DNA of 64,000 nucleotides, taken from the NCBI GenBank assembly GCA_034667725.1, contig JAXDQS010000005.1:127228-191227 (forward strand), read 5' to 3'. Source of the DNA: Thermoplasmata archaeon. Its GTDB lineage: Archaea; Thermoplasmatota; E2; JACPAO01; JAHFTW01. Both the position numbers and the translations under genes were made by a program. Numbering within the stretch: position 1 is the first letter of the stretch; each line of letters starts with the position of its first letter. Of the stretch, positions 1-64,000 are shown in pieces. The notes under the pieces were generated by a model. That model saw nothing but the letters and a program-made list of their open reading frames with translations. It did not search any database and had not been told where the DNA came from.

Positions 1-435
1 GGCGCATGGCTTCCCGAGCCCTGGGCAAGCCGCCTGGTGCTGGAGAACGGCGGCCAAGTGTTCCTCGACGAGTCCGACGCCTGGCCCGGCGGCCGCTTCG
101 TCACCGCCCACATCGTCACCACCCGCGCCTTCCTGGCCAGCCACCGCGCCGACCTGGACCGCCTCCTGGGCGCCCACCAGAACGCCACCCGCCAGCTCCA
201 GAACGCGACCGCCGCCACCTTGGACGCCGTCAACCGCGGCATCGAGATCGCGACCGGCAAGCGCATCGGGGACGCCATCGTCGTGGCGGCCATGCGGAAC
301 ATCGTGTTCACCGACGACCCGCTCGCGTCGACCTTCGAACGGCAGTACGCCATGTCGAACGAGCTGGGCTTCGTGGGCCCGCCGCCCGCCGACCTGTCCC
401 GGCTTTGGGACCTGGGCCTGCTGAGGAACCCATGA
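1..435 (+). CDS. ABC transporter substrate-binding protein, sulfonate/nitrate (SsuA/NitT-like); 5'-truncated by window edge
   Basis: Frame open from base 1 (GAWLPEPWASRLVLENGG...); the 'WxPEPW' motif is typical of SsuA-like proteins; stop overlaps ATG of the ATPase (ATGA at 432-435). Confidence 0.8.
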   Translation, partial: GAWLPEPWASRLVLENGGQVFLDESDAWPGGRFVTAHIVTTRAFLASHRADLDRLLGAHQNATRQLQNATAATLDAVNRGIEIATGKRIGDAIVVAAMRNIVFTDDPLASTFERQYAMSNELGFVGPPPADLSRLWDLGLLRNP

Positions 436-1187
436 GCGGCGCACGGGTCACGCTGCGCGGCATCCACCATACCTTCCAAGGCGCGCGCGGCCACACCGAG
501 GCGGTGCGCGGCATGGACCTGGAGGCCCAGCCCGGCGAGTTCGTCGCCATCGTCGGCCCCAGCGGCTGCGGCAAGTCCACGCTGCTGCACTTCGTCGCCG
601 GCCTCGACCGCCCCCAGCAGGGCACCGTCGAGGTGGACGGCAAGCCGGTGACCGGGCCGCACGCGTCGCGCATCCTGGTGTTCCAGCAGGCGGCGCTGTT
701 CCCCTGGCTGGACGTGGCCGGCAACGTCGGCTTCGGCCTGCGCGCCGCCCGCGTGCCCGGCGCCGAGCGCCAGCGCCGCGTCGAGGAGGCGCTCGAGCTG
801 GTGGAGCTCAAGGCGTTCGCCCGCGCCCGCGTCCACGAGCTCTCCGGCGGCATGAAGCAGCGGGTCGCGTTGGCGCGCGCCTTGGTGCTGGAGCCGAGCG
901 TGCTCCTGATGGACGAGCCGTTCGCCGCCTTGGACGCCATGTCGCGCGGCCGGCTGCAGCAGGAGGTGTCGCGGCTGTGGGAGCGCTCGCGCCCGACCGT
1001 GCTGTTCGTCACCCACGACGTCCACGAGGCCGCCATCGTCGCCGACCGCATCGTGGTCATGTCCGCCCGGCCCGGCCGCGCCATCGCCTCGCTCGACGTG
1101 CCGCTGCCCCGCCCCCGCCAGCCCGACGCGCACACCGTCGCCGACGCCGCCAAGGTCGCCCGCCAAGCCTTGCAGGACGGGACCTGA
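432..1187 (+). CDS. ABC transporter ATP-binding protein (NitT/TauT/SsuB family)
   Basis: Walker A GPSGCGKS, signature LSGGMKQR, Walker B LLMDEPF, H-loop VTHD. Confidence 0.95.
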   Translation: MSGARVTLRGIHHTFQGARGHTEAVRGMDLEAQPGEFVAIVGPSGCGKSTLLHFVAGLDRPQQGTVEVDGKPVTGPHASRILVFQQAALFPWLDVAGNVGFGLRAARVPGAERQRRVEEALELVELKAFARARVHELSGGMKQRVALARALVLEPSVLLMDEPFAALDAMSRGRLQQEVSRLWERSRPTVLFVTHDVHEAAIVADRIVVMSARPGRAIASLDVPLPRPRQPDAHTVADAAKVARQALQDGT

Positions 1188-1945
1188 TGCGGCGCATCGT
1201 GCTGCCGGCGCTGTTTTTGGCGGTCTTCCTGGCCGCCTGGCACCTGGTCTACCTCAACTCGCCTTGGGACGCCACCCAGTTCGCCGGCCCCCGCCAAGTG
1301 TGGGACAGCATCGTCCGCCTGTCGTTGGACGGCTCGCTGCGCGTCGGCCTGGAGGCGACCTTGCGGCGCCTGTTCGCCGGCTTCGCGCTCTCGATGCTGG
1401 CGGGCGGCCTGCTTGCCATCGGCATGGCCCGCCTGCGCCCGATGCGGGAAGGCCTCCGGCCGTTCCTGCTCGGCGCCCAGAGCCTGCCCAGCATCGCCTG
1501 GGTGCCGCTGGCCGTGCTGTGGTTCGGCCTGACCGAGGAGGCCATCGTCTTCGTCACCGTCATCGGCAGCGTGTTCGCCGTCACCATCGCGTTCACGGAC
1601 GCCTTGAACTCGGTGCCGCCCGACCACGTCCTGGCGGCGCGCAACATGGGCAGCCACGGCCTGGCGTTGGTCACCCGCGTGCAGATTCCCGCCGCCCTGC
1701 CGCCGCTTCTGTCCGGCACGCGGCAGTGCTGGTCGTTCGCGTGGCGGTCGCTGTTGGGGGCCGAGATCATCATCCACACCGTCGGCCTGGGCTTCCTGCT
1801 GGACCAAGGCCGCAACTACTTCGACGTGCCGCAAGTCATGGCGGTGATGGCGGTCACGCTGGCGGCCGGGCTGCTGTTCGAGGTGCTGGTGTTCTCGACG
1901 CTGGAGAAGTCGGTGCGGCGCCGCTGGGGACTATCGCGGGACTGA
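1187..1945 (+). CDS. ABC transporter permease (NitT/TauT/SsuC family)
   Basis: Multiple TM segments, 'PSIAWVPL' and EAA-like loop 'AARNMG'; coupled to the ATPase via TGATG. Confidence 0.92.
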   Translation: MRRIVLPALFLAVFLAAWHLVYLNSPWDATQFAGPRQVWDSIVRLSLDGSLRVGLEATLRRLFAGFALSMLAGGLLAIGMARLRPMREGLRPFLLGAQSLPSIAWVPLAVLWFGLTEEAIVFVTVIGSVFAVTIAFTDALNSVPPDHVLAARNMGSHGLALVTRVQIPAALPPLLSGTRQCWSFAWRSLLGAEIIIHTVGLGFLLDQGRNYFDVPQVMAVMAVTLAAGLLFEVLVFSTLEKSVRRRWGLSRD

Positions 1946-1951
1946 TCCGCT

Positions 1952-2335
1952 TCAGTCGGCCAGCTGTTCTTGCAGCGTGATGAGCATCTCGGTCAGGAGG
2001 TCCTCGAACACCGTGTTCTTGTATTCCTTCTGGCCGGACTCGGTCACGGTGCGGGCGATGAAGAAATGGCCTTCCTTGACGATCTCGATCTGCGCGAGCT
2101 GCTGCGGGAAGCCGGACGTCTTGTGGAGGCGCAGCGGCATCTCGCCCTCGGTCATCTGGCGGGGGCCGGCCTTCGTCGGCGCGGGGGCCTTCTGAGGGGG
2201 CGCAGGCGCGGGCGGGGCCGGCGCCTTGGCAGGTGCGGCGGCCTTGGCGGGCGCCTTGGGCGCCGCCTTGTCGGCCTTGGCCGGCGCCTTGGCAGGTGCG
2301 GCGGGCTTGGCGGGCGTCTTCTTGGCGGAGGCCAT
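1952..2335 (-). CDS. Hypothetical protein with Lys/Ala/Pro-rich N-terminal tail and small globular C-terminal domain
   Basis: MASAKKTPAKPAAPAKAPAK...; coding-like codon bias; TATA-like CTTAAG about 25 nt upstream. Confidence 0.7.
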   Translation of the reverse strand: MASAKKTPAKPAAPAKAPAKADKAAPKAPAKAAAPAKAPAPPAPAPPQKAPAPTKAGPRQMTEGEMPLRLHKTSGFPQQLAQIEIVKEGHFFIARTVTESGQKEYKNTVFEDLLTEMLITLQEQLAD

Positions 2336-2382
2336 GGCGAGCCGTGGAAGCCAGCCCCCCTTAAGCCCTTCTGGGGACGGCT

Positions 2383-3054
2383 TTAGCGCCGGCCCGGCCG
2401 GCCCCGCGCCCCTTGGGGCGGGCCGCGCCGGCGGGCGCCCACCTTCTGGCCGGTGCGCGACTTGACGGGGGCCAGGTCGGCGAACACGCGGCGGATGTTG
2501 CGGGCGAACAGGTAGCCGCGGTGCAGGGTGCGGTTCTGGTCCGACTTGAGGGTCTTGACGACGAGGCGCACGCCTTGGACCTCGCGGACGGTGCCGACGT
2601 GGATTTCCTCCTCCGGCGGGACGTCCTCCTCGAAGCTGCGCGTGAGCTCGCCTTGGTTGAGGGTGTAGAGCAGCCGGACGGTGTCGAACACGACGGCGTA
2701 CAGGACCTTGATGTCGCGGCCCAAGGCGGAGGTCGGGCGGACGCCGCCGGCCAGCTCGACGGCGGTGACGCGGACGCGATGGCCCTCGTGCTCGAACTCG
2801 TCGTTGGTGCGGACCCGGCTGTCGAGCGGCACGGCGAGCTGGATGGTGCGCGAGGCGGCGCCTTCGCTCAGGATGGCCGGCACCGGGACGTAGCGCTCCT
2901 GCTTCGGGGCTGGCAGGGTGCGGGTGGTCTTGCACTCGACGCATTGCACGGTCCAGCCGGAGGCGGCGGCGCGCAGCACCTCGTGGGGCACCAGGTCGTC
3001 GCAGGTGGGGCAGTCGAGCTCGACCAGGTCGACCTCCTCCTCCGTGTCGGTCAT
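2383..3054 (-). CDS. HVO_0476-family archaeal zinc-finger protein
   Basis: N-terminal CPTC...HEVL...CVEC followed by two beta-rich repeats and a basic tail. Confidence 0.8.
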   Translation of the reverse strand: MTDTEEEVDLVELDCPTCDDLVPHEVLRAAASGWTVQCVECKTTRTLPAPKQERYVPVPAILSEGAASRTIQLAVPLDSRVRTNDEFEHEGHRVRVTAVELAGGVRPTSALGRDIKVLYAVVFDTVRLLYTLNQGELTRSFEEDVPPEEEIHVGTVREVQGVRLVVKTLKSDQNRTLHRGYLFARNIRRVFADLAPVKSRTGQKVGARRRGPPQGARGRPGRR

Positions 3055-3251
3055 CAGCGGGCCTCGGCGGTCTTCTTGAGGTAGGGAAGCCCGGTGCGCT
3101 TGTTGAAGGCCAGCGTGTAGCCGGGCGGCATCTCGACGGGGACGCCGGACTTCGGGTTGCGCTGGCTGAAGAAGTAGATGACCTGCTTGTGGCCGCCCTT
3201 GAGGGCGACCTCGCGGGCGTGCAGGGTGTAGCCGTTGTGCTGGAAGGCCAC
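3054..3251 (-). CDS. Small basic hypothetical protein (65 aa)
   Basis: GYTLHAREVALKGGHKQVIYFF...NKRTGLPYLKK; strong codon bias; stop overlaps the next start. Confidence 0.75.
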   Translation of the reverse strand: MAFQHNGYTLHAREVALKGGHKQVIYFFSQRNPKSGVPVEMPPGYTLAFNKRTGLPYLKKTAEAR

Positions 3252-3275
3252 GGCCCGGCCAAAACGAGGGCGGTC

Positions 3276-3872
3276 TTAGCCTTGCAAGGGCTCGACCCGC
3301 GTCCCCGCCGTCGCCTGGAACCACCCCTCCAGCAGAGGATGGGGTTGCGCCGCCGACACACGGATTCGTTCCGGGATCCGCAGCGTCGCGGCAGCGGCGG
3401 CGGGCACGACCACCATCGCCGGCTCGGCCCCCGCCAGCACCAGGTCCACCGTGTCGCCGTGGGCGTCCATCCGGACCAGGATGCCCGTCAGGTCCCGCGC
3501 CGTCGCCGCCGGCGGGGCGCACAGCTCCAGCCGGCCGCCGCCGATGGTCAGCTCGACGCCGCCGCGGTAGCCGGCCTTGACGGTGGCGCCGCGCAGCACG
3601 ACGCGGGCGCCGGGCTGCAGGACGGGCTCGCGCAGCAGTTTGGTCTCGTCGTCCCACAGCACCAGCTCGACCTCGCCGGAGGCGTCCGCGAGGGTGACGC
3701 GGCCGAGCAGTCCTTCGCCGCCTTGCTTGCGGCGGTAGGGGCGCACGGTGCCGGCGCGGACGACCTCGGCCTCCAGGACACCCCATTGGCCGGGGGCAAG
3801 GGCCACGACCGCGAGCTGGTGGGGTCCGTCGCCCGCCTCCAGCCGCTCCTGGGTCGCCGCGTCCACCAGCAT
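3276..3872 (-). CDS. OB-fold (RPA/SSB-like) nucleic-acid-binding protein; alternative start at 3908
   Basis: 'RKQGGEGLLGRVTLADASGEVELVLWD...GYRGGVEL' matches the RPA OB-fold pattern (D-x-T/S-G...LW). Confidence 0.7.
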   Translation of the reverse strand: MLVDAATQERLEAGDGPHQLAVVALAPGQWGVLEAEVVRAGTVRPYRRKQGGEGLLGRVTLADASGEVELVLWDDETKLLREPVLQPGARVVLRGATVKAGYRGGVELTIGGGRLELCAPPAATARDLTGILVRMDAHGDTVDLVLAGAEPAMVVVPAAAAATLRIPERIRVSAAQPHPLLEGWFQATAGTRVEPLQG

Positions 3873-3935
3873 CAGGTCCAGCCAGGAGGACCGGGTGGAA
3901 AGAACCATACGGCGGGAGCGACCAAACCCAACGCC

Positions 3936-4280
3936 ATGACGACGGAGGAGACCATGTCCAGCGTGCTGGCGCGCTACGAGTCCCGCGGATTCCGCGGGCA
4001 GTTCTCGGCCCGTCCAGGGGCCCAGGTGCGCTGCCTCGGCTGCATGAGGGACCTCCTCCCCTCCGCCGTGGGCGTGCAGGCCATCCACCGGCTCGAAGGC
4101 TCCTCCGACCCCGACGACATGGCCGCCGTCGCCGCCCTGGAGTGCCCCGCCTGCCACCAGAAGGGCACCATCGTCCTCACCTACGGCCCCAGCGGCTCGC
4201 CCAACGACGGCAGCATCCTGAAAGACCTGCACGACGAGCGCGGCCGCGCCGGCAGCTCCGGCCTCGCCCCCGGCGTCTGA
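3936..4280 (+). CDS. Conserved hypothetical protein with CxxC...CxxC zinc ribbon
   Basis: 'HRLEGSSDPDDM', CLGC and CPAC, 'KGTIVLTYGP'. Confidence 0.7.
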   Translation: MTTEETMSSVLARYESRGFRGQFSARPGAQVRCLGCMRDLLPSAVGVQAIHRLEGSSDPDDMAAVAALECPACHQKGTIVLTYGPSGSPNDGSILKDLHDERGRAGSSGLAPGV

Positions 4281-4289
4281 CCACCCACC

Positions 4290-4892
4290 ATGCGCCTGCC
4301 CCGCTCGTTCTACGCCCGCGGGGCCGACGTGGTCGCGCGCGAGCTCTTGGGCACGATCCTCGTCCGCCGCACGCCCGACGGCCTGCGCCGGGCCCGCCTG
4401 GTGGAGACCGAGGCCTACGTCGGCCCGCACGACCTGGCCAGCCACGCCCGCTTCGGCCGCACCGCCCGCAACAGCGTCATGTGGGGCCCGCCCGGCCGCG
4501 CCTACGTCTACTTCGTCTATGGCATGCACAACATGCTCAACGTCGTGTGCGCCCCGGAAGGCGACGCCCAGGCCGTGCTGCTGCGCGCCGCCGAACCCCT
4601 CTACGGCTGGACCGCCCGCCTCAACGGCCCCGGCCTCCTGGCCCGCGGCTTCGGCGTGACGCGCGCCGACGACGGCGCCGACCTGGTGCGCGGCGGCGAC
4701 CTGTGGCTGGAGCCCGGCGCGGCCCCCGCGCGCATCGTGGCCGACCGGCGCGTCGGCATCGACTTCGCCGGGCCGTGGGCGCACGAGCATCTCCGGTTCC
4801 TCGACCCGGCGTCGCCGTCCATCTCAAGACACCCGCGGGGTTCGGCGACGCCGTGGACCGCCGCCCGTTCTCCGGCTCGACCGCCCTCGTGA
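4290..4892 (+). CDS. mpg: 3-methyladenine DNA glycosylase (MPG/AAG family)
   Basis: VARELLG, ETEAY, 'YVYFVYGMH', 'AVLLRAAEP', NGPG and RVGI motifs. Confidence 0.93.
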   Translation: MRLPRSFYARGADVVARELLGTILVRRTPDGLRRARLVETEAYVGPHDLASHARFGRTARNSVMWGPPGRAYVYFVYGMHNMLNVVCAPEGDAQAVLLRAAEPLYGWTARLNGPGLLARGFGVTRADDGADLVRGGDLWLEPGAAPARIVADRRVGIDFAGPWAHEHLRFLDPASPSISRHPRGSATPWTAARSPARPPS

Positions 4893-5590
4893 CCGGCGGC
4901 GCCCGCCGCCTCGGCCGCGTCCTGGCGCTGCGGCTTGCGGCGCTGGGCTGCGACCTCGTCGTCCACCACCACGACTCCGCCGCCGAGGCGTTCGGCCTCG
5001 CCTCGGAGCTGCAAGCGCTCGGCGTGCAGGCCACCGTGGCGCAGGCGGACCTCCGCGAGCCGGCCGCCGCCGCGCGGCTGGTGGAGCAGGCGCGCAAGCA
5101 GGCGGGCCGGCCCCTCCGGTTCCTCGTCAACAACGCCAGCGACTTCCCGCCCGTCAAGCTGGAGGCGCTGGAGTGGCCGGAGCTGGAGGCGACGCTGCGG
5201 CTCGACGCCTGGGCGCCGTTCGCGCTGACACGCGCGTTCGTGGCGCAGGCGCCGGCGCACGCCGCGGTCGTGAACCTGCTGGACACGCGCATCGCCGACT
5301 ACGACTGGGAGCACGCCGGCTACTACCTCGCCAAGCGGATGCTGGCGGACCTGACACGGCTGTGCGCCGTCCAGTTCGCGCCCAAGGCGACCGTGAACGG
5401 GGTCGCGCCCGGCCCCGTCAAGATGGGCACCGACCTCGACCACCTCGCCAAGCACCTGCCGATGCGCAAGCTGCCGCACCCCGACGACGTCGCGGACGCG
5501 GCGCTCTACCTGCTGGGCGCGCCGGCCGTGACCGGGCAAGTCCTGCATGTCGATGGCGGCCGGCACTTGGGACGCGCCGTGTACGGGTAG
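4853..5590 (+). CDS. SDR oxidoreductase, pteridine reductase/FolM-like
   Basis: TGGARRLG, NNAS, YxxxK (YYLAK), VNGVAPG, TGQVLHVDGG. Confidence 0.88.
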   Translation: MDRRPFSGSTALVTGGARRLGRVLALRLAALGCDLVVHHHDSAAEAFGLASELQALGVQATVAQADLREPAAAARLVEQARKQAGRPLRFLVNNASDFPPVKLEALEWPELEATLRLDAWAPFALTRAFVAQAPAHAAVVNLLDTRIADYDWEHAGYYLAKRMLADLTRLCAVQFAPKATVNGVAPGPVKMGTDLDHLAKHLPMRKLPHPDDVADAALYLLGAPAVTGQVLHVDGGRHLGRAVYG

Positions 5591-5633
5591 CCCGAGGCCA
5601 AAGGTCATCCCCCCGCGCCGGTTGCCGACCGCG

Positions 5634-6122
5634 ATGGAGCTGAAGGAGGGCGACGTGCTGCCCGAGGTGGGCCTCGCCACCGCCGTCACGGCGCGCATGG
5701 TGGACACCACATTCCTGCGCAGCCGCAAGGTGGTCGTTGTGGTGCACGGCGCCCGGTCCACCGAGGCCCCCAAGGAGGTCGCCAAGGCGGTGCGGGCGCG
5801 CTGGCCAAGCCACGAGGAGGTCGTGCTGGTGTCCGTCGTGGACCTGCGGCCGTTCGGCGGCTTGTGGAAGCGGGTCGCGGAGGCGCAGCTCAAGGCCAGC
5901 TACGAGCGGCTCGCGGCCAAGGCGAAGGAGGCGGGGCTGCCGCCGGAGGAGCACGTGCTGGTGTGCCCCGACTGGGAGGGCACGGTGGCGGCCCGGCTGG
6001 GCGCGCCCAACGCGGACCAGGAGCCCGTCGCCATCGTCGCCGGCCACGACCTGCGGGTGCGGGCCGTGTGCAAAGGTCCCCAGATGGCCGAGGGCGTCGT
6101 GGCGGCGCTGGCGGCCGACTGA
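5634..6122 (+). CDS. Hypothetical protein, probable thioredoxin-like fold without CxxC
   Basis: 'LKEGDVLP' start and 'PDWEGTVAARLG' resemble redoxin-like proteins; fold is inferred. Confidence 0.55.
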   Translation: MELKEGDVLPEVGLATAVTARMVDTTFLRSRKVVVVVHGARSTEAPKEVAKAVRARWPSHEEVVLVSVVDLRPFGGLWKRVAEAQLKASYERLAAKAKEAGLPPEEHVLVCPDWEGTVAARLGAPNADQEPVAIVAGHDLRVRAVCKGPQMAEGVVAALAAD

Positions 6123-6176
6123 ACCCCCACCGCCGCGACCCAAGCGGTTTAGGGCAAGGCGAGGGTTCCCAACGGC

Positions 6177-7334
6177 ATGAGAGACGTCTGCGTCGTCGGC
6201 GTGGGGACCACCAAGTACGGCCGCCACGACCTTGCCGCCCGCGAGCTGATGGCATCGGCCGCCCAGGCCGCCATCGCGTCGGCGGGCATCGACCCCGCCA
6301 AGCTCCAGTCGGGCTTCTTCGGCAACGCCTTCGGGGTCGCGGAGAAGCAGGGCCACCTCGGCCCGCTCATCATGAGCGCCTTGGGCCTCGACTCGGTGCC
6401 GGCCACCGTGGTCGAGACCGCGTGCGCCTCCGGCGGCACGGCGTTCCACCACGGCTACCGCGAGGTCGCCGGCGGCTTCTCGGACGCGGTGCTGGTGGGC
6501 GGCGTCGAGCGCGTCTCGATGCTGGACACCTTGACGGCGACGACCTACTTCGCCTACGGCTCCGACTACACCTACGAAGGCGGCACCGGCTGCTCGTTCC
6601 CAGGCCTCTACGCCACCATGGCGCGCGGCTACTTCCAGCGGCACGGCGCCACCGAGCAGGACCTCGCCGCGGTCGCCATCAAGAACCACGCCAACGCCGT
6701 CCACAACCCCGTCGCGCACCTGCAGAAGGCGATCACGCTGGAGGACGTCATGGGCAGCATGAAGGTCGCGGATCCCCTCAAGCTCTACGACGCCTGCCCG
6801 TTCTCGGACGGCGCCGCCGCGGCCATCCTGTGCAGCGAGGAGATGGCGCGGGAATTGACGGACACGCCAGTCTACATCGAGGCCTCCGAGCGCCGCGGCA
6901 GCATCGCGAGCCTGCACGACCGCGAGGATTTGACCAGCCTGCCCGGCGCCGTCGAGGCGTCCCGCGTCGCGCTCGCCAAGGCCAAGGTCGGCCTGGACGA
7001 CGTCGACTTCTTCGAGGTCCACGACTGCTTCACCATCGCCGAGATCGTTGCCTCCGAGGACATCGGCCTGTTCAAGCGCGGCACCGGCGCCAAGGAGGCA
7101 GTCGCGGGCACCACGGCCCTCGGCGGCCGGCGCCCCATCAACCCGAGCGGCGGCCTCAAGGCCAAGGGCCACCCGGTCGGCGCCACCGGCGTCGGCCAGG
7201 TCGTCGAGGTCTACGAGCAACTGCTCGGCGAGGCTGGCGGCCGGCAACTGGACGAGCCCCTGCGCGGCATGACCCACAACGTGGGCGCCACCGGCGGCAC
7301 CGTCGTCGTCAACATCCTGGCCCGGAGGAACTAG
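6177..7334 (+). CDS. Thiolase (acetyl-CoA C-acetyltransferase, archaeal/SCP2-type)
   Basis: Catalytic ETACASG, EVHDCF and GHPVGATG motifs. Confidence 0.93.
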   Translation: MRDVCVVGVGTTKYGRHDLAARELMASAAQAAIASAGIDPAKLQSGFFGNAFGVAEKQGHLGPLIMSALGLDSVPATVVETACASGGTAFHHGYREVAGGFSDAVLVGGVERVSMLDTLTATTYFAYGSDYTYEGGTGCSFPGLYATMARGYFQRHGATEQDLAAVAIKNHANAVHNPVAHLQKAITLEDVMGSMKVADPLKLYDACPFSDGAAAAILCSEEMARELTDTPVYIEASERRGSIASLHDREDLTSLPGAVEASRVALAKAKVGLDDVDFFEVHDCFTIAEIVASEDIGLFKRGTGAKEAVAGTTALGGRRPINPSGGLKAKGHPVGATGVGQVVEVYEQLLGEAGGRQLDEPLRGMTHNVGATGGTVVVNILARRN

Positions 7335-7335
7335 C

Positions 7336-7776
7336 ATGACGGCAGGCAAACCCCAGGTCGTCGTCGCGGCGCAGCACGGCCACGGCGAGGACTCCCACCT
7401 GTCCGCGCGGCCCATCATGAGCCTCAAGGAGCAGCGCGACGCGCTCAAGGACGGCCGCGTCGTCGGCTTCCACTGCGCCAACTGCAAGGTCGACCGCTTC
7501 AGCCCGATGCTGCGCTGCCCCAAGTGCGCCGGCACCAACATCCAGCAACGCGAGTTCAGCAAGACCGGCGCCGTCGTCAGCTACACCATCCAAAGCGTCG
7601 CCTCGGAGCAGTTCCTCAACGAGACGCCGTTCGCGTTCGCCGTGATCCAACTGGACGACGGGCCGAAAGTGTCCGGGTGGATTCCGTGGATCGCGAAGCC
7701 CAAGGACTTGTCGATTGGGCAGAAGGTCGAGTACGTCCCGAGCTACAAGCCGGGGATGATGTTCGAGAAACGTTGA
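7336..7776 (+). CDS. DUF35-family Zn-ribbon/OB-fold protein (thiolase partner)
   Basis: CANC...CPKC, 'GAVVSYT', 'P(F)AFAVIQLDDG'; lies directly downstream of the thiolase. Confidence 0.9.
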   Translation: MTAGKPQVVVAAQHGHGEDSHLSARPIMSLKEQRDALKDGRVVGFHCANCKVDRFSPMLRCPKCAGTNIQQREFSKTGAVVSYTIQSVASEQFLNETPFAFAVIQLDDGPKVSGWIPWIAKPKDLSIGQKVEYVPSYKPGMMFEKR

Positions 7777-7794
7777 GCATGGCATCGCTGAAGC

Positions 7795-8245
7795 GGACGA
7801 CCCACACATCCTCGGATTCTGCGGGGTCTGTGGAATTGATGGCTGCCCCTCCATCACCCAAAGCGTCTGTGGAATCTGTGCCCGCCGGAATGCGGCGACC
7901 CACACAGATTCCGCAGATAGCTGCTCAAGCTTCCTCAAACCCTCTGTGGAATCTTTGCCCGGCCGAATTGCGCCGACCAACACAGATTCCCCAGATCGTC
8001 GCCCAAGCTTGGTGGGCCGCAAAGCAACTCCTCAGACCTCTATGGAAATCTGGGCCCGCCAGGTTACGACCCACACAGATTCCACAGACCGTTGCTCAAG
8101 CTTGATGGGCCGCAACGCAATTCCCCAGATTCTCTGTGGAATCTGTGTCCGCCCGGAATGCGACGACCCACACAGATTCCACAGACCGTTGCTCAAGCTT
8201 GATGGGCCGCAACGCAATTCCTCAGATTCTCGGTTGAATCGGTTG
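7795..8245. repeat. Repeat family A, array 1: about 4-5 tandem units of 77-96 bp, each with an inverted pair TCTGTGGAATCTGTG ... CACAGATTCCACAGA
   Basis: Forward cores at 7866, 7943, 8039 and 8133; reverse cores at 7903, 7981, 8074 and 8171; ~59 bp identical between ~8066 and ~8163. Confidence 0.9.
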
Positions 8246-8665
8246 TCGTGCCGCATGGCCCGCGAAGGCCTCCTCGGTGTGCCGTGCTGGCTCGGCGTGA
8301 CGGCCCACGACCCGGATGAACTGCAATTCCGATGAGCCGAAGTTCAGCAGGAGCCCGACGGGCAGCCGAGTCACCGCGAGGTAGTTCGCAAGCTGTCCCA
8401 CCTCGCGCCGCCCGACCGTGTCCAGCGCCTTCAGCTCCACGAGGATGGACTTGTGGCAAATGTAGTCGGCCCGGAACGATTTCGTAAGTTGGACGCCGTC
8501 GTACCACACGGTCAGCGGCACTTCGGACTCCGCGGGGATGCCGCGGCGCTTGAACTCCACGCCCAAGGCTTCCTGGTACACGGACTCCAAGTAGCCTGGC
8601 CGGAGTTCCCGATGGACCTTCATCGCGGCGCCGATGATGGCGAACGTCCGCGCGTCGTTGCGCAT
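8222..8665 (-). CDS. GxxExxY protein (PD-(D/E)XK nuclease-like, PDDEXK_3)
   Basis: IIGAAMKVHRELRPGYLESVYQEAL...E...RAD...VELKA...Q..NYL...GLLLNFG; the stop codon lies inside repeat array 1. Confidence 0.92.
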   Translation of the reverse strand: MRNDARTFAIIGAAMKVHRELRPGYLESVYQEALGVEFKRRGIPAESEVPLTVWYDGVQLTKSFRADYICHKSILVELKALDTVGRREVGQLANYLAVTRLPVGLLLNFGSSELQFIRVVGRHAEPARHTEEAFAGHAARQPIQPRI

Positions 8666-8743
8666 GGGGGGCGGCACGGGCGGATTACAGTTTCACAGTT
8701 GGCTGAACTCAAGTGAAACTACTCATCTGGGAATCCCTCCCAG

Positions 8744-11700
8744 TCAAGCCGCTTCCACCGCCGCCGGCCGCACCGTCCGCGTCGGCTTGACCTCGGCGCG
8801 CACGACGGCGCCGTCGATGTCCCACGCGGGGCCTTTGGTGGCCGGGCCGAACGACAAGTGGCGGGCGCGCACTTCGGCCTTGAGCACGTGGAGGAACTGC
8901 TGGAGCTGGGCTTCCTGGTCGGGGCCGCAGCCGATTTCGACGTCGACCTCCTCGGCGATGGGCAGGTCCAGTTCCTTGCGGACCTCCTGAATGCGGCGGA
9001 CGACCTCGCGCACGAGGGCTTCGGCCAGGAGCTTCTCGTCGCGCAGGACGTGGAGCGCCAGGATGACGTCGCCGACCTTGGTGGTGGCCCAGCCGGGGCG
9101 GTCGCGCTCCTCGAACAGCACGTGCTCGGCGCCGAGGGCGTGGTCTTGGCCTTCGACGTTGACGCCGACGGTCTTGCCGGCGGCGAGCTGGCGGTGGGCG
9201 GCGTCGCCGTCGAGGCCTTCGATGGCGTCCGCGATGGGGCCGCCGAGCTTCTTGAACGCCTTGCCCAAAGCGGCGCGGTTGGGCTTGGCGACGAACTGCT
9301 TGAAGGCGGCGGCGTCGGGGGCGGTCTCGATGGCCTTGACGTTGATCTCTTCTTGGAGGATGGCGCCGAACCGGCCGGCCTCCTGGCCCACCAGGACGGC
9401 GCGGCCGAGCGGGTGGCGGGTCGGGATGTTGACCTTGCTGCGGAGGGCGCGGGCGGCCTCGGCGAGGCTCCGGACGGTGGCCATCTCGCGCTCAAGGGCC
9501 TCCTCGCGGGCGCCGGGCTCGGGCAGGAGGGCGAGATGGACGCTGGCGGGGTCTTGGTCGGTGCGCAGCAGGGGCCACATCGACTCGACCATGAAGGGCG
9601 CGAACGGCGCCACCATGCGGCTGATCGTGTGCAGCGCGGTCCAGAGGGCGCTGTGGGCGGAGCGCTTGTCCTTGGAGTCGCGTTCGGCCCAGAAGCGGTC
9701 GCGGCTGCGGCGCAGCCACCAGTTGGAGAGGTCGTCGATGACGAAGGCCTCGATGGCGCGGGTGGCCTTGTGCAGGTGGTAGCGGTCGGCCTCGAAGCGC
9801 GCCTCGGTAAGGGTGGCGTTGAGGCGGGACAGCAGCCAGCGGTCCAGGTCGCTCCACTCCTTGGGCGGCACGGCTTGGCTGGGCGTCCAGTGGTCGAGGC
9901 CGGCGTACTGGTGGTGGAACAGGAAGGTGTTCCAGAGGGTGCTGAAGAACTTCCCGAAGGTCTCGCGGACGGCCTCCTCGTAGAACCGCTTGTCCTGCCA
10001 GGGCGCCGTGGCCGACAGGAGGTACCAGCGGGTGGCGTCGGCGCCTTGGGTGGCAAAGACGTGGTCGGGCGGGACGTAGTTCTTCTTCGACTTCGACATC
10101 TTGGTGCCGTCTTCCGCCAGGATGAGGCCGTTGACCACGCAGTTGCGGTAGGCAGGTCCCTGGAACAGGCCGGCGGCCTTGGCGTCGGGGGCTTGGCCGA
10201 GGGCGGTGGCAGACGCCAGGAGCGAGTAGAACCAGCCGCGGGTCTGGTCGAGACCTTCCGAGATGAAGTCGATTGGCCACTGGGCCTGGAGGTTCGGGTT
10301 CTGGAGGCTGGTGGCCTTCCATTGCGCGAACTGGGCGGCGCCGGAGTCGTACCAGACGTCGATGACGTAGGGCTCGCGCTCGGCCTTGCCGCCGCACTTG
10401 GCGCACGCAATCGGCTGGTCGACGTAGGGGCGGTGCAGCTCGGGGGCCTTGATGCCGGCCTTCTCCAGTTCGGCGCGGCTGCCGAGGCAGCGCTGGGCGC
10501 CGCAGGAGGTGCAGGTCCAGATTGGCAGCGGCGTGCCCCAGAAGCGGCTGCGGCTGAACGCCCAGTCCTTGACGTTGCGCAGCCAGTCGCCCATGCGGCC
10601 CTCCTGGATAGTCTCGGGCACCCAGTTGATCTGCTGGTTGTTCGCCAAGAGTTGGCCGCGCAGCTGGCTCATGCGGATGTACCAGGAGTCCATCGCGTAG
10701 TACAGGAGCGGGTGGCCGGTGCGCCAGCAGTGCGGGTAGCTGTGCTCGTAGGTCTCGGAGCGGTAGAGGGAATCCGTCGCCTTGAGATGCTGGAGGATGC
10801 GTGCCTCGGTGTCCGCCGCCTTGACGGGGAGCCCGCCGACGCCGCCGGGGACGTGGCCGAGGAAGCTGCCGTCGAGGCCGACGGTGTGCTGCGCGGGCAG
10901 GTTCTCGCGCATCCCGAGCTGGTAGTCGTCCTCGCCGTACATCACGGCGGTGTGGACAACACCGGTGCCGTCCTCGGTGGTGACGAACTCGGCGGGCACG
11001 ACGACGAACGCCTTCTTGCCGGTGGGGTCGACGGCGCCGGGAAACAGCGGGCGGTACTTCCTGCCCACCAGGTCGCGGCCCTTCATCTCCGCGATCACCT
11101 GCGACTCGTTCCGAAGCGCCTTCTTCTGGAGCGCCTTGGCGACGATCAGCACCTCGCCCTCCTTGGCGTCGGCCTTGTCGGAGGCCTTGAGCACGCGGAC
11201 CTTGACGTACTCGATGTCGGGCCCGACGGCGAGCGCGACGTTGCCGGGCAGCGTCCACGGCGTCGTGGTCCAGGAGAGGACGCGGGCGCCGTCCTTGTCG
11301 CCCTCGAGGTGGAACTTGACGAAGACCGCGGTGTCCTTGACGTCCTTGTAGCCGAGCGCCACCTCGTGGCTGGAGTAGCTGGTGCCGGTCTGCGGGCAGT
11401 AGGGGACGACCTTGTGGGCCTTGTGCAGCAGGCCCTGCTCCCACAGGCGCTGAAGGCTCCACCACACGGACTCGATGTAGCCGTCGTCCATCGTGACGTA
11501 GGGGTCGGCGTAGTCGAGCCAGAAGCCGACGCGCTCCGACATGGCCTCCCAGTCCTTCTTGTAGCGGAACACGGAGTCGCGGCACTTCTGGTTGAACCGG
11601 TCCATGCCGTACTCCAGGATCTGGCCGACATGCTCGATGCCCAGCTCCTTCTGCACCTCGATCTCGACCGGCAGGCCATGGCAGTCCCAGCCGGCCTTGC

Positions 11701-11962
11701 GCGGCACCCACTTGCCCTGCATCGCGTGGTAGCGGCAAACGGCGTCCTTCAGGGTGCGCGTCAGCACGTGGCCCGGGTGGGGCAGGCCGTTCGCGGTCGG
11801 CGGGCCCTCCAGGAACACGAACTTGCGGGCAGGGTCCTGCGCCGCGTTGGCCTTGCCCTGCTCGACCTGGCGCTGGAAGGTGCCCTCGCGGGCCCACTTC
11901 TCGAGGACGCGCCGCTCCATCACGTCGGGCACGTAGCGCTTGGGGACGGCGGGGCGTTCCAT
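8744..11962 (-). CDS. ileS: Isoleucine--tRNA ligase (IleRS2, archaeal/eukaryote-like)
   Basis: EGPPTANGLPHPGH, GWDCHGLP, WTTTPWTLP, GTGVVH, EGLDQTRGWFY, KMSKS. Confidence 0.97.
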   Translation of the reverse strand: MERPAVPKRYVPDVMERRVLEKWAREGTFQRQVEQGKANAAQDPARKFVFLEGPPTANGLPHPGHVLTRTLKDAVCRYHAMQGKWVPRKAGWDCHGLPVEIEVQKELGIEHVGQILEYGMDRFNQKCRDSVFRYKKDWEAMSERVGFWLDYADPYVTMDDGYIESVWWSLQRLWEQGLLHKAHKVVPYCPQTGTSYSSHEVALGYKDVKDTAVFVKFHLEGDKDGARVLSWTTTPWTLPGNVALAVGPDIEYVKVRVLKASDKADAKEGEVLIVAKALQKKALRNESQVIAEMKGRDLVGRKYRPLFPGAVDPTGKKAFVVVPAEFVTTEDGTGVVHTAVMYGEDDYQLGMRENLPAQHTVGLDGSFLGHVPGGVGGLPVKAADTEARILQHLKATDSLYRSETYEHSYPHCWRTGHPLLYYAMDSWYIRMSQLRGQLLANNQQINWVPETIQEGRMGDWLRNVKDWAFSRSRFWGTPLPIWTCTSCGAQRCLGSRAELEKAGIKAPELHRPYVDQPIACAKCGGKAEREPYVIDVWYDSGAAQFAQWKATSLQNPNLQAQWPIDFISEGLDQTRGWFYSLLASATALGQAPDAKAAGLFQGPAYRNCVVNGLILAEDGTKMSKSKKNYVPPDHVFATQGADATRWYLLSATAPWQDKRFYEEAVRETFGKFFSTLWNTFLFHHQYAGLDHWTPSQAVPPKEWSDLDRWLLSRLNATLTEARFEADRYHLHKATRAIEAFVIDDLSNWWLRRSRDRFWAERDSKDKRSAHSALWTALHTISRMVAPFAPFMVESMWPLLRTDQDPASVHLALLPEPGAREEALEREMATVRSLAEAARALRSKVNIPTRHPLGRAVLVGQEAGRFGAILQEEINVKAIETAPDAAAFKQFVAKPNRAALGKAFKKLGGPIADAIEGLDGDAAHRQLAAGKTVGVNVEGQDHALGAEHVLFEERDRPGWATTKVGDVILALHVLRDEKLLAEALVREVVRRIQEVRKELDLPIAEEVDVEIGCGPDQEAQLQQFLHVLKAEVRARHLSFGPATKGPAWDIDGAVVRAEVKPTRTVRPAAVEAA

Positions 11963-12008
11963 CGGCGTCCCGGGAGTGTCCCCTGGTTCAAAAACGGCTA
12001 GTGGGGCG

Positions 12009-12395
12009 TCACTGGACCGTCAAGGTGCCGCTCATCTGGGTGCCGTGAATCTTGCAGTAGTAGCGGACCGTGCCCTTCTCCGCGAAGGTGCGCTGGTACT
12101 CGCTGGGGCCGCCGGGGCCGCCGACCTTGCCGCCCATCTCGTCGGAGCTCCAGGCCTCGCCGGCCTCGGTGACGTCGTGGGGCGCCGTGCCGTCGAGGAC
12201 CCAGACGACGGTGGCGTTGGCGGGCACGGCGGCGTCGGCGGGGACGAAGCGCAGCGCCGAGGTCATCTTGATGACGTAGCGGCCTTCGGCGTCGCGGGGC
12301 GGGGTCGCAGGGCCGGTGGTCTGGGTGGCGCAGCCCGCCAACAGCGGGGCGGCCAAGAGCAGGACCAGCAGGAATGCCTTCATGGGCCGCGGCAC
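12009..12395 (-). CDS. Blue (type 1) copper lipoprotein, plastocyanin/halocyanin-like
   Basis: Lipobox LAGC; ligands PHDV and YYCKIH...M. Confidence 0.85.
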   Translation of the reverse strand: MPRPMKAFLLVLLLAAPLLAGCATQTTGPATPPRDAEGRYVIKMTSALRFVPADAAVPANATVVWVLDGTAPHDVTEAGEAWSSDEMGGKVGGPGGPSEYQRTFAEKGTVRYYCKIHGTQMSGTLTVQ

Positions 12396-12428
12396 CGGGA
12401 CCTCGCCAAAAGCGCTTGCGATGGGGCG

Positions 12429-12905
12429 TCAAGCCGTCCGGCGGCGCACGAGGGCCGCCCCGACCAAGGCCAGCGGCAGCAGGGCGGCGGGGGCGGGCGC
12501 CCCGTTGTCGGTGGAGCCGGTGCCGACCGGCATCCGGCCCTTCATGCCGACCCCTTGGTGGGGCGCGCAGAAGTACTCCACGACGCCGTCGGCGTCGGTG
12601 GTGAAGGTCCCGGTGGCCGACTCGCCCTTGTTCAGGAGCCGGGCCACCTGCTTGTCGCCGACGTGGAAGTCGTGCTGCATGGTGCCGTCGTTGCGCACCT
12701 CGAAGGTGTAGGCCGTGTTGGGCTGCAGCACCACGCTCGGGTTGCGGCCGGGGATGCCCTCGAAGGTGAACCAGAACTGGCCGTTGAGGTCGTGGGCCGT
12801 GACGTGGAAGGTGTTGGGCTCGCTGTGCGCGCCCGCCAGGGGGGTCGCCGCCAGGGCCGCCGCGACGGCCGCCAAGGCCAGCCCGGCGCCAAGGCGGGCC
12901 CGCAT
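12429..12905 (-). CDS. Cupredoxin-domain surface protein with C-terminal TM and basic tail
   Basis: Signal peptide; HDF and YFCAPH...GM ligands; C-terminus APAPAALLPLALVGAALVRRRTA. Confidence 0.85.
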   Translation of the reverse strand: MRARLGAGLALAAVAAALAATPLAGAHSEPNTFHVTAHDLNGQFWFTFEGIPGRNPSVVLQPNTAYTFEVRNDGTMQHDFHVGDKQVARLLNKGESATGTFTTDADGVVEYFCAPHQGVGMKGRMPVGTGSTDNGAPAPAALLPLALVGAALVRRRTA

Positions 12906-12907
12906 CG

Positions 12908-14062
12908 TCACGCCGCCTTCCGGCGGCGGACGAGGGCGGCGGCCGCCAGGAGGCCGAGGGCCAGGGCGGGCCCGACGCCGGGGGCGAGCGGGTCCTGCGG
13001 GGCGGCGTCCTCGACGTCGACGCGGCCGCGCACCGGCGGGTCGAGGGGGGTGTGGTCGTTGTGGACCAGCTCGACGATGAGGATCTGGCCCTCCTCCAGG
13101 CCGGTGTAGCGGAACGCGGTGTCGGAGGTCATGGAGTCGCCGGGGGCTTGCTTGCAGGCCTCGAAGTCGTTGGTGCGCTCGGCGCGCTCGCAGACCAGGT
13201 AGTGCAGGTGGCCGGTGCCGGCGCTGCGGGGCTGGCCGACGGGCTCGGCGAGCGTGAAGCCGCTGACGGTGACGTTGATGTCGTAGGCCTGGCCGGCGCG
13301 GGGGACGCCGGAGCCGACCGTGATCTTGGGGGCCGTCACGACCTGGACGGCGCGGCGGGCGGGGTTGTAGGAGGTGCCGTCGTGGTTCACGAGCTCGACG
13401 GCGACGCGGTCGGCCAGCTTGAGGCCGTGGAACACGAACTTGTCGGCGCCGGTGGCGGCGGGCGCGCCGCCGGAGCAGTTGCCCGTGCAGGGGACGCCGT
13501 TGAGGGTGTAGAGGAAGTGGCCGGAGGTGCGGTTCTGGGGCAGCGGCGTCGGGGTGGGGGCCACCACCGTGAAGCCGATGGGGACGGCCTCCATGATGTA
13601 GTCCCCGGCGTTGGGCGTGCTGGTGCGGATCGCGACCGCGGGCTGCTCGTTGGGGGACGACTGGAGGCGGACGCCCTGCTCCACGAGGACGGGGGGGTCG
13701 TAGCTGGTGCCGTTGGCTTGCAGCACCTCCACGCTGACGCGGTCGCCGGCCTGGAGGTTGGCGAAGGTGAAGGTGGTCGCCGTCGTGCGGTAAGGGGCGC
13801 CGTGGGCGCAGATGGCGGCGCAGGGGGCCCCGTTCAGGCGGTACTCCAGGAAGGCGGTGGCTTTCTCCTGGTCGGAGGTGGCGTTCTCGCCCAGGCTGCC
13901 GCCGGGCGCCATGAGGGTGACGTTGCCGACCGCGACCACCATGGTGTGGTCGCCGACGCGGGGCGCCGGGCTCAACACCTCCAAGGCGGGGCGGGCCGAG
14001 GCGGCGGCAGCGGCGAGCGGGACGACCACCAGGAGGGCCACCAGGGCCACCGTCGGACGCAT
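12908..14062 (-). CDS. Secreted surface protein with three ~110-aa repeats (GHLH...VELVxNDH type) and a PGF-CTERM-like anchor
   Basis: Signal peptide MRPTVALV...; repeats end VEVLQANGTSYDPP, VELVNHDGTSYNPA and VELVHNDHTPLDPP; C-terminus APGVGPALALGLLAAAALVRRRK. Confidence 0.75.
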   Translation of the reverse strand: MRPTVALVALLVVVPLAAAAASARPALEVLSPAPRVGDHTMVVAVGNVTLMAPGGSLGENATSDQEKATAFLEYRLNGAPCAAICAHGAPYRTTATTFTFANLQAGDRVSVEVLQANGTSYDPPVLVEQGVRLQSSPNEQPAVAIRTSTPNAGDYIMEAVPIGFTVVAPTPTPLPQNRTSGHFLYTLNGVPCTGNCSGGAPAATGADKFVFHGLKLADRVAVELVNHDGTSYNPARRAVQVVTAPKITVGSGVPRAGQAYDINVTVSGFTLAEPVGQPRSAGTGHLHYLVCERAERTNDFEACKQAPGDSMTSDTAFRYTGLEEGQILIVELVHNDHTPLDPPVRGRVDVEDAAPQDPLAPGVGPALALGLLAAAALVRRRKAA

Positions 14063-14122
14063 CGCGCGAAGCAGAGGCCTGCGCCGTTTAGGCCTTCTGG
14101 GATTGGCGCCTTGCCCGCCGCG

Positions 14123-14965
14123 ATGCCCGAGCCGGTCCCCGTGCACGACAACCACTTCCACTGCCACCCGGGCGGCTGGAAGGGGATGGGCGCGGTGCGG
14201 GAGTTCATGGCGGCCGGCGGCACCAGCATCGCCCACGTCCGGCTGCCGACGTATCCGGCGACGGTGGAGCGGTTCGAGGCGGACTGCCGGGCCCACCTGG
14301 CGTTCTCGGCCGCCATCCGGAAGGAGACGGGCTGCCGGGCGTGGTCCGCCGTCGGCCCGTACCCGTTGGAGCCGATGAAGGTGGCCGAGGCGGACGGCTG
14401 GGAGGCGGCGGAGGCGTTCGCGCGCGGCTGCTACGACGTGGCCGCCCGCCTGTGCGAGGAAGGGCTGGCCCATTGCATCGGCGAGGTGGGGCGGGCGCAC
14501 TTCGAGGTCCCCGCCGAGACCCAGCACCGGCTCAACGGGCTGCTGGAGTACGGGATGGGGCGCGCGAAGGACGCCGGCGTCCCCATCATGCTGCACACCG
14601 AGCACACCGAGCCGGCCACCATGGCGGAGTTCGCCGCGATGGCCGACCGGGCGGGGCTGGCCCGGGACCGCGTCATCAAGCACTACTGCGGGCCCCTCGT
14701 GCTGGACGGCGAGACGCATGGGCTGGTCCCCAGCATCATCGCGGGCCGCAGCAACATCCGGGCCGCGTTGCAGAAGGCGCCCGGCCAGGCGCGGTTCGTG
14801 CTGGAGACCGACTACATCGACGAGCCGACCCGCCCCGACGTCGTAATGCCGTGCGACACCGTTCCCAAGCGGGTGAAGGGCTTGTTGCAGAACGGGGATT
14901 TGACGGAGACGCAAGCCTGGTCGATCGGGGACGGGATGCCCAGGAAGCTCTACGGCGAGCCGTGA
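14123..14965 (+). CDS. TatD-related metal-dependent hydrolase (archaeal type)
   Basis: DNHFH, IGEVGRAH, LHTE, VIKH and ETDYID motifs. Confidence 0.88.
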   Translation: MPEPVPVHDNHFHCHPGGWKGMGAVREFMAAGGTSIAHVRLPTYPATVERFEADCRAHLAFSAAIRKETGCRAWSAVGPYPLEPMKVAEADGWEAAEAFARGCYDVAARLCEEGLAHCIGEVGRAHFEVPAETQHRLNGLLEYGMGRAKDAGVPIMLHTEHTEPATMAEFAAMADRAGLARDRVIKHYCGPLVLDGETHGLVPSIIAGRSNIRAALQKAPGQARFVLETDYIDEPTRPDVVMPCDTVPKRVKGLLQNGDLTETQAWSIGDGMPRKLYGEP

Positions 14966-15042
14966 AGGCGAAAGCAACGCCGGAAGCTTTTGCGAAGGAC
15001 GCAGCGTTGCTTGCGGGAGTCGTGCAGGCAGGCGGCTGCGTC

Positions 15043-15071
15043 CCAGCGCGCTCGGTGGGATTCGAACCCAC
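15043..15071 (-). repeat. Exact 29-bp duplicate of the tRNA-Arg 3' end (T-arm, acceptor and 4 nt of flank)
   Basis: ccagcgcgctcggtgggattcgaacccac occurs at 15043-15071 and 15171-15199. Confidence 0.92.
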
Positions 15072-15174
15072 CCGCTACGGCCCTCAGGAGGGCCGCAGCG
15101 TCCGGGCGCGCTTCGCTGCCCTGTGGGCCCGACTCCCAGCCGCGCCTCTGCCCGGCGCGCTTCGCGGCCTCCAG

Positions 15175-15249
15175 CGCGCTCGGTGGGATTCGAACCCACG
15201 TGCTCTGGCTTAGGAGGCCAGTGCCCAATCCAAGCTAGACGACGAGCGC
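15175..15249 (-). tRNA. tRNA-Arg (CCT)
   Basis: Acceptor GCGCTCG/CGAGCGC, anticodon arm CTGGC-CTCCTAA-GCCAG, T-arm GTGGG-TTCGAAT-CCCAC; CCA not encoded. Confidence 0.95.
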
Positions 15250-15333
15250 AGCGGCTTTTGCCACGGGCCGCGCCGTTTCAACGCTTCGCCGGTGGCCAGA
15301 AGCTCCTTGAACCGACGGCTGGCTGCCCGTCCC

Positions 15334-15786
15334 GTGCCCAAGCTGTGGATTGCCGCATTGCCCTGTTTGTTGCTGCTCGCCCCCGCCGTCGCCGGCGACC
15401 ACCTCCAGGAGCAGGTCGTCACCCGGGCGTGCGTGGTCAAGGCCGGAGGGCAGGACGTCGCGTCCACGTGCGACTACTACCTGCAGCACTCGGTGACCAA
15501 GCAGTCGTGCAACCTTGCCACCTGCCGCATCAAGCACACCTGCATCGTGACGCTGTACGGCCACTTGGCGGAGTCGGACTACCTGTGCGGCGACGAGGCG
15601 GGCGCCCTCGCCGTGGCCCCCCTTGCCAGCTACGCCTACGCCAGCCGCACCGACGCGGACTTCCTCGCGCCCCTTGGCACCTGCTACGACTTCACGGTGT
15701 CCGGCAGCGCCCGGGCCCCGGTCGTGGCTGGCACCCCCGTCGGCACCACGGGGTCGTTCGCGCACACCATCAGCGTCTGCGCGTAG
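15334..15786 (+). CDS. Secreted Cys-rich hypothetical protein
   Basis: GTG start, signal peptide ending AVA, 8 Cys in the mature part. Confidence 0.65.
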   Translation: MPKLWIAALPCLLLLAPAVAGDHLQEQVVTRACVVKAGGQDVASTCDYYLQHSVTKQSCNLATCRIKHTCIVTLYGHLAESDYLCGDEAGALAVAPLASYAYASRTDADFLAPLGTCYDFTVSGSARAPVVAGTPVGTTGSFAHTISVCA

Positions 15787-15845
15787 CGTCCTTCCACCAA
15801 CCCCCGCCCGCCCACCCTTAAGCGGCCGCGGCATCTCCAGGCTCC

Positions 15846-17525
15846 GTGCTGCGCCTGCTCGCGCTGCCCCTGCTCCTGCTGGCCGTCCCCCTCGCCGGCG
15901 CCGACCCGATGCTGGTGGCCGTGGTCCCGGACCTTCCCGGCAGCGAGGCGGGCGGCGAGGCGTTCGCGGTCGGCAGCGACACGGCCGCCGACCTGTCGGG
16001 CTGGACGGTCACGGACGGCGACCGCGCCTTCACGTTCCCTGCGGGCACGGCCGCCACGCCCGGCCAGCCCGTCTGGGTGGCGATGAACCAGGCCGAGTGG
16101 GCCCGCCACGGCGGCCCGCCCGCCCTCCTGGGCGACCTGCGGCTGGGCAACGACGGCGACACGCTGCGCCTTCTGGACCCGGCCGGCGCGGAGGCGGATG
16201 CCGTTTCCTGGGAGAGCGCCAGTCCCGGCCTCGTGCTCCAGCGCGACCGCGACCCGCTCTGGGTGGACACCGACCGCCCCCAAGACTGGGCGACGCCGCG
16301 CACCCACAAGGTCGGCGAGACCGCGCTGCCGCAGCCCACGTTCACGGTCCAGGCCATCACGGCCTACGCCTCGCCGGACAGCAGCTTCGCGGTCCTCGAC
16401 GGCTTGGCGCGGGGCGCGCGGGAGCGGCTGCACCTGCACGTGTACGAGCTGCGCTCGATGGAGCTGGTGGACGCCTTGGTCGCGGCCAAGGCGGCGTCCC
16501 CCGGCCTCGACCTGCAGGTCCTGGTGGACGAGGCGCCCGTGGGCATGACGGCCAGCGAGCGCCACCTGACGGCCGACGCGCTGCGCCGCGTCCAGGCCGC
16601 AGGCGGGCAGGCGTGGCTGGCGCAGCCGGGCCGCTACGACGACTGGCACCTCAAGGTGCTGGTCGCGGACGGTGTCGTCGCCCTCCAGTCCGAGAACTGG
16701 GTCGCGTCCGGCGTGCCGGTGGACCCGTCGACCGGCAACCGCGGCTGGGGCGTCGCGCTCCAGAGCCGCGAGGCCGCCGACTGGTTCGCCGGCTGGATGG
16801 CGGCCGACCGCGCCGCGTGGGACGTGGCGCCGTTCGAGCTCGCGGCCTTCGACCCCCAGTTCGAGCCGCCGGGCCGCGCCGCCGCCCGCGTCGGCGACTA
16901 CGGCCCCCTGGTGCCGGCGCGCCGGCTCGACGGGCCGTTCGAAGTGGTTCCCCTGGTCGCGCCCGACCACACCGCCGACCCGCGCCGCGACCCGGTCGCG
17001 CGCCTGGTGGCGGCCGCGCAGCGCCGCGTCGACGCCCAGCAGCTCGACCTGGCCGTCGAGGCGCGCAACCAGGTCGGCTGGGCCGGCCCCGACCCGCTGG
17101 CGGCCGCCTTCGCCGAGGCGGCGGGGCGCGGCGTCGCGGTGCGGGTGCAGGCCGCGGCGCCGTTTGCCGCGACCGACGCCGGCAACGGGCCGGAGCTGGC
17201 TTGGCTGGCGGCGCGCGGGGTGGCGACCCAGGTGCTGGACCGGCCCGGTCTGGGGACGCTGCACAACAAGGGGATCGTCGTGGACGACGCCGTGGTGCTG
17301 GGCAGCATGAACGGGAACCACCACTCCCGCAGCGAGAACCGGGAGGCGGGCGTGGTGCTGCGCGGGCCGGGCGTCGCCGACTACTACGCGGCCTTGTTCG
17401 AGGCCGACTGGGCGGGCGAGACGGAGCGCGACTGGTCGGTCGTGGGCCAAGACCTGCGCGGGCTGCCTGCGCAGGGGCCAATCGTTATCCTCGGGTTGCT
17501 TTTGGCGTCCCGGAGCCGCCGTTGA
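15846..17525 (+). CDS. Phospholipase D-like protein with N-terminal lamin-tail-like domain and C-terminal anchor
   Basis: Two HKD motifs (HLKVLVAD, HNKGIVVD...GSMN); 'DLSGWTVTDG' and 'LGNDGD' LTD-like segments; signal peptide. Confidence 0.88.
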   Translation: MLRLLALPLLLLAVPLAGADPMLVAVVPDLPGSEAGGEAFAVGSDTAADLSGWTVTDGDRAFTFPAGTAATPGQPVWVAMNQAEWARHGGPPALLGDLRLGNDGDTLRLLDPAGAEADAVSWESASPGLVLQRDRDPLWVDTDRPQDWATPRTHKVGETALPQPTFTVQAITAYASPDSSFAVLDGLARGARERLHLHVYELRSMELVDALVAAKAASPGLDLQVLVDEAPVGMTASERHLTADALRRVQAAGGQAWLAQPGRYDDWHLKVLVADGVVALQSENWVASGVPVDPSTGNRGWGVALQSREAADWFAGWMAADRAAWDVAPFELAAFDPQFEPPGRAAARVGDYGPLVPARRLDGPFEVVPLVAPDHTADPRRDPVARLVAAAQRRVDAQQLDLAVEARNQVGWAGPDPLAAAFAEAAGRGVAVRVQAAAPFAATDAGNGPELAWLAARGVATQVLDRPGLGTLHNKGIVVDDAVVLGSMNGNHHSRSENREAGVVLRGPGVADYYAALFEADWAGETERDWSVVGQDLRGLPAQGPIVILGLLLASRSRR

Positions 17526-18496
17526 GCCTGCACCCCGCTTCCTGGGCCGCCCTTGGCTGCATCGCCGCGACCATCGCCGTGGCGCTGTGGCGCCGCTGGC
17601 CGGCGACCGGGGTCCTCATCGCGGGCAACGTGGTGGTGTTCCTGCTGTCGCTGGCGGGGCCCCAGTTCGCGGAGCAGTTCCTGCTCTCGGACGGCCGGGT
17701 CTACCAGACGATGAGCCCGCTGGTGAGCGAGCAGCTGCTGTTCCACAGCGGCAACCTGCTGGAGTTCGTCCCCATCGGCGTCGTCCAGCTGGTGTCGCAC
17801 CAGTTCCTGCACGCCGACTTCCTCCACCTGTTCGGCAACATGCTCATGCTGTTCTTCCTCGGCTTGCCCTTCGAGGAGCGCATTGGGGCGCGCCGCTTCG
17901 TGGCCATCTACCTGTTCGCGGGCCTTGTTGGCGCGCTGGCGGAGCTTGTGGTCGCCCTGCCCGGCACGGTGCGGATGCTGGGCGCCTCGGGGGCCGTGGC
18001 GGGCGTCATCGGCGCGTTCGCCGTCAGCCACCCCAACCAGCAGGTCCCCATGCCGGTGCCGGCGATCTTCATCACCTTCTTCGTCCGGATGCGGGTGTGG
18101 ATCGCCGCCGTGCTGTTCGTGACGCTCCAGTTCGTCTACATGTACGCCTTCGGCGGCCGCGACAACACCGCCTACATCGCGCACATCGGCGGCCTGCTTG
18201 GAGGTGCCCTGATGTCGTTCCTGATCGTCCGGCGCTCCAAGGAGGCGGGGGTCGTGCGCCCGGTCGCGGTGGACCTGAAGAACCTGGCCCGGTTCGCCAA
18301 CGACCCGAACACCCAGCAGGTGCTGCGCCACATGCAGGTCAACCACGACGAGCCGGCGGTGTTCCAGGCCTGGCTCGACCGGTTCTTCACCTCCGCCACC
18401 TGCCCGACCTGCCAGCACAAGGTCGCGCCCCGCCACCAGGGCGAAGTGGTCTGCACCCAAGGCCACCGCTTCGACGTCCGCCAGGCCAAAGCCTGA
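17522..18496 (+). CDS. Rhomboid intramembrane serine protease with C-terminal zinc ribbon
   Basis: HLFGNM, GASGA, AHIGG; C-terminal CPTC...CTQGH; TTG start overlaps the upstream stop. Confidence 0.88.
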   Translation: MSLHPASWAALGCIAATIAVALWRRWPATGVLIAGNVVVFLLSLAGPQFAEQFLLSDGRVYQTMSPLVSEQLLFHSGNLLEFVPIGVVQLVSHQFLHADFLHLFGNMLMLFFLGLPFEERIGARRFVAIYLFAGLVGALAELVVALPGTVRMLGASGAVAGVIGAFAVSHPNQQVPMPVPAIFITFFVRMRVWIAAVLFVTLQFVYMYAFGGRDNTAYIAHIGGLLGGALMSFLIVRRSKEAGVVRPVAVDLKNLARFANDPNTQQVLRHMQVNHDEPAVFQAWLDRFFTSATCPTCQHKVAPRHQGEVVCTQGHRFDVRQAKA

Positions 18497-18509
18497 AGGC
18501 GACGCCGCA

Positions 18510-19064
18510 TTGGGCCTCCGCGTGCCCGTCGCGCCGCAGATCCACCCCACCAGCGTCCTGTGCCCTGGCGCCGTCGTCATCGGCCAGGTCACCATCGAGG
18601 CGGAGTGCTTCATCGGCCCCAACGCGGTGCTGCGCGGCGACATCGAGCCCATCGTGGTGCGCCGCGGCTCCAACATCCAGGACAACTGCATAGTCCACAC
18701 CGAGAAGGGCTCCCCCGTCGTCATCGGGCCGGACGCCTCGGTCGGCCACGGCGCCGTCGTCCACGGGGCCACCATCGGCGAGCGTGCGCTCGTCGGCATG
18801 AATGCGGTGGTGCTGAACGGCGCCTCCGTGGGCGAGCGGGCCGTCGTCGGCGCCCTCACCTTGGTGCCCAGCAACTTCCACGTCCCGCCCCGCAGCCTGG
18901 CCGTCGGCGTCCCCTGCACCGTCAAGAAGCAGGGCGACGCTGCGGTCGCGGAGATGGCGTTCCAGAACACCGAGCGCTACCACCGCTACCGCAACGAGCA
19001 CTTGGAAGGCAAGTGGGGGACCGTGCGCGGCCCCGCGAACGACCACGGCGTCTTCCCCCGTTAG
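18510..19064 (+). CDS. Gamma-class carbonic anhydrase family protein
   Basis: LRGD, SNIQDNCIVH, VGHGAVVHG and hexapeptide repeats. Confidence 0.93.
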   Translation: MGLRVPVAPQIHPTSVLCPGAVVIGQVTIEAECFIGPNAVLRGDIEPIVVRRGSNIQDNCIVHTEKGSPVVIGPDASVGHGAVVHGATIGERALVGMNAVVLNGASVGERAVVGALTLVPSNFHVPPRSLAVGVPCTVKKQGDAAVAEMAFQNTERYHRYRNEHLEGKWGTVRGPANDHGVFPR

Positions 19065-19065
19065 C

Positions 19066-20397
19066 ATGGTCGCCATCGCCCCGTTCCGGGCCTTGCGCTT
19101 CCGGAACGGCCTCGACCTTGCGGCCCTCACGACGCCGCCGCACGACTGCATCCCCGAGCCGCTGCTGCGCCACTTCCGCGCCGGCGACCCGCGCAACGTC
19201 GTCCACGTCGTGCTGCCCGAGGACGCTTCCAGCGACGGGCCCGAGGCGAAGTTCCAGCGCGCCGCCGCCCTCCTGGCCAAGCTCATGGCGGACGGCGACC
19301 TGGCGCGCGACGCGCGGCCCGCGTTCTACCTTTACCACGCCACCCACGGCCCGGCCGAGTCGCGCGCCACCATGCGGGCGCTGTTCTGCCGGCTGCGCCT
19401 CGACCCCGCCCACAAGGAGGTCAAGCCGCACGAGAAGACCCTGCGCCGCGCCAAGCAGGACCGGCTCCACCTCCGGGTCGCGACCCGATGCGACGTCGAG
19501 CCCATCTGGCTGCTGTACCGCGACCCCCGCGGCTGGGTCGAGGAGCTGCTGGAGTCCAACAGCTTCGACGAGCTGGCCCGCTTCACCGACGAGGAAGGGA
19601 CCGAGCATCGCCTGTGGCGCGTCGACCGCCCCGAGGCCGTCGGCGAGATCGTGGCCCAGTTCGAGGACCGCACGCTCGTCATCGCGGACGGCCATCACCG
19701 CTACCAGACGGCGCTCGACCACCACGCCCAGACCGGCCGCCCCGAGCATGGCAGCATCCTGGTCGGCCTGGTGCGCGACAACGACCCCGGCCTGCGCATC
19801 GAGGCCACGCACCGCCTCGTCCACTCCACCGGCATGACCCTGGCCCAGGCCCTTGCGAAGGCCACCCACCACACCGTTCGCCGCATCCACTCCGACGACC
19901 TGCTTGCCGACGCGCACGACCTGGCCGCCATGCCGGGAGCCGAAGGCCGGCAGGCGGTCGTCGTCGGCAAGGGCGCCGACGGCCGGCTGGAGGCGCACCT
20001 CTTGACCCTGAAGCCCGGCTCCGAGCTGGCGACCGGCCGCGGCCGGCTCGACACGCTCGCCGTCACGCGGGTCCACGAGCGCCTGCTGCGGGACGGCTGG
20101 GGCTTCGACCTGGAGAAGCCCGAGGCGCACCTGCGCTTCAGCCGCGACCCGCACGCCGCCCTCCAGGAAGTGGCGCACGGCGGCTGCGAGTTCGCGCTGC
20201 TCTTGAGCCCCGAGCCGGTGGCGGCGGTGCTGGACGTCGCGTCCGAGGGCCAGCTCATGCCCCAGAAGGCGACCTACTTCGTGCCCAAGCTGCGCAGCGG
20301 AGTGGTGCTGTCGCCGCTGGATGAGCCGTTGCCGGTGGGCTGGACCGAGGTCGCGGGCGACGGCGGCAGGCCGGACACGCGGTTGCCAAAAATCTGA
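19066..20397 (+). CDS. DUF1015 family protein
   Basis: 'IAPFRALR', PPHD, PHEKT, IADGHHRY, MPQKATYFVPK. Confidence 0.9.
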   Translation: MVAIAPFRALRFRNGLDLAALTTPPHDCIPEPLLRHFRAGDPRNVVHVVLPEDASSDGPEAKFQRAAALLAKLMADGDLARDARPAFYLYHATHGPAESRATMRALFCRLRLDPAHKEVKPHEKTLRRAKQDRLHLRVATRCDVEPIWLLYRDPRGWVEELLESNSFDELARFTDEEGTEHRLWRVDRPEAVGEIVAQFEDRTLVIADGHHRYQTALDHHAQTGRPEHGSILVGLVRDNDPGLRIEATHRLVHSTGMTLAQALAKATHHTVRRIHSDDLLADAHDLAAMPGAEGRQAVVVGKGADGRLEAHLLTLKPGSELATGRGRLDTLAVTRVHERLLRDGWGFDLEKPEAHLRFSRDPHAALQEVAHGGCEFALLLSPEPVAAVLDVASEGQLMPQKATYFVPKLRSGVVLSPLDEPLPVGWTEVAGDGGRPDTRLPKI

Positions 20398-20460
20398 AAG
20401 TCCACGCCCATGGGTCGCCGATGGCCGGCGAGGCCCGGCCCCGGCGTTGAGGGTGGCGCG

Positions 20461-21006
20461 TCAGCGCCCCGCTGAACGCGAAGCGGAAGCGGCTCGGTGG
20501 GTCGCGCGCGGAGCGTCGCGGCCCGCCAGGGGGTCCAAGGGGCGAAGCCCCTTGCGGCCCATCTTGACGATGGCGTCGAAGTGCGCCTTGTCCACCGGCT
20601 GCACCGACAGCCGCGACGCCTTGCCCGACGTCAGCAGCATCCCGTTCAGGGCGTCGCTGTCGCGCAGCGCCTCCAACGGCACGAGGGCGGGGAACGCCTC
20701 CACGAACCCGAGGTCCACCGCCTGCCAGACGGGGTTCTCCGGGCTGGCCTTCGGGTCGTAATGGTGGTCCTTCTTGTTCCACGCCGTCGCGTCGGGATGG
20801 GCCGTGCCGACCACCTTGGCGACGCCCACGACGCCGGAGGGGTCCGCGTTGGAGTGGTAGAACAACACTTTGTCGCCCTTGCGCATCGCGACCATGAAGT
20901 TGCGTGCCTGGTAGTTGCGGACGCCGTCCCAGGAGGTCGTGCCGTCGCGCTCCAGGTCGTGGATGCCGTAGGAGCCGGGCTCGGACTTCATCAGCCAGTA
21001 GGCCAC
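20461..21006 (-). CDS. EVE domain protein (thymocyte nuclear protein-like)
   Basis: YWLMKSEP, WDGVRNYQARN, GDKVLFYHSN, YDPK, SRLSVQPV. Confidence 0.93.
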   Translation of the reverse strand: MAYWLMKSEPGSYGIHDLERDGTTSWDGVRNYQARNFMVAMRKGDKVLFYHSNADPSGVVGVAKVVGTAHPDATAWNKKDHHYDPKASPENPVWQAVDLGFVEAFPALVPLEALRDSDALNGMLLTSGKASRLSVQPVDKAHFDAIVKMGRKGLRPLDPLAGRDAPRATHRAASASRSAGR

Positions 21007-21017
21007 GCGCCGCGGAC

Positions 21018-22211
21018 TCAGGCTTTGGCGATAATCTTCACCACATCGCCCGCCCCCAGCACGTGGTCCGCCCCGATGGTGCGCTTGGTGCGGCAGTCGA
21101 TGGCGCGGATGAAGTGCTCCGCCAGGTCGGTGTGGACCTTGGCCGCCAGTTGCCGCGCCGTCGTCCCGGGAGGCACCAAGTGGCAGTCGGGCAGCACGCG
21201 GTCCTGCTTGTCGGTGAGCTTGGCCTCGTCCTCGACGGGGAACACCGGGATGCGGCCCAGCAGCCGCAGCACCGCCGTCTCCAGCGCAGGCACGACGCCC
21301 GTCGAGCCGTGCGGCTTCAGCACGTGGTCGCGGATGTAGTCGAGGCCCTTCTGCTGCGGCGCGGACAGGGTCCCCTTGACGGTGAACTCGGAGCCGCCGG
21401 GCGCGTAGTCGACGAGGCCCGCGGCGGCGGCCTTCTGCAACGCCAGCTCGGACTGGGCGCTGGTGCGCACCGCCGGCAGCCCGCCCGCCTCCGCCTCCAG
21501 CTTCGCAAGCGCGGCCGGCTCGGCCAGGTCGGCCTTGTTGAGCGCCAGCACCATCGGCTTGGACGAGCGCCGCAGCGCCCGCGCCAGCTCCAGCAGCCGG
21601 GGGCCGCCGAGGTCGGTCGCCTTCAGGCCAACGAGCCCCGCGTCGCGCAGGCCCTTGGCCGCGAGCGCCTCGGTGATGCCGATGCCGCCGAGCTTCTCGG
21701 CCAGCACGACCTCCAGCTTGCGGTTCTCCATCTGGCTGCGCTTGGCGATGCGGTCCCAGCCGTCGGCCAGGATGCCCTCGATCCAATGGTCGACCTCGTC
21801 GGGCAGGAACCGGATGTCGGACGCGACGTCGTGGCCGCGCTGGGGCAGGACGTTGCCTTCGGCGTCCGTGCCGCCCGAGGCGTCGACGACGTGCACCAAA
21901 ACGTCGGCCTGCGCCAGGTCGCCGAGGAACTTGTTGCCGAGGCCGCGGCCCTCGTGGGCGCCGGGGACGAGGCCGGCGACGTCCACCAGCTCGATGGGCA
22001 CGTAGCGGGTGCCGCCGACGACGCGGCCGTGGCGGGGCGTGCTCTGGACGCCGAAGGCGGGGCCCGGATCCGGGACGCGCACGGCGGCGACCCCGTGGTT
22101 GGCCTCGATGGTGGTGAAGGGGTAGTTGCCGATGGCGGCCTCGGCGGCCGTGGCGGCGGCGAAGAACGTGGACTTGCCGACGTTGGGTTTGCCGACGAGG
22201 CCGACCTTCAA
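21018..22211 (-). CDS. ychF: Translation-associated OBG-family GTPase/ATPase (YchF-like, archaeal)
   Basis: GKPNVGKST, YPFTTI, DVAGLV, NKAD and a C-terminal TGS domain. Confidence 0.93.
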   Translation of the reverse strand: MKVGLVGKPNVGKSTFFAAATAAEAAIGNYPFTTIEANHGVAAVRVPDPGPAFGVQSTPRHGRVVGGTRYVPIELVDVAGLVPGAHEGRGLGNKFLGDLAQADVLVHVVDASGGTDAEGNVLPQRGHDVASDIRFLPDEVDHWIEGILADGWDRIAKRSQMENRKLEVVLAEKLGGIGITEALAAKGLRDAGLVGLKATDLGGPRLLELARALRRSSKPMVLALNKADLAEPAALAKLEAEAGGLPAVRTSAQSELALQKAAAAGLVDYAPGGSEFTVKGTLSAPQQKGLDYIRDHVLKPHGSTGVVPALETAVLRLLGRIPVFPVEDEAKLTDKQDRVLPDCHLVPPGTTARQLAAKVHTDLAEHFIRAIDCRTKRTIGADHVLGAGDVVKIIAKA

Positions 22212-22236
22212 GGCGAGCGGCCCAGCGGACCCGGGC

Positions 22237-22833
22237 TCAAATCGTTGGCGGGGCGCCGCCCGGCTGGAGGGCGTCGTGGTTGGCGTGCGACGGCGCGCCG
22301 GCGCCGGGCAGGCCGATCTGCGACTGCTCGACGTCGGTCAAGAGCTCGGCGAGGCCCTGCTGCGGGAAATAGCGGTTGCTCTGCAGGCCGCGGCGCTCGT
22401 GCACCAGGCCCTCGGCCAGGAGCGGCTCGATGGAGGCGCGGAAGGTCTTGCGCGAGACGTTGACGGCGTCGCAGACGTCCACCTGGCGGGCGCCGGGGTG
22501 GTCGCGGATGAAGGCGGCGACCTCCTGGCGGCGGCCTTGGTGGAGGACGGCCAGCAGGCGGGCCCGGCCGGGCTCGACCTCCTGGGGGAAGAACCGGCGC
22601 TCGCGGCCGGCCTCGATGGCGGTGACCATGTCGGTCTTGCCGAGCAGGCTGAGATGGTACTGGACGGTGCCCCAGGGCTCGCCGGCGGTGCGGCAGAGCT
22701 CGCTGGCGTGGATGCCGGGGCGTTCGTGGATGATGGTCAGGAGCCGCCGCCGAAGCGGCTGCTCCCCAAGGCGGGCTTCTTCGACGCGGCCCACGAGTGA
22801 GCCGGCAAGCAGTTGGGCAACAAGGTCGAACAT
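22237..22833 (-). CDS. Double winged-helix transcriptional regulator (HVO_0163-like)
   Basis: Two wHTH repeats: 'RPGIHASEL...GTVQYHL' and 'HPGARQVDV'. Confidence 0.85.
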   Translation of the reverse strand: MFDLVAQLLAGSLVGRVEEARLGEQPLRRRLLTIIHERPGIHASELCRTAGEPWGTVQYHLSLLGKTDMVTAIEAGRERRFFPQEVEPGRARLLAVLHQGRRQEVAAFIRDHPGARQVDVCDAVNVSRKTFRASIEPLLAEGLVHERRGLQSNRYFPQQGLAELLTDVEQSQIGLPGAGAPSHANHDALQPGGAPPTI

Positions 22834-22845
22834 GGTGTTTCACTC

Positions 22846-24435
22846 CTAAGCGTACCCGCTCGCATCCCGCGGCTCGGGGGGCGAGGGGGGTCGTACTGGC
22901 GGCGCGGCACTTGTAGTTGCCGCTCTGCCCATCCTTTCCTGCACGTCCTTCAGGAGGGCGGGGGTCCGCCGAACCGCTTCCTCGAACGAGGAGCGGGCCT
23001 CCTCCAGGCGGCCCAGCTCGTGCTGGGCGACCCCTAGGACGTAGTGGAGCACGCCGTCGGTGGGGCGGCGCGTCTGGAGGTGGTGCCGGACCTCGCGCAC
23101 GACGACGCGGTGCCGGCCGGACTTGGACAGCGCGATGGCGCGGCTGAGCATGGCGTCCTCGGAGTCGGGGCGCCGGAGGAGGATGCGGCGGGCGTCGCGG
23201 GCGGCCCGGCGGAAGGCGTTGGCCTCCAGGGCGGCCTCGACGTCGGCCAGGATGGGGAGCCGGCGCATCCGGCGGTAGACCAGGTAGGTGCAGGCGAGGC
23301 CGGCCACCAGGACGACGGTGCCGGCGGCGACCCCTTCCAGGATGGCGTCCGGCGGCGAGGCGTAGACGGGGCCGTCGGGGATGGGGTGGCCCTCGGCGTC
23401 CACCGGGACCAGGTCGAGGTCCAGGACGCTGCCCTCGGGGCGGGCCGCGAGCCCCTGGGGGCCGCGCAGCTCCAGCTGGGGGCTGCTGACATGCACGGGC
23501 GGGTCGTCGGCGGCCGCGACCATGCCGGTGGCGGACTGGACGACGGCGACGCCTTGGACGTAGGTGGAGAGCAGCGACGGGCCGGACCAGGAGGCGGCGG
23601 CGTCGGGGGAGCTGAAGGTGAGCACGCCGTCCTCGACCAGGACGCGCAGGAAGACCTCGCGGACCTCGTGCAGGCTCTCCTGGCCGGGCTGGCCGGGGGC
23701 AAGGGCGGACTCCCAGCGGCCGCTCTCGAAGGCCCAGGCGCGGCTCGGGGTGGCGACCTCGCCGGAGATGCCGACGGCCTCGAGGGTGAAGTCGCCGCGC
23801 CAGGTGACGGTGGCGGGGCCGGCGCTGGCCGAGTGGACGTGCGGCGAGCTGGCCTGGGGGCGGGACCAGTAGGGTGAGGCCTGCGGGCTCTGCTGCTCGA
23901 TGGGGACGTTGTTGTCCGCGATGCCCATGTGGGTCAGGATGGGCTCCTGGAGGACGCCGACGCGGGGCGAGGTGGTCTGCGCGTCGTGGCGCAGGGTGCT
24001 GGCCTCGTTGAAGACGATGATGGTGAAGCCGGCCTGGGCGCCGCCGACGACGAGGCGGGCGTCGCGGCCGGAGTTCTCCACGGGCTCCGGGGCCTGGCCC
24101 AAGGAGCGCATGTACTGGCCGGTGTAGGCGGCGACCGAGTCGGGCTCGTCCATGAACGGGACGTCCTGCGGGAAGGGGGCGCGGGCCTCGTGGCCTTGGT
24201 CCTCGTATTGGATTGTGGTGATGCGGGCGGCCTCGATGGTCAAGGTCGGGGCGGGGCCGGTCTGGTTGCGCGCGAGGTGGCCGAACTGGACGAGCCCCTC
24301 CTCGCGGACGTCGGCGTCGAACACCACGGCGTCGCCGTTCAGGTTGCCGCGGGAGCTGGGCGTGGCCGAAGCCGATCCGGCGACCAGCAGGGCGGCGATC
24401 GCCGCGAAGACGAGGATGCGGGCGACCAGGCTCAG
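22846..24435 (-). CDS. Membrane protein: signal peptide, ~400-aa ectodomain, TM helix, cytoplasmic TPR domain (paralogue 2; start uncertain)
   Basis: Frame stays open upstream of GTG 24327 through a signal-like LSLVARILVFAAIAALLVAGSASA; TPR 'LHYVLGVAQHELGRLEEARSSFEEAV'. Confidence 0.75.
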   Translation of the reverse strand: MSLVARILVFAAIAALLVAGSASATPSSRGNLNGDAVVFDADVREEGLVQFGHLARNQTGPAPTLTIEAARITTIQYEDQGHEARAPFPQDVPFMDEPDSVAAYTGQYMRSLGQAPEPVENSGRDARLVVGGAQAGFTIIVFNEASTLRHDAQTTSPRVGVLQEPILTHMGIADNNVPIEQQSPQASPYWSRPQASSPHVHSASAGPATVTWRGDFTLEAVGISGEVATPSRAWAFESGRWESALAPGQPGQESLHEVREVFLRVLVEDGVLTFSSPDAAASWSGPSLLSTYVQGVAVVQSATGMVAAADDPPVHVSSPQLELRGPQGLAARPEGSVLDLDLVPVDAEGHPIPDGPVYASPPDAILEGVAAGTVVLVAGLACTYLVYRRMRRLPILADVEAALEANAFRRAARDARRILLRRPDSEDAMLSRAIALSKSGRHRVVVREVRHHLQTRRPTDGVLHYVLGVAQHELGRLEEARSSFEEAVRRTPALLKDVQERMGRAATTSAAPPVRPPSPPEPRDASGYA

Positions 24436-24442
24436 TGTGCCT

Positions 24443-25006
24443 TCACGCTCCGATGGGCGAGACGGTCAGGTAGGTCTTGAGGGGACCGCCGGAGGCGGCG
24501 GACGCCCAGTCGATGCGGCAGGCGTCGAGCTCGTACATGGTCATCCCGGAGTAAACCTGGACGCGGGGGCCGGAGCCTGAGCCGCTGCCGCCGAGGGGCA
24601 GGCACACGACGCGGTGGGCCTCGACGCCGTCCTCCTCGCCCTCCTCGGTGACGGTGACGGTGGCGGGGACGCCGTAGCGGGCGTCGCGCAGCACGGTCCC
24701 CACAAGGGGGCCGTCCTCCAGGACGCCGTCCCGGAAGACGCAGTTGTTGACCACGATCATGTTCAGCACCGGGTACATCTTGATTCCCGGGCGGTCGCCG
24801 GTGCCCTCGACGGGGTAGCAGGTGCCCTCCACTTGGCGGTCGGGGACCATGGAGTAGTCGACCGTGATCTGCAGCTGCACCGGGAGGCCATGGTAGGGGC
24901 AGCTGCTGTCCACGCAGTAGTCGCCGGCCGAGGCCAGGCCGCCGGGGGCCGCGACGGCGGCAAGGAACAAGGCCGAAAGGACGGCGGGGACGACCGGGCG
25001 GGCCAT
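24443..25006 (-). CDS. Secreted Cys-containing protein (paralogue 2)
   Basis: Signal peptide; shares C-x-P-x-EGTG..PG...YPVLNM...N.C and VY.....Y.LDAC with 26656-27192. Confidence 0.8.
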   Translation of the reverse strand: MARPVVPAVLSALFLAAVAAPGGLASAGDYCVDSSCPYHGLPVQLQITVDYSMVPDRQVEGTCYPVEGTGDRPGIKMYPVLNMIVVNNCVFRDGVLEDGPLVGTVLRDARYGVPATVTVTEEGEEDGVEAHRVVCLPLGGSGSGSGPRVQVYSGMTMYELDACRIDWASAASGGPLKTYLTVSPIGA

Positions 25007-25093
25007 GGAGACGGCAGGGACATTCCTTGCGAGGGCCTATAGGTTCGCAACCGTTTCCTTTCTGCCGGCCAGAAGGGCAACAGGAGGGAAAAG

Positions 25094-26659
25094 TCAGGCG
25101 TAGCCGCCCGGCTCCTGGCGGGACGGGCCGCGCGCCGCCGCCCCGCTGGCGGGCGTCGCCGGCCGGGGGTCGTCGCCGAGGCGCTTCTCGACGTCCGCCT
25201 GGAGGGAGGGGGTGCGCTGGACCGCCTCCCGGAACGAGGTGCGCGCGTCGGCCAGCTGCCCAAGCTCATGCTGGGCCACGCCGAGGACGTAGAACAGGAC
25301 GCCGTCGGAGGGCTGCCGGGTCTTGACGTAGGGCTCGATCTCGCGCACGACGGCGGTGTGCCGGCCCGACTTCGAGAGCGCGATGGCCAGGCCCAGCCGG
25401 GCGTCCTCCGCCTCGGGGCGGCGGTGCAGGATGCGGCGGGCCGAACGGGCGGCGCGGCGGTAGTCGCGCGACTCGAGCGCCGCCTCGACCTGGCCCATGG
25501 TGGGCACGTTGCTGCGCTGGTGGACGCGCCAGCCGCCCATGACGCCGAGGGCCAGCAGGGTGCCGGCCGCCATGACGCCCTGCACCACCGGGTCGCGCGG
25601 GCTCTCCATCACGGGCAGCGCCAGCGGCTGGCCGTCGCCGTCCAGCGGGACGACCCCGACGTCCATCTGGCGGCCGAGCGGCCGCAGCGCCAGCAGCACG
25701 GGCGGCGCCAGCTCGATGGCGGGCTCCTGGACGCGCTGCTGCGGGCCGCCGTAGGCGCCCAGCAGGCCGGCGGCGTCGGTGAGGCCCGCCGTGCCCGACA
25801 GGACGCTGTTTTCGACGTTGGGGCCGGACCACTGCAGCGCGCCGTCGCTGTCGGCGAACTCCAGGACGCCGTCCACGACCTCGATGCGCAGGAACGATTC
25901 GCGCAGCGTGGTGGCGCCGGTGGCGCCCGTGGGGCCGGCTGGGCTGACGGGGGACTCCCAGTGGCCGCTCGCGACGTCCCAGCCGCCTTCGCTGCCGACC
26001 AGGCGGCCGGACAGGCCGACGACCTCGATGGTGAACGTGCCTTCCAGGCGGAGCTTGAAGCCTTCGGGGGCGGTGGTGCGGACGTGGGGGCCGCTGGCGA
26101 CCGGGCTCGACCAGTACGCCGACCCCTTGCCGCTCTCGACGCCGTCGGCATCCTCCACGCCGTCGAGGTGGTTGAGGGCGGGGTGCTCCACCACCTCGAG
26201 GCAGGCCTCGCCGAGCGAGGAGGATTGGCCGAAGGTGCCCATCGAGAACACCATGACGACGTAGCCTTCCTGGGCCTCCTCCGGCGTCACCTGCGCCTGG
26301 GTGGCTTCATGCTGGACCGGCGGCGGCGCCTGGCCGAGCGAGCGCAGCGTCTGCGCCGTGGACACGCTGTAGGGCTCGCCCACGGGCGGCGTGGCGCGCA
26401 CCACGTGGCCCTCGTCCGACACCTCGTAGGTGTGGATGCGGGCCGCCGCGATGCTCCAGGCGGGGGGCTCGGAGCCGCCCCCGCCCATGTGGACGAACTG
26501 GCCAAGGCCGCGCTGGAGCACGTCGCCCTCCACGTGGGCCGTGGCGGCGGACAACGTGCCGCCGACCGGCTCGGCCGCGGCCGCCGGCAAGGCGAGCACG
26601 GCCAGGAGAAGGGCGGCCGCGGCCCGCAGGCCGGGCCAGCTCCAGCGCGACGGGTTCAA
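25094..26659 (-). CDS. Membrane protein: signal peptide, ectodomain, TM helix, cytoplasmic TPR domain (paralogue 1)
   Basis: TTG start overlaps the upstream TGA; aligns end to end with 22846-24435 (RSLGQAP, YWS.P.AS.PHV, SG.WES, FLR..V.DGVL, TPR, C-terminal GYA). Confidence 0.82.
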   Translation of the reverse strand: MNPSRWSWPGLRAAAALLLAVLALPAAAAEPVGGTLSAATAHVEGDVLQRGLGQFVHMGGGGSEPPAWSIAAARIHTYEVSDEGHVVRATPPVGEPYSVSTAQTLRSLGQAPPPVQHEATQAQVTPEEAQEGYVVMVFSMGTFGQSSSLGEACLEVVEHPALNHLDGVEDADGVESGKGSAYWSSPVASGPHVRTTAPEGFKLRLEGTFTIEVVGLSGRLVGSEGGWDVASGHWESPVSPAGPTGATGATTLRESFLRIEVVDGVLEFADSDGALQWSGPNVENSVLSGTAGLTDAAGLLGAYGGPQQRVQEPAIELAPPVLLALRPLGRQMDVGVVPLDGDGQPLALPVMESPRDPVVQGVMAAGTLLALGVMGGWRVHQRSNVPTMGQVEAALESRDYRRAARSARRILHRRPEAEDARLGLAIALSKSGRHTAVVREIEPYVKTRQPSDGVLFYVLGVAQHELGQLADARTSFREAVQRTPSLQADVEKRLGDDPRPATPASGAAARGPSRQEPGGYA

Positions 26660-27192
26660 CCCAGGGCCTCCAGCGACAAGTCCAGGACCACCGTGAACGT
26701 GTCCCAGCTTGCGCCGGGGACCAGGGAGCAGGCATCGAGCGCGTAGCTGGACAGGACCGCGTAGACGTTGACCGACGGCGGGTCGATGGCGCCCGCGGGC
26801 GGGCTGCACGCCACGGCGACGGCCGTCCAGGAGTCGCCGTCGTCGCTCGTGATGGTGACGTTGGACGGCATGCCGCGGCCGTGCCCGAGGCCGCCTGCCA
26901 GCACGACGGGGCCCTCCAGCATGCCCACCGGGGCGCCGACGGAGCATTGGTTGATCGTGTACATGTTGAGGACGGGGTAGACCACGAGGCCCGGCTCCTC
27001 GCCGGTGCCCTCGATGGGCTGGCACTCCTCCCTGCCATCGCGGGGACCGAGGGCCGTCATGATTCGGGCGTCGGCCTTGACGGTGGCGTCCTCCCAATAG
27101 GAAGTGCCGTAGCCCGCGGGGGCGGCGGCGGCCGGTCCAAGGGCGATGGCAAGCAACGCAGCCAGGCCGCAGGAAAAAGCGCGGGATCGCAT
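26656..27192 (-). CDS. Secreted Cys-containing protein (paralogue 1)
   Basis: Signal peptide MRSRAFSCGLAALL...; four Cys conserved with 24443-25006. Confidence 0.8.
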   Translation of the reverse strand: MRSRAFSCGLAALLAIALGPAAAAPAGYGTSYWEDATVKADARIMTALGPRDGREECQPIEGTGEEPGLVVYPVLNMYTINQCSVGAPVGMLEGPVVLAGGLGHGRGMPSNVTITSDDGDSWTAVAVACSPPAGAIDPPSVNVYAVLSSYALDACSLVPGASWDTFTVVLDLSLEALG

Positions 27193-27267
27193 GGAACGTG
27201 CCAGAAGAACGGGCCGCACGATGCAAGGCTTCGGACGCCGGCAATGCCCAACAGTAGGCCAAACGTC

Positions 27268-27283
27268 GTTGGATGTATCCAAC
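27268..27283. promoter_or_regulatory. Candidate operator palindrome GTTGGAT-GT-ATCCAAC
   Basis: 7-2-7 inverted repeat 76 bp upstream of the start at 27192. Confidence 0.35.
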
Positions 27284-27481
27284 CTGCCGGGCGAGGAGCA
27301 CGCGATCGCGAGGGGGTTTGTATGCTCGTCGATGGAGGAAAGCCACGGCGGCGGCGCCCCGGGAAGCGCGGCGGGGGCGACCCTTGGAAGACGGCCTGCG
27401 CGGCCAAGGGCACGGGTTGGCGCTCGCCTCACGGGAGCGGCTGCGCGAGGAGCCCGTGGGACCGATGCTGCCGTGAGCGCC

Positions 27482-28198
27482 TTAGTGCTGCGACTTCTCC
27501 AGGACGCGCACGTGCTCGCCCTTGACGGTGATGGGGATCGGCACCATGGACTCGATGAGCTCCACCGTGATCTCCTCCTTGGTGTCGTCGACGCGGGTGA
27601 CCTTGGCCTTCTCGCCGCGGAACGGACCGCTCACGAGCTCCACGATGTCGCCCTCCGCGATCTTGGCGACGGCGGACACCGGCGTCAGGAAATGCGCGAT
27701 CTCCGAGAACGGAATGTCCACCGGAATCTTGCGGGTGACCACCTTGCCGCGGCGGTCGCGCGCGATGTTGCCGTTCTCGTCCCGGACCTCCTCCTGGCGC
27801 GTCACGAGGGCGCGGGCGTAGGAGACGCCGCGGATGCCCTTCTCGGCCTCCAACGGGTTCGAGGTCTCCAAGAAGACGAAGCCGCGCAGCTCGGCGGGGC
27901 TCAGGATGGCGCTGATCGGGAGCTTGAAGCGGCGCGCCTTGTTGCCCAGCGCCTCCGCCACGCGGCGCTCCTGGCCGACCTGGGTCTTGAGGACCAGGAT
28001 CTGGCTGCCGGTGAGCGCCTCGGGCTCGGTGTCCGCGATCTCGGCGCGCTTGGCCTTCTTGCGACGCGGCGTCTTGGCGTCCTTCGGCTCCGCGGGGTTG
28101 TCCTGCGTGACGGCGGGCGTCGCGGTGGGCTTGGCCTGGGCCTTCTGGGCCAGCTCTTCCTTCGTGGGTAGGATGCCGAGGTCGCCTTCGTCCTGCAT
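27482..28198 (-). CDS. spt5: Transcription elongation factor Spt5 (NusG homologue)
   Basis: NGN domain 'TQVGQE...LRGFVFLE' and KOW 'GDIVELVSGPFRGEKAKV...PIPITV'. Confidence 0.95.
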   Translation of the reverse strand: MQDEGDLGILPTKEELAQKAQAKPTATPAVTQDNPAEPKDAKTPRRKKAKRAEIADTEPEALTGSQILVLKTQVGQERRVAEALGNKARRFKLPISAILSPAELRGFVFLETSNPLEAEKGIRGVSYARALVTRQEEVRDENGNIARDRRGKVVTRKIPVDIPFSEIAHFLTPVSAVAKIAEGDIVELVSGPFRGEKAKVTRVDDTKEEITVELIESMVPIPITVKGEHVRVLEKSQH

Positions 28199-28319
28199 GG
28201 ATTTTCACCGCTTGCTCCCGCTGGGTCCCAACAAGAGCAAGGGTCGCGACAAGGCGACGGTATTTGGGCGTTGCGCAGAAGGCGGTCGATTTCCAGGGTT
28301 GGCTCGCCGTTGGCTGCTC

Positions 28320-28592
28320 AACTCAGAAGATTCCCACAGAGGCCTGTGGAGTCTGTGTCTAGTTGCGGTCGCGACGAGCACTGATTCTCTCAGATTCGGA
28401 AGATTCCCACAGAACTCCGTGGAATCTGTGTCTAGTTGCGGCCGCCCACGAGCACTGATTTACCCAGATTCGGAAGATTCCCTCAAAACTCTGTGGAATC
28501 TGTGTCCAGTCGGCGGCTCCGCGACGAGCACTGATTTGCACAGATTCGGAAGATTCCCACAGAACTCTGTGGAATCTGTGTCCAGTCGGCGG
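28320..28592. repeat. Repeat family A, array 2: four tandem 73-76 bp units
   Basis: GAAGATTCCC units start at 28326, 28399, 28473 and 28549; core GATTCCCACAGA-AC-TCTGTGGAATCTGTG. Confidence 0.93.
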
Positions 28593-28651
28593 CGTGTGGT
28601 TCCACCGACCCCGTCCACGCCCTGAAGAATCCTGCCCGGCTCTTGCTGCCC

Positions 28652-28816
28652 ATGCACCCGCTCCACCTTGCCCTGCACGCCGACGGCGCCTGGACCGCCA
28701 CCTGCGGCGACGACGAGCTGGACGGCATGGCCTTCGGCGAGACGCCCGCCATCCGCGCCACCATGACCCTCTGGGGACCCGCCACGCCGGGCGTCCTGCG
28801 CGCCGTCGCCGCCTGA
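28652..28816 (+). CDS. Small hypothetical protein (54 aa, below ORF-track cutoff)
   Basis: MHPLHLALHADGAWTATCGDDELDGMAFGETPAIRATMTLWGPATPGVLRAVAA; almost all codons end in G/C. Confidence 0.5.
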   Translation: MHPLHLALHADGAWTATCGDDELDGMAFGETPAIRATMTLWGPATPGVLRAVAA

Positions 28817-29007
28817 GCTTCCTGTGCAACCCGCGGCGATCTGCCGCCGCCCCCGCCCCCATCAGCCGGGCTTCCGGCACGGAACCCCCAGCGGCCGGTG
28901 GAGGCAAGGCGCGGAACGCGGGTGCTCCACTGGAAACCCTACCGTTGTTTCCGACAAGCCGGGGTCTCTGCGATGGGGTTTTGTGGGGACCTGTGGTTCG
29001 CGCCCCG

Positions 29008-29325
29008 ATGAGCCCGTTCCCCATCGCCCCACCTCGTAGCGACGACCGCGACGCCTGGATGTCCTTGCAGGAGAACCCGCACATCGACGGCGACACTGCC
29101 CACGACCTCATGCGCCTGGGCATCCGCCGCGGCGAGGACCTCACGGACAAGGACCCGCTGGACCTCTACCGCCGCCTGTCCGCGCTCGACCAGGAGTCGC
29201 ACGACGTCCGCAAGGCCCGCCTCTACGCCATGGCGATCGAGGCCGCCCGCCGCGAGCCCGACCTCGGCCCCGCCGCCGGCACGCGCCGGCCGGGCGGCTT
29301 CCTCGCGCGCTGGCGCCACAAGTAG
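29008..29325 (+). CDS. Helix-hairpin-helix protein (Cdd1/TfoX C-terminal-like)
   Basis: 'LQENPHIDGDTAHDLMRLGIRRGEDLTDKDPLDLYRRL...HD'. Confidence 0.6.
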   Translation: MSPFPIAPPRSDDRDAWMSLQENPHIDGDTAHDLMRLGIRRGEDLTDKDPLDLYRRLSALDQESHDVRKARLYAMAIEAARREPDLGPAAGTRRPGGFLARWRHK

Positions 29326-29327
29326 GC

Positions 29328-30500
29328 CTACAGGACGCGGACCTGCGCCGCCGCCCGCTTCGCCTTGGCGCGCGCCTCGGAGATTGTCGCCCCACTGGCA
29401 ACAATCACGCCCATGCGGCGGTTGCGGTGCGCCGCGGGCTTGCCGAACAGGCGGATGGCGGTGCCGGGCTCGGCCAGCGCCGCCTCGACGCCTTCGAACG
29501 CCGGCGGCTCCGACGACGCCGTGGCGAGGATGACGGCGCTGGCGGTCGGGCCGAGGTGGCCGACGTCGGGGATGGGCAGGCCGGTGATGGCGCGGACGTG
29601 CAGCGCGAACTCCGACAGGGTCTGGCTGCCGAGGGTCACGAGGCCGGTGTCGTGCGGGCGCGGGCTGACCTCGGAGAACCAGACCTCGTCGCCGGCGACG
29701 AACAGCTCGACGCCGAACAGGCCGCGGCCGCCGAGCGCCTCGGTGACGCTGCGTCCAATGGCTTGGCTGCGCTGGAGGGCGACGGGGGACATGGCCATGG
29801 GCTGCCAGGACTCGCGGTAGTCGCCGTCGACCTGGACATGGCCGATGGGCGGGCAGAAGGTGGTGCCGCCGGCGTGGCGGATGGTGAGGAGCGTGATCTC
29901 GTACTCGAACGGGATGAACGACTCGACGATGACGCGGCCGGTGTTGACGCGCCCCTGCATCGCGTAGGCCCACGCCTTGTCCACGTCCGCGTGCGCGCGC
30001 ACGACGCTCTGGCCCTTGCCGCTGCTGCTCATGGTCGGCTTGACGACGCACGGGAACCCGATGGCGGCGACGGCGGCGCGGAACTCCTCCGGGCTGCTTG
30101 CGAATTGATAGCGGCTCGTGGGCAGGCCCAAGGTCTCGGCGGCCAGGCGGCGGATGCCTTCGCGGTCCATCGTGAGGCGGGCGGCGCGCGCGGTCGGCAC
30201 CACGTGGAACCCCTCGGCCTCCAGCTTCTCCAGCTCGGCGGTGGCGATGGCCTCGATCTCCGGCACGATCCAGTCCGGGTCCTCCTGCTCGATGACGGCG
30301 CGCAACGCCTTCGAATCGGTCATGTCCACGACGTGGCTGCGGTGCGCCACCTGCATCGCCGGCGCGTTGGGGTAACGGTCCACGGCCACCGTCTCGATCC
30401 CCAGCCGCTGCGCCTCCAGCACGACCTCCTTCCCAAGCTCGCCGGAGCCCAAGAGCAGCATCTTGCGGGCGTTGCTGGCAAGCGGGGTGCCCCAGGCCAC
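29328..30500 (-). CDS. purT: Formate-dependent phosphoribosylglycinamide formyltransferase
   Basis: GTPL...[43 protein letters not shown]. Confidence 0.96.
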
Positions 30501-30577
30501 GGCCGCCGTGCGCGAAGCCACCGATATAGACGTTTCCACGCCGGTTCATCAAGCTCCCGCCCCCCAAACGGGGGCCC

Positions 30578-31702
30578 ATGCGCCTTGAACAGCGCGTGTG
30601 GGACGCAGCCGAAGGCTGGCATGGCGAAGCAGCCCTCCCGGAGGCCCAGCTCGTCCTGGTCTTCGGCGGCCGCGACGGCCTCGCCCCCGCCTCGCTCGAC
30701 CGCTTGGCGCACGACTACCCTGGCGCCATCCTGGCCGGCTGCTCGACCGCCGGCGAGATCGCGGGCACCCACGTCCACGACGACCACGCCGTCGCCACCG
30801 CCGTCCGCTTTGCCGGCACCCCCGTCCGGGCGGTCCACATCGACCTCCAGCAAGGCGAGGCCTCGGAGGCCGCCGGCGCCCGCCTGGCCGCCCAGCTCCC
30901 CGCCGCCGGCCTGGTCCACGTCCTCGTGTTCTCCGACGGCCAGCACGTCAACGGCAGCGCCCTCGTGGCCGGGATGCAGCAGCGTCTCCCCGCCGGCGTG
31001 CAGCTCACCGGCGGCCTGGCCGGCGACGGCCCGCGCTTCCAGCACACCCTCACGGTGGCGGCCGGCGAGGCGCGCGAGGACCGCATCGTCGCCGTCGGCT
31101 TCTACGGCCCCCGCCTCCGGGTCGGCTTCGGCTCGCTCGGCGGCTGGGACCCCTTCGGCCCGCAGCGCCGCGTCACCCGCGCCGTCGGCAACGTCCTGTA
31201 CGAACTCGACGGCCAGCCCGCCCTCGCCCTCTACAAGCGCTACCTCGGCGACCAGAGCGCCGGGCTGCCCGCCACCGGCCTGCTGTTCCCGTTGAGCCTG
31301 CGGCGCGACGACGGCGGCGAAGTGGTGCGCACCATCCTCGCCGTCAACGAGGCCGACCAGTCGATGACGTTCGCCGGCGACATCCCGGAAGGCCTCATGG
31401 TGCGCCTCATGAAGGCCAACTTCGACCGCCTGGTGGACGGCGCCCACGGCGCCGCCGAGACCAGCCAGGCCGCCCTGGGCTCCGACCACGCCGAGCTGGC
31501 GCTCCTGATCAGCTGCGTCGGCCGCAAGCTGGTGCTCAAGCAGCGCGTCGAGGAGGAGCTGGAGGCGGTGCAGCAGGTCGTCGGCCACGGCGCGGCGCTT
31601 GCCGGCTTCTACTCCTACGGCGAAATCTGCCCCGCGGCCCCGGCGGCCAGCTGCGAGCTGCACAACCAGACCATGACCATCACCACCTTCGCCGAGGCAT
31701 GA
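30578..31702 (+). CDS. FIST N/FIST C sensory domain protein
   Basis: GCSTAGEI, GGLAGDG, GGWDPFG, ISCVGR, GFYSYGE, LHNQTMT. Confidence 0.93.
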   Translation: MRLEQRVWDAAEGWHGEAALPEAQLVLVFGGRDGLAPASLDRLAHDYPGAILAGCSTAGEIAGTHVHDDHAVATAVRFAGTPVRAVHIDLQQGEASEAAGARLAAQLPAAGLVHVLVFSDGQHVNGSALVAGMQQRLPAGVQLTGGLAGDGPRFQHTLTVAAGEAREDRIVAVGFYGPRLRVGFGSLGGWDPFGPQRRVTRAVGNVLYELDGQPALALYKRYLGDQSAGLPATGLLFPLSLRRDDGGEVVRTILAVNEADQSMTFAGDIPEGLMVRLMKANFDRLVDGAHGAAETSQAALGSDHAELALLISCVGRKLVLKQRVEEELEAVQQVVGHGAALAGFYSYGEICPAAPAASCELHNQTMTITTFAEA

Positions 31703-33385
31703 ATGCACAAGCTCCTGGAACGGCAGCTCCGCAGGGCCTTCGGCGGCCCCGACGGCGTGCCGCCAGGGCTCCAGCCGCTCCTGGACGCCATCGACGCCAC
31801 CTACCGGGGCAACGACGAGGACCGCGCCCTGCTGGAGCGCTCGATGGAGCTGACCTCCCAGGAGCTCCTGGCGCTCAACGACGAGCTGCGCGGCCAGCGT
31901 GACCAGCAGCGCGTCATCTTCGACTCGGTGCCCGCCCTCATCTTCTACAAGGACACCGAGAACCGCATCCTGCGCCTCAACGCGCCGGCAGCCGCCGTCT
32001 TCGGCGCCAAGGTCGAGGACATCGAAGGCAAGTCCACCTACGACCTCATGCCGCACGACGCCGCCAAGCGGCTGCACGACGACGACCTGGAAGTCGTCCG
32101 CAGCGCCCAGCCCAAGCTCGGCATCCTCGAGTCCCACCCCGACGGCGCCGGCAACCTCCGCTGGGCCCGCACCGACAAGGTGCCCTACCGCGACGCCGCC
32201 GGCAAGGTCGCCGGCGTCCTCGTGCTGTCGCAGGACATCACCGAACGCCGCCGCGCCGAGGCAGCGCTCCGGGAGTCCGAGCGCCGCTACCGCCTCATCG
32301 TCGAGACCGCCACCGAAGGCATCTGGAGCGTCGACACCGAAGGCCGCACCACCTACGCCAACGCCGTCCTGGCGCAGATGCTCGCCGTCACCCCCGAGGA
32401 GATTCAGGGCCGCAACGTCCTCGACTTCATCGGCCCGGACGACCGCGCCGCCGCCGAGAGCCGGCTTGCCCGCCTGTTCGCCGGCGGCAGCGCCCGCATG
32501 GACCTCCGGTTCCGCCGCGGCGACGGCGCCGTCCTGTGGACCCAGGCCTCCGGCTCCGCCATCCGCGACGGCGACGGCAAGGTCGTGGGCGCGCTCGGGA
32601 TGCTCACCGACATCACCAAGCGCCGCGAGGCCGAGGAGGAGCTGCGCGCCGCCTACACCCGGCTCCAGCAGGTCGACCAGTCGCGCATCCACTTCCTCAA
32701 CACCGCCGCCCACGAGCTGGGCACCCCGCTGACGCCCTTGGTCCTGCAGATGCGCGTCCTCAAAGGGATGCTCGACGCCGCGCCGCCGGAGACGCGCCGC
32801 AGCCTCGCCGTCGTGGAGCGCAGCGTGCAGCGGCTCCAGTCGCTCGTGCAGGACCTGCTGGACGCCGCCCGCCTCGAGTCGGGCCAGCTCCGCATGAACC
32901 TGCGCGACCTGGACGCCACCCTGCTGGCGCACCAGGCCGCCGAGTCGTTCGCCCACGTCGCCCGCCAGGCGCGCGTCACGCTCGACGTGCAGGCCAAGGG
33001 CCGGGTGGCGGTGCGCGCGGACCCGGCACGGCTCGGGCAAGTGCTCGACAACCTGGTCGGCAACGCCCTCAAGTTCACGCCGGCCGGCGGCCGCGTCGTC
33101 GTCCGCGCCGAGGCCGACGGCGACGCCGCGGTGGTGTCGGTGGCGGACACCGGCATCGGCATCCCGGCGGACGCCATCCCCAAGCTGTTCCAGCCGTTCT
33201 CGCAGGTCCACGACCCCATGAAGGTCAACGCCAGCGGCACCGGCCTCGGCCTCTACATCAGCAAGGCCATCGTCGAGGCGCTGGGCGGCAAGGTCGAGGC
33301 CACGAGCGCCGGGGCGGGGCGCGGCACGACGGTGACGCTGCGGCTGCCGCTGGTGCAGGTGGAGCGCGAGCATCTGGTGGCCTAG
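31703..33385 (+). CDS. PAS-PAS sensor histidine kinase
   Basis: Two PAS/PAC domains (DITER, DITKR), H-box AHELGTPL, NALKF, DTGIGI, GTGLGL. Confidence 0.94.
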   Translation: MHKLLERQLRRAFGGPDGVPPGLQPLLDAIDATYRGNDEDRALLERSMELTSQELLALNDELRGQRDQQRVIFDSVPALIFYKDTENRILRLNAPAAAVFGAKVEDIEGKSTYDLMPHDAAKRLHDDDLEVVRSAQPKLGILESHPDGAGNLRWARTDKVPYRDAAGKVAGVLVLSQDITERRRAEAALRESERRYRLIVETATEGIWSVDTEGRTTYANAVLAQMLAVTPEEIQGRNVLDFIGPDDRAAAESRLARLFAGGSARMDLRFRRGDGAVLWTQASGSAIRDGDGKVVGALGMLTDITKRREAEEELRAAYTRLQQVDQSRIHFLNTAAHELGTPLTPLVLQMRVLKGMLDAAPPETRRSLAVVERSVQRLQSLVQDLLDAARLESGQLRMNLRDLDATLLAHQAAESFAHVARQARVTLDVQAKGRVAVRADPARLGQVLDNLVGNALKFTPAGGRVVVRAEADGDAAVVSVADTGIGIPADAIPKLFQPFSQVHDPMKVNASGTGLGLYISKAIVEALGGKVEATSAGAGRGTTVTLRLPLVQVEREHLVA

Positions 33386-33575
33386 CCCGAGGGTTGGTGG
33401 CGCCAACCACCACCCTTAACCGCCCGCGCGCTCACGCAGCCTCAAGTCAGAACGAGCAGCGTTCATGGCCGCAGGCGTGCGTCGCCCAACCCCCAACGGG
33501 GTCCGCCGCCTGCTTTGTGTCCCGCTTGGGACGGGTCCGGGCGACGATGCATCTCCGCCCAGACCCAGTGAAACC

Positions 33576-34880
33576 ATGCAGTCCAACCCTGCGGCCCCGG
33601 CCGCCCCCACGTTCAGCCAGTTCCCCCTCAGCGCCGGCACCCTCGACGCCATCGCCGCCATGGGCTACGAGAACCCCTCCCCCATCCAGCTGGATGCCAT
33701 CCCGCACCTGCTGGCCGGCCGCGACCTTCTCGGCCAGGCCCGCACGGGCACCGGCAAGACCGCCGCCTTCGGCATCCCGCTGGTCGAGAAATGCCGCACC
33801 CTGAAGAACGCCGGCGTCGCGGCGCTCATCCTGGTCCCCACCCGCGAGCTCTGCCTCCAGGTGGCGCAGGAGCTCTCCGAGATCGCCAAGGCCTCCGGCC
33901 TGCGCATCGTGACCGTGTACGGCGGCGTCGGCATGGGCAACCAGACCGCGGAGCTGACCCGGCACGGCGGCACCATCCTCCTGGTCGCCACCCCCGGCCG
34001 CCTCCTCGACCACGTCCAGCAGGGCACCGCCCGCCTCGAGAAGGTCAAGTTCCTGATCCTGGACGAGGCCGACCGGATGCTCGACATGGGCTTCCTGCCC
34101 GACATGGAGCGCGTGCTGCGCGCCGTCCCCAAGGTCCGCCAGACGATGCTGTTCTCGGCCACCGTGCCCGAGCCCATCCGCCGCCTGACCTCCAAGTTCC
34201 TCACCGACCCCGTCACCGTCAAGGTCGAGGCCGGCCCCACCGCGACGCCGCTGTGCGAGCAGTTCAAGGTCCACCTCGAGAAGACCCAGAAGACCCGTGC
34301 CCTGCTGGCGCTGCTTGCGAAGGAGAAGCCGGAGCGCACCATCGTCTTCACCCGCACCAAGCACCTCGCCAAGCGCCTGGCCCCCCAGCTCTCCAAAGCT
34401 GGCCACAACGCCGTCGCCCTCCAGGGCAACATGAGCCAGAACCAGCGCGAACGCTCGATGCAGGCGTTCCGCGACGGCGAGGCCACCCTGCTGGTCGCCA
34501 CCGACGTCGCCAGCCGCGGCATCGACGTCCCCGAGGTCAGCCACGTCGTCAACTACGACCTGCCCGACGAGCCCGAGGCCTACGTCCACCGCATCGGCCG
34601 CACCGGCCGCATGGGCCGCACCGGCCGCAGCTTCACCTTCGTCCAGAGCGACGAGCACCGGGACCTGAAGAACATCGAGCGCATCTCGGGAACCCAGATG
34701 GCGCAGTTCGACGTCGGCGAGCTCCCGCCCGAGCCGCCGCAGGTCGTCCCCGAGCGCCGCGAGCGGCTCCCCGGCCCGTCCGGCGGCTACGGCCGCGGAC
34801 AAGGCCGCGGGCAGGGCAGGGGCCGCGGCTCCGGCCCGGGCCACCACGCCAAGAAGGCGCCGCAAGGCCGCCGCTGGTAA
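33576..34880 (+). CDS. DEAD-box RNA helicase
   Basis: Q motif, [35 protein letters not shown]; RG-rich tail. Confidence 0.96.
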
Positions 34881-34896
34881 ACCCACCCATCGCCTT

Positions 34897-35040
34897 GGGG
34901 GCCGCCGCGCGCCTCGGGCGCGCAGGACCGAGCACGCCCGCCTGCGCGAGCGCCAGCGAGCGCACGGGCCGAGGGAGCGGCCCCCTCGTCGGCCGCGCGC
35001 AGCGCCCCCAGGCGGACACGCGAGTGGAACGAGCGTGTCC
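34897..35040. repeat. Repeat family B, copy 1 (structured GC-rich element)
   Basis: About 95 bp closely match the reverse complement of ~54963-55058; internal stems GGGGGCCGC/GCGGCCCCC and GCGCAGG/CCTGCGC; terminal hairpin. Confidence 0.8.
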
Positions 35041-35085
35041 GTTCACGACAGAGGCTATAACGCACCCCCGTTGTGGCAAGCCGCC

Positions 35086-35760
35086 ATGACGGATCGCGCC
35101 CACATGGACAGGCCTGCGGCGGCCATCGCCGTCCTGTCCGGTGTCCTCTTGATCGCTGCCAGTCTGCCGTTCGCCATCCTGGCGCTGCCGCAGAAGCCGA
35201 TCGAGTACAACGTGTTCTGGACGGAGGAGGAGGCGGGCCGCGCCCCGTTGCAGGCGACCGGCGACAGCCAGACCAAGTCCGTCACGCTGCACGTCGCCGG
35301 CCACCTCGCCAACGTCACGGTCTCCATCGCGGCCCAGGCGTGCCAGGACGGGTTCGAGCCGGACGCGCCCTATGGCCAGAAGCCGGTCCGCGTCACGTGG
35401 CGGCTGCTGCAGGACGGCGCCAAGGTCCACGAGGAGTCCGCCTTCACCTGCGCCGACGTGGCCGCCGGCCGCGAGCGCACCTTCACCATCGGCAACGGCA
35501 CCCACCCCGACCTCGGCTCTCTCAAGGCGCTCAACCGCACCGAGGCCGAGCGCGTCTTCGGCGCCAAGACCGACGACACCCTCCGGGACGTCACCTACAC
35601 CCTGGAGGCCACCTGGGCCCGCGGGGCGGCCAGCCCCACGCTGCCGCCGCTGGGCAGCCTGCCCGGCGTCACGCCCGCCACCACCTTCAGCCTCACCCTG
35701 AACCTCGCCGCCTCCAGCTGGGACGCGCGCATCGAGGAGAAGCCGGAGGTGGGCAAGTGA
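35086..35760 (+). CDS. Membrane-anchored hypothetical protein
   Basis: N-terminal TM; TATAA about 26 nt upstream; stop overlaps the permease start. Confidence 0.7.
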   Translation: MTDRAHMDRPAAAIAVLSGVLLIAASLPFAILALPQKPIEYNVFWTEEEAGRAPLQATGDSQTKSVTLHVAGHLANVTVSIAAQACQDGFEPDAPYGQKPVRVTWRLLQDGAKVHEESAFTCADVAAGRERTFTIGNGTHPDLGSLKALNRTEAERVFGAKTDDTLRDVTYTLEATWARGAASPTLPPLGSLPGVTPATTFSLTLNLAASSWDARIEEKPEVGK

Positions 35761-37433
35761 GCTTCCTGCGCCGCGGCATCGCCCGCATGGCCTACCGCAA
35801 GAACGTCGACCGCCTGCTGGAGGAGGCCCACAGCAAGCAGGGCCTCGCGAAGACCCTGGCCGCGAAGGACCTCATCGTCCTGGGTGTCGCCGGCATCATC
35901 GGCGCCGGCATCTTCGTGCTGATCGGCGAGGGCATCGAGAAGGCCGGCGTCGGCGTCATCCCGGCGTTCATCGTCGCGGCCGCCATCTGCGCCGTGGCCG
36001 GCTACGCCTACGCCGAGCTGGCCTCCGCCATCCCGGCCTCGGGCTCGGCCTACGCCTACATCTACACCGCCATGGGCGAGCTGCCCGGCTGGATGGTCGC
36101 CTGGGCGCTCATCCTGGAGTACGCCGTCGGCGCCATCGCGGTCGCCGTCGGCTGGCGCAACAACCTCTTGGCGCTCGTCAACCAGTTCAAGGACTCGGAC
36201 CCAGCGACCGACATCTTCGCGAACCAGTCCGGCTACTGGTGGACGCACAGCCCCTTCGAGTCCGTCACCTTGGACGACGGCACCGTGCTGCAGGGCATCG
36301 TCAACATCCCCAGCGTCATCATCGTGCTGCTGTGCACCCTGCTCTTGATCCGCGGCACCAAGGAGTCGGCCCGCTTCACCTTCGTCCTGGTCGTCATCAA
36401 GGTCGCGATCCTGGCGCTGGCCATCGTGGGCGGCTTCCTGTTCTTCGACGCCGCCAACTTCAGCGACCCGCTGCCCCACTACGAGATGGACGACGGAACG
36501 CTCTACGACGCCCGCGGCTGGCTCCCCGCCATCCAGTCGGTGTTCGCCGCCGCCGCCATCATGTTCTTCGCCTACATCGGGTTCGACTCGGTCTCGACCA
36601 CCGCCGAGGAGACCAAGAACCCGAAGCGCGACCTGCCGAAGGGCATCATCGGCAGCCTGCTCATCACGACGGCGCTCTACATCCTGGCCGCCGCGGCGCT
36701 CTCCTCCAGCAGCAACTGGACCAACTTCGCCGGCGACTCGGTGGCCGCCACCAACGCCCGCGGCGAGCCGTTCGGCTACGTGTTCGAGCAGAACGGGTTC
36801 CTGACCGGCAGCAACGTCTTCGGCGGCGCGGACGAGTTCGCCTACGGCGCCCTCATCATCCGCATCGGCGCCCTCATCGGCACCACCTCGGTGCTGCTGG
36901 TGCTGATCCTGGGCGGCGTCCGCGTGTTCTTCAACATGAGCCGCGACGGCCTGCTGCCCGGCTGGATGAGCCGCGTCTCCGCCCGCGGCGCCCCCGCCGC
37001 GACCACCCTGCTCTACGGCGCCTTCACGCTCTGCTTCGCCGCCTTGCTGGACCTCGGCGCCGCCGTCAACCTGGTGAACATCGGCACCCTGTTCGCGTTC
37101 TTCATGGTCATCCTGGCCGTGTGGCGCTTCCGCCGCAGCCGCCCCGACGTGGAGCGGCCGTTCCGGATGCCGCTGTGGTCGATCGACGACCGCCAAGGCC
37201 GCCCCATCGTCGCGTTCCTGCCGCTGCTGGGGATGCTGGGCGTCGCCGCCCTCATCGTGAGCCTCGACGGCTTCACGCTGCTGGCGAGCCTGGTCTGGGC
37301 CGGCATCGGCCTCGTGGTCTACGGCCTCTACGGCGTCCGGCACAGCCGCGAGGCCGGCGAGCGGCTGGCCGAGGCGCCGGTGGCCGCCACGGCCCGGGCC
37401 CGGCGCCGCAAGGCCGCCGAGCCGGAAGAATGA
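35757..37433 (+). CDS. Amino acid permease (APC family, cationic amino acid transporter-like)
   Basis: GIIGAGIF, YAELAS..P.SGSAY, FFAYIGFD..ST.AEE.KNP, RDGLLP. Confidence 0.93.
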   Translation: MSFLRRGIARMAYRKNVDRLLEEAHSKQGLAKTLAAKDLIVLGVAGIIGAGIFVLIGEGIEKAGVGVIPAFIVAAAICAVAGYAYAELASAIPASGSAYAYIYTAMGELPGWMVAWALILEYAVGAIAVAVGWRNNLLALVNQFKDSDPATDIFANQSGYWWTHSPFESVTLDDGTVLQGIVNIPSVIIVLLCTLLLIRGTKESARFTFVLVVIKVAILALAIVGGFLFFDAANFSDPLPHYEMDDGTLYDARGWLPAIQSVFAAAAIMFFAYIGFDSVSTTAEETKNPKRDLPKGIIGSLLITTALYILAAAALSSSSNWTNFAGDSVAATNARGEPFGYVFEQNGFLTGSNVFGGADEFAYGALIIRIGALIGTTSVLLVLILGGVRVFFNMSRDGLLPGWMSRVSARGAPAATTLLYGAFTLCFAALLDLGAAVNLVNIGTLFAFFMVILAVWRFRRSRPDVERPFRMPLWSIDDRQGRPIVAFLPLLGMLGVAALIVSLDGFTLLASLVWAGIGLVVYGLYGVRHSREAGERLAEAPVAATARARRRKAAEPEE

Positions 37434-37465
37434 CCTGAAGTCCTCCGCGGGGTCCCCCTCCGCCG

Positions 37466-39742
37466 ATGGCGGAGCTGCTGTGGGTGCTGGCCGGGCTGGC
37501 CGCCCTGCTGGCCGCCACCGGCCTCCTGTGCCAGCGGCTGCGCCTGCCGCCCGCGCTCGGCTACCTCGTGGTCGGGATCGCGCTGCCGGCGGCGCTGCCC
37601 GGGCTGGGCGCCCTCGTCCAAGTGGACCTGCTGCGCGACGCCTCCCACGTGGCCGTCCTGGTCCTGCTCTACTTCATCGGCATGGAGCTGGACGTCCGCA
37701 CGCTGCGCCGCATCCTGGCCGAGACCCGCGTCGTGTCGGTGTTCGACCTCCTGGTTCCCGCCCTCGTGGTCGCGTCGCTCGCGCGCCTCTGGGGCTGGAC
37801 GCTGCTCCAGTCCATCGTGCTGGGCCTCAGCCTCGGCCTCAGCTCCACCATCTTCGGCGACCGCCTGTCCGCCGGCTCGCGCTTCCCGCCCGCGGCCCGC
37901 CACCGCATCTTCGGCGTGCTCCTCGCGGAGGACATCGTGGCCGGCGGCATCCTGGCCGTGCTGGCCGTGCTGGCGGGCGGGGTCGCCAACGGCGGCTGGA
38001 TCGCGCCGCTCCAGACCGTCGGCGTGCTCCTGGTCGGCATGGCGGTCCTCGCCGCCGTCGCGCTCCTGTTGGTGCCGCGCCTCCTGGACCGCATCGCCAC
38101 CACCCACATGCCGGAGCTGGTCGTGGTCGGCGCCCTCGCCATGCTGCTGGTGTTCGCGGCCGCCGGCGACTGGGTCGGCTCCGCCGAGCTGGGTGCCTTC
38201 CTCGCCGGCATGGCCGCCGCCGAGGCCGGCTCCCGCTTCGTCGTCCGCAACGCCCTGTCCGGCCTGCGCCACATCGCGCTCGCGGTGTTCTTCTTCGCCG
38301 CCGGCGTCGTCGTGGACCCCCGCCTCGTGCTGGAGCAAGGCCCGTTCGTCCTCTTGTGCATCCTCGCCGTCGCCGCCGCCAAGCTCGCCGTCCACGTGCC
38401 CGGCGGGCTTGCCGCCGGCCTCGGCCTCGCGGACGCCACCCGCGTCGGCGCGGCGCTGGCCACCGTCGGCGAGTTCGGCCTCATCCTGGTCGCCGCCGCC
38501 CAGGCCGGCGGGCTCGCGCACGACGCCCTCGGCGCCACCGTCGCCGGCACCATCGTCGGCCTGCTGCTGCTGGCGCCCGTGCTGATGCGCGCCGCCAACG
38601 TGCCCGCCCGCCTCGTCCAGCGGCTGCCGGCGCGCCTGCGCACCAGCCTGGAGGGCGGCGTCCAGTCGATGCGGCGGCTGCGCCGCAAGGGGACGCACGG
38701 CGCCGCCCGCCCCGCGGCCGGCGAGGGCTCGGTCGCGCGCGCCATCGCCACCGTCCTGCTGCTGGCGTTCCTGGGGGCCGCCGCCGCGTTCCTGCACCAG
38801 GAGGTCCTGGCCCGCTTCCCCGGCGTCGACGCCCTCTGGGCCGCGGTCGCGACCTACGGCGTCGCCCTCGCGCTCGCCACCCCCCTGCTGGTGCGCGCCC
38901 ACGCCCGCTACCGCAGCTTCCTCCAGGCGTTCTTCCAGGTGCGCGGCGACACCGCCGTCGTGTCCGCGACCGCCCGCTTCGGGATGCGCCTCGTCGACGC
39001 CCTGCTGCTGCTCACCGCCGCCCTGATCGCCGTCCTGGTGGCGCTCCTGATGTCCGCCTCGTGGGAGGTCGTGGCCGCCACCGCCGCCGTCGCGGTCGCC
39101 ATCGCCGCCTTCGCCGGCCGCCAGATGGCCCGCATGACCGGCGCATTGGAGACCAGCCTGGCGCGCGTGCTGGGCGCCGACGAGCAAGCCCAAGCCGTCC
39201 TGCTTGGCGAATCGCTTGCCCAATACGGCTGGGGCGTCGAGGCCGCCGCCGTCGCCATCGGCCCCCACTCCCGCTTCGTCGGCAAGAGCCTCGCCGACAC
39301 CCGCCTCGAAGCCTCCACCGGCGTCACCGTCGCCGTCCTCAAGCGCCGCGGCCACGAGTCCGTCAACCCCGACGGCACCGAGAAGCTGCGCGAGGCCGAC
39401 ACCTTGGTGCTCGTGGGCGAGCCGCAGCAGATCCGCCGCGCCGAGGCGCTTTTGGACGAAGGCGAAGGCATCCTGCGCCTCGCCGCCGAGACCCGCGCCG
39501 CCGTCGTGACCGAGATCACCGTCGAGACCCCGTTTCTGGGCCCCCGCCCGCACCTGGAGCCCGCCTCCGGCACCCGGATCCTCGGCTACGTCCCGACCGG
39601 CCAGCCGTCGCCGCGGCCCTGGCACCCCGGCCTGGTGCCGCAGCCCGGCGACCGCCTCATCGTCCTCGGCAGCCCGCTCCAGGTCGAGCGGCTGCGGGCG
39701 GCGATGCGCGAGTCCGCACCGGACGCGCCATCGCAATCCTGA
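37466..39742 (+). CDS. Cation:proton antiporter (CPA2) with C-terminal RCK_C/TrkA-C domain(s)
   Basis: LSSTI, 'LLAEDI', LGAFLAG, GEFG; C-terminal 'VGKSLADTRL...NPDG..L...DTLVLVG'. Confidence 0.88.
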   Translation: MAELLWVLAGLAALLAATGLLCQRLRLPPALGYLVVGIALPAALPGLGALVQVDLLRDASHVAVLVLLYFIGMELDVRTLRRILAETRVVSVFDLLVPALVVASLARLWGWTLLQSIVLGLSLGLSSTIFGDRLSAGSRFPPAARHRIFGVLLAEDIVAGGILAVLAVLAGGVANGGWIAPLQTVGVLLVGMAVLAAVALLLVPRLLDRIATTHMPELVVVGALAMLLVFAAAGDWVGSAELGAFLAGMAAAEAGSRFVVRNALSGLRHIALAVFFFAAGVVVDPRLVLEQGPFVLLCILAVAAAKLAVHVPGGLAAGLGLADATRVGAALATVGEFGLILVAAAQAGGLAHDALGATVAGTIVGLLLLAPVLMRAANVPARLVQRLPARLRTSLEGGVQSMRRLRRKGTHGAARPAAGEGSVARAIATVLLLAFLGAAAAFLHQEVLARFPGVDALWAAVATYGVALALATPLLVRAHARYRSFLQAFFQVRGDTAVVSATARFGMRLVDALLLLTAALIAVLVALLMSASWEVVAATAAVAVAIAAFAGRQMARMTGALETSLARVLGADEQAQAVLLGESLAQYGWGVEAAAVAIGPHSRFVGKSLADTRLEASTGVTVAVLKRRGHESVNPDGTEKLREADTLVLVGEPQQIRRAEALLDEGEGILRLAAETRAAVVTEITVETPFLGPRPHLEPASGTRILGYVPTGQPSPRPWHPGLVPQPGDRLIVLGSPLQVERLRAAMRESAPDAPSQS

Positions 39743-39799
39743 TTATTTTGTGAAGAAATTTTAAGAAAAGTATTTTGAGGCTGCAGGCGTGGCTCTGGC

Positions 39800-40396
39800 A
39801 TGGACTGGAACATGGTCGCCGCGCTCTCGGGCGTGGGAGCGGCCGTCATCGCCGCCGTCGCCTTCTGGGCGGAAGGCCGGCGGTCGCGCCAAGCCCTGCA
39901 GGTCGAGCAACTGACCCGCTTGGAGGATCGGTTCCAATCCGATAGCATGTTACGCGCCCGCGCCGCCGCCGGCCGCACGCTGCGGACCACCGCCAACGAC
40001 CCTGACGAAGTGCTGCTCGGCTTCTTCGAGGTGGCAGGCATGCTGCTACGGAAGCGGGCCCTCGACCCCCAGATGGCCTGGCATTCGTTCGAGCACTGGG
40101 TCGAGCGCTATTGGCTCGCCAGCGAGCCGTTCATCCAGGCTTGCCGCACCCGCGACCCCAACCTGTGGAGCGAGTTCCAGCACCTGCGCGAAGTGCTCAT
40201 GAAAATCGAGCGCAAGCGGCTTGGTCGTCAGCCCGCGCCCATCACCCCCCAGGAGCTTGCCGAGTTCCTGGCTGAAGAAGAGGCGCTGATGGCCCCGGTC
40301 CTTTCCATGGGCGACGATCCTCCGCCCACGCGTGGAGGGCCCAACGTCGAGCTTGTCCTTCCCCGCCCGAGGTTCGCCGCCCCGAAGTCCTCATAA
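39800..40396 (+). CDS. Hypothetical membrane-anchored protein (DUF4760-like)
   Basis: N-terminal TM; 'LGFFEVAGML.RK..LD...W..F..L' pattern. Confidence 0.6.
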   Translation: MDWNMVAALSGVGAAVIAAVAFWAEGRRSRQALQVEQLTRLEDRFQSDSMLRARAAAGRTLRTTANDPDEVLLGFFEVAGMLLRKRALDPQMAWHSFEHWVERYWLASEPFIQACRTRDPNLWSEFQHLREVLMKIERKRLGRQPAPITPQELAEFLAEEEALMAPVLSMGDDPPPTRGGPNVELVLPRPRFAAPKSS

Positions 40397-40421
40397 CCCC
40401 CGCCCCTGTCGGAAGGCTGCA

Positions 40422-40673
40422 ATGGAGCCGACCCCTGCCCCGAAGGGCTTCGTGGACAACGCCTGGGAGGTCCAGCACCGCCTTGAGCGCCGCTGGGACG
40501 GCCTCGGCAAAGGCCGCATCGCCCGCGTCCTCAAGATGGCCCGCAAGCCCGAGCCCGAAGAGCTCCGGCAATCGGCCTTCATCGTCCTCGTCGGCATCGC
40601 CATCATCGGCGCCTTGGGCTTCTTCACCTACCTGCTCATGAGCGCGCTGGTGCAGGCGATTCGGCCGATCTGA
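40422..40673 (+). CDS. secE: Protein translocase SecE / Sec61 gamma
   Basis: 'RVLKMARKPEPEEL' followed by a single TM 'GIAIIGALGF'. Confidence 0.92.
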   Translation: MEPTPAPKGFVDNAWEVQHRLERRWDGLGKGRIARVLKMARKPEPEELRQSAFIVLVGIAIIGALGFFTYLLMSALVQAIRPI

Positions 40674-40711
40674 AGCGGGATCCCGCGCAGGAACCCTTCC
40701 GCCCCTGCCGT

Positions 40712-40862
40712 CGCGGGCCACGACTGGACACAGATTCCACAGAGTCTGTGGGAATCTTCCGAATCTGTGCAAATCAGTGCTCGTCGCGGAGCCGCCGACT
40801 GGACACAGATTCCACAGACCTTCTGTGGGAATCTTCCGAATCCGTGAAATCGGTGCCCGTCG
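40712..40862. repeat. Repeat family A, array 3: two units, inverted near-identical copy of array 2
   Basis: 40721-40818 is the reverse complement of ~28490-28588 apart from one 1-nt indel. Confidence 0.93.
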
Positions 40863-40865
40863 CAG

Positions 40866-41687
40866 CTAACGTCCCTGCACGCTGGACTTGTACACCCGGT
40901 AGCTCAGGAAGCCGAACACCAAGGCCCCCAGCGCCGCCGTCCCCATCACGATGCCGATCTCCGGCCACGGGTAGTGCTCCACCATCGCGGTCTTGGCCTC
41001 GTTGGGGATGCCGATCATCAGTTCGCGCAGGCTCCGGACCAGGTAGTCCACCGGGTTGAGGTCGATGACCGTCAGGAGCCAGTCCTTGTCGATGAGGCCG
41101 CGCGCCTGGAACGCCGTGCTCAGGAACATGAGGACGAAGAACAGGGGGAACGCGGACTGGGTGGCCTGGTCGCTCTTGGTCTTCATCGCGAGCGCCATCA
41201 CGCCGAGGCCGTCAACACACGCGGAGAACACGGTGGCGATGACGATCATCAGCAGGGCGCCCACGATGCCGGACTTCACCGAGGCGCCGAGCATCAGCGC
41301 GATGGAAAGCACGAAGGCGCCTTGCAGGGCGACGCGGGTCATTTCGGCCATCATGCGCGCCACCAGGACCTGCCAGGGGCGGGCGGGGGTGGTGCGGAGC
41401 TTGTCGAAGTAGCCGGTGCGCAGGTCCACGATCAAGGCGGCGCTGGAGTTGGCCATGCCGACGAAGATGGTGAACAGGATGACGGCCGGCACGATGTAGG
41501 ACTCGTACTTGACGCCCGGGTTGTCCTCTTGGAAGCCGGGGCTGTTGGCGATGCCGGAGAACAGGTTGCCGAACAGCAGCAGCTGGATGATCGGCATGAC
41601 GACGCCGAAGACCAGCACGACGGGGATGCGCGGGAACTGCCGGATGTTGCGCATGTACATCAGGCCGAGGTTGCGGACGGCGCTCAT
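40866..41687 (-). CDS. ABC-2 type exporter permease
   Basis: Six TM segments, 'YIVPAV', 'GYFDKLRTTP', 'LNPVDY'. Confidence 0.9.
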   Translation of the reverse strand: MSAVRNLGLMYMRNIRQFPRIPVVLVFGVVMPIIQLLLFGNLFSGIANSPGFQEDNPGVKYESYIVPAVILFTIFVGMANSSAALIVDLRTGYFDKLRTTPARPWQVLVARMMAEMTRVALQGAFVLSIALMLGASVKSGIVGALLMIVIATVFSACVDGLGVMALAMKTKSDQATQSAFPLFFVLMFLSTAFQARGLIDKDWLLTVIDLNPVDYLVRSLRELMIGIPNEAKTAMVEHYPWPEIGIVMGTAALGALVFGFLSYRVYKSSVQGR

Positions 41688-42658
41688 GCGGCCACCTCGG
41701 GCTTGGTGGCGGCCTCGTCGAAGCGGGCGCCGGTGAACTTCAAAAACGCGTCCTCCAGCGTCGGGGTCACGACCTTGGTCTCGCGGATGGCGACCCCTTG
41801 CTCGGTGACGAGGCGCAGGGCGGGCACGAGGGCGCGGGCGCCGTCTTTGACGCGGATGTCGAGGTGCTCGCCCTTGTGGGTGATGTTCTGGGGGCCGAAC
41901 ACGCGCTGGAGGCTCGCCCAGGCCGGCGGGGCGATGCCGTTGGCCAAGGTGACGCGAACAGTGTCGCTGCCGACGGCGCGCTTGAGGTTGGTGGGCGTGT
42001 CGATGGCGGCGATGACGCCCTTGTTGACGATGGCGATGCGGTCGCACAGCGCGTCCGCCTCGTCCATGTAATGCGTCGAGAGCATGATGGTCATGCCGCG
42101 CTCGTCCCGCAGCTTCCGCAGCACGGCCCAGAGGGTGCTGCGCGACTTGGGGTCCAGGCCGGTCGACGGCTCGTCCAGGAACAGCACCTCGGGCTCGTGG
42201 ATCAGGGTCACGGCCAGGTCGAGGCGGCGCTGCATGCCGCCGGAGAAGCGGGTGACGCGACGGTCGCCGTGCTCCACCAGGTCGAAGGTCTGCAGCAGCG
42301 TCTCGCCCTTGGCCTTGGCCTCGCGGCCGGACATGCCGTAGAGCTTGCCGTGCAGCGCCAGCATCTCGCGGGCGGTGGCCAGGTCGTCCATGCCGACCTC
42401 CTGCATGGCGAACCCGATGCGCTGCTTGACGGCGCCGGCGTCGTGGCGCACGTCGAGGCCCAGCACCTTGGCGTCGCCGCCGGTGGCTTCCTGGAGCGTG
42501 CCGAGGATGCGCATCGTCGAGGTCTTGCCGGCGCCGTTGGGGCCGAGGAAGCCGAAGATCTCGCCGCGGCGGACGTTGAAGGTGATGCCCTTGACGGCCT
42601 CGGTGCCATCGGGGTAGGTCTTGCGCAGGTCGCGGACCTGGATGACGGGCTCGGCCAC
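41684..42658 (-). CDS. ABC exporter ATP-binding protein (DrrA-like)
   Basis: GPNGAGKT, FSGGMQRR, LDEPSTGLDP, STHYMDEA, PTLEDAF. Confidence 0.93.
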   Translation of the reverse strand: MAEPVIQVRDLRKTYPDGTEAVKGITFNVRRGEIFGFLGPNGAGKTSTMRILGTLQEATGGDAKVLGLDVRHDAGAVKQRIGFAMQEVGMDDLATAREMLALHGKLYGMSGREAKAKGETLLQTFDLVEHGDRRVTRFSGGMQRRLDLAVTLIHEPEVLFLDEPSTGLDPKSRSTLWAVLRKLRDERGMTIMLSTHYMDEADALCDRIAIVNKGVIAAIDTPTNLKRAVGSDTVRVTLANGIAPPAWASLQRVFGPQNITHKGEHLDIRVKDGARALVPALRLVTEQGVAIRETKVVTPTLEDAFLKFTGARFDEAATKPEVAA

Positions 42659-42764
42659 GCGGCGGCGACACAGGGCTTTGCTTTCAAGCTGTTGAATAGA
42701 GATTGACATGTCTCGTTCCGGTCCTTCCCCAAGCTCCAAGAGGCAGGGCCGAAGTGGGCACACC

Positions 42765-44072
42765 GTGGCCTTCGACCTGGCGCGCGTCCGGTCTGACTTC
42801 CCCATCACGCGGCGGACCCTGCGCACCCGCGACGGCGCCGACCGCCCCCTGGTCTACCTCGACCACGGCGTCACCACCCACCCGCCCCAGGAGGTCCTCG
42901 ACCAGGTGGTGGCGTTCTGCTCCTCCTCCCACGGCGCCGTCCCCCGGGGCAGCCACACCCTGTCCCGCGAGTCGAGCGACGCCTTCGACGACGCTACCCG
43001 TGAGCTGGCCCGCTTCGTCGGCGCCGACCCCGCCACCCAGCCGGTCCTCCTTGGCCAGAGCACCACCCAGATGCTCGACCTCGCCGCGCACCTGGTGGCC
43101 CACCGCCCGGGCGTCACGCTCACGACGCTCGCCGAGCACCACAGCAACGACCTGCCGCACCGCAAGCACGGCCCCGTGGTCCACGCCGCCATCGACGACG
43201 ACGGCCGCCTCGACCTGGACGACGTCGAACGGAAGCTCCAGCAGCACCAGGTCAAGCTGTTCGCCGTCACCGGCGCCGGCAACGTCACCGGCCTCCAGCC
43301 CGACCTGCCGCGCCTGGCCCGCCTCGCCCACGACGCCGGCGCCCTCATCCTGGCCGACGCCGCCCAGCTGCTGGCCCATGCCCCCATCGACGTCAAGCCC
43401 GCCGGCCACCCCGAGCACATCGACCTCCTCGCCGGGGTCGCCCACAAGTGCTACGCGCCGTTCGGCTCCGCCATGCTCGCGGCCCCCGTCGAGCTCACCG
43501 ACGAAGCCCCGCCCTACCTGCCCGGCGGCGGCACCGTGCAATGGGTGGACGAAGGCGGCGCCCAGTTCAAGCTCGGCCGCGACCGCCACATGGGCGGCAC
43601 CCCGCACACCGTCGGCGCCGTCGCGTTCGCCGCCGCCACCCGCTACCTCTCCCGCCTCGGCATGGCGGAGGTGCAGGCCCACGAGGCCCGCCTCACCCGC
43701 CAAGCCCTGCGCCGCTTCGAGGAGCTGGAGGCCGACCATGGCGTCCGCGTGCTCGGCCCAAGCGGCGCCGGGACCCGCAAGCTCGGCGTCTTCACCTTCC
43801 TCGTCCCCGGCCGCGAGCCCGCCGAGGTCGCCGCCCAGCTCGACCAGGACCACGCCATCGCGGTGCGCAACGGCTCGTTCTGCGCCCACCCGATCCTGAA
43901 CCGCCTCATGGGCCGCCCCGGTGGCTCCCCCAACCCCGCCGCCACCCGCGCGACCTTCGGCGTGTTCAACACCCAGGCCGAAGTCGACCTGATGGCCGAC
44001 GCCGTGGCCGAGGTGGCCCGGCAGGCGAAGGCGGGCGTGCCGCTCGCGGCCACGGGGGCGAAGCCATGCTGA
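42765..44072 (+). CDS. Class V PLP aminotransferase, cysteine desulfurase (SufS-like)
   Basis: VYLDHG.TT, EHHSN.LP, DAAQ, AHK (PLP Lys), GTP, RNGSFCAHP (catalytic Cys). Confidence 0.88.
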   Translation: MAFDLARVRSDFPITRRTLRTRDGADRPLVYLDHGVTTHPPQEVLDQVVAFCSSSHGAVPRGSHTLSRESSDAFDDATRELARFVGADPATQPVLLGQSTTQMLDLAAHLVAHRPGVTLTTLAEHHSNDLPHRKHGPVVHAAIDDDGRLDLDDVERKLQQHQVKLFAVTGAGNVTGLQPDLPRLARLAHDAGALILADAAQLLAHAPIDVKPAGHPEHIDLLAGVAHKCYAPFGSAMLAAPVELTDEAPPYLPGGGTVQWVDEGGAQFKLGRDRHMGGTPHTVGAVAFAAATRYLSRLGMAEVQAHEARLTRQALRRFEELEADHGVRVLGPSGAGTRKLGVFTFLVPGREPAEVAAQLDQDHAIAVRNGSFCAHPILNRLMGRPGGSPNPAATRATFGVFNTQAEVDLMADAVAEVARQAKAGVPLAATGAKPC

Positions 44073-44608
44073 ACCCCATGCGCCTCCGCCTCGGGCTTGC
44101 CGTGGCGGCCACCGTGCTGATGGCGGTGGCCGAAGCGGGCTCCTGGCTAGTGCGCCCGCCCGGCCTGCACGTCTGGTGGGCGTCGTGGGCGATCCCCGCC
44201 TCCGCCCTCGGCGCCACGGCCGCGCTGCTGCGCCGCCGCGACTGGGCGACCCTCGCCACCGTCCTGGCCTTCACGCTGCTGGCCATCGACAACGCCCTCA
44301 TCGCGTCCGGCGTGTTCCTGTTCGCAGGCTGGAACTCGGTCTACCTCTACGCCGTGCTCGCCGCCGCCCTCGCGCTCGGGCTGCAAGGCGCAACCCAACG
44401 GGGAACCGCGCGGGCCGCCGCATGGGCGCTGGCCGTGGCGCCGCTCGTGCTCGCCGTGCTGCTGCAACTGCCGCCCGACGGCCTCGCCGAGGCCCGCCGC
44501 GCCGCCACCAACGCCACCTGGGTGGGCCTGCCCGCCTGGCTTGCCGTCGAGGCCTGGTGCGCCCGTCGCGTCCAGGAAGGTCCAGCCGCCTCCGCCCAAT
44601 CGCTTTAA
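44066..44608 (+). CDS. Hypothetical multi-pass membrane protein
   Basis: About six hydrophobic segments; overlaps the upstream stop. Confidence 0.6.
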   Translation: MLNPMRLRLGLAVAATVLMAVAEAGSWLVRPPGLHVWWASWAIPASALGATAALLRRRDWATLATVLAFTLLAIDNALIASGVFLFAGWNSVYLYAVLAAALALGLQGATQRGTARAAAWALAVAPLVLAVLLQLPPDGLAEARRAATNATWVGLPAWLAVEAWCARRVQEGPAASAQSL

Positions 44609-44632
44609 CGCGAACCGGGCCTGCGCGCGACC

Positions 44633-45988
44633 GTGTTCAAAGGGCTGCGCGACCGCCTGAAGGGCGTCTCCAAGAAGCTGGAGGACGAGGTCGAGAAGCA
44701 GCTCGGCGACAAGTTGGAGGCGGAACTGCAGGCCGCGATGACCAAGCCGGCCCCGCCGCCACCTCCGCCCACGCCGCCAGCTCCCGCGCCGCTGGCGCCG
44801 ACGCCGCCACCCGCGCCCGTGCCCAAGCCGGAGCCGGTCGCGCCCGCGCCGCCTCCAGTCGCGGCGCCCGTCGTCGCGCCTCCGGTCGAACGCCCCCCTC
44901 CGCCGCCCGCGCCGACGCCAGTGGCCGCCCCCGTCCCCGCCCCCGTCCTCCCGGCCCCGCCGAAGACCGAGGCCCGCACCGGCGGCCGCAAGCTGCTGTC
45001 CGAAAGCGAGATCGAGGCCCGCCTGATTCGGGAGCTAGGCGAGGCCGTCGAGGTCCAGAAGTCGGTCGAGGAGGTCGTCCAGCAGGAGGCGCCCGCCGCC
45101 ACCCGCTTCACCATCAACGAGTCGGTGCTGGAGGACATCCTCTGGGACCTGGAGGTCGGCCTCTTGGAGTCCGACGTCGCCCTGCCCGTCATCGAGGCCA
45201 TCAAGGCCAACGTCAAGGAGCAACTGCTGACGCTGTCGGTCGGCGGCAAGCGGCCCGAGGAGATCGTCGAGAAGGTGCTCCGGACCGCCATCAAGCGCGT
45301 TCTGCAGGTCAACCCGCTCGACTTCGACGTCTTCGTGCGCGAACGCATCGCGTCGGGCAAGAAGCCGGTCGTCGTGATGTTCGTCGGCGTCAACGGCACC
45401 GGCAAGACCACCAGCATCGGCCGCATCGCCCACCGCCTCAAGGAGCAGGGCGTCTCGGTCTGCATGGCCGCGGGCGACACCTTCCGCGCCGGCGCCATCG
45501 AGCAGTTGGCCCTCCACGGCGAACGCCTCGGCGTCACCGTCATCAAGCACAAGGCCGGCGCCGACCCCGCCGCCGTCGCCTACGACGCCATCGAGCACGC
45601 CAAGGCCCGCAACAAGGCCGTCGTCCTGCTGGACACCGCCGGCCGGATGCAGAACAACTCCAACCTGATGGACGAGATGGACAAGATTCGCCGCGTCGCC
45701 AACCCCGACCTGTGCGTGTTCGTGGGCGACTCCTTGGCCGGCAACGACGCCGTCGAGCAGGCCCGCAAGTTCGACGAGGTCGTGGACATCGGCGGCGTCA
45801 TCCTGACCAAGGTGGACGTGGACGCCAAGGGCGGCGCCGCGCTCTCGGTCGCCTACACCATCAACAAGCCGCTGTTGTTCGTCGGCGTCGGCCAGAACTA
45901 CCCCGACCTGAAGCCGTTCGACGCGGACTGGATGGTGGACCGGCTGTTCGGGGGAGAAGCCGAGACCGAGGCCGTCGCCTCGACGTAG
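44633..45988 (+). CDS. ftsY: Signal recognition particle receptor FtsY
   Basis: LLESDV, GVNGTGKTT, DTFRAGA, DTAGR, TKVD, GGAA, GQ.Y.DL; TTTAA at 44604-44608. Confidence 0.96.
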   Translation: MFKGLRDRLKGVSKKLEDEVEKQLGDKLEAELQAAMTKPAPPPPPPTPPAPAPLAPTPPPAPVPKPEPVAPAPPPVAAPVVAPPVERPPPPPAPTPVAAPVPAPVLPAPPKTEARTGGRKLLSESEIEARLIRELGEAVEVQKSVEEVVQQEAPAATRFTINESVLEDILWDLEVGLLESDVALPVIEAIKANVKEQLLTLSVGGKRPEEIVEKVLRTAIKRVLQVNPLDFDVFVRERIASGKKPVVVMFVGVNGTGKTTSIGRIAHRLKEQGVSVCMAAGDTFRAGAIEQLALHGERLGVTVIKHKAGADPAAVAYDAIEHAKARNKAVVLLDTAGRMQNNSNLMDEMDKIRRVANPDLCVFVGDSLAGNDAVEQARKFDEVVDIGGVILTKVDVDAKGGAALSVAYTINKPLLFVGVGQNYPDLKPFDADWMVDRLFGGEAETEAVAST

Positions 45989-46051
45989 GAGGGGCGGTTC
46001 GGCGGCTTTCGAGAGAATCAGGTCTAGGCGGAGCCAGCGTGATGCACCCAT

Positions 46052-46415
46052 CTACGCGCAAACGAGATAGGCGCCGCTTCCATCCGTGACGAAGCAGATG
46101 GCAAACCCGTTCACATCTGTCTCAAAAAGACGCAGGTGCGGCTTCCAAAAGCGGTCGTATGACAGACGCGGCTTGCGGCCGCACAAGTGGTTGCGGTTCC
46201 AGTGGCATCCGTGTCCGTCCCACCGAGGTCGGGTTGTTTCCGACGACTGCACAAATCGTCCAATCTCCTCCGACCACGGTTTCAAAAACGCAGGTCCGCG
46301 TGGGGGTGACATCCACGCAAACGTCCCCGTTCAGTGCACATGCGGCATTCGCGGGTTGACTCGACAGAACGGCGGCCAGCAATGCGCTGATAAAAAACAT
46401 GGTCTTCAGATTCAT
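46052..46415 (-). pseudogene. Secreted Cys-rich 'CVFET' tandem-repeat peptide interrupted by two apparent frameshifts (pseudogene or sequence error)
   Basis: Correcting the G run at ~46219-46221 and the T run at 46124-46128 joins three frames into one ORF with two RTCVFET repeats ending at TAG 46052. Confidence 0.6.
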
Positions 46416-46535
46416 TGCAGGCTAGATGGCGATTCTTTTTGTCTTGAAATATTTTTTCTCCTTGCGGCCCAGCTTCCGCGATGCGACTCTACAAGGCTTA
46501 AAGCCAAAAGCATCGTGGAGCGACCCGGTACGCCG

Positions 46536-47594
46536 ATGGCACGCCTCCTTGCCGGGCTCATGCTAGTCCTGTCCCTTGTGCTTGGGGCCTTCGCCGTCCC
46601 GGGCGCGACCGCGGGCACCGCCGCCGCGCCAGAGGTCGACGACCCCTGCGGCGACCGGGTCATCAACACGCTGGACCCCACGACCCAGGTTCCCTCCGAC
46701 GTCGCTGGCGCCGCCGACCTGGACTTCGCCTTCCTCCAGGAGAACGCGACCCACCTGCTGGCCACCGTGGCGGCCTGCAACGCCATCGAGCCGGGCTTGA
46801 TTTCCCAGCTTGGGCAGACGGCCAGCTACTCGTTCAACGTCCACTTCACCATCCAGGGCACCGAGGTCGAGGGCAGCGCCGTCGTCTCGGAGGACGGCAC
46901 CGCGCCCGGCGGCGTGGCAAGTGCTGCGACCCTGAACGGCACCTCGGTCCTCATCGCGATCCCCAAGACCGCCCTGCCGGCCTCGGCGGCGGGCACCCTG
47001 CTCACCGGGCTGCACGTCGAGTCGTCGGGCACGGCGCCGCCCGTCCCGGACACGGCCTTCGAGATCACCGACCGCGCCCCCGACGGCGAGGACGAGTTCG
47101 GCAGCAACTACACCATCACGGGCGGCAGCGACCCCGTGGCCAACCCGAACGACACCGACGGCGACGGCCTCAACAACACCTTCGAGCAGACCCACTTCGG
47201 CTCGCCCACCAGCCCGCAGAACGCCACCGGCGACCCCGACGGCGACGGCTGCAACAACCTGTGCGAGCAGAAGGCCGGCACCGACCCGAACAAGGCGGAC
47301 ACCGACGGCGACGGCTTCAGCGACTCGGCGGAGCTTGCGGCGGGCACCAACCCGAACGACAAGAACTCCAAGCCGGCGACCGGCACGACGTCGACCACGA
47401 CCACCACGACGTCGACGACGCCGACATCGACCTCCACCTCCACCGGCACCAGCGACACCTCGTCCAGCACCTCCGCGAGCCCCGCCGACAAGCTGCTGAA
47501 AATCGACGCCCAGTACACCTACGTCGCCGCCGGCGGCGCGCTCTTGGTCATCGTGCTTGCGGTCATCGGGCGCTTCGGGAGGTGGGGCCTGTGA
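46536..47594 (+). CDS. Cell-surface protein with DxDGDG (TSP3-like) Ca-binding repeats, Thr/Ser linker and C-terminal TM
   Basis: Signal peptide; DTDGDGL, DPDGDG, GTDP..ADTDGDG; poly-Thr linker; TM. Confidence 0.8.
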   Translation: MARLLAGLMLVLSLVLGAFAVPGATAGTAAAPEVDDPCGDRVINTLDPTTQVPSDVAGAADLDFAFLQENATHLLATVAACNAIEPGLISQLGQTASYSFNVHFTIQGTEVEGSAVVSEDGTAPGGVASAATLNGTSVLIAIPKTALPASAAGTLLTGLHVESSGTAPPVPDTAFEITDRAPDGEDEFGSNYTITGGSDPVANPNDTDGDGLNNTFEQTHFGSPTSPQNATGDPDGDGCNNLCEQKAGTDPNKADTDGDGFSDSAELAAGTNPNDKNSKPATGTTSTTTTTTSTTPTSTSTSTGTSDTSSSTSASPADKLLKIDAQYTYVAAGGALLVIVLAVIGRFGRWGL

Positions 47595-48241
47595 CGGACG
47601 ACGCCAACGTCACCGAGCGCCCCACCGGCGAAGCCAAGCACGCGCACCTCAAGGCGAACGTCCGCCGGCGCCGCGGCCTCTACGCCCTCATCGTGTTCCT
47701 GGCCATCGCCACCTTGGCGCTGGCCCTCGTGGACATCGCGGTCCTGCGCGAGGACCCGCCCAAGGACCGCATGATCGAGTACGCCGTCTACGGCCTGCTC
47801 GCGGTGCTGTTCCTGTGGGCGTTCTTCATGCTGTTCAGCGGCAAGCGCCAGGAAGCCCCCCTCCAGGAGGAGGTCGAGGCGGCGCCCCGCGACATGTCGC
47901 GCGCGCTGCTGCAGTGCCCCGACTGCAAGTCCGTCTTCCAGTACGGCGCCATCAACTTCACCGACGCCAAGAAGACCGCCTTCAGCTGCCCCGTGTGCGG
48001 CGTCTACTCGCAGCTCCCCGACCCCGAGGCCGAGCCCGTCAAGGTCGTCCGCCCCGAGGGCGAGTTCAAGGAGCTGCAGTACCACTGCACGCACTGCAAC
48101 GAGGACCTGGCCGTCGGCACCTTCGGCGAGACCCCGCTGCACCTGGTGCGGTTCCGCGCCTGCCCGAACTGCGGCGAGAAGGGCTTCATCGAGCGGCTGC
48201 CCGCGAGCCCGCCGGCGCACTTCGAAGGCCAGTCCGCGTAG
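47591..48241 (+). CDS. Membrane protein with two TM helices and a double zinc ribbon
   Basis: CPDC...CPVC and CTHC...CPNC; GTG start overlaps the upstream stop. Confidence 0.75.
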   Translation: MTDDANVTERPTGEAKHAHLKANVRRRRGLYALIVFLAIATLALALVDIAVLREDPPKDRMIEYAVYGLLAVLFLWAFFMLFSGKRQEAPLQEEVEAAPRDMSRALLQCPDCKSVFQYGAINFTDAKKTAFSCPVCGVYSQLPDPEAEPVKVVRPEGEFKELQYHCTHCNEDLAVGTFGETPLHLVRFRACPNCGEKGFIERLPASPPAHFEGQSA

Positions 48242-48244
48242 CCG

Positions 48245-49417
48245 CTACAGCGACTTCGCGCGCTTGGTGTCTTCCCACGGCAGCTTCAGGTCCGGGCGGC
48301 CGAAGTGGCCATACGCCGACGTGTCGGTGTAGAGGGGACGGCGCAGCCGCAGCTCCTCGATGATGGCGCCGGGGCTGAAGTCGAACTCGCGGCGCAGCAC
48401 CGCCTCGAGCGCCTCGTCCGGCGTCTTGCCGCGGGTGCCGGGGACGGTGGCGGTTCCGAACGACTCCACCGCGATGCTGACGGGCTGAAGGCTGCCGATG
48501 GAGTAGGCGACCTGGATCTGCACCTTGGCGCACAAGCCGGCGGCCACCAGGTTCTTGGCGGCGTAGCGGGCGAAGTAGGCGGCCGAGCGGTCCACCTTGG
48601 TCGGGTCCTTGCCGGAGAAGGCGCCGCCGCCGTGGGGGATCCAGCCGCCGTAGGTGTCCACGATGATCTTGCGCCCGGTAAGGCCGCAGTCGCCCTTGGG
48701 GCCGCCGATCTCGAACTTGCCGGTGTGGTTGATGAAGTACTTCGTGCCCTTGTGCAGCCAGCCTTCCGGGATGACGGCGTCGATGCAGTGCTCGCGCAGC
48801 TCGGCGTGCAGGTCTTCTTGGCTGATGTCCGGGCTGTGCTGGGCCGCGAGCACGACGGCGTCCACGGCGACGGGGTGGCCGTCCTCGTAGCGCACCGACA
48901 CCTGCGACTTGCCGTCCGGCCGCAGCCAGGAGAGCTTGCCGTGGCGCAGCTCCGTGAGGCGGCGGGTGAGGCCGTGCGCCAGGCTGATCGGGATGGGCAT
49001 GAAGTCGGGCGCCATGCCGTTCTCCAGGTTGGCCTGGGCGTAGCCGAACATGAGGCCTTGGTCGCCGGCGCCGATCTTCTTGTCCTTGCGCGACACGACG
49101 CCTTGGGCGATGTGGGCGGACTGGGGGACGATGCGCGACGTGAACTGGGCCGTGTCCCAGCCGATGCCGGTCTCGGGGGAATCGTACCCGATGGCCTTGA
49201 TGGCGCGGCGGGCGATGTGCTCGTGGTCGACCTCGCCGGTGGACGAGATTTCCCCCGCGACGCAGATGAACTCGGTGGCCACCAGCGACTCGCAGGCAAC
49301 ACGGCTGGCGGCGTCCTTCCGGAGGTAGGCGTCCAGGATGGAGTCGCTGATGCGGTCGGCGACCTTGTCCGGGTGTCCCTCGGTCACGGACTCGGAGGAG
49401 AAGACGAGGCGTCCCAT
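48245..49417 (-). CDS. metK: S-adenosylmethionine synthetase (bacterial/eukaryotic type)
   Basis: SESVTEGHPDK, GAGDQG, DGKSQV, GLTGRKIIVDTYGG, GGGAFSGKDPTKVDRS, YGHFG. Confidence 0.97.
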   Translation of the reverse strand: MGRLVFSSESVTEGHPDKVADRISDSILDAYLRKDAASRVACESLVATEFICVAGEISSTGEVDHEHIARRAIKAIGYDSPETGIGWDTAQFTSRIVPQSAHIAQGVVSRKDKKIGAGDQGLMFGYAQANLENGMAPDFMPIPISLAHGLTRRLTELRHGKLSWLRPDGKSQVSVRYEDGHPVAVDAVVLAAQHSPDISQEDLHAELREHCIDAVIPEGWLHKGTKYFINHTGKFEIGGPKGDCGLTGRKIIVDTYGGWIPHGGGAFSGKDPTKVDRSAAYFARYAAKNLVAAGLCAKVQIQVAYSIGSLQPVSIAVESFGTATVPGTRGKTPDEALEAVLRREFDFSPGAIIEELRLRRPLYTDTSAYGHFGRPDLKLPWEDTKRAKSL

Positions 49418-49471
49418 CGGCGTGGCGCGGACGCCCGGGCTGATTGAAAAGGGAGGAGGTTCCGCCAGGGC

Positions 49472-49744
49472 CTACATCAGGCGGCCCATGTCGACCAGGT
49501 CGGCGCCTTGGACGCCGGGGAGGCCGGTGAGGGTCTGCTCGACGATGTCGTTGTTGCCCTCGACGTCCTGCACGATGAGGGACACGACCAGGACCTTCAT
49601 GCCGAACACGAAGGGCTGGATGTCCGCCTTGCTCACGCGGCCGACGCTCGCGGGCAGGGCCTTCCGGACGGCGGCCTCAAGCTGCGACATGTCGGTGGAG
49701 GCGTCTTCAGGCGTGAGGCGGTACTTCAGGAGGACTTCACCCAT
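49472..49744 (-). CDS. ef1b: Elongation factor 1-beta
   Basis: MGEV...P.D...D, 'PFVFGMK.L', 90 aa; typical aEF-1beta. Confidence 0.92.
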   Translation of the reverse strand: MGEVLLKYRLTPEDASTDMSQLEAAVRKALPASVGRVSKADIQPFVFGMKVLVVSLIVQDVEGNNDIVEQTLTGLPGVQGADLVDMGRLM

Positions 49745-49859
49745 AGGGCACTTCCAGGGTCGCGACTGGGGCGCGATATATCATGGTTGGCGCCCCGACG
49801 CGCTCCGCCCAACCTGTTTCTTGCCGACACTTTTCTACCCCCCCGCCGGTGCCTTCGGC

Positions 49860-50087
49860 ATGCGTTTGGCCCTCGCGTCCACCGCCACCCTTCTGCTCGC
49901 CCTTGGCCTGCTTGCCGTCGCCCCGGCGCCGGCCACCGCCTACGACTGCGAGGCCAACCTCGGCTCGACCATCGGGTTCGTCTGCTACGGGACGTACTGG
50001 TGCGACAGCGGCGGCATCTGCGCCCAGGAGATGTGCGTCTTCGAGACGCGCGCCGGGCAGTTCGTCTGCGTGCTGTCGCCGCCGTAA
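49860..50087 (+). CDS. Small secreted Cys-rich peptide (6 Cys, CVFET motif)
   Basis: MRLALASTATLLLALGLLAVAPAPATA|YDCEANLGSTIGFVCYGTYWCDSGGICAQEMCVFETRAGQFVCVLSPP. Confidence 0.72.
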   Translation: MRLALASTATLLLALGLLAVAPAPATAYDCEANLGSTIGFVCYGTYWCDSGGICAQEMCVFETRAGQFVCVLSPP

Positions 50088-50112
50088 GCCAGGCGCCTCC
50101 GCCCCGGGAGCC

Positions 50113-50622
50113 CTACTTCAGCAGCTTCGCCGCCTTCTCCATCGTCGGCCAGTCCCGCGTCGTCGCGCGCACGCCGAAGGCCTTCTCGATGACCTCGTTG
50201 GGGTAGACGCCGGTCTCGTCCACCCGGCGCCGCACCCCCAGCGCGAACCGGCCCTCGACGGCCAGCACGCGCACTCCCCAGCCCTTTCCTTCGGGCGCCT
50301 CCAGGGGCAGCGCCACCCTGCCAGGCTCCTTGGAGAGCGCCGTCGCGAACCGCCTGGCGCCGTCCGGCGCCTTGAGCGCCTCTCCTGCAGCGAGGGCGGC
50401 CTGCACGTCCTTGGCCGCGACGACGAGGACCTCCGGCTCGAACGGCATAGCGTCCGCGAGCCGCTTGCGCAGCGTGGACTCGGCGACGCGCTTGCCGACG
50501 ACGAAGGTGCCGGCGGCCCCGATGCTGCGGACCTCCAGGTCGGCCAGCGCCGCCTCGACGGCCTTGGGGGAGAAGCGCTTGGAGCCGAGGTTGGCGCCGC
50601 GCAGCAGGGCGAGGACGGGCAT
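50113..50622 (-). CDS. DUF1697 family protein
   Basis: N-terminal ALLRGANLG and C-terminal ATTRDWPT. Confidence 0.8.
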   Translation of the reverse strand: MPVLALLRGANLGSKRFSPKAVEAALADLEVRSIGAAGTFVVGKRVAESTLRKRLADAMPFEPEVLVVAAKDVQAALAAGEALKAPDGARRFATALSKEPGRVALPLEAPEGKGWGVRVLAVEGRFALGVRRRVDETGVYPNEVIEKAFGVRATTRDWPTMEKAAKLLK

Positions 50623-50753
50623 CGTCGCGGCAGCGGCCGTCGGGTCATCAGGTTCACGCAGGGGCCCTGGTTGAAGGACTGGCCAGGTCATTACCCGCCC
50701 CGCCCCCTCCAAGCGAAAGCAAACTTCATGCCCAGGCAGGGTCTGGTGTTCCC

Positions 50754-51656
50754 GTGCGCGTCCTGCTGGCCTCCTTGCTTTGCCTCCTTGCCGCCGCCGT
50801 CGCGGCCGCCCAGGTCGCCCAGACGTCGAGGCCGACCTGCGAACTGGCCTCGCCTCTGCCGTCCACGATGGAAGAAGGCGACACCGTGGTGTTCAAGGTG
50901 GACTGCAGCGACCCCAATGGCGACCTGAAGGGCCTGGAATGGAGCGACGGCCAGACCCAGCAGGCCCTGGACGGCTCGCACTCCCGGTTCGAGCGCGGGT
51001 TCACCCCCGAGGCGGAGGGCGTGGCCGAGTTCGTGGTGACCGGCATCGACGCAGCAGGCACGTACTCCGCCCCGTTGCGCTGGAGCATCGAGGTCACGGC
51101 GGCCGGAGGAGGCGTCAGCGGCGGGGACGTCGCGACCTGGGTCGGCGGGGCGGCGGCCTTGGGCGGCGGCGCGTACGGTGTGCGGCGCTACCAGAAGACA
51201 AGGCACGCCAGGGCAGCGGCCAACGTCCAGGCCGGCATCAACACGGGCAGCATGGCGGCCTCCGCGTCGGGCCCCGCCGTCGGCAGCAACTCCGGCGCCG
51301 TCGTGCAGGGCAACTCGGGCACCATGATCCACGGCAACACGGGGACCATCGTGATGCAGGCCCAGACGCCGTCCAGCATGGTCCCGCCTGGCGTCCCGCC
51401 CCGCCGCCAGGAGCTTTACCGCGCCTTGGACGAGGCCCACGAGCTGCTGGACACGTCCGAAGGCGGCGAGCGCGTCATCGTCGCCCGCGACATGGTGGAC
51501 GAGGTGCTGGCCGACCTGCGGGACGGCAAGAGCCCCAAGGCCGGCAGCCGGGCCTACACCGCCGACGCCATCGAGCGCGCGCTCGAGAGCCCGGCGCCGC
51601 GGGTCCAGGCGGGCGCCGCGACGCTTCGGGCCGCGGCGGCCGAGCTTCGCAAGTGA
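50754..51656 (+). CDS. Membrane protein: signal peptide, one Ig/PKD-like domain, Gly-rich TM, G/N/S-rich motif, helical C-terminal domain (paralogue 1)
   Basis: 'VDCSDPNGDL..LEW'; C-terminal half aligns with 51818-53140. Confidence 0.8.
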   Translation: MRVLLASLLCLLAAAVAAAQVAQTSRPTCELASPLPSTMEEGDTVVFKVDCSDPNGDLKGLEWSDGQTQQALDGSHSRFERGFTPEAEGVAEFVVTGIDAAGTYSAPLRWSIEVTAAGGGVSGGDVATWVGGAAALGGGAYGVRRYQKTRHARAAANVQAGINTGSMAASASGPAVGSNSGAVVQGNSGTMIHGNTGTIVMQAQTPSSMVPPGVPPRRQELYRALDEAHELLDTSEGGERVIVARDMVDEVLADLRDGKSPKAGSRAYTADAIERALESPAPRVQAGAATLRAAAAELRK

Positions 51657-51817
51657 GCCGCCGGAGGGCCCTCCAGGCGCGCCACACAAGCGCCGCGGGC
51701 CCGAACGGCAGGGCGTGGCCAGCCGCTTGCGCCCTCCCCTTGATGATAAGCTGATTGGCTAACCGTGGCCGAATCGGGAGAAGCAAGGTTCATCCTTCGG
51801 CGCGCAAGTGCTAGCAG

Positions 51818-53140
51818 GTGCGTCTTGCTTCCCCCTGGGTCGCCTTGCCCCTGGCCGCGGCCGCGACCCTCCTGGCCGTCGCCCTCGTCGCGGCCGCCGA
51901 GGACGACCCCAATGCCCCCCGCTGCCACATCGAGAAGCCCGACGAGCTCTCCTACGACAAGGCGCAGGACGCCCAGTTCCTCGTCGACCTCGGCGCGGCC
52001 CAAGAGTTCACCGTGGACTGCTTCAGCGGCAGCGAGCTGAAGCAGTTGACATGGTCCATATCCCGCCTGCGCGCCGACTTCACCGGCGAAATCCTGGCCG
52101 AAAACTCGACCTCTCCGTCAGCCCTTGGGCCGTACGGCGGCACGTATGTGTTCAAGGTCCCGTTCCTGACCCCTGGTCCCCAGTTTCTGGCCATGCGCGT
52201 GGAGAGCGCCGGCAACAGGACCTTCCTCCCCACGGTGTACACCATCGTCCACAGCCCGCCGGACTGCCACATCAAGGCCCCCAGGGACGGCAACCTCCGG
52301 CTGGCCGTGGGCGGCTCGCAGTCGTTCGAGGTGGAGTGCACGGACGCGGACGGCGACCTGAGCGAAGTGGTGTGGTACGTCAACAACAAGGAGTACCAGC
52401 GGTCCCCCCTGGCGGGCGGCAACCCCCGCGACCATGTCTTCAGCCTCAACATCACGTTCTCCAAGGCCGGCCCGCAGAACGTCCAGGCCATCGCGTCCGA
52501 CGCCCGCAAGAACCGGGACCAGGACGACACCCTCCTGGTCTGGAAGGCGGAGGTCGGGTCCCTGGGCGGCCAGCCGGAAGACCCCGCCGGTGGCGGCCTG
52601 GACGGCGGCACGGCGGCGACCCTCGGCGGCGCGGCCGCGGCCACCGGCGGCGGCGCCTACGGGGCCGTCCGCTACCGCAAGGCCAAGCGCGCGAAGGCGA
52701 CCGCCAACGTGGGCGCCGCCGTCAACAAGGGCAACATGGCGGCCTCCGAGTCCGGCACCGCCGTCGGCACGAACTCCGGCATGGTGGCGCACGGCAACAG
52801 CGGCACCGTCATCAGCAACACGGGCACCCTCATCATGCAGGGCCCGCCCCCTGCGCACCTCCCGGTGCCGTCCGGCGTGCCCCCGCGCCGCCACGCCCTC
52901 TACCAAGCGCTGGAGGACGCCCGCGACGTGCTCGACGCCCCGGAGGCGGGCGCCGCCGTCGTCAACGCCCGCGACATGGTGGCCGACATGCTGGGCGACC
53001 TGCGCGAGGGCAAGAGCCCCCTGGCCGGCCAGCGGCAGGCCATCGCGGAGGCCATCGGGCGCGCGGCGCAGGCCCAGGTCCCGCGCATCCAGGAAGGTGC
53101 CGCCATGCTCCAGCAGGCCATGGAGGAGCTGCGCAAGTAG
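51818..53140 (+). CDS. Membrane protein: two Ig/PKD-like domains plus the same C-terminal architecture (paralogue 2)
   Basis: 'VDCFSGSELKQLTW' and 'VECTDADGDLSEVVW'; shared GGGAYG, MAAS.SG.AVG.NSG, GVPPRR..LY.AL, ARDMV, DLR.GKSP and terminal ELRK. Confidence 0.8.
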   Translation: MRLASPWVALPLAAAATLLAVALVAAAEDDPNAPRCHIEKPDELSYDKAQDAQFLVDLGAAQEFTVDCFSGSELKQLTWSISRLRADFTGEILAENSTSPSALGPYGGTYVFKVPFLTPGPQFLAMRVESAGNRTFLPTVYTIVHSPPDCHIKAPRDGNLRLAVGGSQSFEVECTDADGDLSEVVWYVNNKEYQRSPLAGGNPRDHVFSLNITFSKAGPQNVQAIASDARKNRDQDDTLLVWKAEVGSLGGQPEDPAGGGLDGGTAATLGGAAAATGGGAYGAVRYRKAKRAKATANVGAAVNKGNMAASESGTAVGTNSGMVAHGNSGTVISNTGTLIMQGPPPAHLPVPSGVPPRRHALYQALEDARDVLDAPEAGAAVVNARDMVADMLGDLREGKSPLAGQRQAIAEAIGRAAQAQVPRIQEGAAMLQQAMEELRK

Positions 53141-53191
53141 CTGCTCCCGTCATCCACAAACCCCATAACGGCCCGCCCGAACCCCGGGCCC

Positions 53192-54925
53192 ATGCGCGCC
53201 GCGCTGGCCCTGCTCCTCGTTCTGCCCCTGCTTGCCGGCTGCGTCTCCGACGACGACCAGGCCGTCCAGCCCAACCCTGAGCCGCAGCGCGCGCCCGACT
53301 GGGCCGCCCGCGCCATCTTCCTCGGCGCCGACCCCGCCGACACCGACGGCTTCCCCGACCACGACCACCACAACCGCACCCTGCACAAGGGCGTCAGCAC
53401 CCCGAACTTCGAGGTCGTGGGCCACGCCGCCTCGGACTCCGCCTACTACCAAGGCAACGCGCCAGGCACCGGCTACTGCGGCGACGTCTCGCAGCACAAC
53501 GGCACCAGCCGGCAGCTGGCCGTGTCGCACTCGCTGCTGTCCGACGTGGGCCTGTCCGTCTACGACGTGGCCGACCGCACGGCCCCCGTGCTGCTGGGCG
53601 AGCTGGTGCTGCCGCTGGCGTTCACCTACGACGCCGCCATCTTCGAGGACGGCAGGTACGCGGTCATCGCCGCCAACCCGGACGCCGGCCTTGAGCAGGA
53701 CCCCGCCGTCCCGCCCGTTCCCCTGACCATGTCCTGGCGCGACGCCTGCACCGGCACCGAGCGCCCCGTCGGCTCCAACGTCGACTACACGCCCTACGGC
53801 TACTCCGCCATCCTGGTGGACCTCGCCGACCCCTCCAACCCCACCGTCGCGGACTTCTACGAGTACCCCGGCGGCCGCAACGTCCACTCCATCAGCGCCA
53901 CCACCATCGACGGCATCCGCTACGTCGCGACCTCCGGCCTCGGCGCCGTGCCCTGCACCGTCCCCAGCGTGCCCGGCCTCCCGCAGCCCCCGCCGCCGGT
54001 CCCGCCCGTGGCCGCCCCGCCCTGCCCGAACATGGTGCAGGTCCCGCGCTACGGCAACCTGCTGTCGCACTACGACTTCCTCACCGTCGAGGAGACCGCC
54101 TCGGCCCCCGACGCCCGCCTCCAGGCCCGCCTCGTGCCGTTCGCCGTGTACACGCCCTCGGACCAGACCCACATCGACCCGAGCCTGCTCTACCTCTCCA
54201 ACGGCCACACCGACGCGACCCTCCAGAAGCACCCCGTCACCGGCCAGGTCATCGGCTACCTCGCCGACTGGGACGGCGGCCTGCACACCATCCGCCTCCA
54301 GAAGGCCGCCGCCGAAGTGCCCGACGGCCTCCCGGGCCAGGCCATCCCGCTCGGCAGCTGGGGCGCGGCCCCCGGCGACGACCCCACCCAGAACCGCGGC
54401 AACATCCACTCCGCCAAGCCGATCGCCGGACTGCGCGACGGCCACCACTACACCCTCACCGGCCAAGAGGTCGTGGGCCGCCCCGGCGGCCGCCCCACCG
54501 GCCAGATCGTGCTCTTGGACACCACCAACCCCGCCGTGCCCTACCCCAAGGCCCGCTGGACCCTGCCCATCGACGTCCAATGGCCCGGCAGCCTCGGCCT
54601 CGCCTTCAGCACCCACTACCCCATCCTGGTCGAGGACACCCTGTTCGTCGCCATGTACCACGGCGGCGTCTGGGCCGCCGACGCCTCACAGGAGAACTGG
54701 CCCGACCTGCCCTCGCTCGGCGTCTTCATCCCCGACGCCGACGTGGTCGGCACCCCGGCGCACGCCAGCCTCGCCCCCGAAGTCCTGGAAGTGCTGGACC
54801 TCGGCGACGGCCACTTGCTGGTGTTCGACGGCGACTCCGGCGCCTACGTCGTCAAGTTCACCGGCCGCCACCCCGACGTGCCGCCGGCGATGGCGTGGGA
54901 CGAGACGATCGGGTTCATCGGCTGA
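53192..54925 (+). CDS. LVIVD-repeat beta-propeller lipoprotein
   Basis: Lipobox LAGC; repeats 'LSVYDVADRTAP', 'ILVDLADPSNP' and 'IVLLDTTNPAVP'. Confidence 0.8.
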   Translation: MRAALALLLVLPLLAGCVSDDDQAVQPNPEPQRAPDWAARAIFLGADPADTDGFPDHDHHNRTLHKGVSTPNFEVVGHAASDSAYYQGNAPGTGYCGDVSQHNGTSRQLAVSHSLLSDVGLSVYDVADRTAPVLLGELVLPLAFTYDAAIFEDGRYAVIAANPDAGLEQDPAVPPVPLTMSWRDACTGTERPVGSNVDYTPYGYSAILVDLADPSNPTVADFYEYPGGRNVHSISATTIDGIRYVATSGLGAVPCTVPSVPGLPQPPPPVPPVAAPPCPNMVQVPRYGNLLSHYDFLTVEETASAPDARLQARLVPFAVYTPSDQTHIDPSLLYLSNGHTDATLQKHPVTGQVIGYLADWDGGLHTIRLQKAAAEVPDGLPGQAIPLGSWGAAPGDDPTQNRGNIHSAKPIAGLRDGHHYTLTGQEVVGRPGGRPTGQIVLLDTTNPAVPYPKARWTLPIDVQWPGSLGLAFSTHYPILVEDTLFVAMYHGGVWAADASQENWPDLPSLGVFIPDADVVGTPAHASLAPEVLEVLDLGDGHLLVFDGDSGAYVVKFTGRHPDVPPAMAWDETIGFIG

Positions 54926-55058
54926 AAGGCTCGCTGCGCTCGCCTTTCAGGATGCCTGCGGCGCCGACTAGGGGGGCCGCGCCCTCGGCCCGTGCGCTCG
55001 CTCCGCTCGCGCAGGCGGGCGTTCTCGGTCCTGCGCGCTGGCGCGCGCGGCGGCCCCC
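54922..55058. repeat. Repeat family B, copy 2 (inverted relative to copy 1)
   Basis: Reverse complement matches ~34897-34993; hairpin CTGAAAGGC/GCCTTTCAG at 54922-54950. Confidence 0.8.
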
Positions 55059-55094
55059 GGTCTTTTCAGGTCCCCCTGTCTCGCCCGGACAACT

Positions 55095-55168
55095 GGGGGA
55101 TTGGCCTAGCTCGGTATGGCAGCGGACTTTTAATCCGCCGGTCATGGGTTCGAATCCCATATCCCCCG
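55095..55168 (+). tRNA. tRNA-Lys (TTT)
   Basis: Acceptor GGGGGAT/ATCCCCC, anticodon arm GCGGA-CTTTTAA-TCCGC, T-arm ATGGG-TTCGAAT-CCCAT. Confidence 0.95.
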
Positions 55169-55244
55169 TTCTGGCGACGATGGTGAAGGGTGCGCCGTCA
55201 GGCGCCGCCGAAGGCGAAGCCGAGGCGGACGGTGGGTCGCGCCC

Positions 55245-55269
55245 GGTTCTGAATCCCATGTCCCCCGTT
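55245..55269 (+). repeat. Degenerate duplicate of the tRNA-Lys 3' end
   Basis: ggttctgaatcccatgtcccccgtt versus ggttcgaatcccatatcccccgtt (55147-55170): one insertion and one substitution. Confidence 0.8.
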
Positions 55270-55319
55270 TCGCGGACTTGGCCAACAGGCCGATAACCTT
55301 CGCTCGCCCGCTCCTGTCG

Positions 55320-56300
55320 ATGCGCGTGGTGGCGGGGGTGCTGGCGACCTTGGTGCTGGCCGGCTGCGCGTCGTTGGCCCCGCCGCCGGGCTTGTCTGCC
55401 TCCCCTGCGGTGCCTGCCGACCTGGAGCCCTACCTTGCCTGCACGTGGCCGGCCGAAGGGCTTCGGGGCTCGTGCGGGCCGTTCACCCCCACCCAAGAGC
55501 TCGTCCCTGTCGAAGCCCCGACGCCGCCGGGGGACTGGCGCTGCTACGCGCTCGGCAAGATGCCGGACTGGCCAGAATGGATGCTCATGGGCCGGCTGGA
55601 GGCTGGCGACGGGCTGGTGGCGCCGCAGATCCGGTTGGGTTTGTGGTACAACCTCACGGCCTACGCGGGCGGGCCACTGGAGGGGCACTTCGTCCGCTGG
55701 ACGGCGCCGGAGGTCGTCCTCGACCACTGGACGACGGCGGGGCCCAAGGGGTTCGTCGCGTTCCCGCAGCCGGTGGGGGAAGACGTGTTCCATTACGAGG
55801 TCTCGCTGTCGCCCGCCAACGTCCAGCCGGAGCCGGCGCCGTTCGAATGGTCGCGGGCGCCGGAGGAAGGCGGCGACTGGCTCGAATGGAAGAACGCCTC
55901 GGCCCGCGTCCACGCCGACGGGCTGGGCGGCGCCGGCGGCCTGCGCGTCGACTGGACGGTGCTGCCGGGCGCGGGCGACGACGCGCCGCGGCTATGGCCG
56001 ACCTTCGCGTGGCAGGCGGCGGCCGGCGAGCTGCACGTGCCGACGACGGCGCACGGCTGGCCTGGCTTCTCGTTCGGCGGCACCGGCGGCGCGGGGCATG
56101 GCTACGCCTACCTCGGCGAGGTCTACAAGGCCCGGTTGGTCGGCGAGGGCCATCTGTTCCAGGCGGAGCTGCGGCAGGCGGCGGGCATCGGCGGCGCGGC
56201 GGAGACCTGGAGGCTGGCGGAGTCCGACCAGCTCTGCCGCTGCTTCCAGGAGCCGTTGGCGTCGGTGGAGCGCGCCAAGTGCACGCTGGGCGTCGAGTGA
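55320..56300 (+). CDS. Hypothetical lipoprotein
   Basis: MRVVAGVLATLVLAGC lipobox; Trp-rich, several Cys. Confidence 0.65.
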   Translation: MRVVAGVLATLVLAGCASLAPPPGLSASPAVPADLEPYLACTWPAEGLRGSCGPFTPTQELVPVEAPTPPGDWRCYALGKMPDWPEWMLMGRLEAGDGLVAPQIRLGLWYNLTAYAGGPLEGHFVRWTAPEVVLDHWTTAGPKGFVAFPQPVGEDVFHYEVSLSPANVQPEPAPFEWSRAPEEGGDWLEWKNASARVHADGLGGAGGLRVDWTVLPGAGDDAPRLWPTFAWQAAAGELHVPTTAHGWPGFSFGGTGGAGHGYAYLGEVYKARLVGEGHLFQAELRQAAGIGGAAETWRLAESDQLCRCFQEPLASVERAKCTLGVE

Positions 56301-56374
56301 AGGGTCCACCCGCTCGTTCGCAACCTTCAAGCCCCCTCACCCATTCGCTCCCTGTTTCGCCGGGGGCTCAATGC

Positions 56375-56381
56375 TTTAATA
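56375..56381 (+). promoter_or_regulatory. Putative TATA box of the RNA polymerase operon
   Basis: TTTAATA in a GC-rich intergenic region upstream of rpoH. Confidence 0.5.
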
Positions 56382-56500
56382 CCCCCCCCGCGTCGCGCGA
56401 ACCCGCAGCGCCGGATTCCTCCAGGCCGAGCCATCGGTCCAGGAGGAGCGAGGAGATGCCGAAAGGCGGAGTCTCGATGTCCAAAGTGCAGGGTGAAACT

Positions 56501-56767
56501 GTGAGCGACGAGGTCCAGCAGAGCGCCAGCCGGTTCAATGTCCTGAACCACTTGAACGTGCCCTTGCACGAGGTGCTCCCGGAGGCCGACGCCAAGGCGC
56601 TCCTGAAGCAGTACGGCATCGTCAAGGAGCAGCTTCCCAAGATGCGCTCCAACGACCCGGCGGCCCGCGTGATCAACGCGAAGGCCGGGGAGATCGTCAA
56701 GATTACGCGCCGCAGCCCCACCGCCGGGGTCGCCGTCGCCTTCCGCCTCGTCGTCGAGGCCATTTAG
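56501..56767 (+). CDS. rpoH: RNA polymerase subunit H (Rpo5); alternative start at 56477
   Basis: H..VP.HEVL, QLPK...DP, GEIVKITRRSPTAG; SD-like GGTGA before GTG 56501. Confidence 0.95.
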   Translation: MSDEVQQSASRFNVLNHLNVPLHEVLPEADAKALLKQYGIVKEQLPKMRSNDPAARVINAKAGEIVKITRRSPTAGVAVAFRLVVEAI

Positions 56768-56779
56768 GAGTGTCCTGTC

Positions 56780-59700
56780 ATGCGCGAACTTGTTGATGCC
56801 TTCTACGCGGAACGCTCCATCGTCAACCACCACATTGCGTCGTTCAACGATTTCCTGGCGCACCGGCTCCAGCACGTCATCGACAACATCCGGATCGGCG
56901 ACGAGGAGACGTCCGAGCGCGGCGTGGTCCAGACCGACATCGAGGGCTTCTTCATCAAGCTCGGCAAGGTCCAGGTCGGCCGCCCGGTGGTCAAGGAGGC
57001 TGACGGCTCGCTGCGGCCCCTCACCCCGATGGAGTCCCGCCTCCGCAACCTCACCTACCAGGCGCCCCTGACCCTGGAGTTCATCCGCGTCATCGACGGC
57101 ATCGAGCACGAGCCCGAGCTGGTCAACATCGGCCGCCTGCCGATCATGGCCCACTCCAGCCACTGCAACATCACCCGCAAGGCGCTGGAGGAGGCCGAGG
57201 GCCGCTCCATGTCGGACGAGGAGTTCAAGGCGAAGCTCGTCGAGATGCAGGAGGATCCCCTCGACCCCGGCGGCTACTTCATCTCCAACGGCACCGAGCG
57301 CGTGCTGATCACCCTCGAGGACCTGGCGCCCAACCGCGTGCTGGTCGAGAAGGCCACCCGCTACGGCACCGACGTCGAGATCGCCAAGGTGTTCTCGCAG
57401 CACGAGGGCTACCGCGCCCTGGTCGTGGTCGAGCGCAAGAAGGACGGCGACCTGATGGTCACCGTGCCCTCGGCCTCCGGCCAGATCCCGCTCGTGGTGC
57501 TGCTGCGCGCCCTCGGCATGGAGTCGGACGAGGAGATCGTCCACGCCATCATGACGGACAAGAAGGAGCAGGGCGCGATGGAGCCCCTCATCTTCGGCAA
57601 CATCGAGTCCGCGGCGGAGGAGTACGGCGTCACCACCCGCGAGGACGCCATCGCCTACCTCGGCAAGCGCCTTGCCGGCGGCCAAGCCAAGGAGTACCGT
57701 GTCAAGCGCGTCGAGGCGCTGATGGACCGCAACCTGCTGCCCCACCTCGGCCAGGAGCCCGAGGACCGCATCACGAAGGCCATCTTCCTCGCCCGCATGG
57801 GCTCCGCCGTCTTCGAGCTGTTCCTGGGCCTCCGCGAGGAGGACGACAAGGACCACTACGCCAACAAGCGCCTCAAGCTCGCCGGCGACCTGATGGAGGA
57901 CCTGTTCCGCGTCGCCTTCATGGCGCTCTGCAAGGACCTCAAGTACCAGCTCGAGCGCGCCCACGCCCGCAACCGCGACGTCAAGATCCAGACCGCGGTG
58001 CGCGCCGACGTGCTGACGCAACGCCTGCTGCACAGCCTGGCGACGGGCAACTGGGTGTCCGGCCGCGCCGGCGTGTCCCAGCTCTTGGACCGCACCTCCA
58101 ACCTGGCCGCGTTGTCGCACATGCGCCGCGTCACCAGCCCCCTCACCCGCAGCCAGCCCCACTTCGAGGCCCGTGACCTGCACTCGACCCAGTGGGGCCG
58201 CCTCTGCCCGAACGAGACGCCGGAAGGCCCCAACTGCGGCCTTGTCAAGAACCTCAGCCTGTGCGTCGAGATCTCCGAGGGCTTCCCCGAGCGCGAGGTC
58301 GAACGCGTGCTGCGCGACTTCGGCCTGCGCCCGGTCGAGCGCGACTCCCAGGACGGCCAGGTGTTCCTCAACGGCGACCTCGTCGGCCTGCACCCGGACA
58401 CCATCGACCTGGTCCGCCGCATCAAGGAGCGCCGCCGCGCCGGCCTCCTCTCCAACGAGGTCAACGTCTACCACGACCAGGACACCAACGCGGTGTTCCT
58501 CAACTGCGACGCCGGCCGCGTCCGCCGCCCGCTTCTGGTCGCCGAGGGCGGCAAGCTGCGCTACACCAAGGAGTTCACCAAGGACCTCAAGGAGAAGCGC
58601 GTCCGCTGGTCCGACCTGATCAACGAGGGCATCATCGAGTACATCGACGCCGAGGAGGAGGAGAACCTCTACATCGCGCTCGAGCCCGAGAAGCTCGGCC
58701 GCGAGCACACCCACTGCGAGATCGACCCCATGATCATCCTGGGCATCGGCTCCAGCCTCGTGCCGTACCCCGAGCACAACTCGTCGCCCCGCATCACGAT
58801 GGGCGCCGGCATGGGCAAGCAGTCGCTGGGCTTCGGCGACGCGAACTACCGCATCCGCCCCGACACCCGCGGCCACCTGCTGCACGCGCCGCAGGCCCCG
58901 CTGGTGCAGACCCACCCGGGCAACTACCTGCACTTCAACGAGCGCCCCGCCGGCCAGAACTTCGTCGTCGCGGTGATGAGCTTCCACGGCTACAACATGG
59001 AAGACGCCATCGTCATGTCGAAGGCCTCCATCGAGCGTGGCCTGGGCCGCAGCACCTTCTTCCGCACTTACTCGACGGAGGAGCGCCGCTACCCCGGTGG
59101 CCAGGAGGACCGCTTCGAGCGCCCCGACCCCGAGTGCCGCGGCGTCCGCCCCGAGGAGATGTACGCCTACATCGAGGACGACGGCCTCATCTCCCCCGAG
59201 CGCAGCGTCAACGGCGGCGACGTCCTGATCGGCAAGACCTCCCCGCCCCGTTTCCTGGAGGAGCCGACGGATTTCCTGACGCCCCAGAAGCGCCGCGAGA
59301 CCTCGGTCACCGTCCGCCACGGCGAGATGGGCTGGGTCGACACCGTCATGCTCACCGAGTCGGTCAACGGCTCGCGCATGGTCAAGATCAAGGTCCGCGA
59401 CCAGCGCATCCCCGAGCTCGGCGACAAGTTCGCCTCCAAGCACGGCCAGAAGGGCGTCCTTGGGCTCATGGTGCCGCAGGAGGGCATGCCGTTCGACGAG
59501 GACGGCATGACGCCGGACATCGTCGTCAACCCGCACGCCATCCCGTCGCGCATGACGGTGGCGCACGTGCTGGAGATGATCGGCGGCCTCGTCGGCAGCG
59601 CCGAGGGCCGCTTCATCGACGGCACCGCCTTCTCGGGCGAGCCCGAGGAGTCGCTGCGCACCGCGCTGTTGCAGAACGGCTTCAAGCACAACGGCCGCCG

Positions 59701-60154
59701 CCGCCTGCACGACGGCCAGACCGGCCGCATGTTCGAGGTCGACATCTTCGTCGGCTGCATCTACTACCAGAAGCTGCACCACATGGTGGCCGGCAAGATC
59801 CACGCCCGCAGCCGCGGCCCCGTGCAGATCCTGACCCGCCAGCCCACGGAAGGCCGCGCCCGCGACGGTGGCCTGCGCTTCGGTGAGATGGAGCGCGACG
59901 CCTTGATCGGCCACGGCGTCTCCATGGTCATCAAGGACCGCCTCCTGGACGAGTCGGACCTCACGACCCAGTACGTCTGCGACCGCTGCGGCCACGTCGC
60001 CATGCTCGACCGCCGCGGCTTCTACCGCTGCACCGTGTGCGGCGACGAGGCCGACATCCACCCCGTCGAGATGTCGTACGCGTTCAAGCTGCTGATGGAG
60101 GAGCTCAAGTCGCTCATCATCGCCCCGCGCATGCGCCTGGAGGCGCTCGTCTAG
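56780..60154 (+). CDS. rpoB: RNA polymerase subunit B (Rpo2, unsplit)
   Basis: [43 protein letters not shown]-terminal zinc finger. Confidence 0.98.
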
Positions 60155-60166
60155 GAGGACTTTCCC

Positions 60167-62878
60167 ATGGTTGCCCCCGTTCCCACCCAGCGTCTTACAA
60201 ACCAGCCGAAGAAGATCGGCCACATGGAGTTCGGCCTGCTGTCGCCGAAGGAGGTCCGCGGCCTGTCGGCCACGAAGGTCATCACCGCGGACACCTACGA
60301 CGACGACGGCTTCCCGATCGAGATGGGCCTCATGGACCCCCGCCTGGGCGTCATCGAGCCCGGCCTGCGCTGCAAGACCTGCGGCCAGAAGGTCGGCGAG
60401 TGCCCCGGCCACTTCGGCCACATCGACCTCGCGATGCCGGTCATCCACGTCGGCTTCGTCCGCGTGGTGCGCGACATCCTGCGCGCCTCGTGCCGCGGCT
60501 GCGGCAAGCTGCTGTTCAGCGAGCGCCTGCGCCAGGACTTCGACAAGGACCTGAAGACCTACATCCAGGAGGAGAAGGACACCCAGATCCTCGCCAAGCG
60601 CGTCGCCAAGGAGGCGTCGAACGTGACCGTGTGCCCGCACTGCGGCCGCGAGCACGGCACCATCGACGTCGACAAGCCCACGACGTTCCGCGAGAACGGC
60701 CACAAGATGACCCCGTCGGAGGTCCGCGAGTGGCTCGAGAAAGTCCCCAACGAGGACCTGCCGCTTTTGGGCCTCAACCCCCAGGTGTGCCGCCCCGAGT
60801 GGATGGTCCTCACCGTCCTGCCGGTGCCCCCGGTCACCATGCGCCCCTCCATCACCCTGGAGTCGGGCGAGCGCTCCGAGGACGACCTGACCCACAAGCT
60901 CGTGGACGTCATCCGCATCAACCAGCGCCTGCAAGAGAACCGCGACGCCGGCGCGCCGCAACTGATCGTCGAGGACCTGTGGGAGCTGCTGCAGTACCAC
61001 ATCACGACGTACTTCGACAACCAGACCGCCGGCATCCCGCCCGCGCGCCACCGCTCCGGCCGCCCCCTCAAGACCATCAGCCAGCGCTTGAAGGGCAAGG
61101 AAGGCCGCTTCCGCTCGAACCTGTCGGGCAAGCGCGTCAACTTCTCGGCCCGCACCGTCATCTCGCCGGACCCCAACCTCTCGATCAACGAGGTCGGCGT
61201 CCCCATCGAGTGCGCCCAGGAGCTCACGGTCCCCGTGCGCGTCACGCCGTCGAACTTCCAGTACTGCATGGACCTGATCCTGCGCGGCCCTGAGCCGAAG
61301 TTCAACGCCGGCAAGTACGTGCCCGGCGTCAACTACGTCATCCGCCCCGACGCCCGCCGCGTCAAGGTCACCGACAAGAACGCCGACGAGGTCGCCAAGC
61401 GCCTCGAGGTCGGCTCCATCGTCGAGCGCCAGCTGGACGACGGCGACGTCGTGCTGTTCAACCGGCAGCCCACGCTGCACCGCATGTCGATGATGGCGCA
61501 CACGGTGCGCGTCATGCCCGGCAAGACGTTCCGGTTCAACCTGCCGTGCTGCCCGCCCTACAACGCGGACTTCGACGGCGACGAGATGAACCTCCACGTC
61601 ATCCAGGGCGAGGAGGCCCGCGCCGAGGCCGAGATCCTGATGAAGGTGCAGGAGAACATCCGCTCCCCGCGCTTCGGCGGCCCCATCATCGGCGCCATCC
61701 ACGACCACATCTCGGGCAACTTCCTGCTGACCTGGAAGAACCCCAAGCTGCCGCTCGAGGACGCCACCCAGGTGCTGTCGCGCATCGGCTTCAAAGGCCA
61801 GTCGCCGCCCATCCACGAGGAGAAGGACGCCAAGGGCGAGACCCGCCGCTTCGTCTACGGCCGCGACCTGTTCAGCACCCTGCTCCCCCCTGGCATCAAC
61901 CTTGCCTACTCGTCGGCGGCCCGCCCGTCCGGCCAGAGCAAGGAGGACGCCAAGAAGCCGGAGAACGACTTCTGGGTCGAGATCGTCGACTCGAAGCTCC
62001 TCTGCGGCGGCATCGACAAGGCGTCCATCAGCTCGGAGAAGGGCAAGCTCTTGGACCACATCAGCCGCCGCTACGGCAACAACGAGGCCCGCCGCTTCCT
62101 GGACAAAGTGACCAAGGTCGGCAACGGCTTCCTGACGCTGCGCGGCTTCTCGACCTCCATCGAGGACGAGGACCTGCCCGCCGACGCCCGCGCCGAGATC
62201 GAGGACAAGATCAAGCAGACCAAGGAGCGCGTCGACGCGCTGCTGAAGCAGTTCAAGAAGGGCGAGCTGCAGAGCCTGCCCGGCCGCACCCTCGAGGAGA
62301 CCCTCGAGATGGAGATCATGCGCGAGACCGGCCAGGCCCGTGACGCCGCCGGTGAAACGGCTTCCCGCTCGCTCGGCATGGACAACTCCGCTGTGCTGAT
62401 GGCGCGCTGCGGCGCCCGTGGCTCGATGCTCAACCTGTCGCAGATGGCCGGCCTCGTCGGCCAGCAGGCCGTCCGCGGCAAGCGCATCCACCGCGGCTAC
62501 CAGAAGCGCACCCTGCCCCACTTCAAGTGGGGCGACCTCGGCGCCGAGGCCAAGGGCTTCGTGGGCGCCTCGTACAAGTCCGGCCTCTCGCCGACGGAGT
62601 ACTTCTTCCACTCGATGGGTGGTCGCGAAGGCCTCGTCGACACGGCCGTCCGCACGAGCCGCTCCGGCTACATGCAGCGCCGCCTGATCAACGCCCTGGA
62701 GGACCTCAAGGTCGCCCAGGACGGCACCGTGCGCAACACCGCCGGCACCGTCATCCAGTTCGTCTACGGTGAGGACGGCGTCGACCCGACGCGCTCCACC
62801 GGCGGCGACCCGGTCGACTTCGAGCAGATCTTCGCGGAAGTCTCGCGCAATGCCAAGGCCAAGAAGGGAGGCAACTGA
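60167..62878 (+). CDS. rpoA1: RNA polymerase subunit A' (Rpo1N)
   Basis: [30 protein letters not shown]. Confidence 0.98.
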
Positions 62879-62879
62879 G

Positions 62880-64000
62880 ATGGCGAACGCCCAGACCATC
62901 AAGTCGTTCCAGAAGACCTACGCCTTCGACCTCGACACGGCCACCCGCCTGGCGGAGGCCTTCACGGTCACCAAGGCGAAGGCCGCGACGAAGAAGGAGT
63001 TCATGGACGCCGGCTTCACCGGCAACGAGGTCGAGCAGATCCTGCTCAAGCTTGGCAAGGCGAAGCGCGAGGCCATGGCCCGCCGCTCGACGCGCACCCG
63101 CGTCGAGGACGAGCGCGCCTACGAGGGCTACGTCGAGCGCGCGGAGACGCGTGACGCCGACCTCCTGAAGAAGGACAAGGTCCTGATCAAGCACTGCGAG
63201 GAGCAGGGCACCGTGCTGCCCCAGTCCATCATCCGCCGCCTGGTGGATGGCGGCCTGGACCGCGGCTTCTCGGACGCCCAGCTCAAGGTCTGCGCCGACC
63301 TGGCCATCGCCGAGTACAACAAGGCGCGCGTCGACCCGACGGAGGCCGCCGGCATCGTCGGCGCCCAGTCGATCGGCGAGCCGGGCACGCAGATGACCAT
63401 GCGCACGTTCCACTTCGCCGGTGTGGCGGAGATCAACGTCACGCTCGGCCTGCCCCGCCTCATCGAGATCGTCGACGCCCGGCGCACGCCGAGCACGCCG
63501 ACGATGACGATCTACCTGCGCGAGGACGTCAAGGGCGACCGCAAGGCGGCCAGCCGCATCGCCAACCAGATCGAGACCACGACCCTGAAGGACATCGCCG
63601 CCGTCGAATCCGACCTCGGCACCCTCGGCATCAAGGTCATCCCCGACGCGCAGAAGATGGCCGAGAAGGACATCACGCTCGAGGACGTCGGCAACGCGGT
63701 CGGCGCCGTGCGCCGCATCACGACCAAGACCGTCGACGGGGACAAGAAGAAGGGCTCGCACATCGAGGTCACCCTCGCCGAGGCCAACTTCAAGAACCTG
63801 CAGAAGGCGGTCGACGACCTGAAGAAGGTCAAGGTCAAGGGCATCGACGGCATCACCCGCCTCGTCGTCTCGCGCGACGAGAAGGAGGGCGGCTACATCC
63901 TCTAAACCGAGGGCTCGAACCTGAAGGAGGTCCTGGAGATCGACGGCGTGCTGCACAGCCGCGTCAAGACCAACGACATCCTGCAGATCCAGGACGAGCT
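62880..64000 (+). CDS. rpoA2: RNA polymerase subunit A'' (Rpo1C) with N-terminal extension; in-frame TAA at 63903-63905; runs off the window edge
   Basis: [24 protein letters not shown]; homology continues after the TAA ([10 protein letters not shown]...TNDI). Confidence 0.93.

Follow-up and report, generated by a model that had tools for sequence, protein, structure and literature searches.

The window, by which we mean the whole stretch of 64,000 nucleotides analysed here from the genome of a Thermoplasmata archaeon, carries a gene of the GxxExxY family (PF13366) that runs into an array of repeats, and two further arrays of the same repeat family lie elsewhere in the window. The genes and repeat features are the following.

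7336-7776, plus strand: DUF35-type gene of a thiolase operon, left border of the junction
7795-8245: array 1, about five units of 78-97 bp, with the tail and stop codon of the GxxExxY ORF in the last unit
8213-8229, minus strand: proximal downstream arm of the GxxExxY gene, degenerate, homologous to the intact arm of loci L027 and L014
8222-8677, minus strand: GxxExxY (PF13366) ORF of 151 amino acids, GTG start at 8677, alternative ATG at 8665
8230-8245, plus strand: variant core copy (TCGGTTGAA TCGGTTG), 9-bp period kept, hexamer altered
8312-8647, minus strand: PF13366 domain, residues 11-122 (profile search)
8678-8743: spacer of 66 nt from the IleRS stop codon to the GxxExxY start, upstream arm absent
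8744-11962, minus strand: isoleucyl-tRNA synthetase (IleRS) gene, right border of the junction
28326-28586, plus strand: array 2, 3.5 units of 76 bp with a different linker, upstream of spt5
40708-40863, minus strand: array 3, downstream of secE, with 2.1 units of 77 bp in the opposite orientation to array 2

The only Pfam match of the window protein is PF13366 (E 1.6e-34, 119 bits against a cut-off of 22), and the same ORF matches the GxxExxY family TIGR04256 (E 2.4e-37, 128 bits against a cut-off of 35). The function of PF13366 has been given as 'Unknown' (PMC3424549). When the window protein is included among 27 aligned PF13366 sequences, G24, E27, Y30, E77 and K79 never vary, and D67 is kept in at least 90%. 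Four of these residues, E27, D67, E77 and K79, make up an E..D..ExK nuclease motif. The conserved active site argues for the window protein being a working nuclease, and the alignment indicates that the catalytic residues of PF13366 are under selection.

The AlphaFold model of the window protein (pLDDT 90) has the predicted core order alpha-beta-beta-beta-alpha-beta, and its secondary structure fits the PD-(D/E)XK fold. A search of the PDB at the sequence level gave no match. With Foldseek, the best match in the PDB was Cas4 SSO0001 (4ic1, E 1e-4); lambda exonuclease, RecE and the nuclease domains of AddAB/AdnAB ranked behind it. Judged by the model, PF13366 proteins are predicted to be small Cas4/RecB-like PD-(D/E)XK nucleases. 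The window protein and Cas4 have the PD-(D/E)XK core and the catalytic motif in common, whereas the window protein measures about 125 residues (the conserved domain ends at residue 122-124), has no Fe-S cluster cysteines and lies in no cas neighbourhood. Cas4 recognises short motifs in single-stranded overhangs. Neither PADLOC nor PHROGs returned a match for the window protein, so that a reading as a defence or phage gene is unsupported.

The first-pass annotation had described the GxxExxY ORF as ending inside a tandem array, and this is what we observe: the 27-amino-acid tail and the stop codon (8222-8224) lie within array 1. Tandem Repeats Finder resolved this array into a stretch with a period of 78 (7859-8010, 2.0 copies) and one with a period of 97 (7931-8240, 3.2 copies). 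At no more than two mismatches, the window contains 13 copies of the core 15-mer, compared to 0.03 expected; array 1 contributes seven of these, which alternate in orientation, and the others are found at 28343-28580 (four) and at 40729-40818 (two). Arrays 2 and 3 have no nuclease gene beside them, as had been described. Also in agreement with the earlier description, the three arrays are richer in AT than their surroundings (G+C 0.53-0.58 compared to 0.71 for the window), and the linkers of array 1 are unlike those of arrays 2 and 3 while the cores are kept. The inverted 15-mer cores held up in part: inverted copies are present, but the 15-mer is divisible and consists of two units of a motif with a 9-bp period, CACAGAnnn. 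Among inverted hexamer pairs in the genome, 155 have a period of 9, seven a period of 8 and one a period of 10.

Each unit of array 1 consists of an outward-facing pair of core copies that forms a hairpin with a 22-nt loop. Folded as single-stranded DNA, array 1 units reach z-scores of -6.4 and -4.6, and the units of arrays 2 and 3 fold much more weakly. No Rfam family was found in any of the arrays. A CRISPR array was ruled out, as the units recur between loci together with their linkers, and neither Rfam (arrays) nor PADLOC (protein) gave a match.

Across the assembly of the organism (2.32 Mb in 26 contigs, 71% G+C, 90% estimated completeness), the core 15-mer has 91 exact copies and 130 copies at no more than one mismatch, which form 64 clusters. 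With intergenic regions defined as everything outside crude gene calls, which take up 78% of the genome, 117 of the 130 copies (90%) are intergenic, compared to an expectation of 22% (p about 1e-61); the suspected intergenic enrichment is thus present. More of the core clusters lie in convergent than in divergent gaps (24 compared to 14, with a background of 367 and 361). The cognate family of this genome is of the CACAGATTC type and comprises arrays 1-3 and at least 50 loci genome-wide. Two families of the same design, CACGGAT (28 loci) and CACCGAG (18 loci), have no cognate gene in this genome. The genome contains one PF13366 copy, which is intact. As the core family is present in about 4% of the intergenic regions, a gene would adjoin it on either side by chance in about 8% of cases. 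The adjacency in one genome is therefore weak evidence, and the case has to rest on other genomes.

PF13366 is present in all 12 other genomes of the genus, in 1-8 copies each, and 19 genomes that represent other genera of the family all lack it. At a typical locus of the genus, the gene is bracketed by inverted arms, each composed of two or three 9-bp units in tandem (29 flanks), and the upstream arm of the relatives is located 15-180 nt before the domain. The arm hexamer varies by gene lineage and includes CACAGA, CGCAGA, CACGAA, CACCGA, CGCGGA, CACTGA, CACGGA and others; in general, an arm unit measures 8-9 bp, within which a hexamer or heptamer with the pattern C-R-C-N-G-A is conserved. 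To compare these loci to other genes, we scored the best inverted repeat across each PF13366 gene and across 400 random control genes. The score exceeded the 99th percentile of the control at 23 of the 29 genus loci, with a median of 40 at these 29 loci compared to a mean of 20 and a maximum of 34 in the control; nine of 14 further loci were also above it. The flanking repeats that had been anticipated at GxxExxY loci are thus far more frequent there than at control genes.

The association extends beyond the genus. We took 20 PF13366 genes from 13 further genomes in the phylum (G+C 32-70%), and 16 to 17 of them exceeded the 99th percentile of shuffled sequences, with the same periodic hexamers. 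Every one of the 13 genus genomes contains generic three-unit arms, between 4 and 400 of them, compared to seven or fewer in 47 of 48 other relatives. In a sample of 301 genomes drawn evenly from the phylum, PF13366 was found in 25; it was present in 12 of the 12 genomes with at least nine generic arms, which represent at least six families, compared to 13 of the remaining 289. We had been led to expect that relatives lacking PF13366 would also lack the repeats, and this is the case with one exception, a genome of another genus (G019) with 66 generic arms in an incomplete and fragmented assembly, in which PF13366 was not found.

Bacteria were sampled through plasmid records. The 1.1-Mb plasmid of Gemmatirosa kalamazoonensis contains 58 generic arms compared to none in the control, and its three PF13366 genes are accompanied by complete mini-palindromes, on both sides of two genes and only downstream of the third. 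On a Sphingomonas replicon (S. parapaucimobilis), an armed PF13366 cassette lies between fabD and fabG. The motif at the Treponema PF13366 locus is inverted and shorter, and at the loci of Fusobacteria and Prevotella the repeats are direct, not inverted. Overall, the association recurs at more than 50 loci, in at least six archaeal families and in two bacterial phyla. Of the arm pairs that the pattern searches listed, only those around PF13366 genes are 400-500 nt apart, and PF13366 is the only gene found between arms.

If genes and repeats belong together, the type of the repeat should follow the lineage of the gene, as the first-pass annotation had proposed. The arm labels require 18 changes on the protein tree compared to 24.8 when shuffled, and none of 200 shuffles was as low; this agrees with the proposal, on a tree that is poorly resolved and on which part of the arm clustering reflects orthology. 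The CACGAA clade has a support of 97%. One arm type together with its gene is found at different loci in different species, and one locus can be occupied by different gene lineages in different species.

We furthermore compared the copy numbers of three arm types, P1 to P3, in the 13 genomes of the genus, which are not independent of each other. P1 (CACGAATT type) reaches 161 copies in G001, 91 in G009, 84 in G012, 41 in G008 and 35 in G010, with seven or fewer elsewhere, and a P1-armed gene is present in G001, G009, G012 and G008. P2 (CACCGATG type) reaches 133 copies in G008, 45 in G012, 18 in G003 and 16 in G005, with three or fewer elsewhere; all four of these genomes contain a P2-armed gene. 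P3 (CGCAGAT type) has 103, 95, 48, 36, 29 and 26 copies in its six high-copy genomes, four of which contain a P3-armed gene, as does one low-copy genome. When the three types are pooled, a gene with cognate arms is present in 12 of 15 high-copy cases compared to one of 24 low-copy cases. The exceptions are G005 and G010, from which the P3 gene is absent, and G010, from which the P1 gene is absent. A further genome, G002, has 167 core copies and a related gene that is frameshifted, with no intact gene of that arm type. The assemblies of G002 and G010 are incomplete and fragmented, whereas that of G005 is not. With a genus-specific profile, no further or degraded PF13366 copies were found in our genome (G000), in G002 or in G019.

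Gene-less elements, here called minis, are about 60-90 nt long and consist of AAC, two or three units, a spacer of 7-35 nt, the inverted units and GTT. In G003 and G002, gene-less elements of about 215 nt have both their outer and their inner arms in common with the gene-bearing L007/L029 element. As both sets of arms are kept, this is the relation expected of an element and its deletion derivative. By eye, no target-site duplication was seen at 10 P1 minis. The spacers of P1 minis are unrelated in sequence between copies and are thus unlike those of copies of a master element.

The sequence of the units provides a further indication of what is maintained. Across 13 CACGGAT minis of the genome, the unit heptamers are conserved, and unit positions 8-9 are complementary between the arms in 35 of 78 comparisons, with 39.8 expected. 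Since the heptamers are kept while positions 8-9 are at chance level, selection appears to act on the sequence of the unit and not on pairing. Hairpin pairing as the selected trait is thus unsupported for these minis. Conservation of the heptamers fits selection on a protein site, or concerted evolution, better than it fits hairpin copying.

The gene in the window departs from the typical state. The nearest relatives of its protein, L014 (in G007) and L027 (in G006), both have arms of the CACAGATT type, so the cognate family of the window gene is the family of the array 1 core. In most relatives the gene is flanked by inverted dispersed repeats on both sides, whereas the window gene has repeats on its 3' side only: the upstream arm is missing, with IleRS ending 66 nt before the start codon, and an alignment of the L012, L014 and L027 loci reveals that the proximal downstream arm has decayed. 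The view of the window gene as an autonomous element has to be given up on these grounds. Instead, it behaves like a fixed, RAYT-like gene and not like a mobile cassette.

The position of the locus is also particular to this lineage. In none of the 12 other genus genomes was the DUF35 gene found to adjoin IleRS, and in two genomes inspected no GxxExxY gene or arm follows IleRS. As the two neighbours lie apart elsewhere, the gene and array 1 are located at a lineage-specific junction. What follows the DUF35 gene varies between species: in G006 the convergent stop codons are 8 nt apart with nothing in between, and in G011, G012 and G009 the gap contains minis of three other types. The genes secE and spt5 are adjacent without a repeat in G006, G007 and G005; in our genome, the two are set apart by an inversion of 12 kb, which has the inverted arrays 2 and 3 on either side. 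Empty sites, which had been suggested as something to look for in relatives, thus exist at both places. The arrays are sites of recombination, as evidenced by the 12-kb inversion at arrays 2 and 3 and by the lineage-specific junction at array 1.

Regarding the assembly at this junction, the sequencing runs that contain the window stretch come only from the likely source, a soil metagenome, and no RNA run is listed. Contigs of the metagenome break inside array 1 at 8095 and 8192, with no joints or variants. As no listed contig spans the whole of array 1, the DUF35 side may have been mis-joined to the IleRS side. The junction of the gene with array 1 lies within a single contig, and the read depths across the region agree (13.2, 12.6 and 11.8).

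Taken together, the sequence comparisons suggest that the GxxExxY gene and the repeat family are very probably a cognate pair. How the two would act on each other is less certain. We propose that the PF13366 protein would bind the repeated units in a sequence-specific manner, probably with one protomer per unit, and would cut at or next to the arms, possibly in single-stranded or hairpin DNA by analogy to Cas4 and Ssn nucleases. Host repair or recombination would then copy the arm-bounded segments, with or without the gene, to new intergenic sites, and in this way gene-less repeats would be amplified in trans. PD-(D/E)XK enzymes break DNA by hydrolysis and have no joining activity, and thus any spread needs functions of the host. 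We estimate the probability that the protein recognises and cuts the units and thereby amplifies the gene-less repeats at roughly 0.4, and we would be equally reserved in regarding the region as a local instance of such a nuclease-plus-cognate-repeat system. There are observations that run against amplification, namely the orphan families, the lack of a target-site duplication at the 10 minis and the unrelated spacers of P1.

The proposed system resembles several known ones. REP and REPIN repeats are associated with the RAYT transposase, a Y1 HUH enzyme (PMC3116915, PMC3733652), and the first-pass annotation had drawn this analogy. It is appropriate for the logic of the pairing: the gene is usually present once and, in most relatives, has its repeat family on both sides as inverted copies; palindromic doublets and BIME-like arrays without the gene occupy intergenic regions by the tens to hundreds, often between convergent genes; the repeat type follows the gene lineage; and no target duplication is evident. 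However, the analogy does not extend to the enzyme or to the structure of the repeat. The PF13366 enzyme is of the PD-(D/E)XK type whereas RAYT is an HUH enzyme, and no Y1 HUH transposase (PF01797) was found in our genome, which is 90% complete. The arms of PF13366 consist of 2-3 tandem direct units of 8-9 bp with AAC...GTT ends, in contrast to the REP stem-loop of 20-40 nt tagged by GTAG/CGTC. Furthermore, the PF13366 gene is often multi-copy (1-8 per genome in the genus), and the system occurs in archaea as well as in bacteria. Since it has neither an HUH enzyme nor the structure of a REP, the system is not a member of REP/RAYT.

Among published systems, the Ssn family of GIY-YIG nucleases comes closest in its habit: the genes are flanked by cognate hairpin repeats that are cut in single-stranded DNA, with cleavage and a role in transformation shown experimentally (PMC11893778, 2025). 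In common with Ssn and its NTS/SRM repeats are a small single-domain nuclease gene with a cognate hairpin-forming repeat on both sides, hundreds of repeat copies per genome and a co-variation of repeat and protein across phyla. The GIY-YIG fold is unrelated to PF13366, however, and the repeat of Ssn consists of one hairpin of 28 nt and a tag upstream of it, whereas a PF13366 arm has multiple units; in addition, cleavage is experimental for Ssn, whereas for GxxExxY it is a prediction. Membership in Ssn/SRM is rejected because a GIY-YIG domain is absent and PF13366 is the sole Pfam match. The suggestion that the system is undescribed holds only in part, as the habit has been published for the Ssn nucleases, which have a different fold (PMC11893778).

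A third resemblance is to MITEs and to autonomous elements with multi-site ends, such as Mu and Tn7, whose inverted ends are composed of several sub-repeats that look like binding sites. Terminal inverted repeats are present in the PF13366 system as well, and so are short gene-less derivatives, including intermediates with inner and outer arms. In contrast to such elements, the PF13366 system lacks a recombinase of the DDE, serine or tyrosine type, inspection of the 10 P1 minis by eye revealed no target-site duplication, and the spacers of minis are often unrelated.

The resemblance to Ssn also leads to the first alternative to amplification in trans. GxxExxY may be a nuclease integrated into the host that spreads nothing: the repeats would be its sites, probably in single-stranded form, it would modulate recombination, DNA uptake or fork processing, and the repeats would arise or persist by other means, for example by slippage, gene conversion or recombination. 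The gene-between-repeats layout has a published precedent (PMC11893778), and the nearest folds, those of Cas4 and lambda exonuclease, belong to enzymes that work on single strands and on ends. The conserved units, together with mini spacers and positions 8-9 that are free to vary, are what maintained binding sites and concerted evolution would produce, and the gene of our genome is single-copy and armless. We nevertheless consider this explanation unlikely, as it gives no account of how tens to hundreds of copies reached new intergenic sites. It also leaves unexplained that the gene and its arms occur at different loci in different species and that gene-less derivatives have the inner and outer arms of gene-bearing elements.

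Another possibility is a homing-type selfish gene. Here, the palindromes would exist beforehand and spread by other means, and GxxExxY would cut the centre of a mini and be copied in between its arms. Archaeal PF13366 genes indeed occupy the exact place of the 7-35-nt spacer of a mini with identical orientation of the arms, different gene lineages occupy one locus in different species, and the gene occurs mainly where targets are many. Yet two of the three Gemmatirosa genes lie between two complete minis and not inside one, the arms provide only about 27 bp of homology for repair, and no other mobilising enzyme was found, including a Y1 transposase in our genome; homing is thus distinctly improbable to us. 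That the gene is a coincidental neighbour in a permissive intergenic region, or passive cargo of a palindromic element moved by the host, would agree with the chance adjacency of about 8% in our genome, with the site downstream of the DUF35 gene that draws other repeat types in other species and with orphan families that persist without a gene, but is highly improbable given the recurrence at more than 50 loci in at least six archaeal families and two bacterial phyla, the spacing of 400-500 nt found among the listed arm pairs solely around PF13366 genes and the apparent selection on the catalytic residues.

We thus favour the reading of a nuclease that recognises and cuts the units and thereby amplifies its repeats in trans. 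In its broadest form, PF13366 would be a third independent class of small nucleases with dispersed repeats of their own, after the HUH RAYTs and the GIY-YIG Ssn nucleases, that in archaea and bacteria reads a modular code of 8-9-bp units and drives the copying of arm-bounded segments; we regard this generalisation as somewhat doubtful.

PF13366/TIGR04256 is a very common prokaryotic family, and its pairing with a lineage-specific DNA motif turns it into a testable protein-DNA pair. The pairing gives PF13366 a candidate job, whereas it does not explain how the repeats spread. It also accounts for the main repeat families of an archaeal genus, which are found at rearrangement breakpoints and in the gaps at the 3' ends of genes. 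The theme of a nuclease with its own repeats, known from RAYT and Ssn, is extended to another fold and to archaea. To this theme, the window adds an archaeal genus with a matrix of repeat types by genome, the recurrence of the pairing in several archaeal families, a gene that is fixed, single-copy and armless, and breakpoints at the arrays. If PF13366 is indeed a third nuclease class, its many natural specificities could be mined as site-specific DNA cutters.

The segment of 12 kb between arrays 2 and 3, which both carry the core repeat of array 1 without a nuclease gene, is flanked by these arrays as mutually inverted copies (window 28320-40862). In the genomes G006, G004, G007 and G005 of the same genus, as well as in other genomes, secE directly adjoins spt5. 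Taken together, gene order and array orientation indicate that our genome has undergone an inversion, with arrays 2 and 3 as its breakpoints.

Array 1 lies at another junction, as the transition from the DUF35/thiolase operon to IleRS passes through it. When comparing window positions 7776-8744 to the other genomes of the genus, we found the operon beside IleRS in none of them (0 of 12). Since none of the listed contigs from the source metagenome spans the whole of array 1, this junction reflects a genuine rearrangement or, with lower probability, a mis-join.

Next to the DUF35 gene of relatives we observed minis, that is, gene-less palindromes of the arms (inverted blocks of two to three tandem 9-bp units) that flank PF13366 genes. 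At locus L036 (G012:C32), the DUF35 gene ends in 15 nt, among them a stop codon, that recur 16 nt downstream, and this duplicated gene end adjoins a CGCAGAT-type mini. Downstream of the DUF35 gene at L034 (G011:C111), two convergent genes are separated solely by a mini-palindrome of 66 nt, whose ends supply both stop codons (TGA...TCA).

Our own genome (G000) contains two additional mini-palindrome families with a 9-bp period, for neither of which a cognate PF13366 gene was found in the assembly:

G000:C1:146359-146415 and 27 further loci, minis with CACGGAT units
G000:C3:609534-609612 and 17 further loci, minis with CACCGAG units

In 3 of 13 CACGGAT minis of this genome, right-arm and left-arm variable triplets are complementary unit by unit in unmirrored left-to-right order, which indicates that the two arms are not simple inverted copies of one another.

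A PF13366 gene without arms also occurs at a locus where other species have armed genes, L014 and L055:

G002:C5:31430-31714, L023, PF13366 gene with a frameshift near its 5' end, no arms

Upstream of about 20 of 42 PF13366 genes we detected a near-palindromic box, optionally preceded by GG:

72-117 nt before the PF13366 domain (loci L002-L058), CCAAC-N(2-6)-TGG box

Its distance to the start is fairly constant while the upstream arm may lie on either side of it; the box may be a promoter or an operator. Separately, minis of the soil bacterium Gemmatirosa contain similar CCAA..TTGG centres, and this bacterium has arm hexamers in common with the archaeal loci.

Part of the window gene also occurs elsewhere, as a further soil metagenome, which belongs to a different study, contains a contig of 151 nt identical to window 8318-8468. 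The GxxExxY domain (window 8312-8647) has a G+C content of 63.7%, compared to 71% for the genome, and this lower value suggests a horizontal origin.
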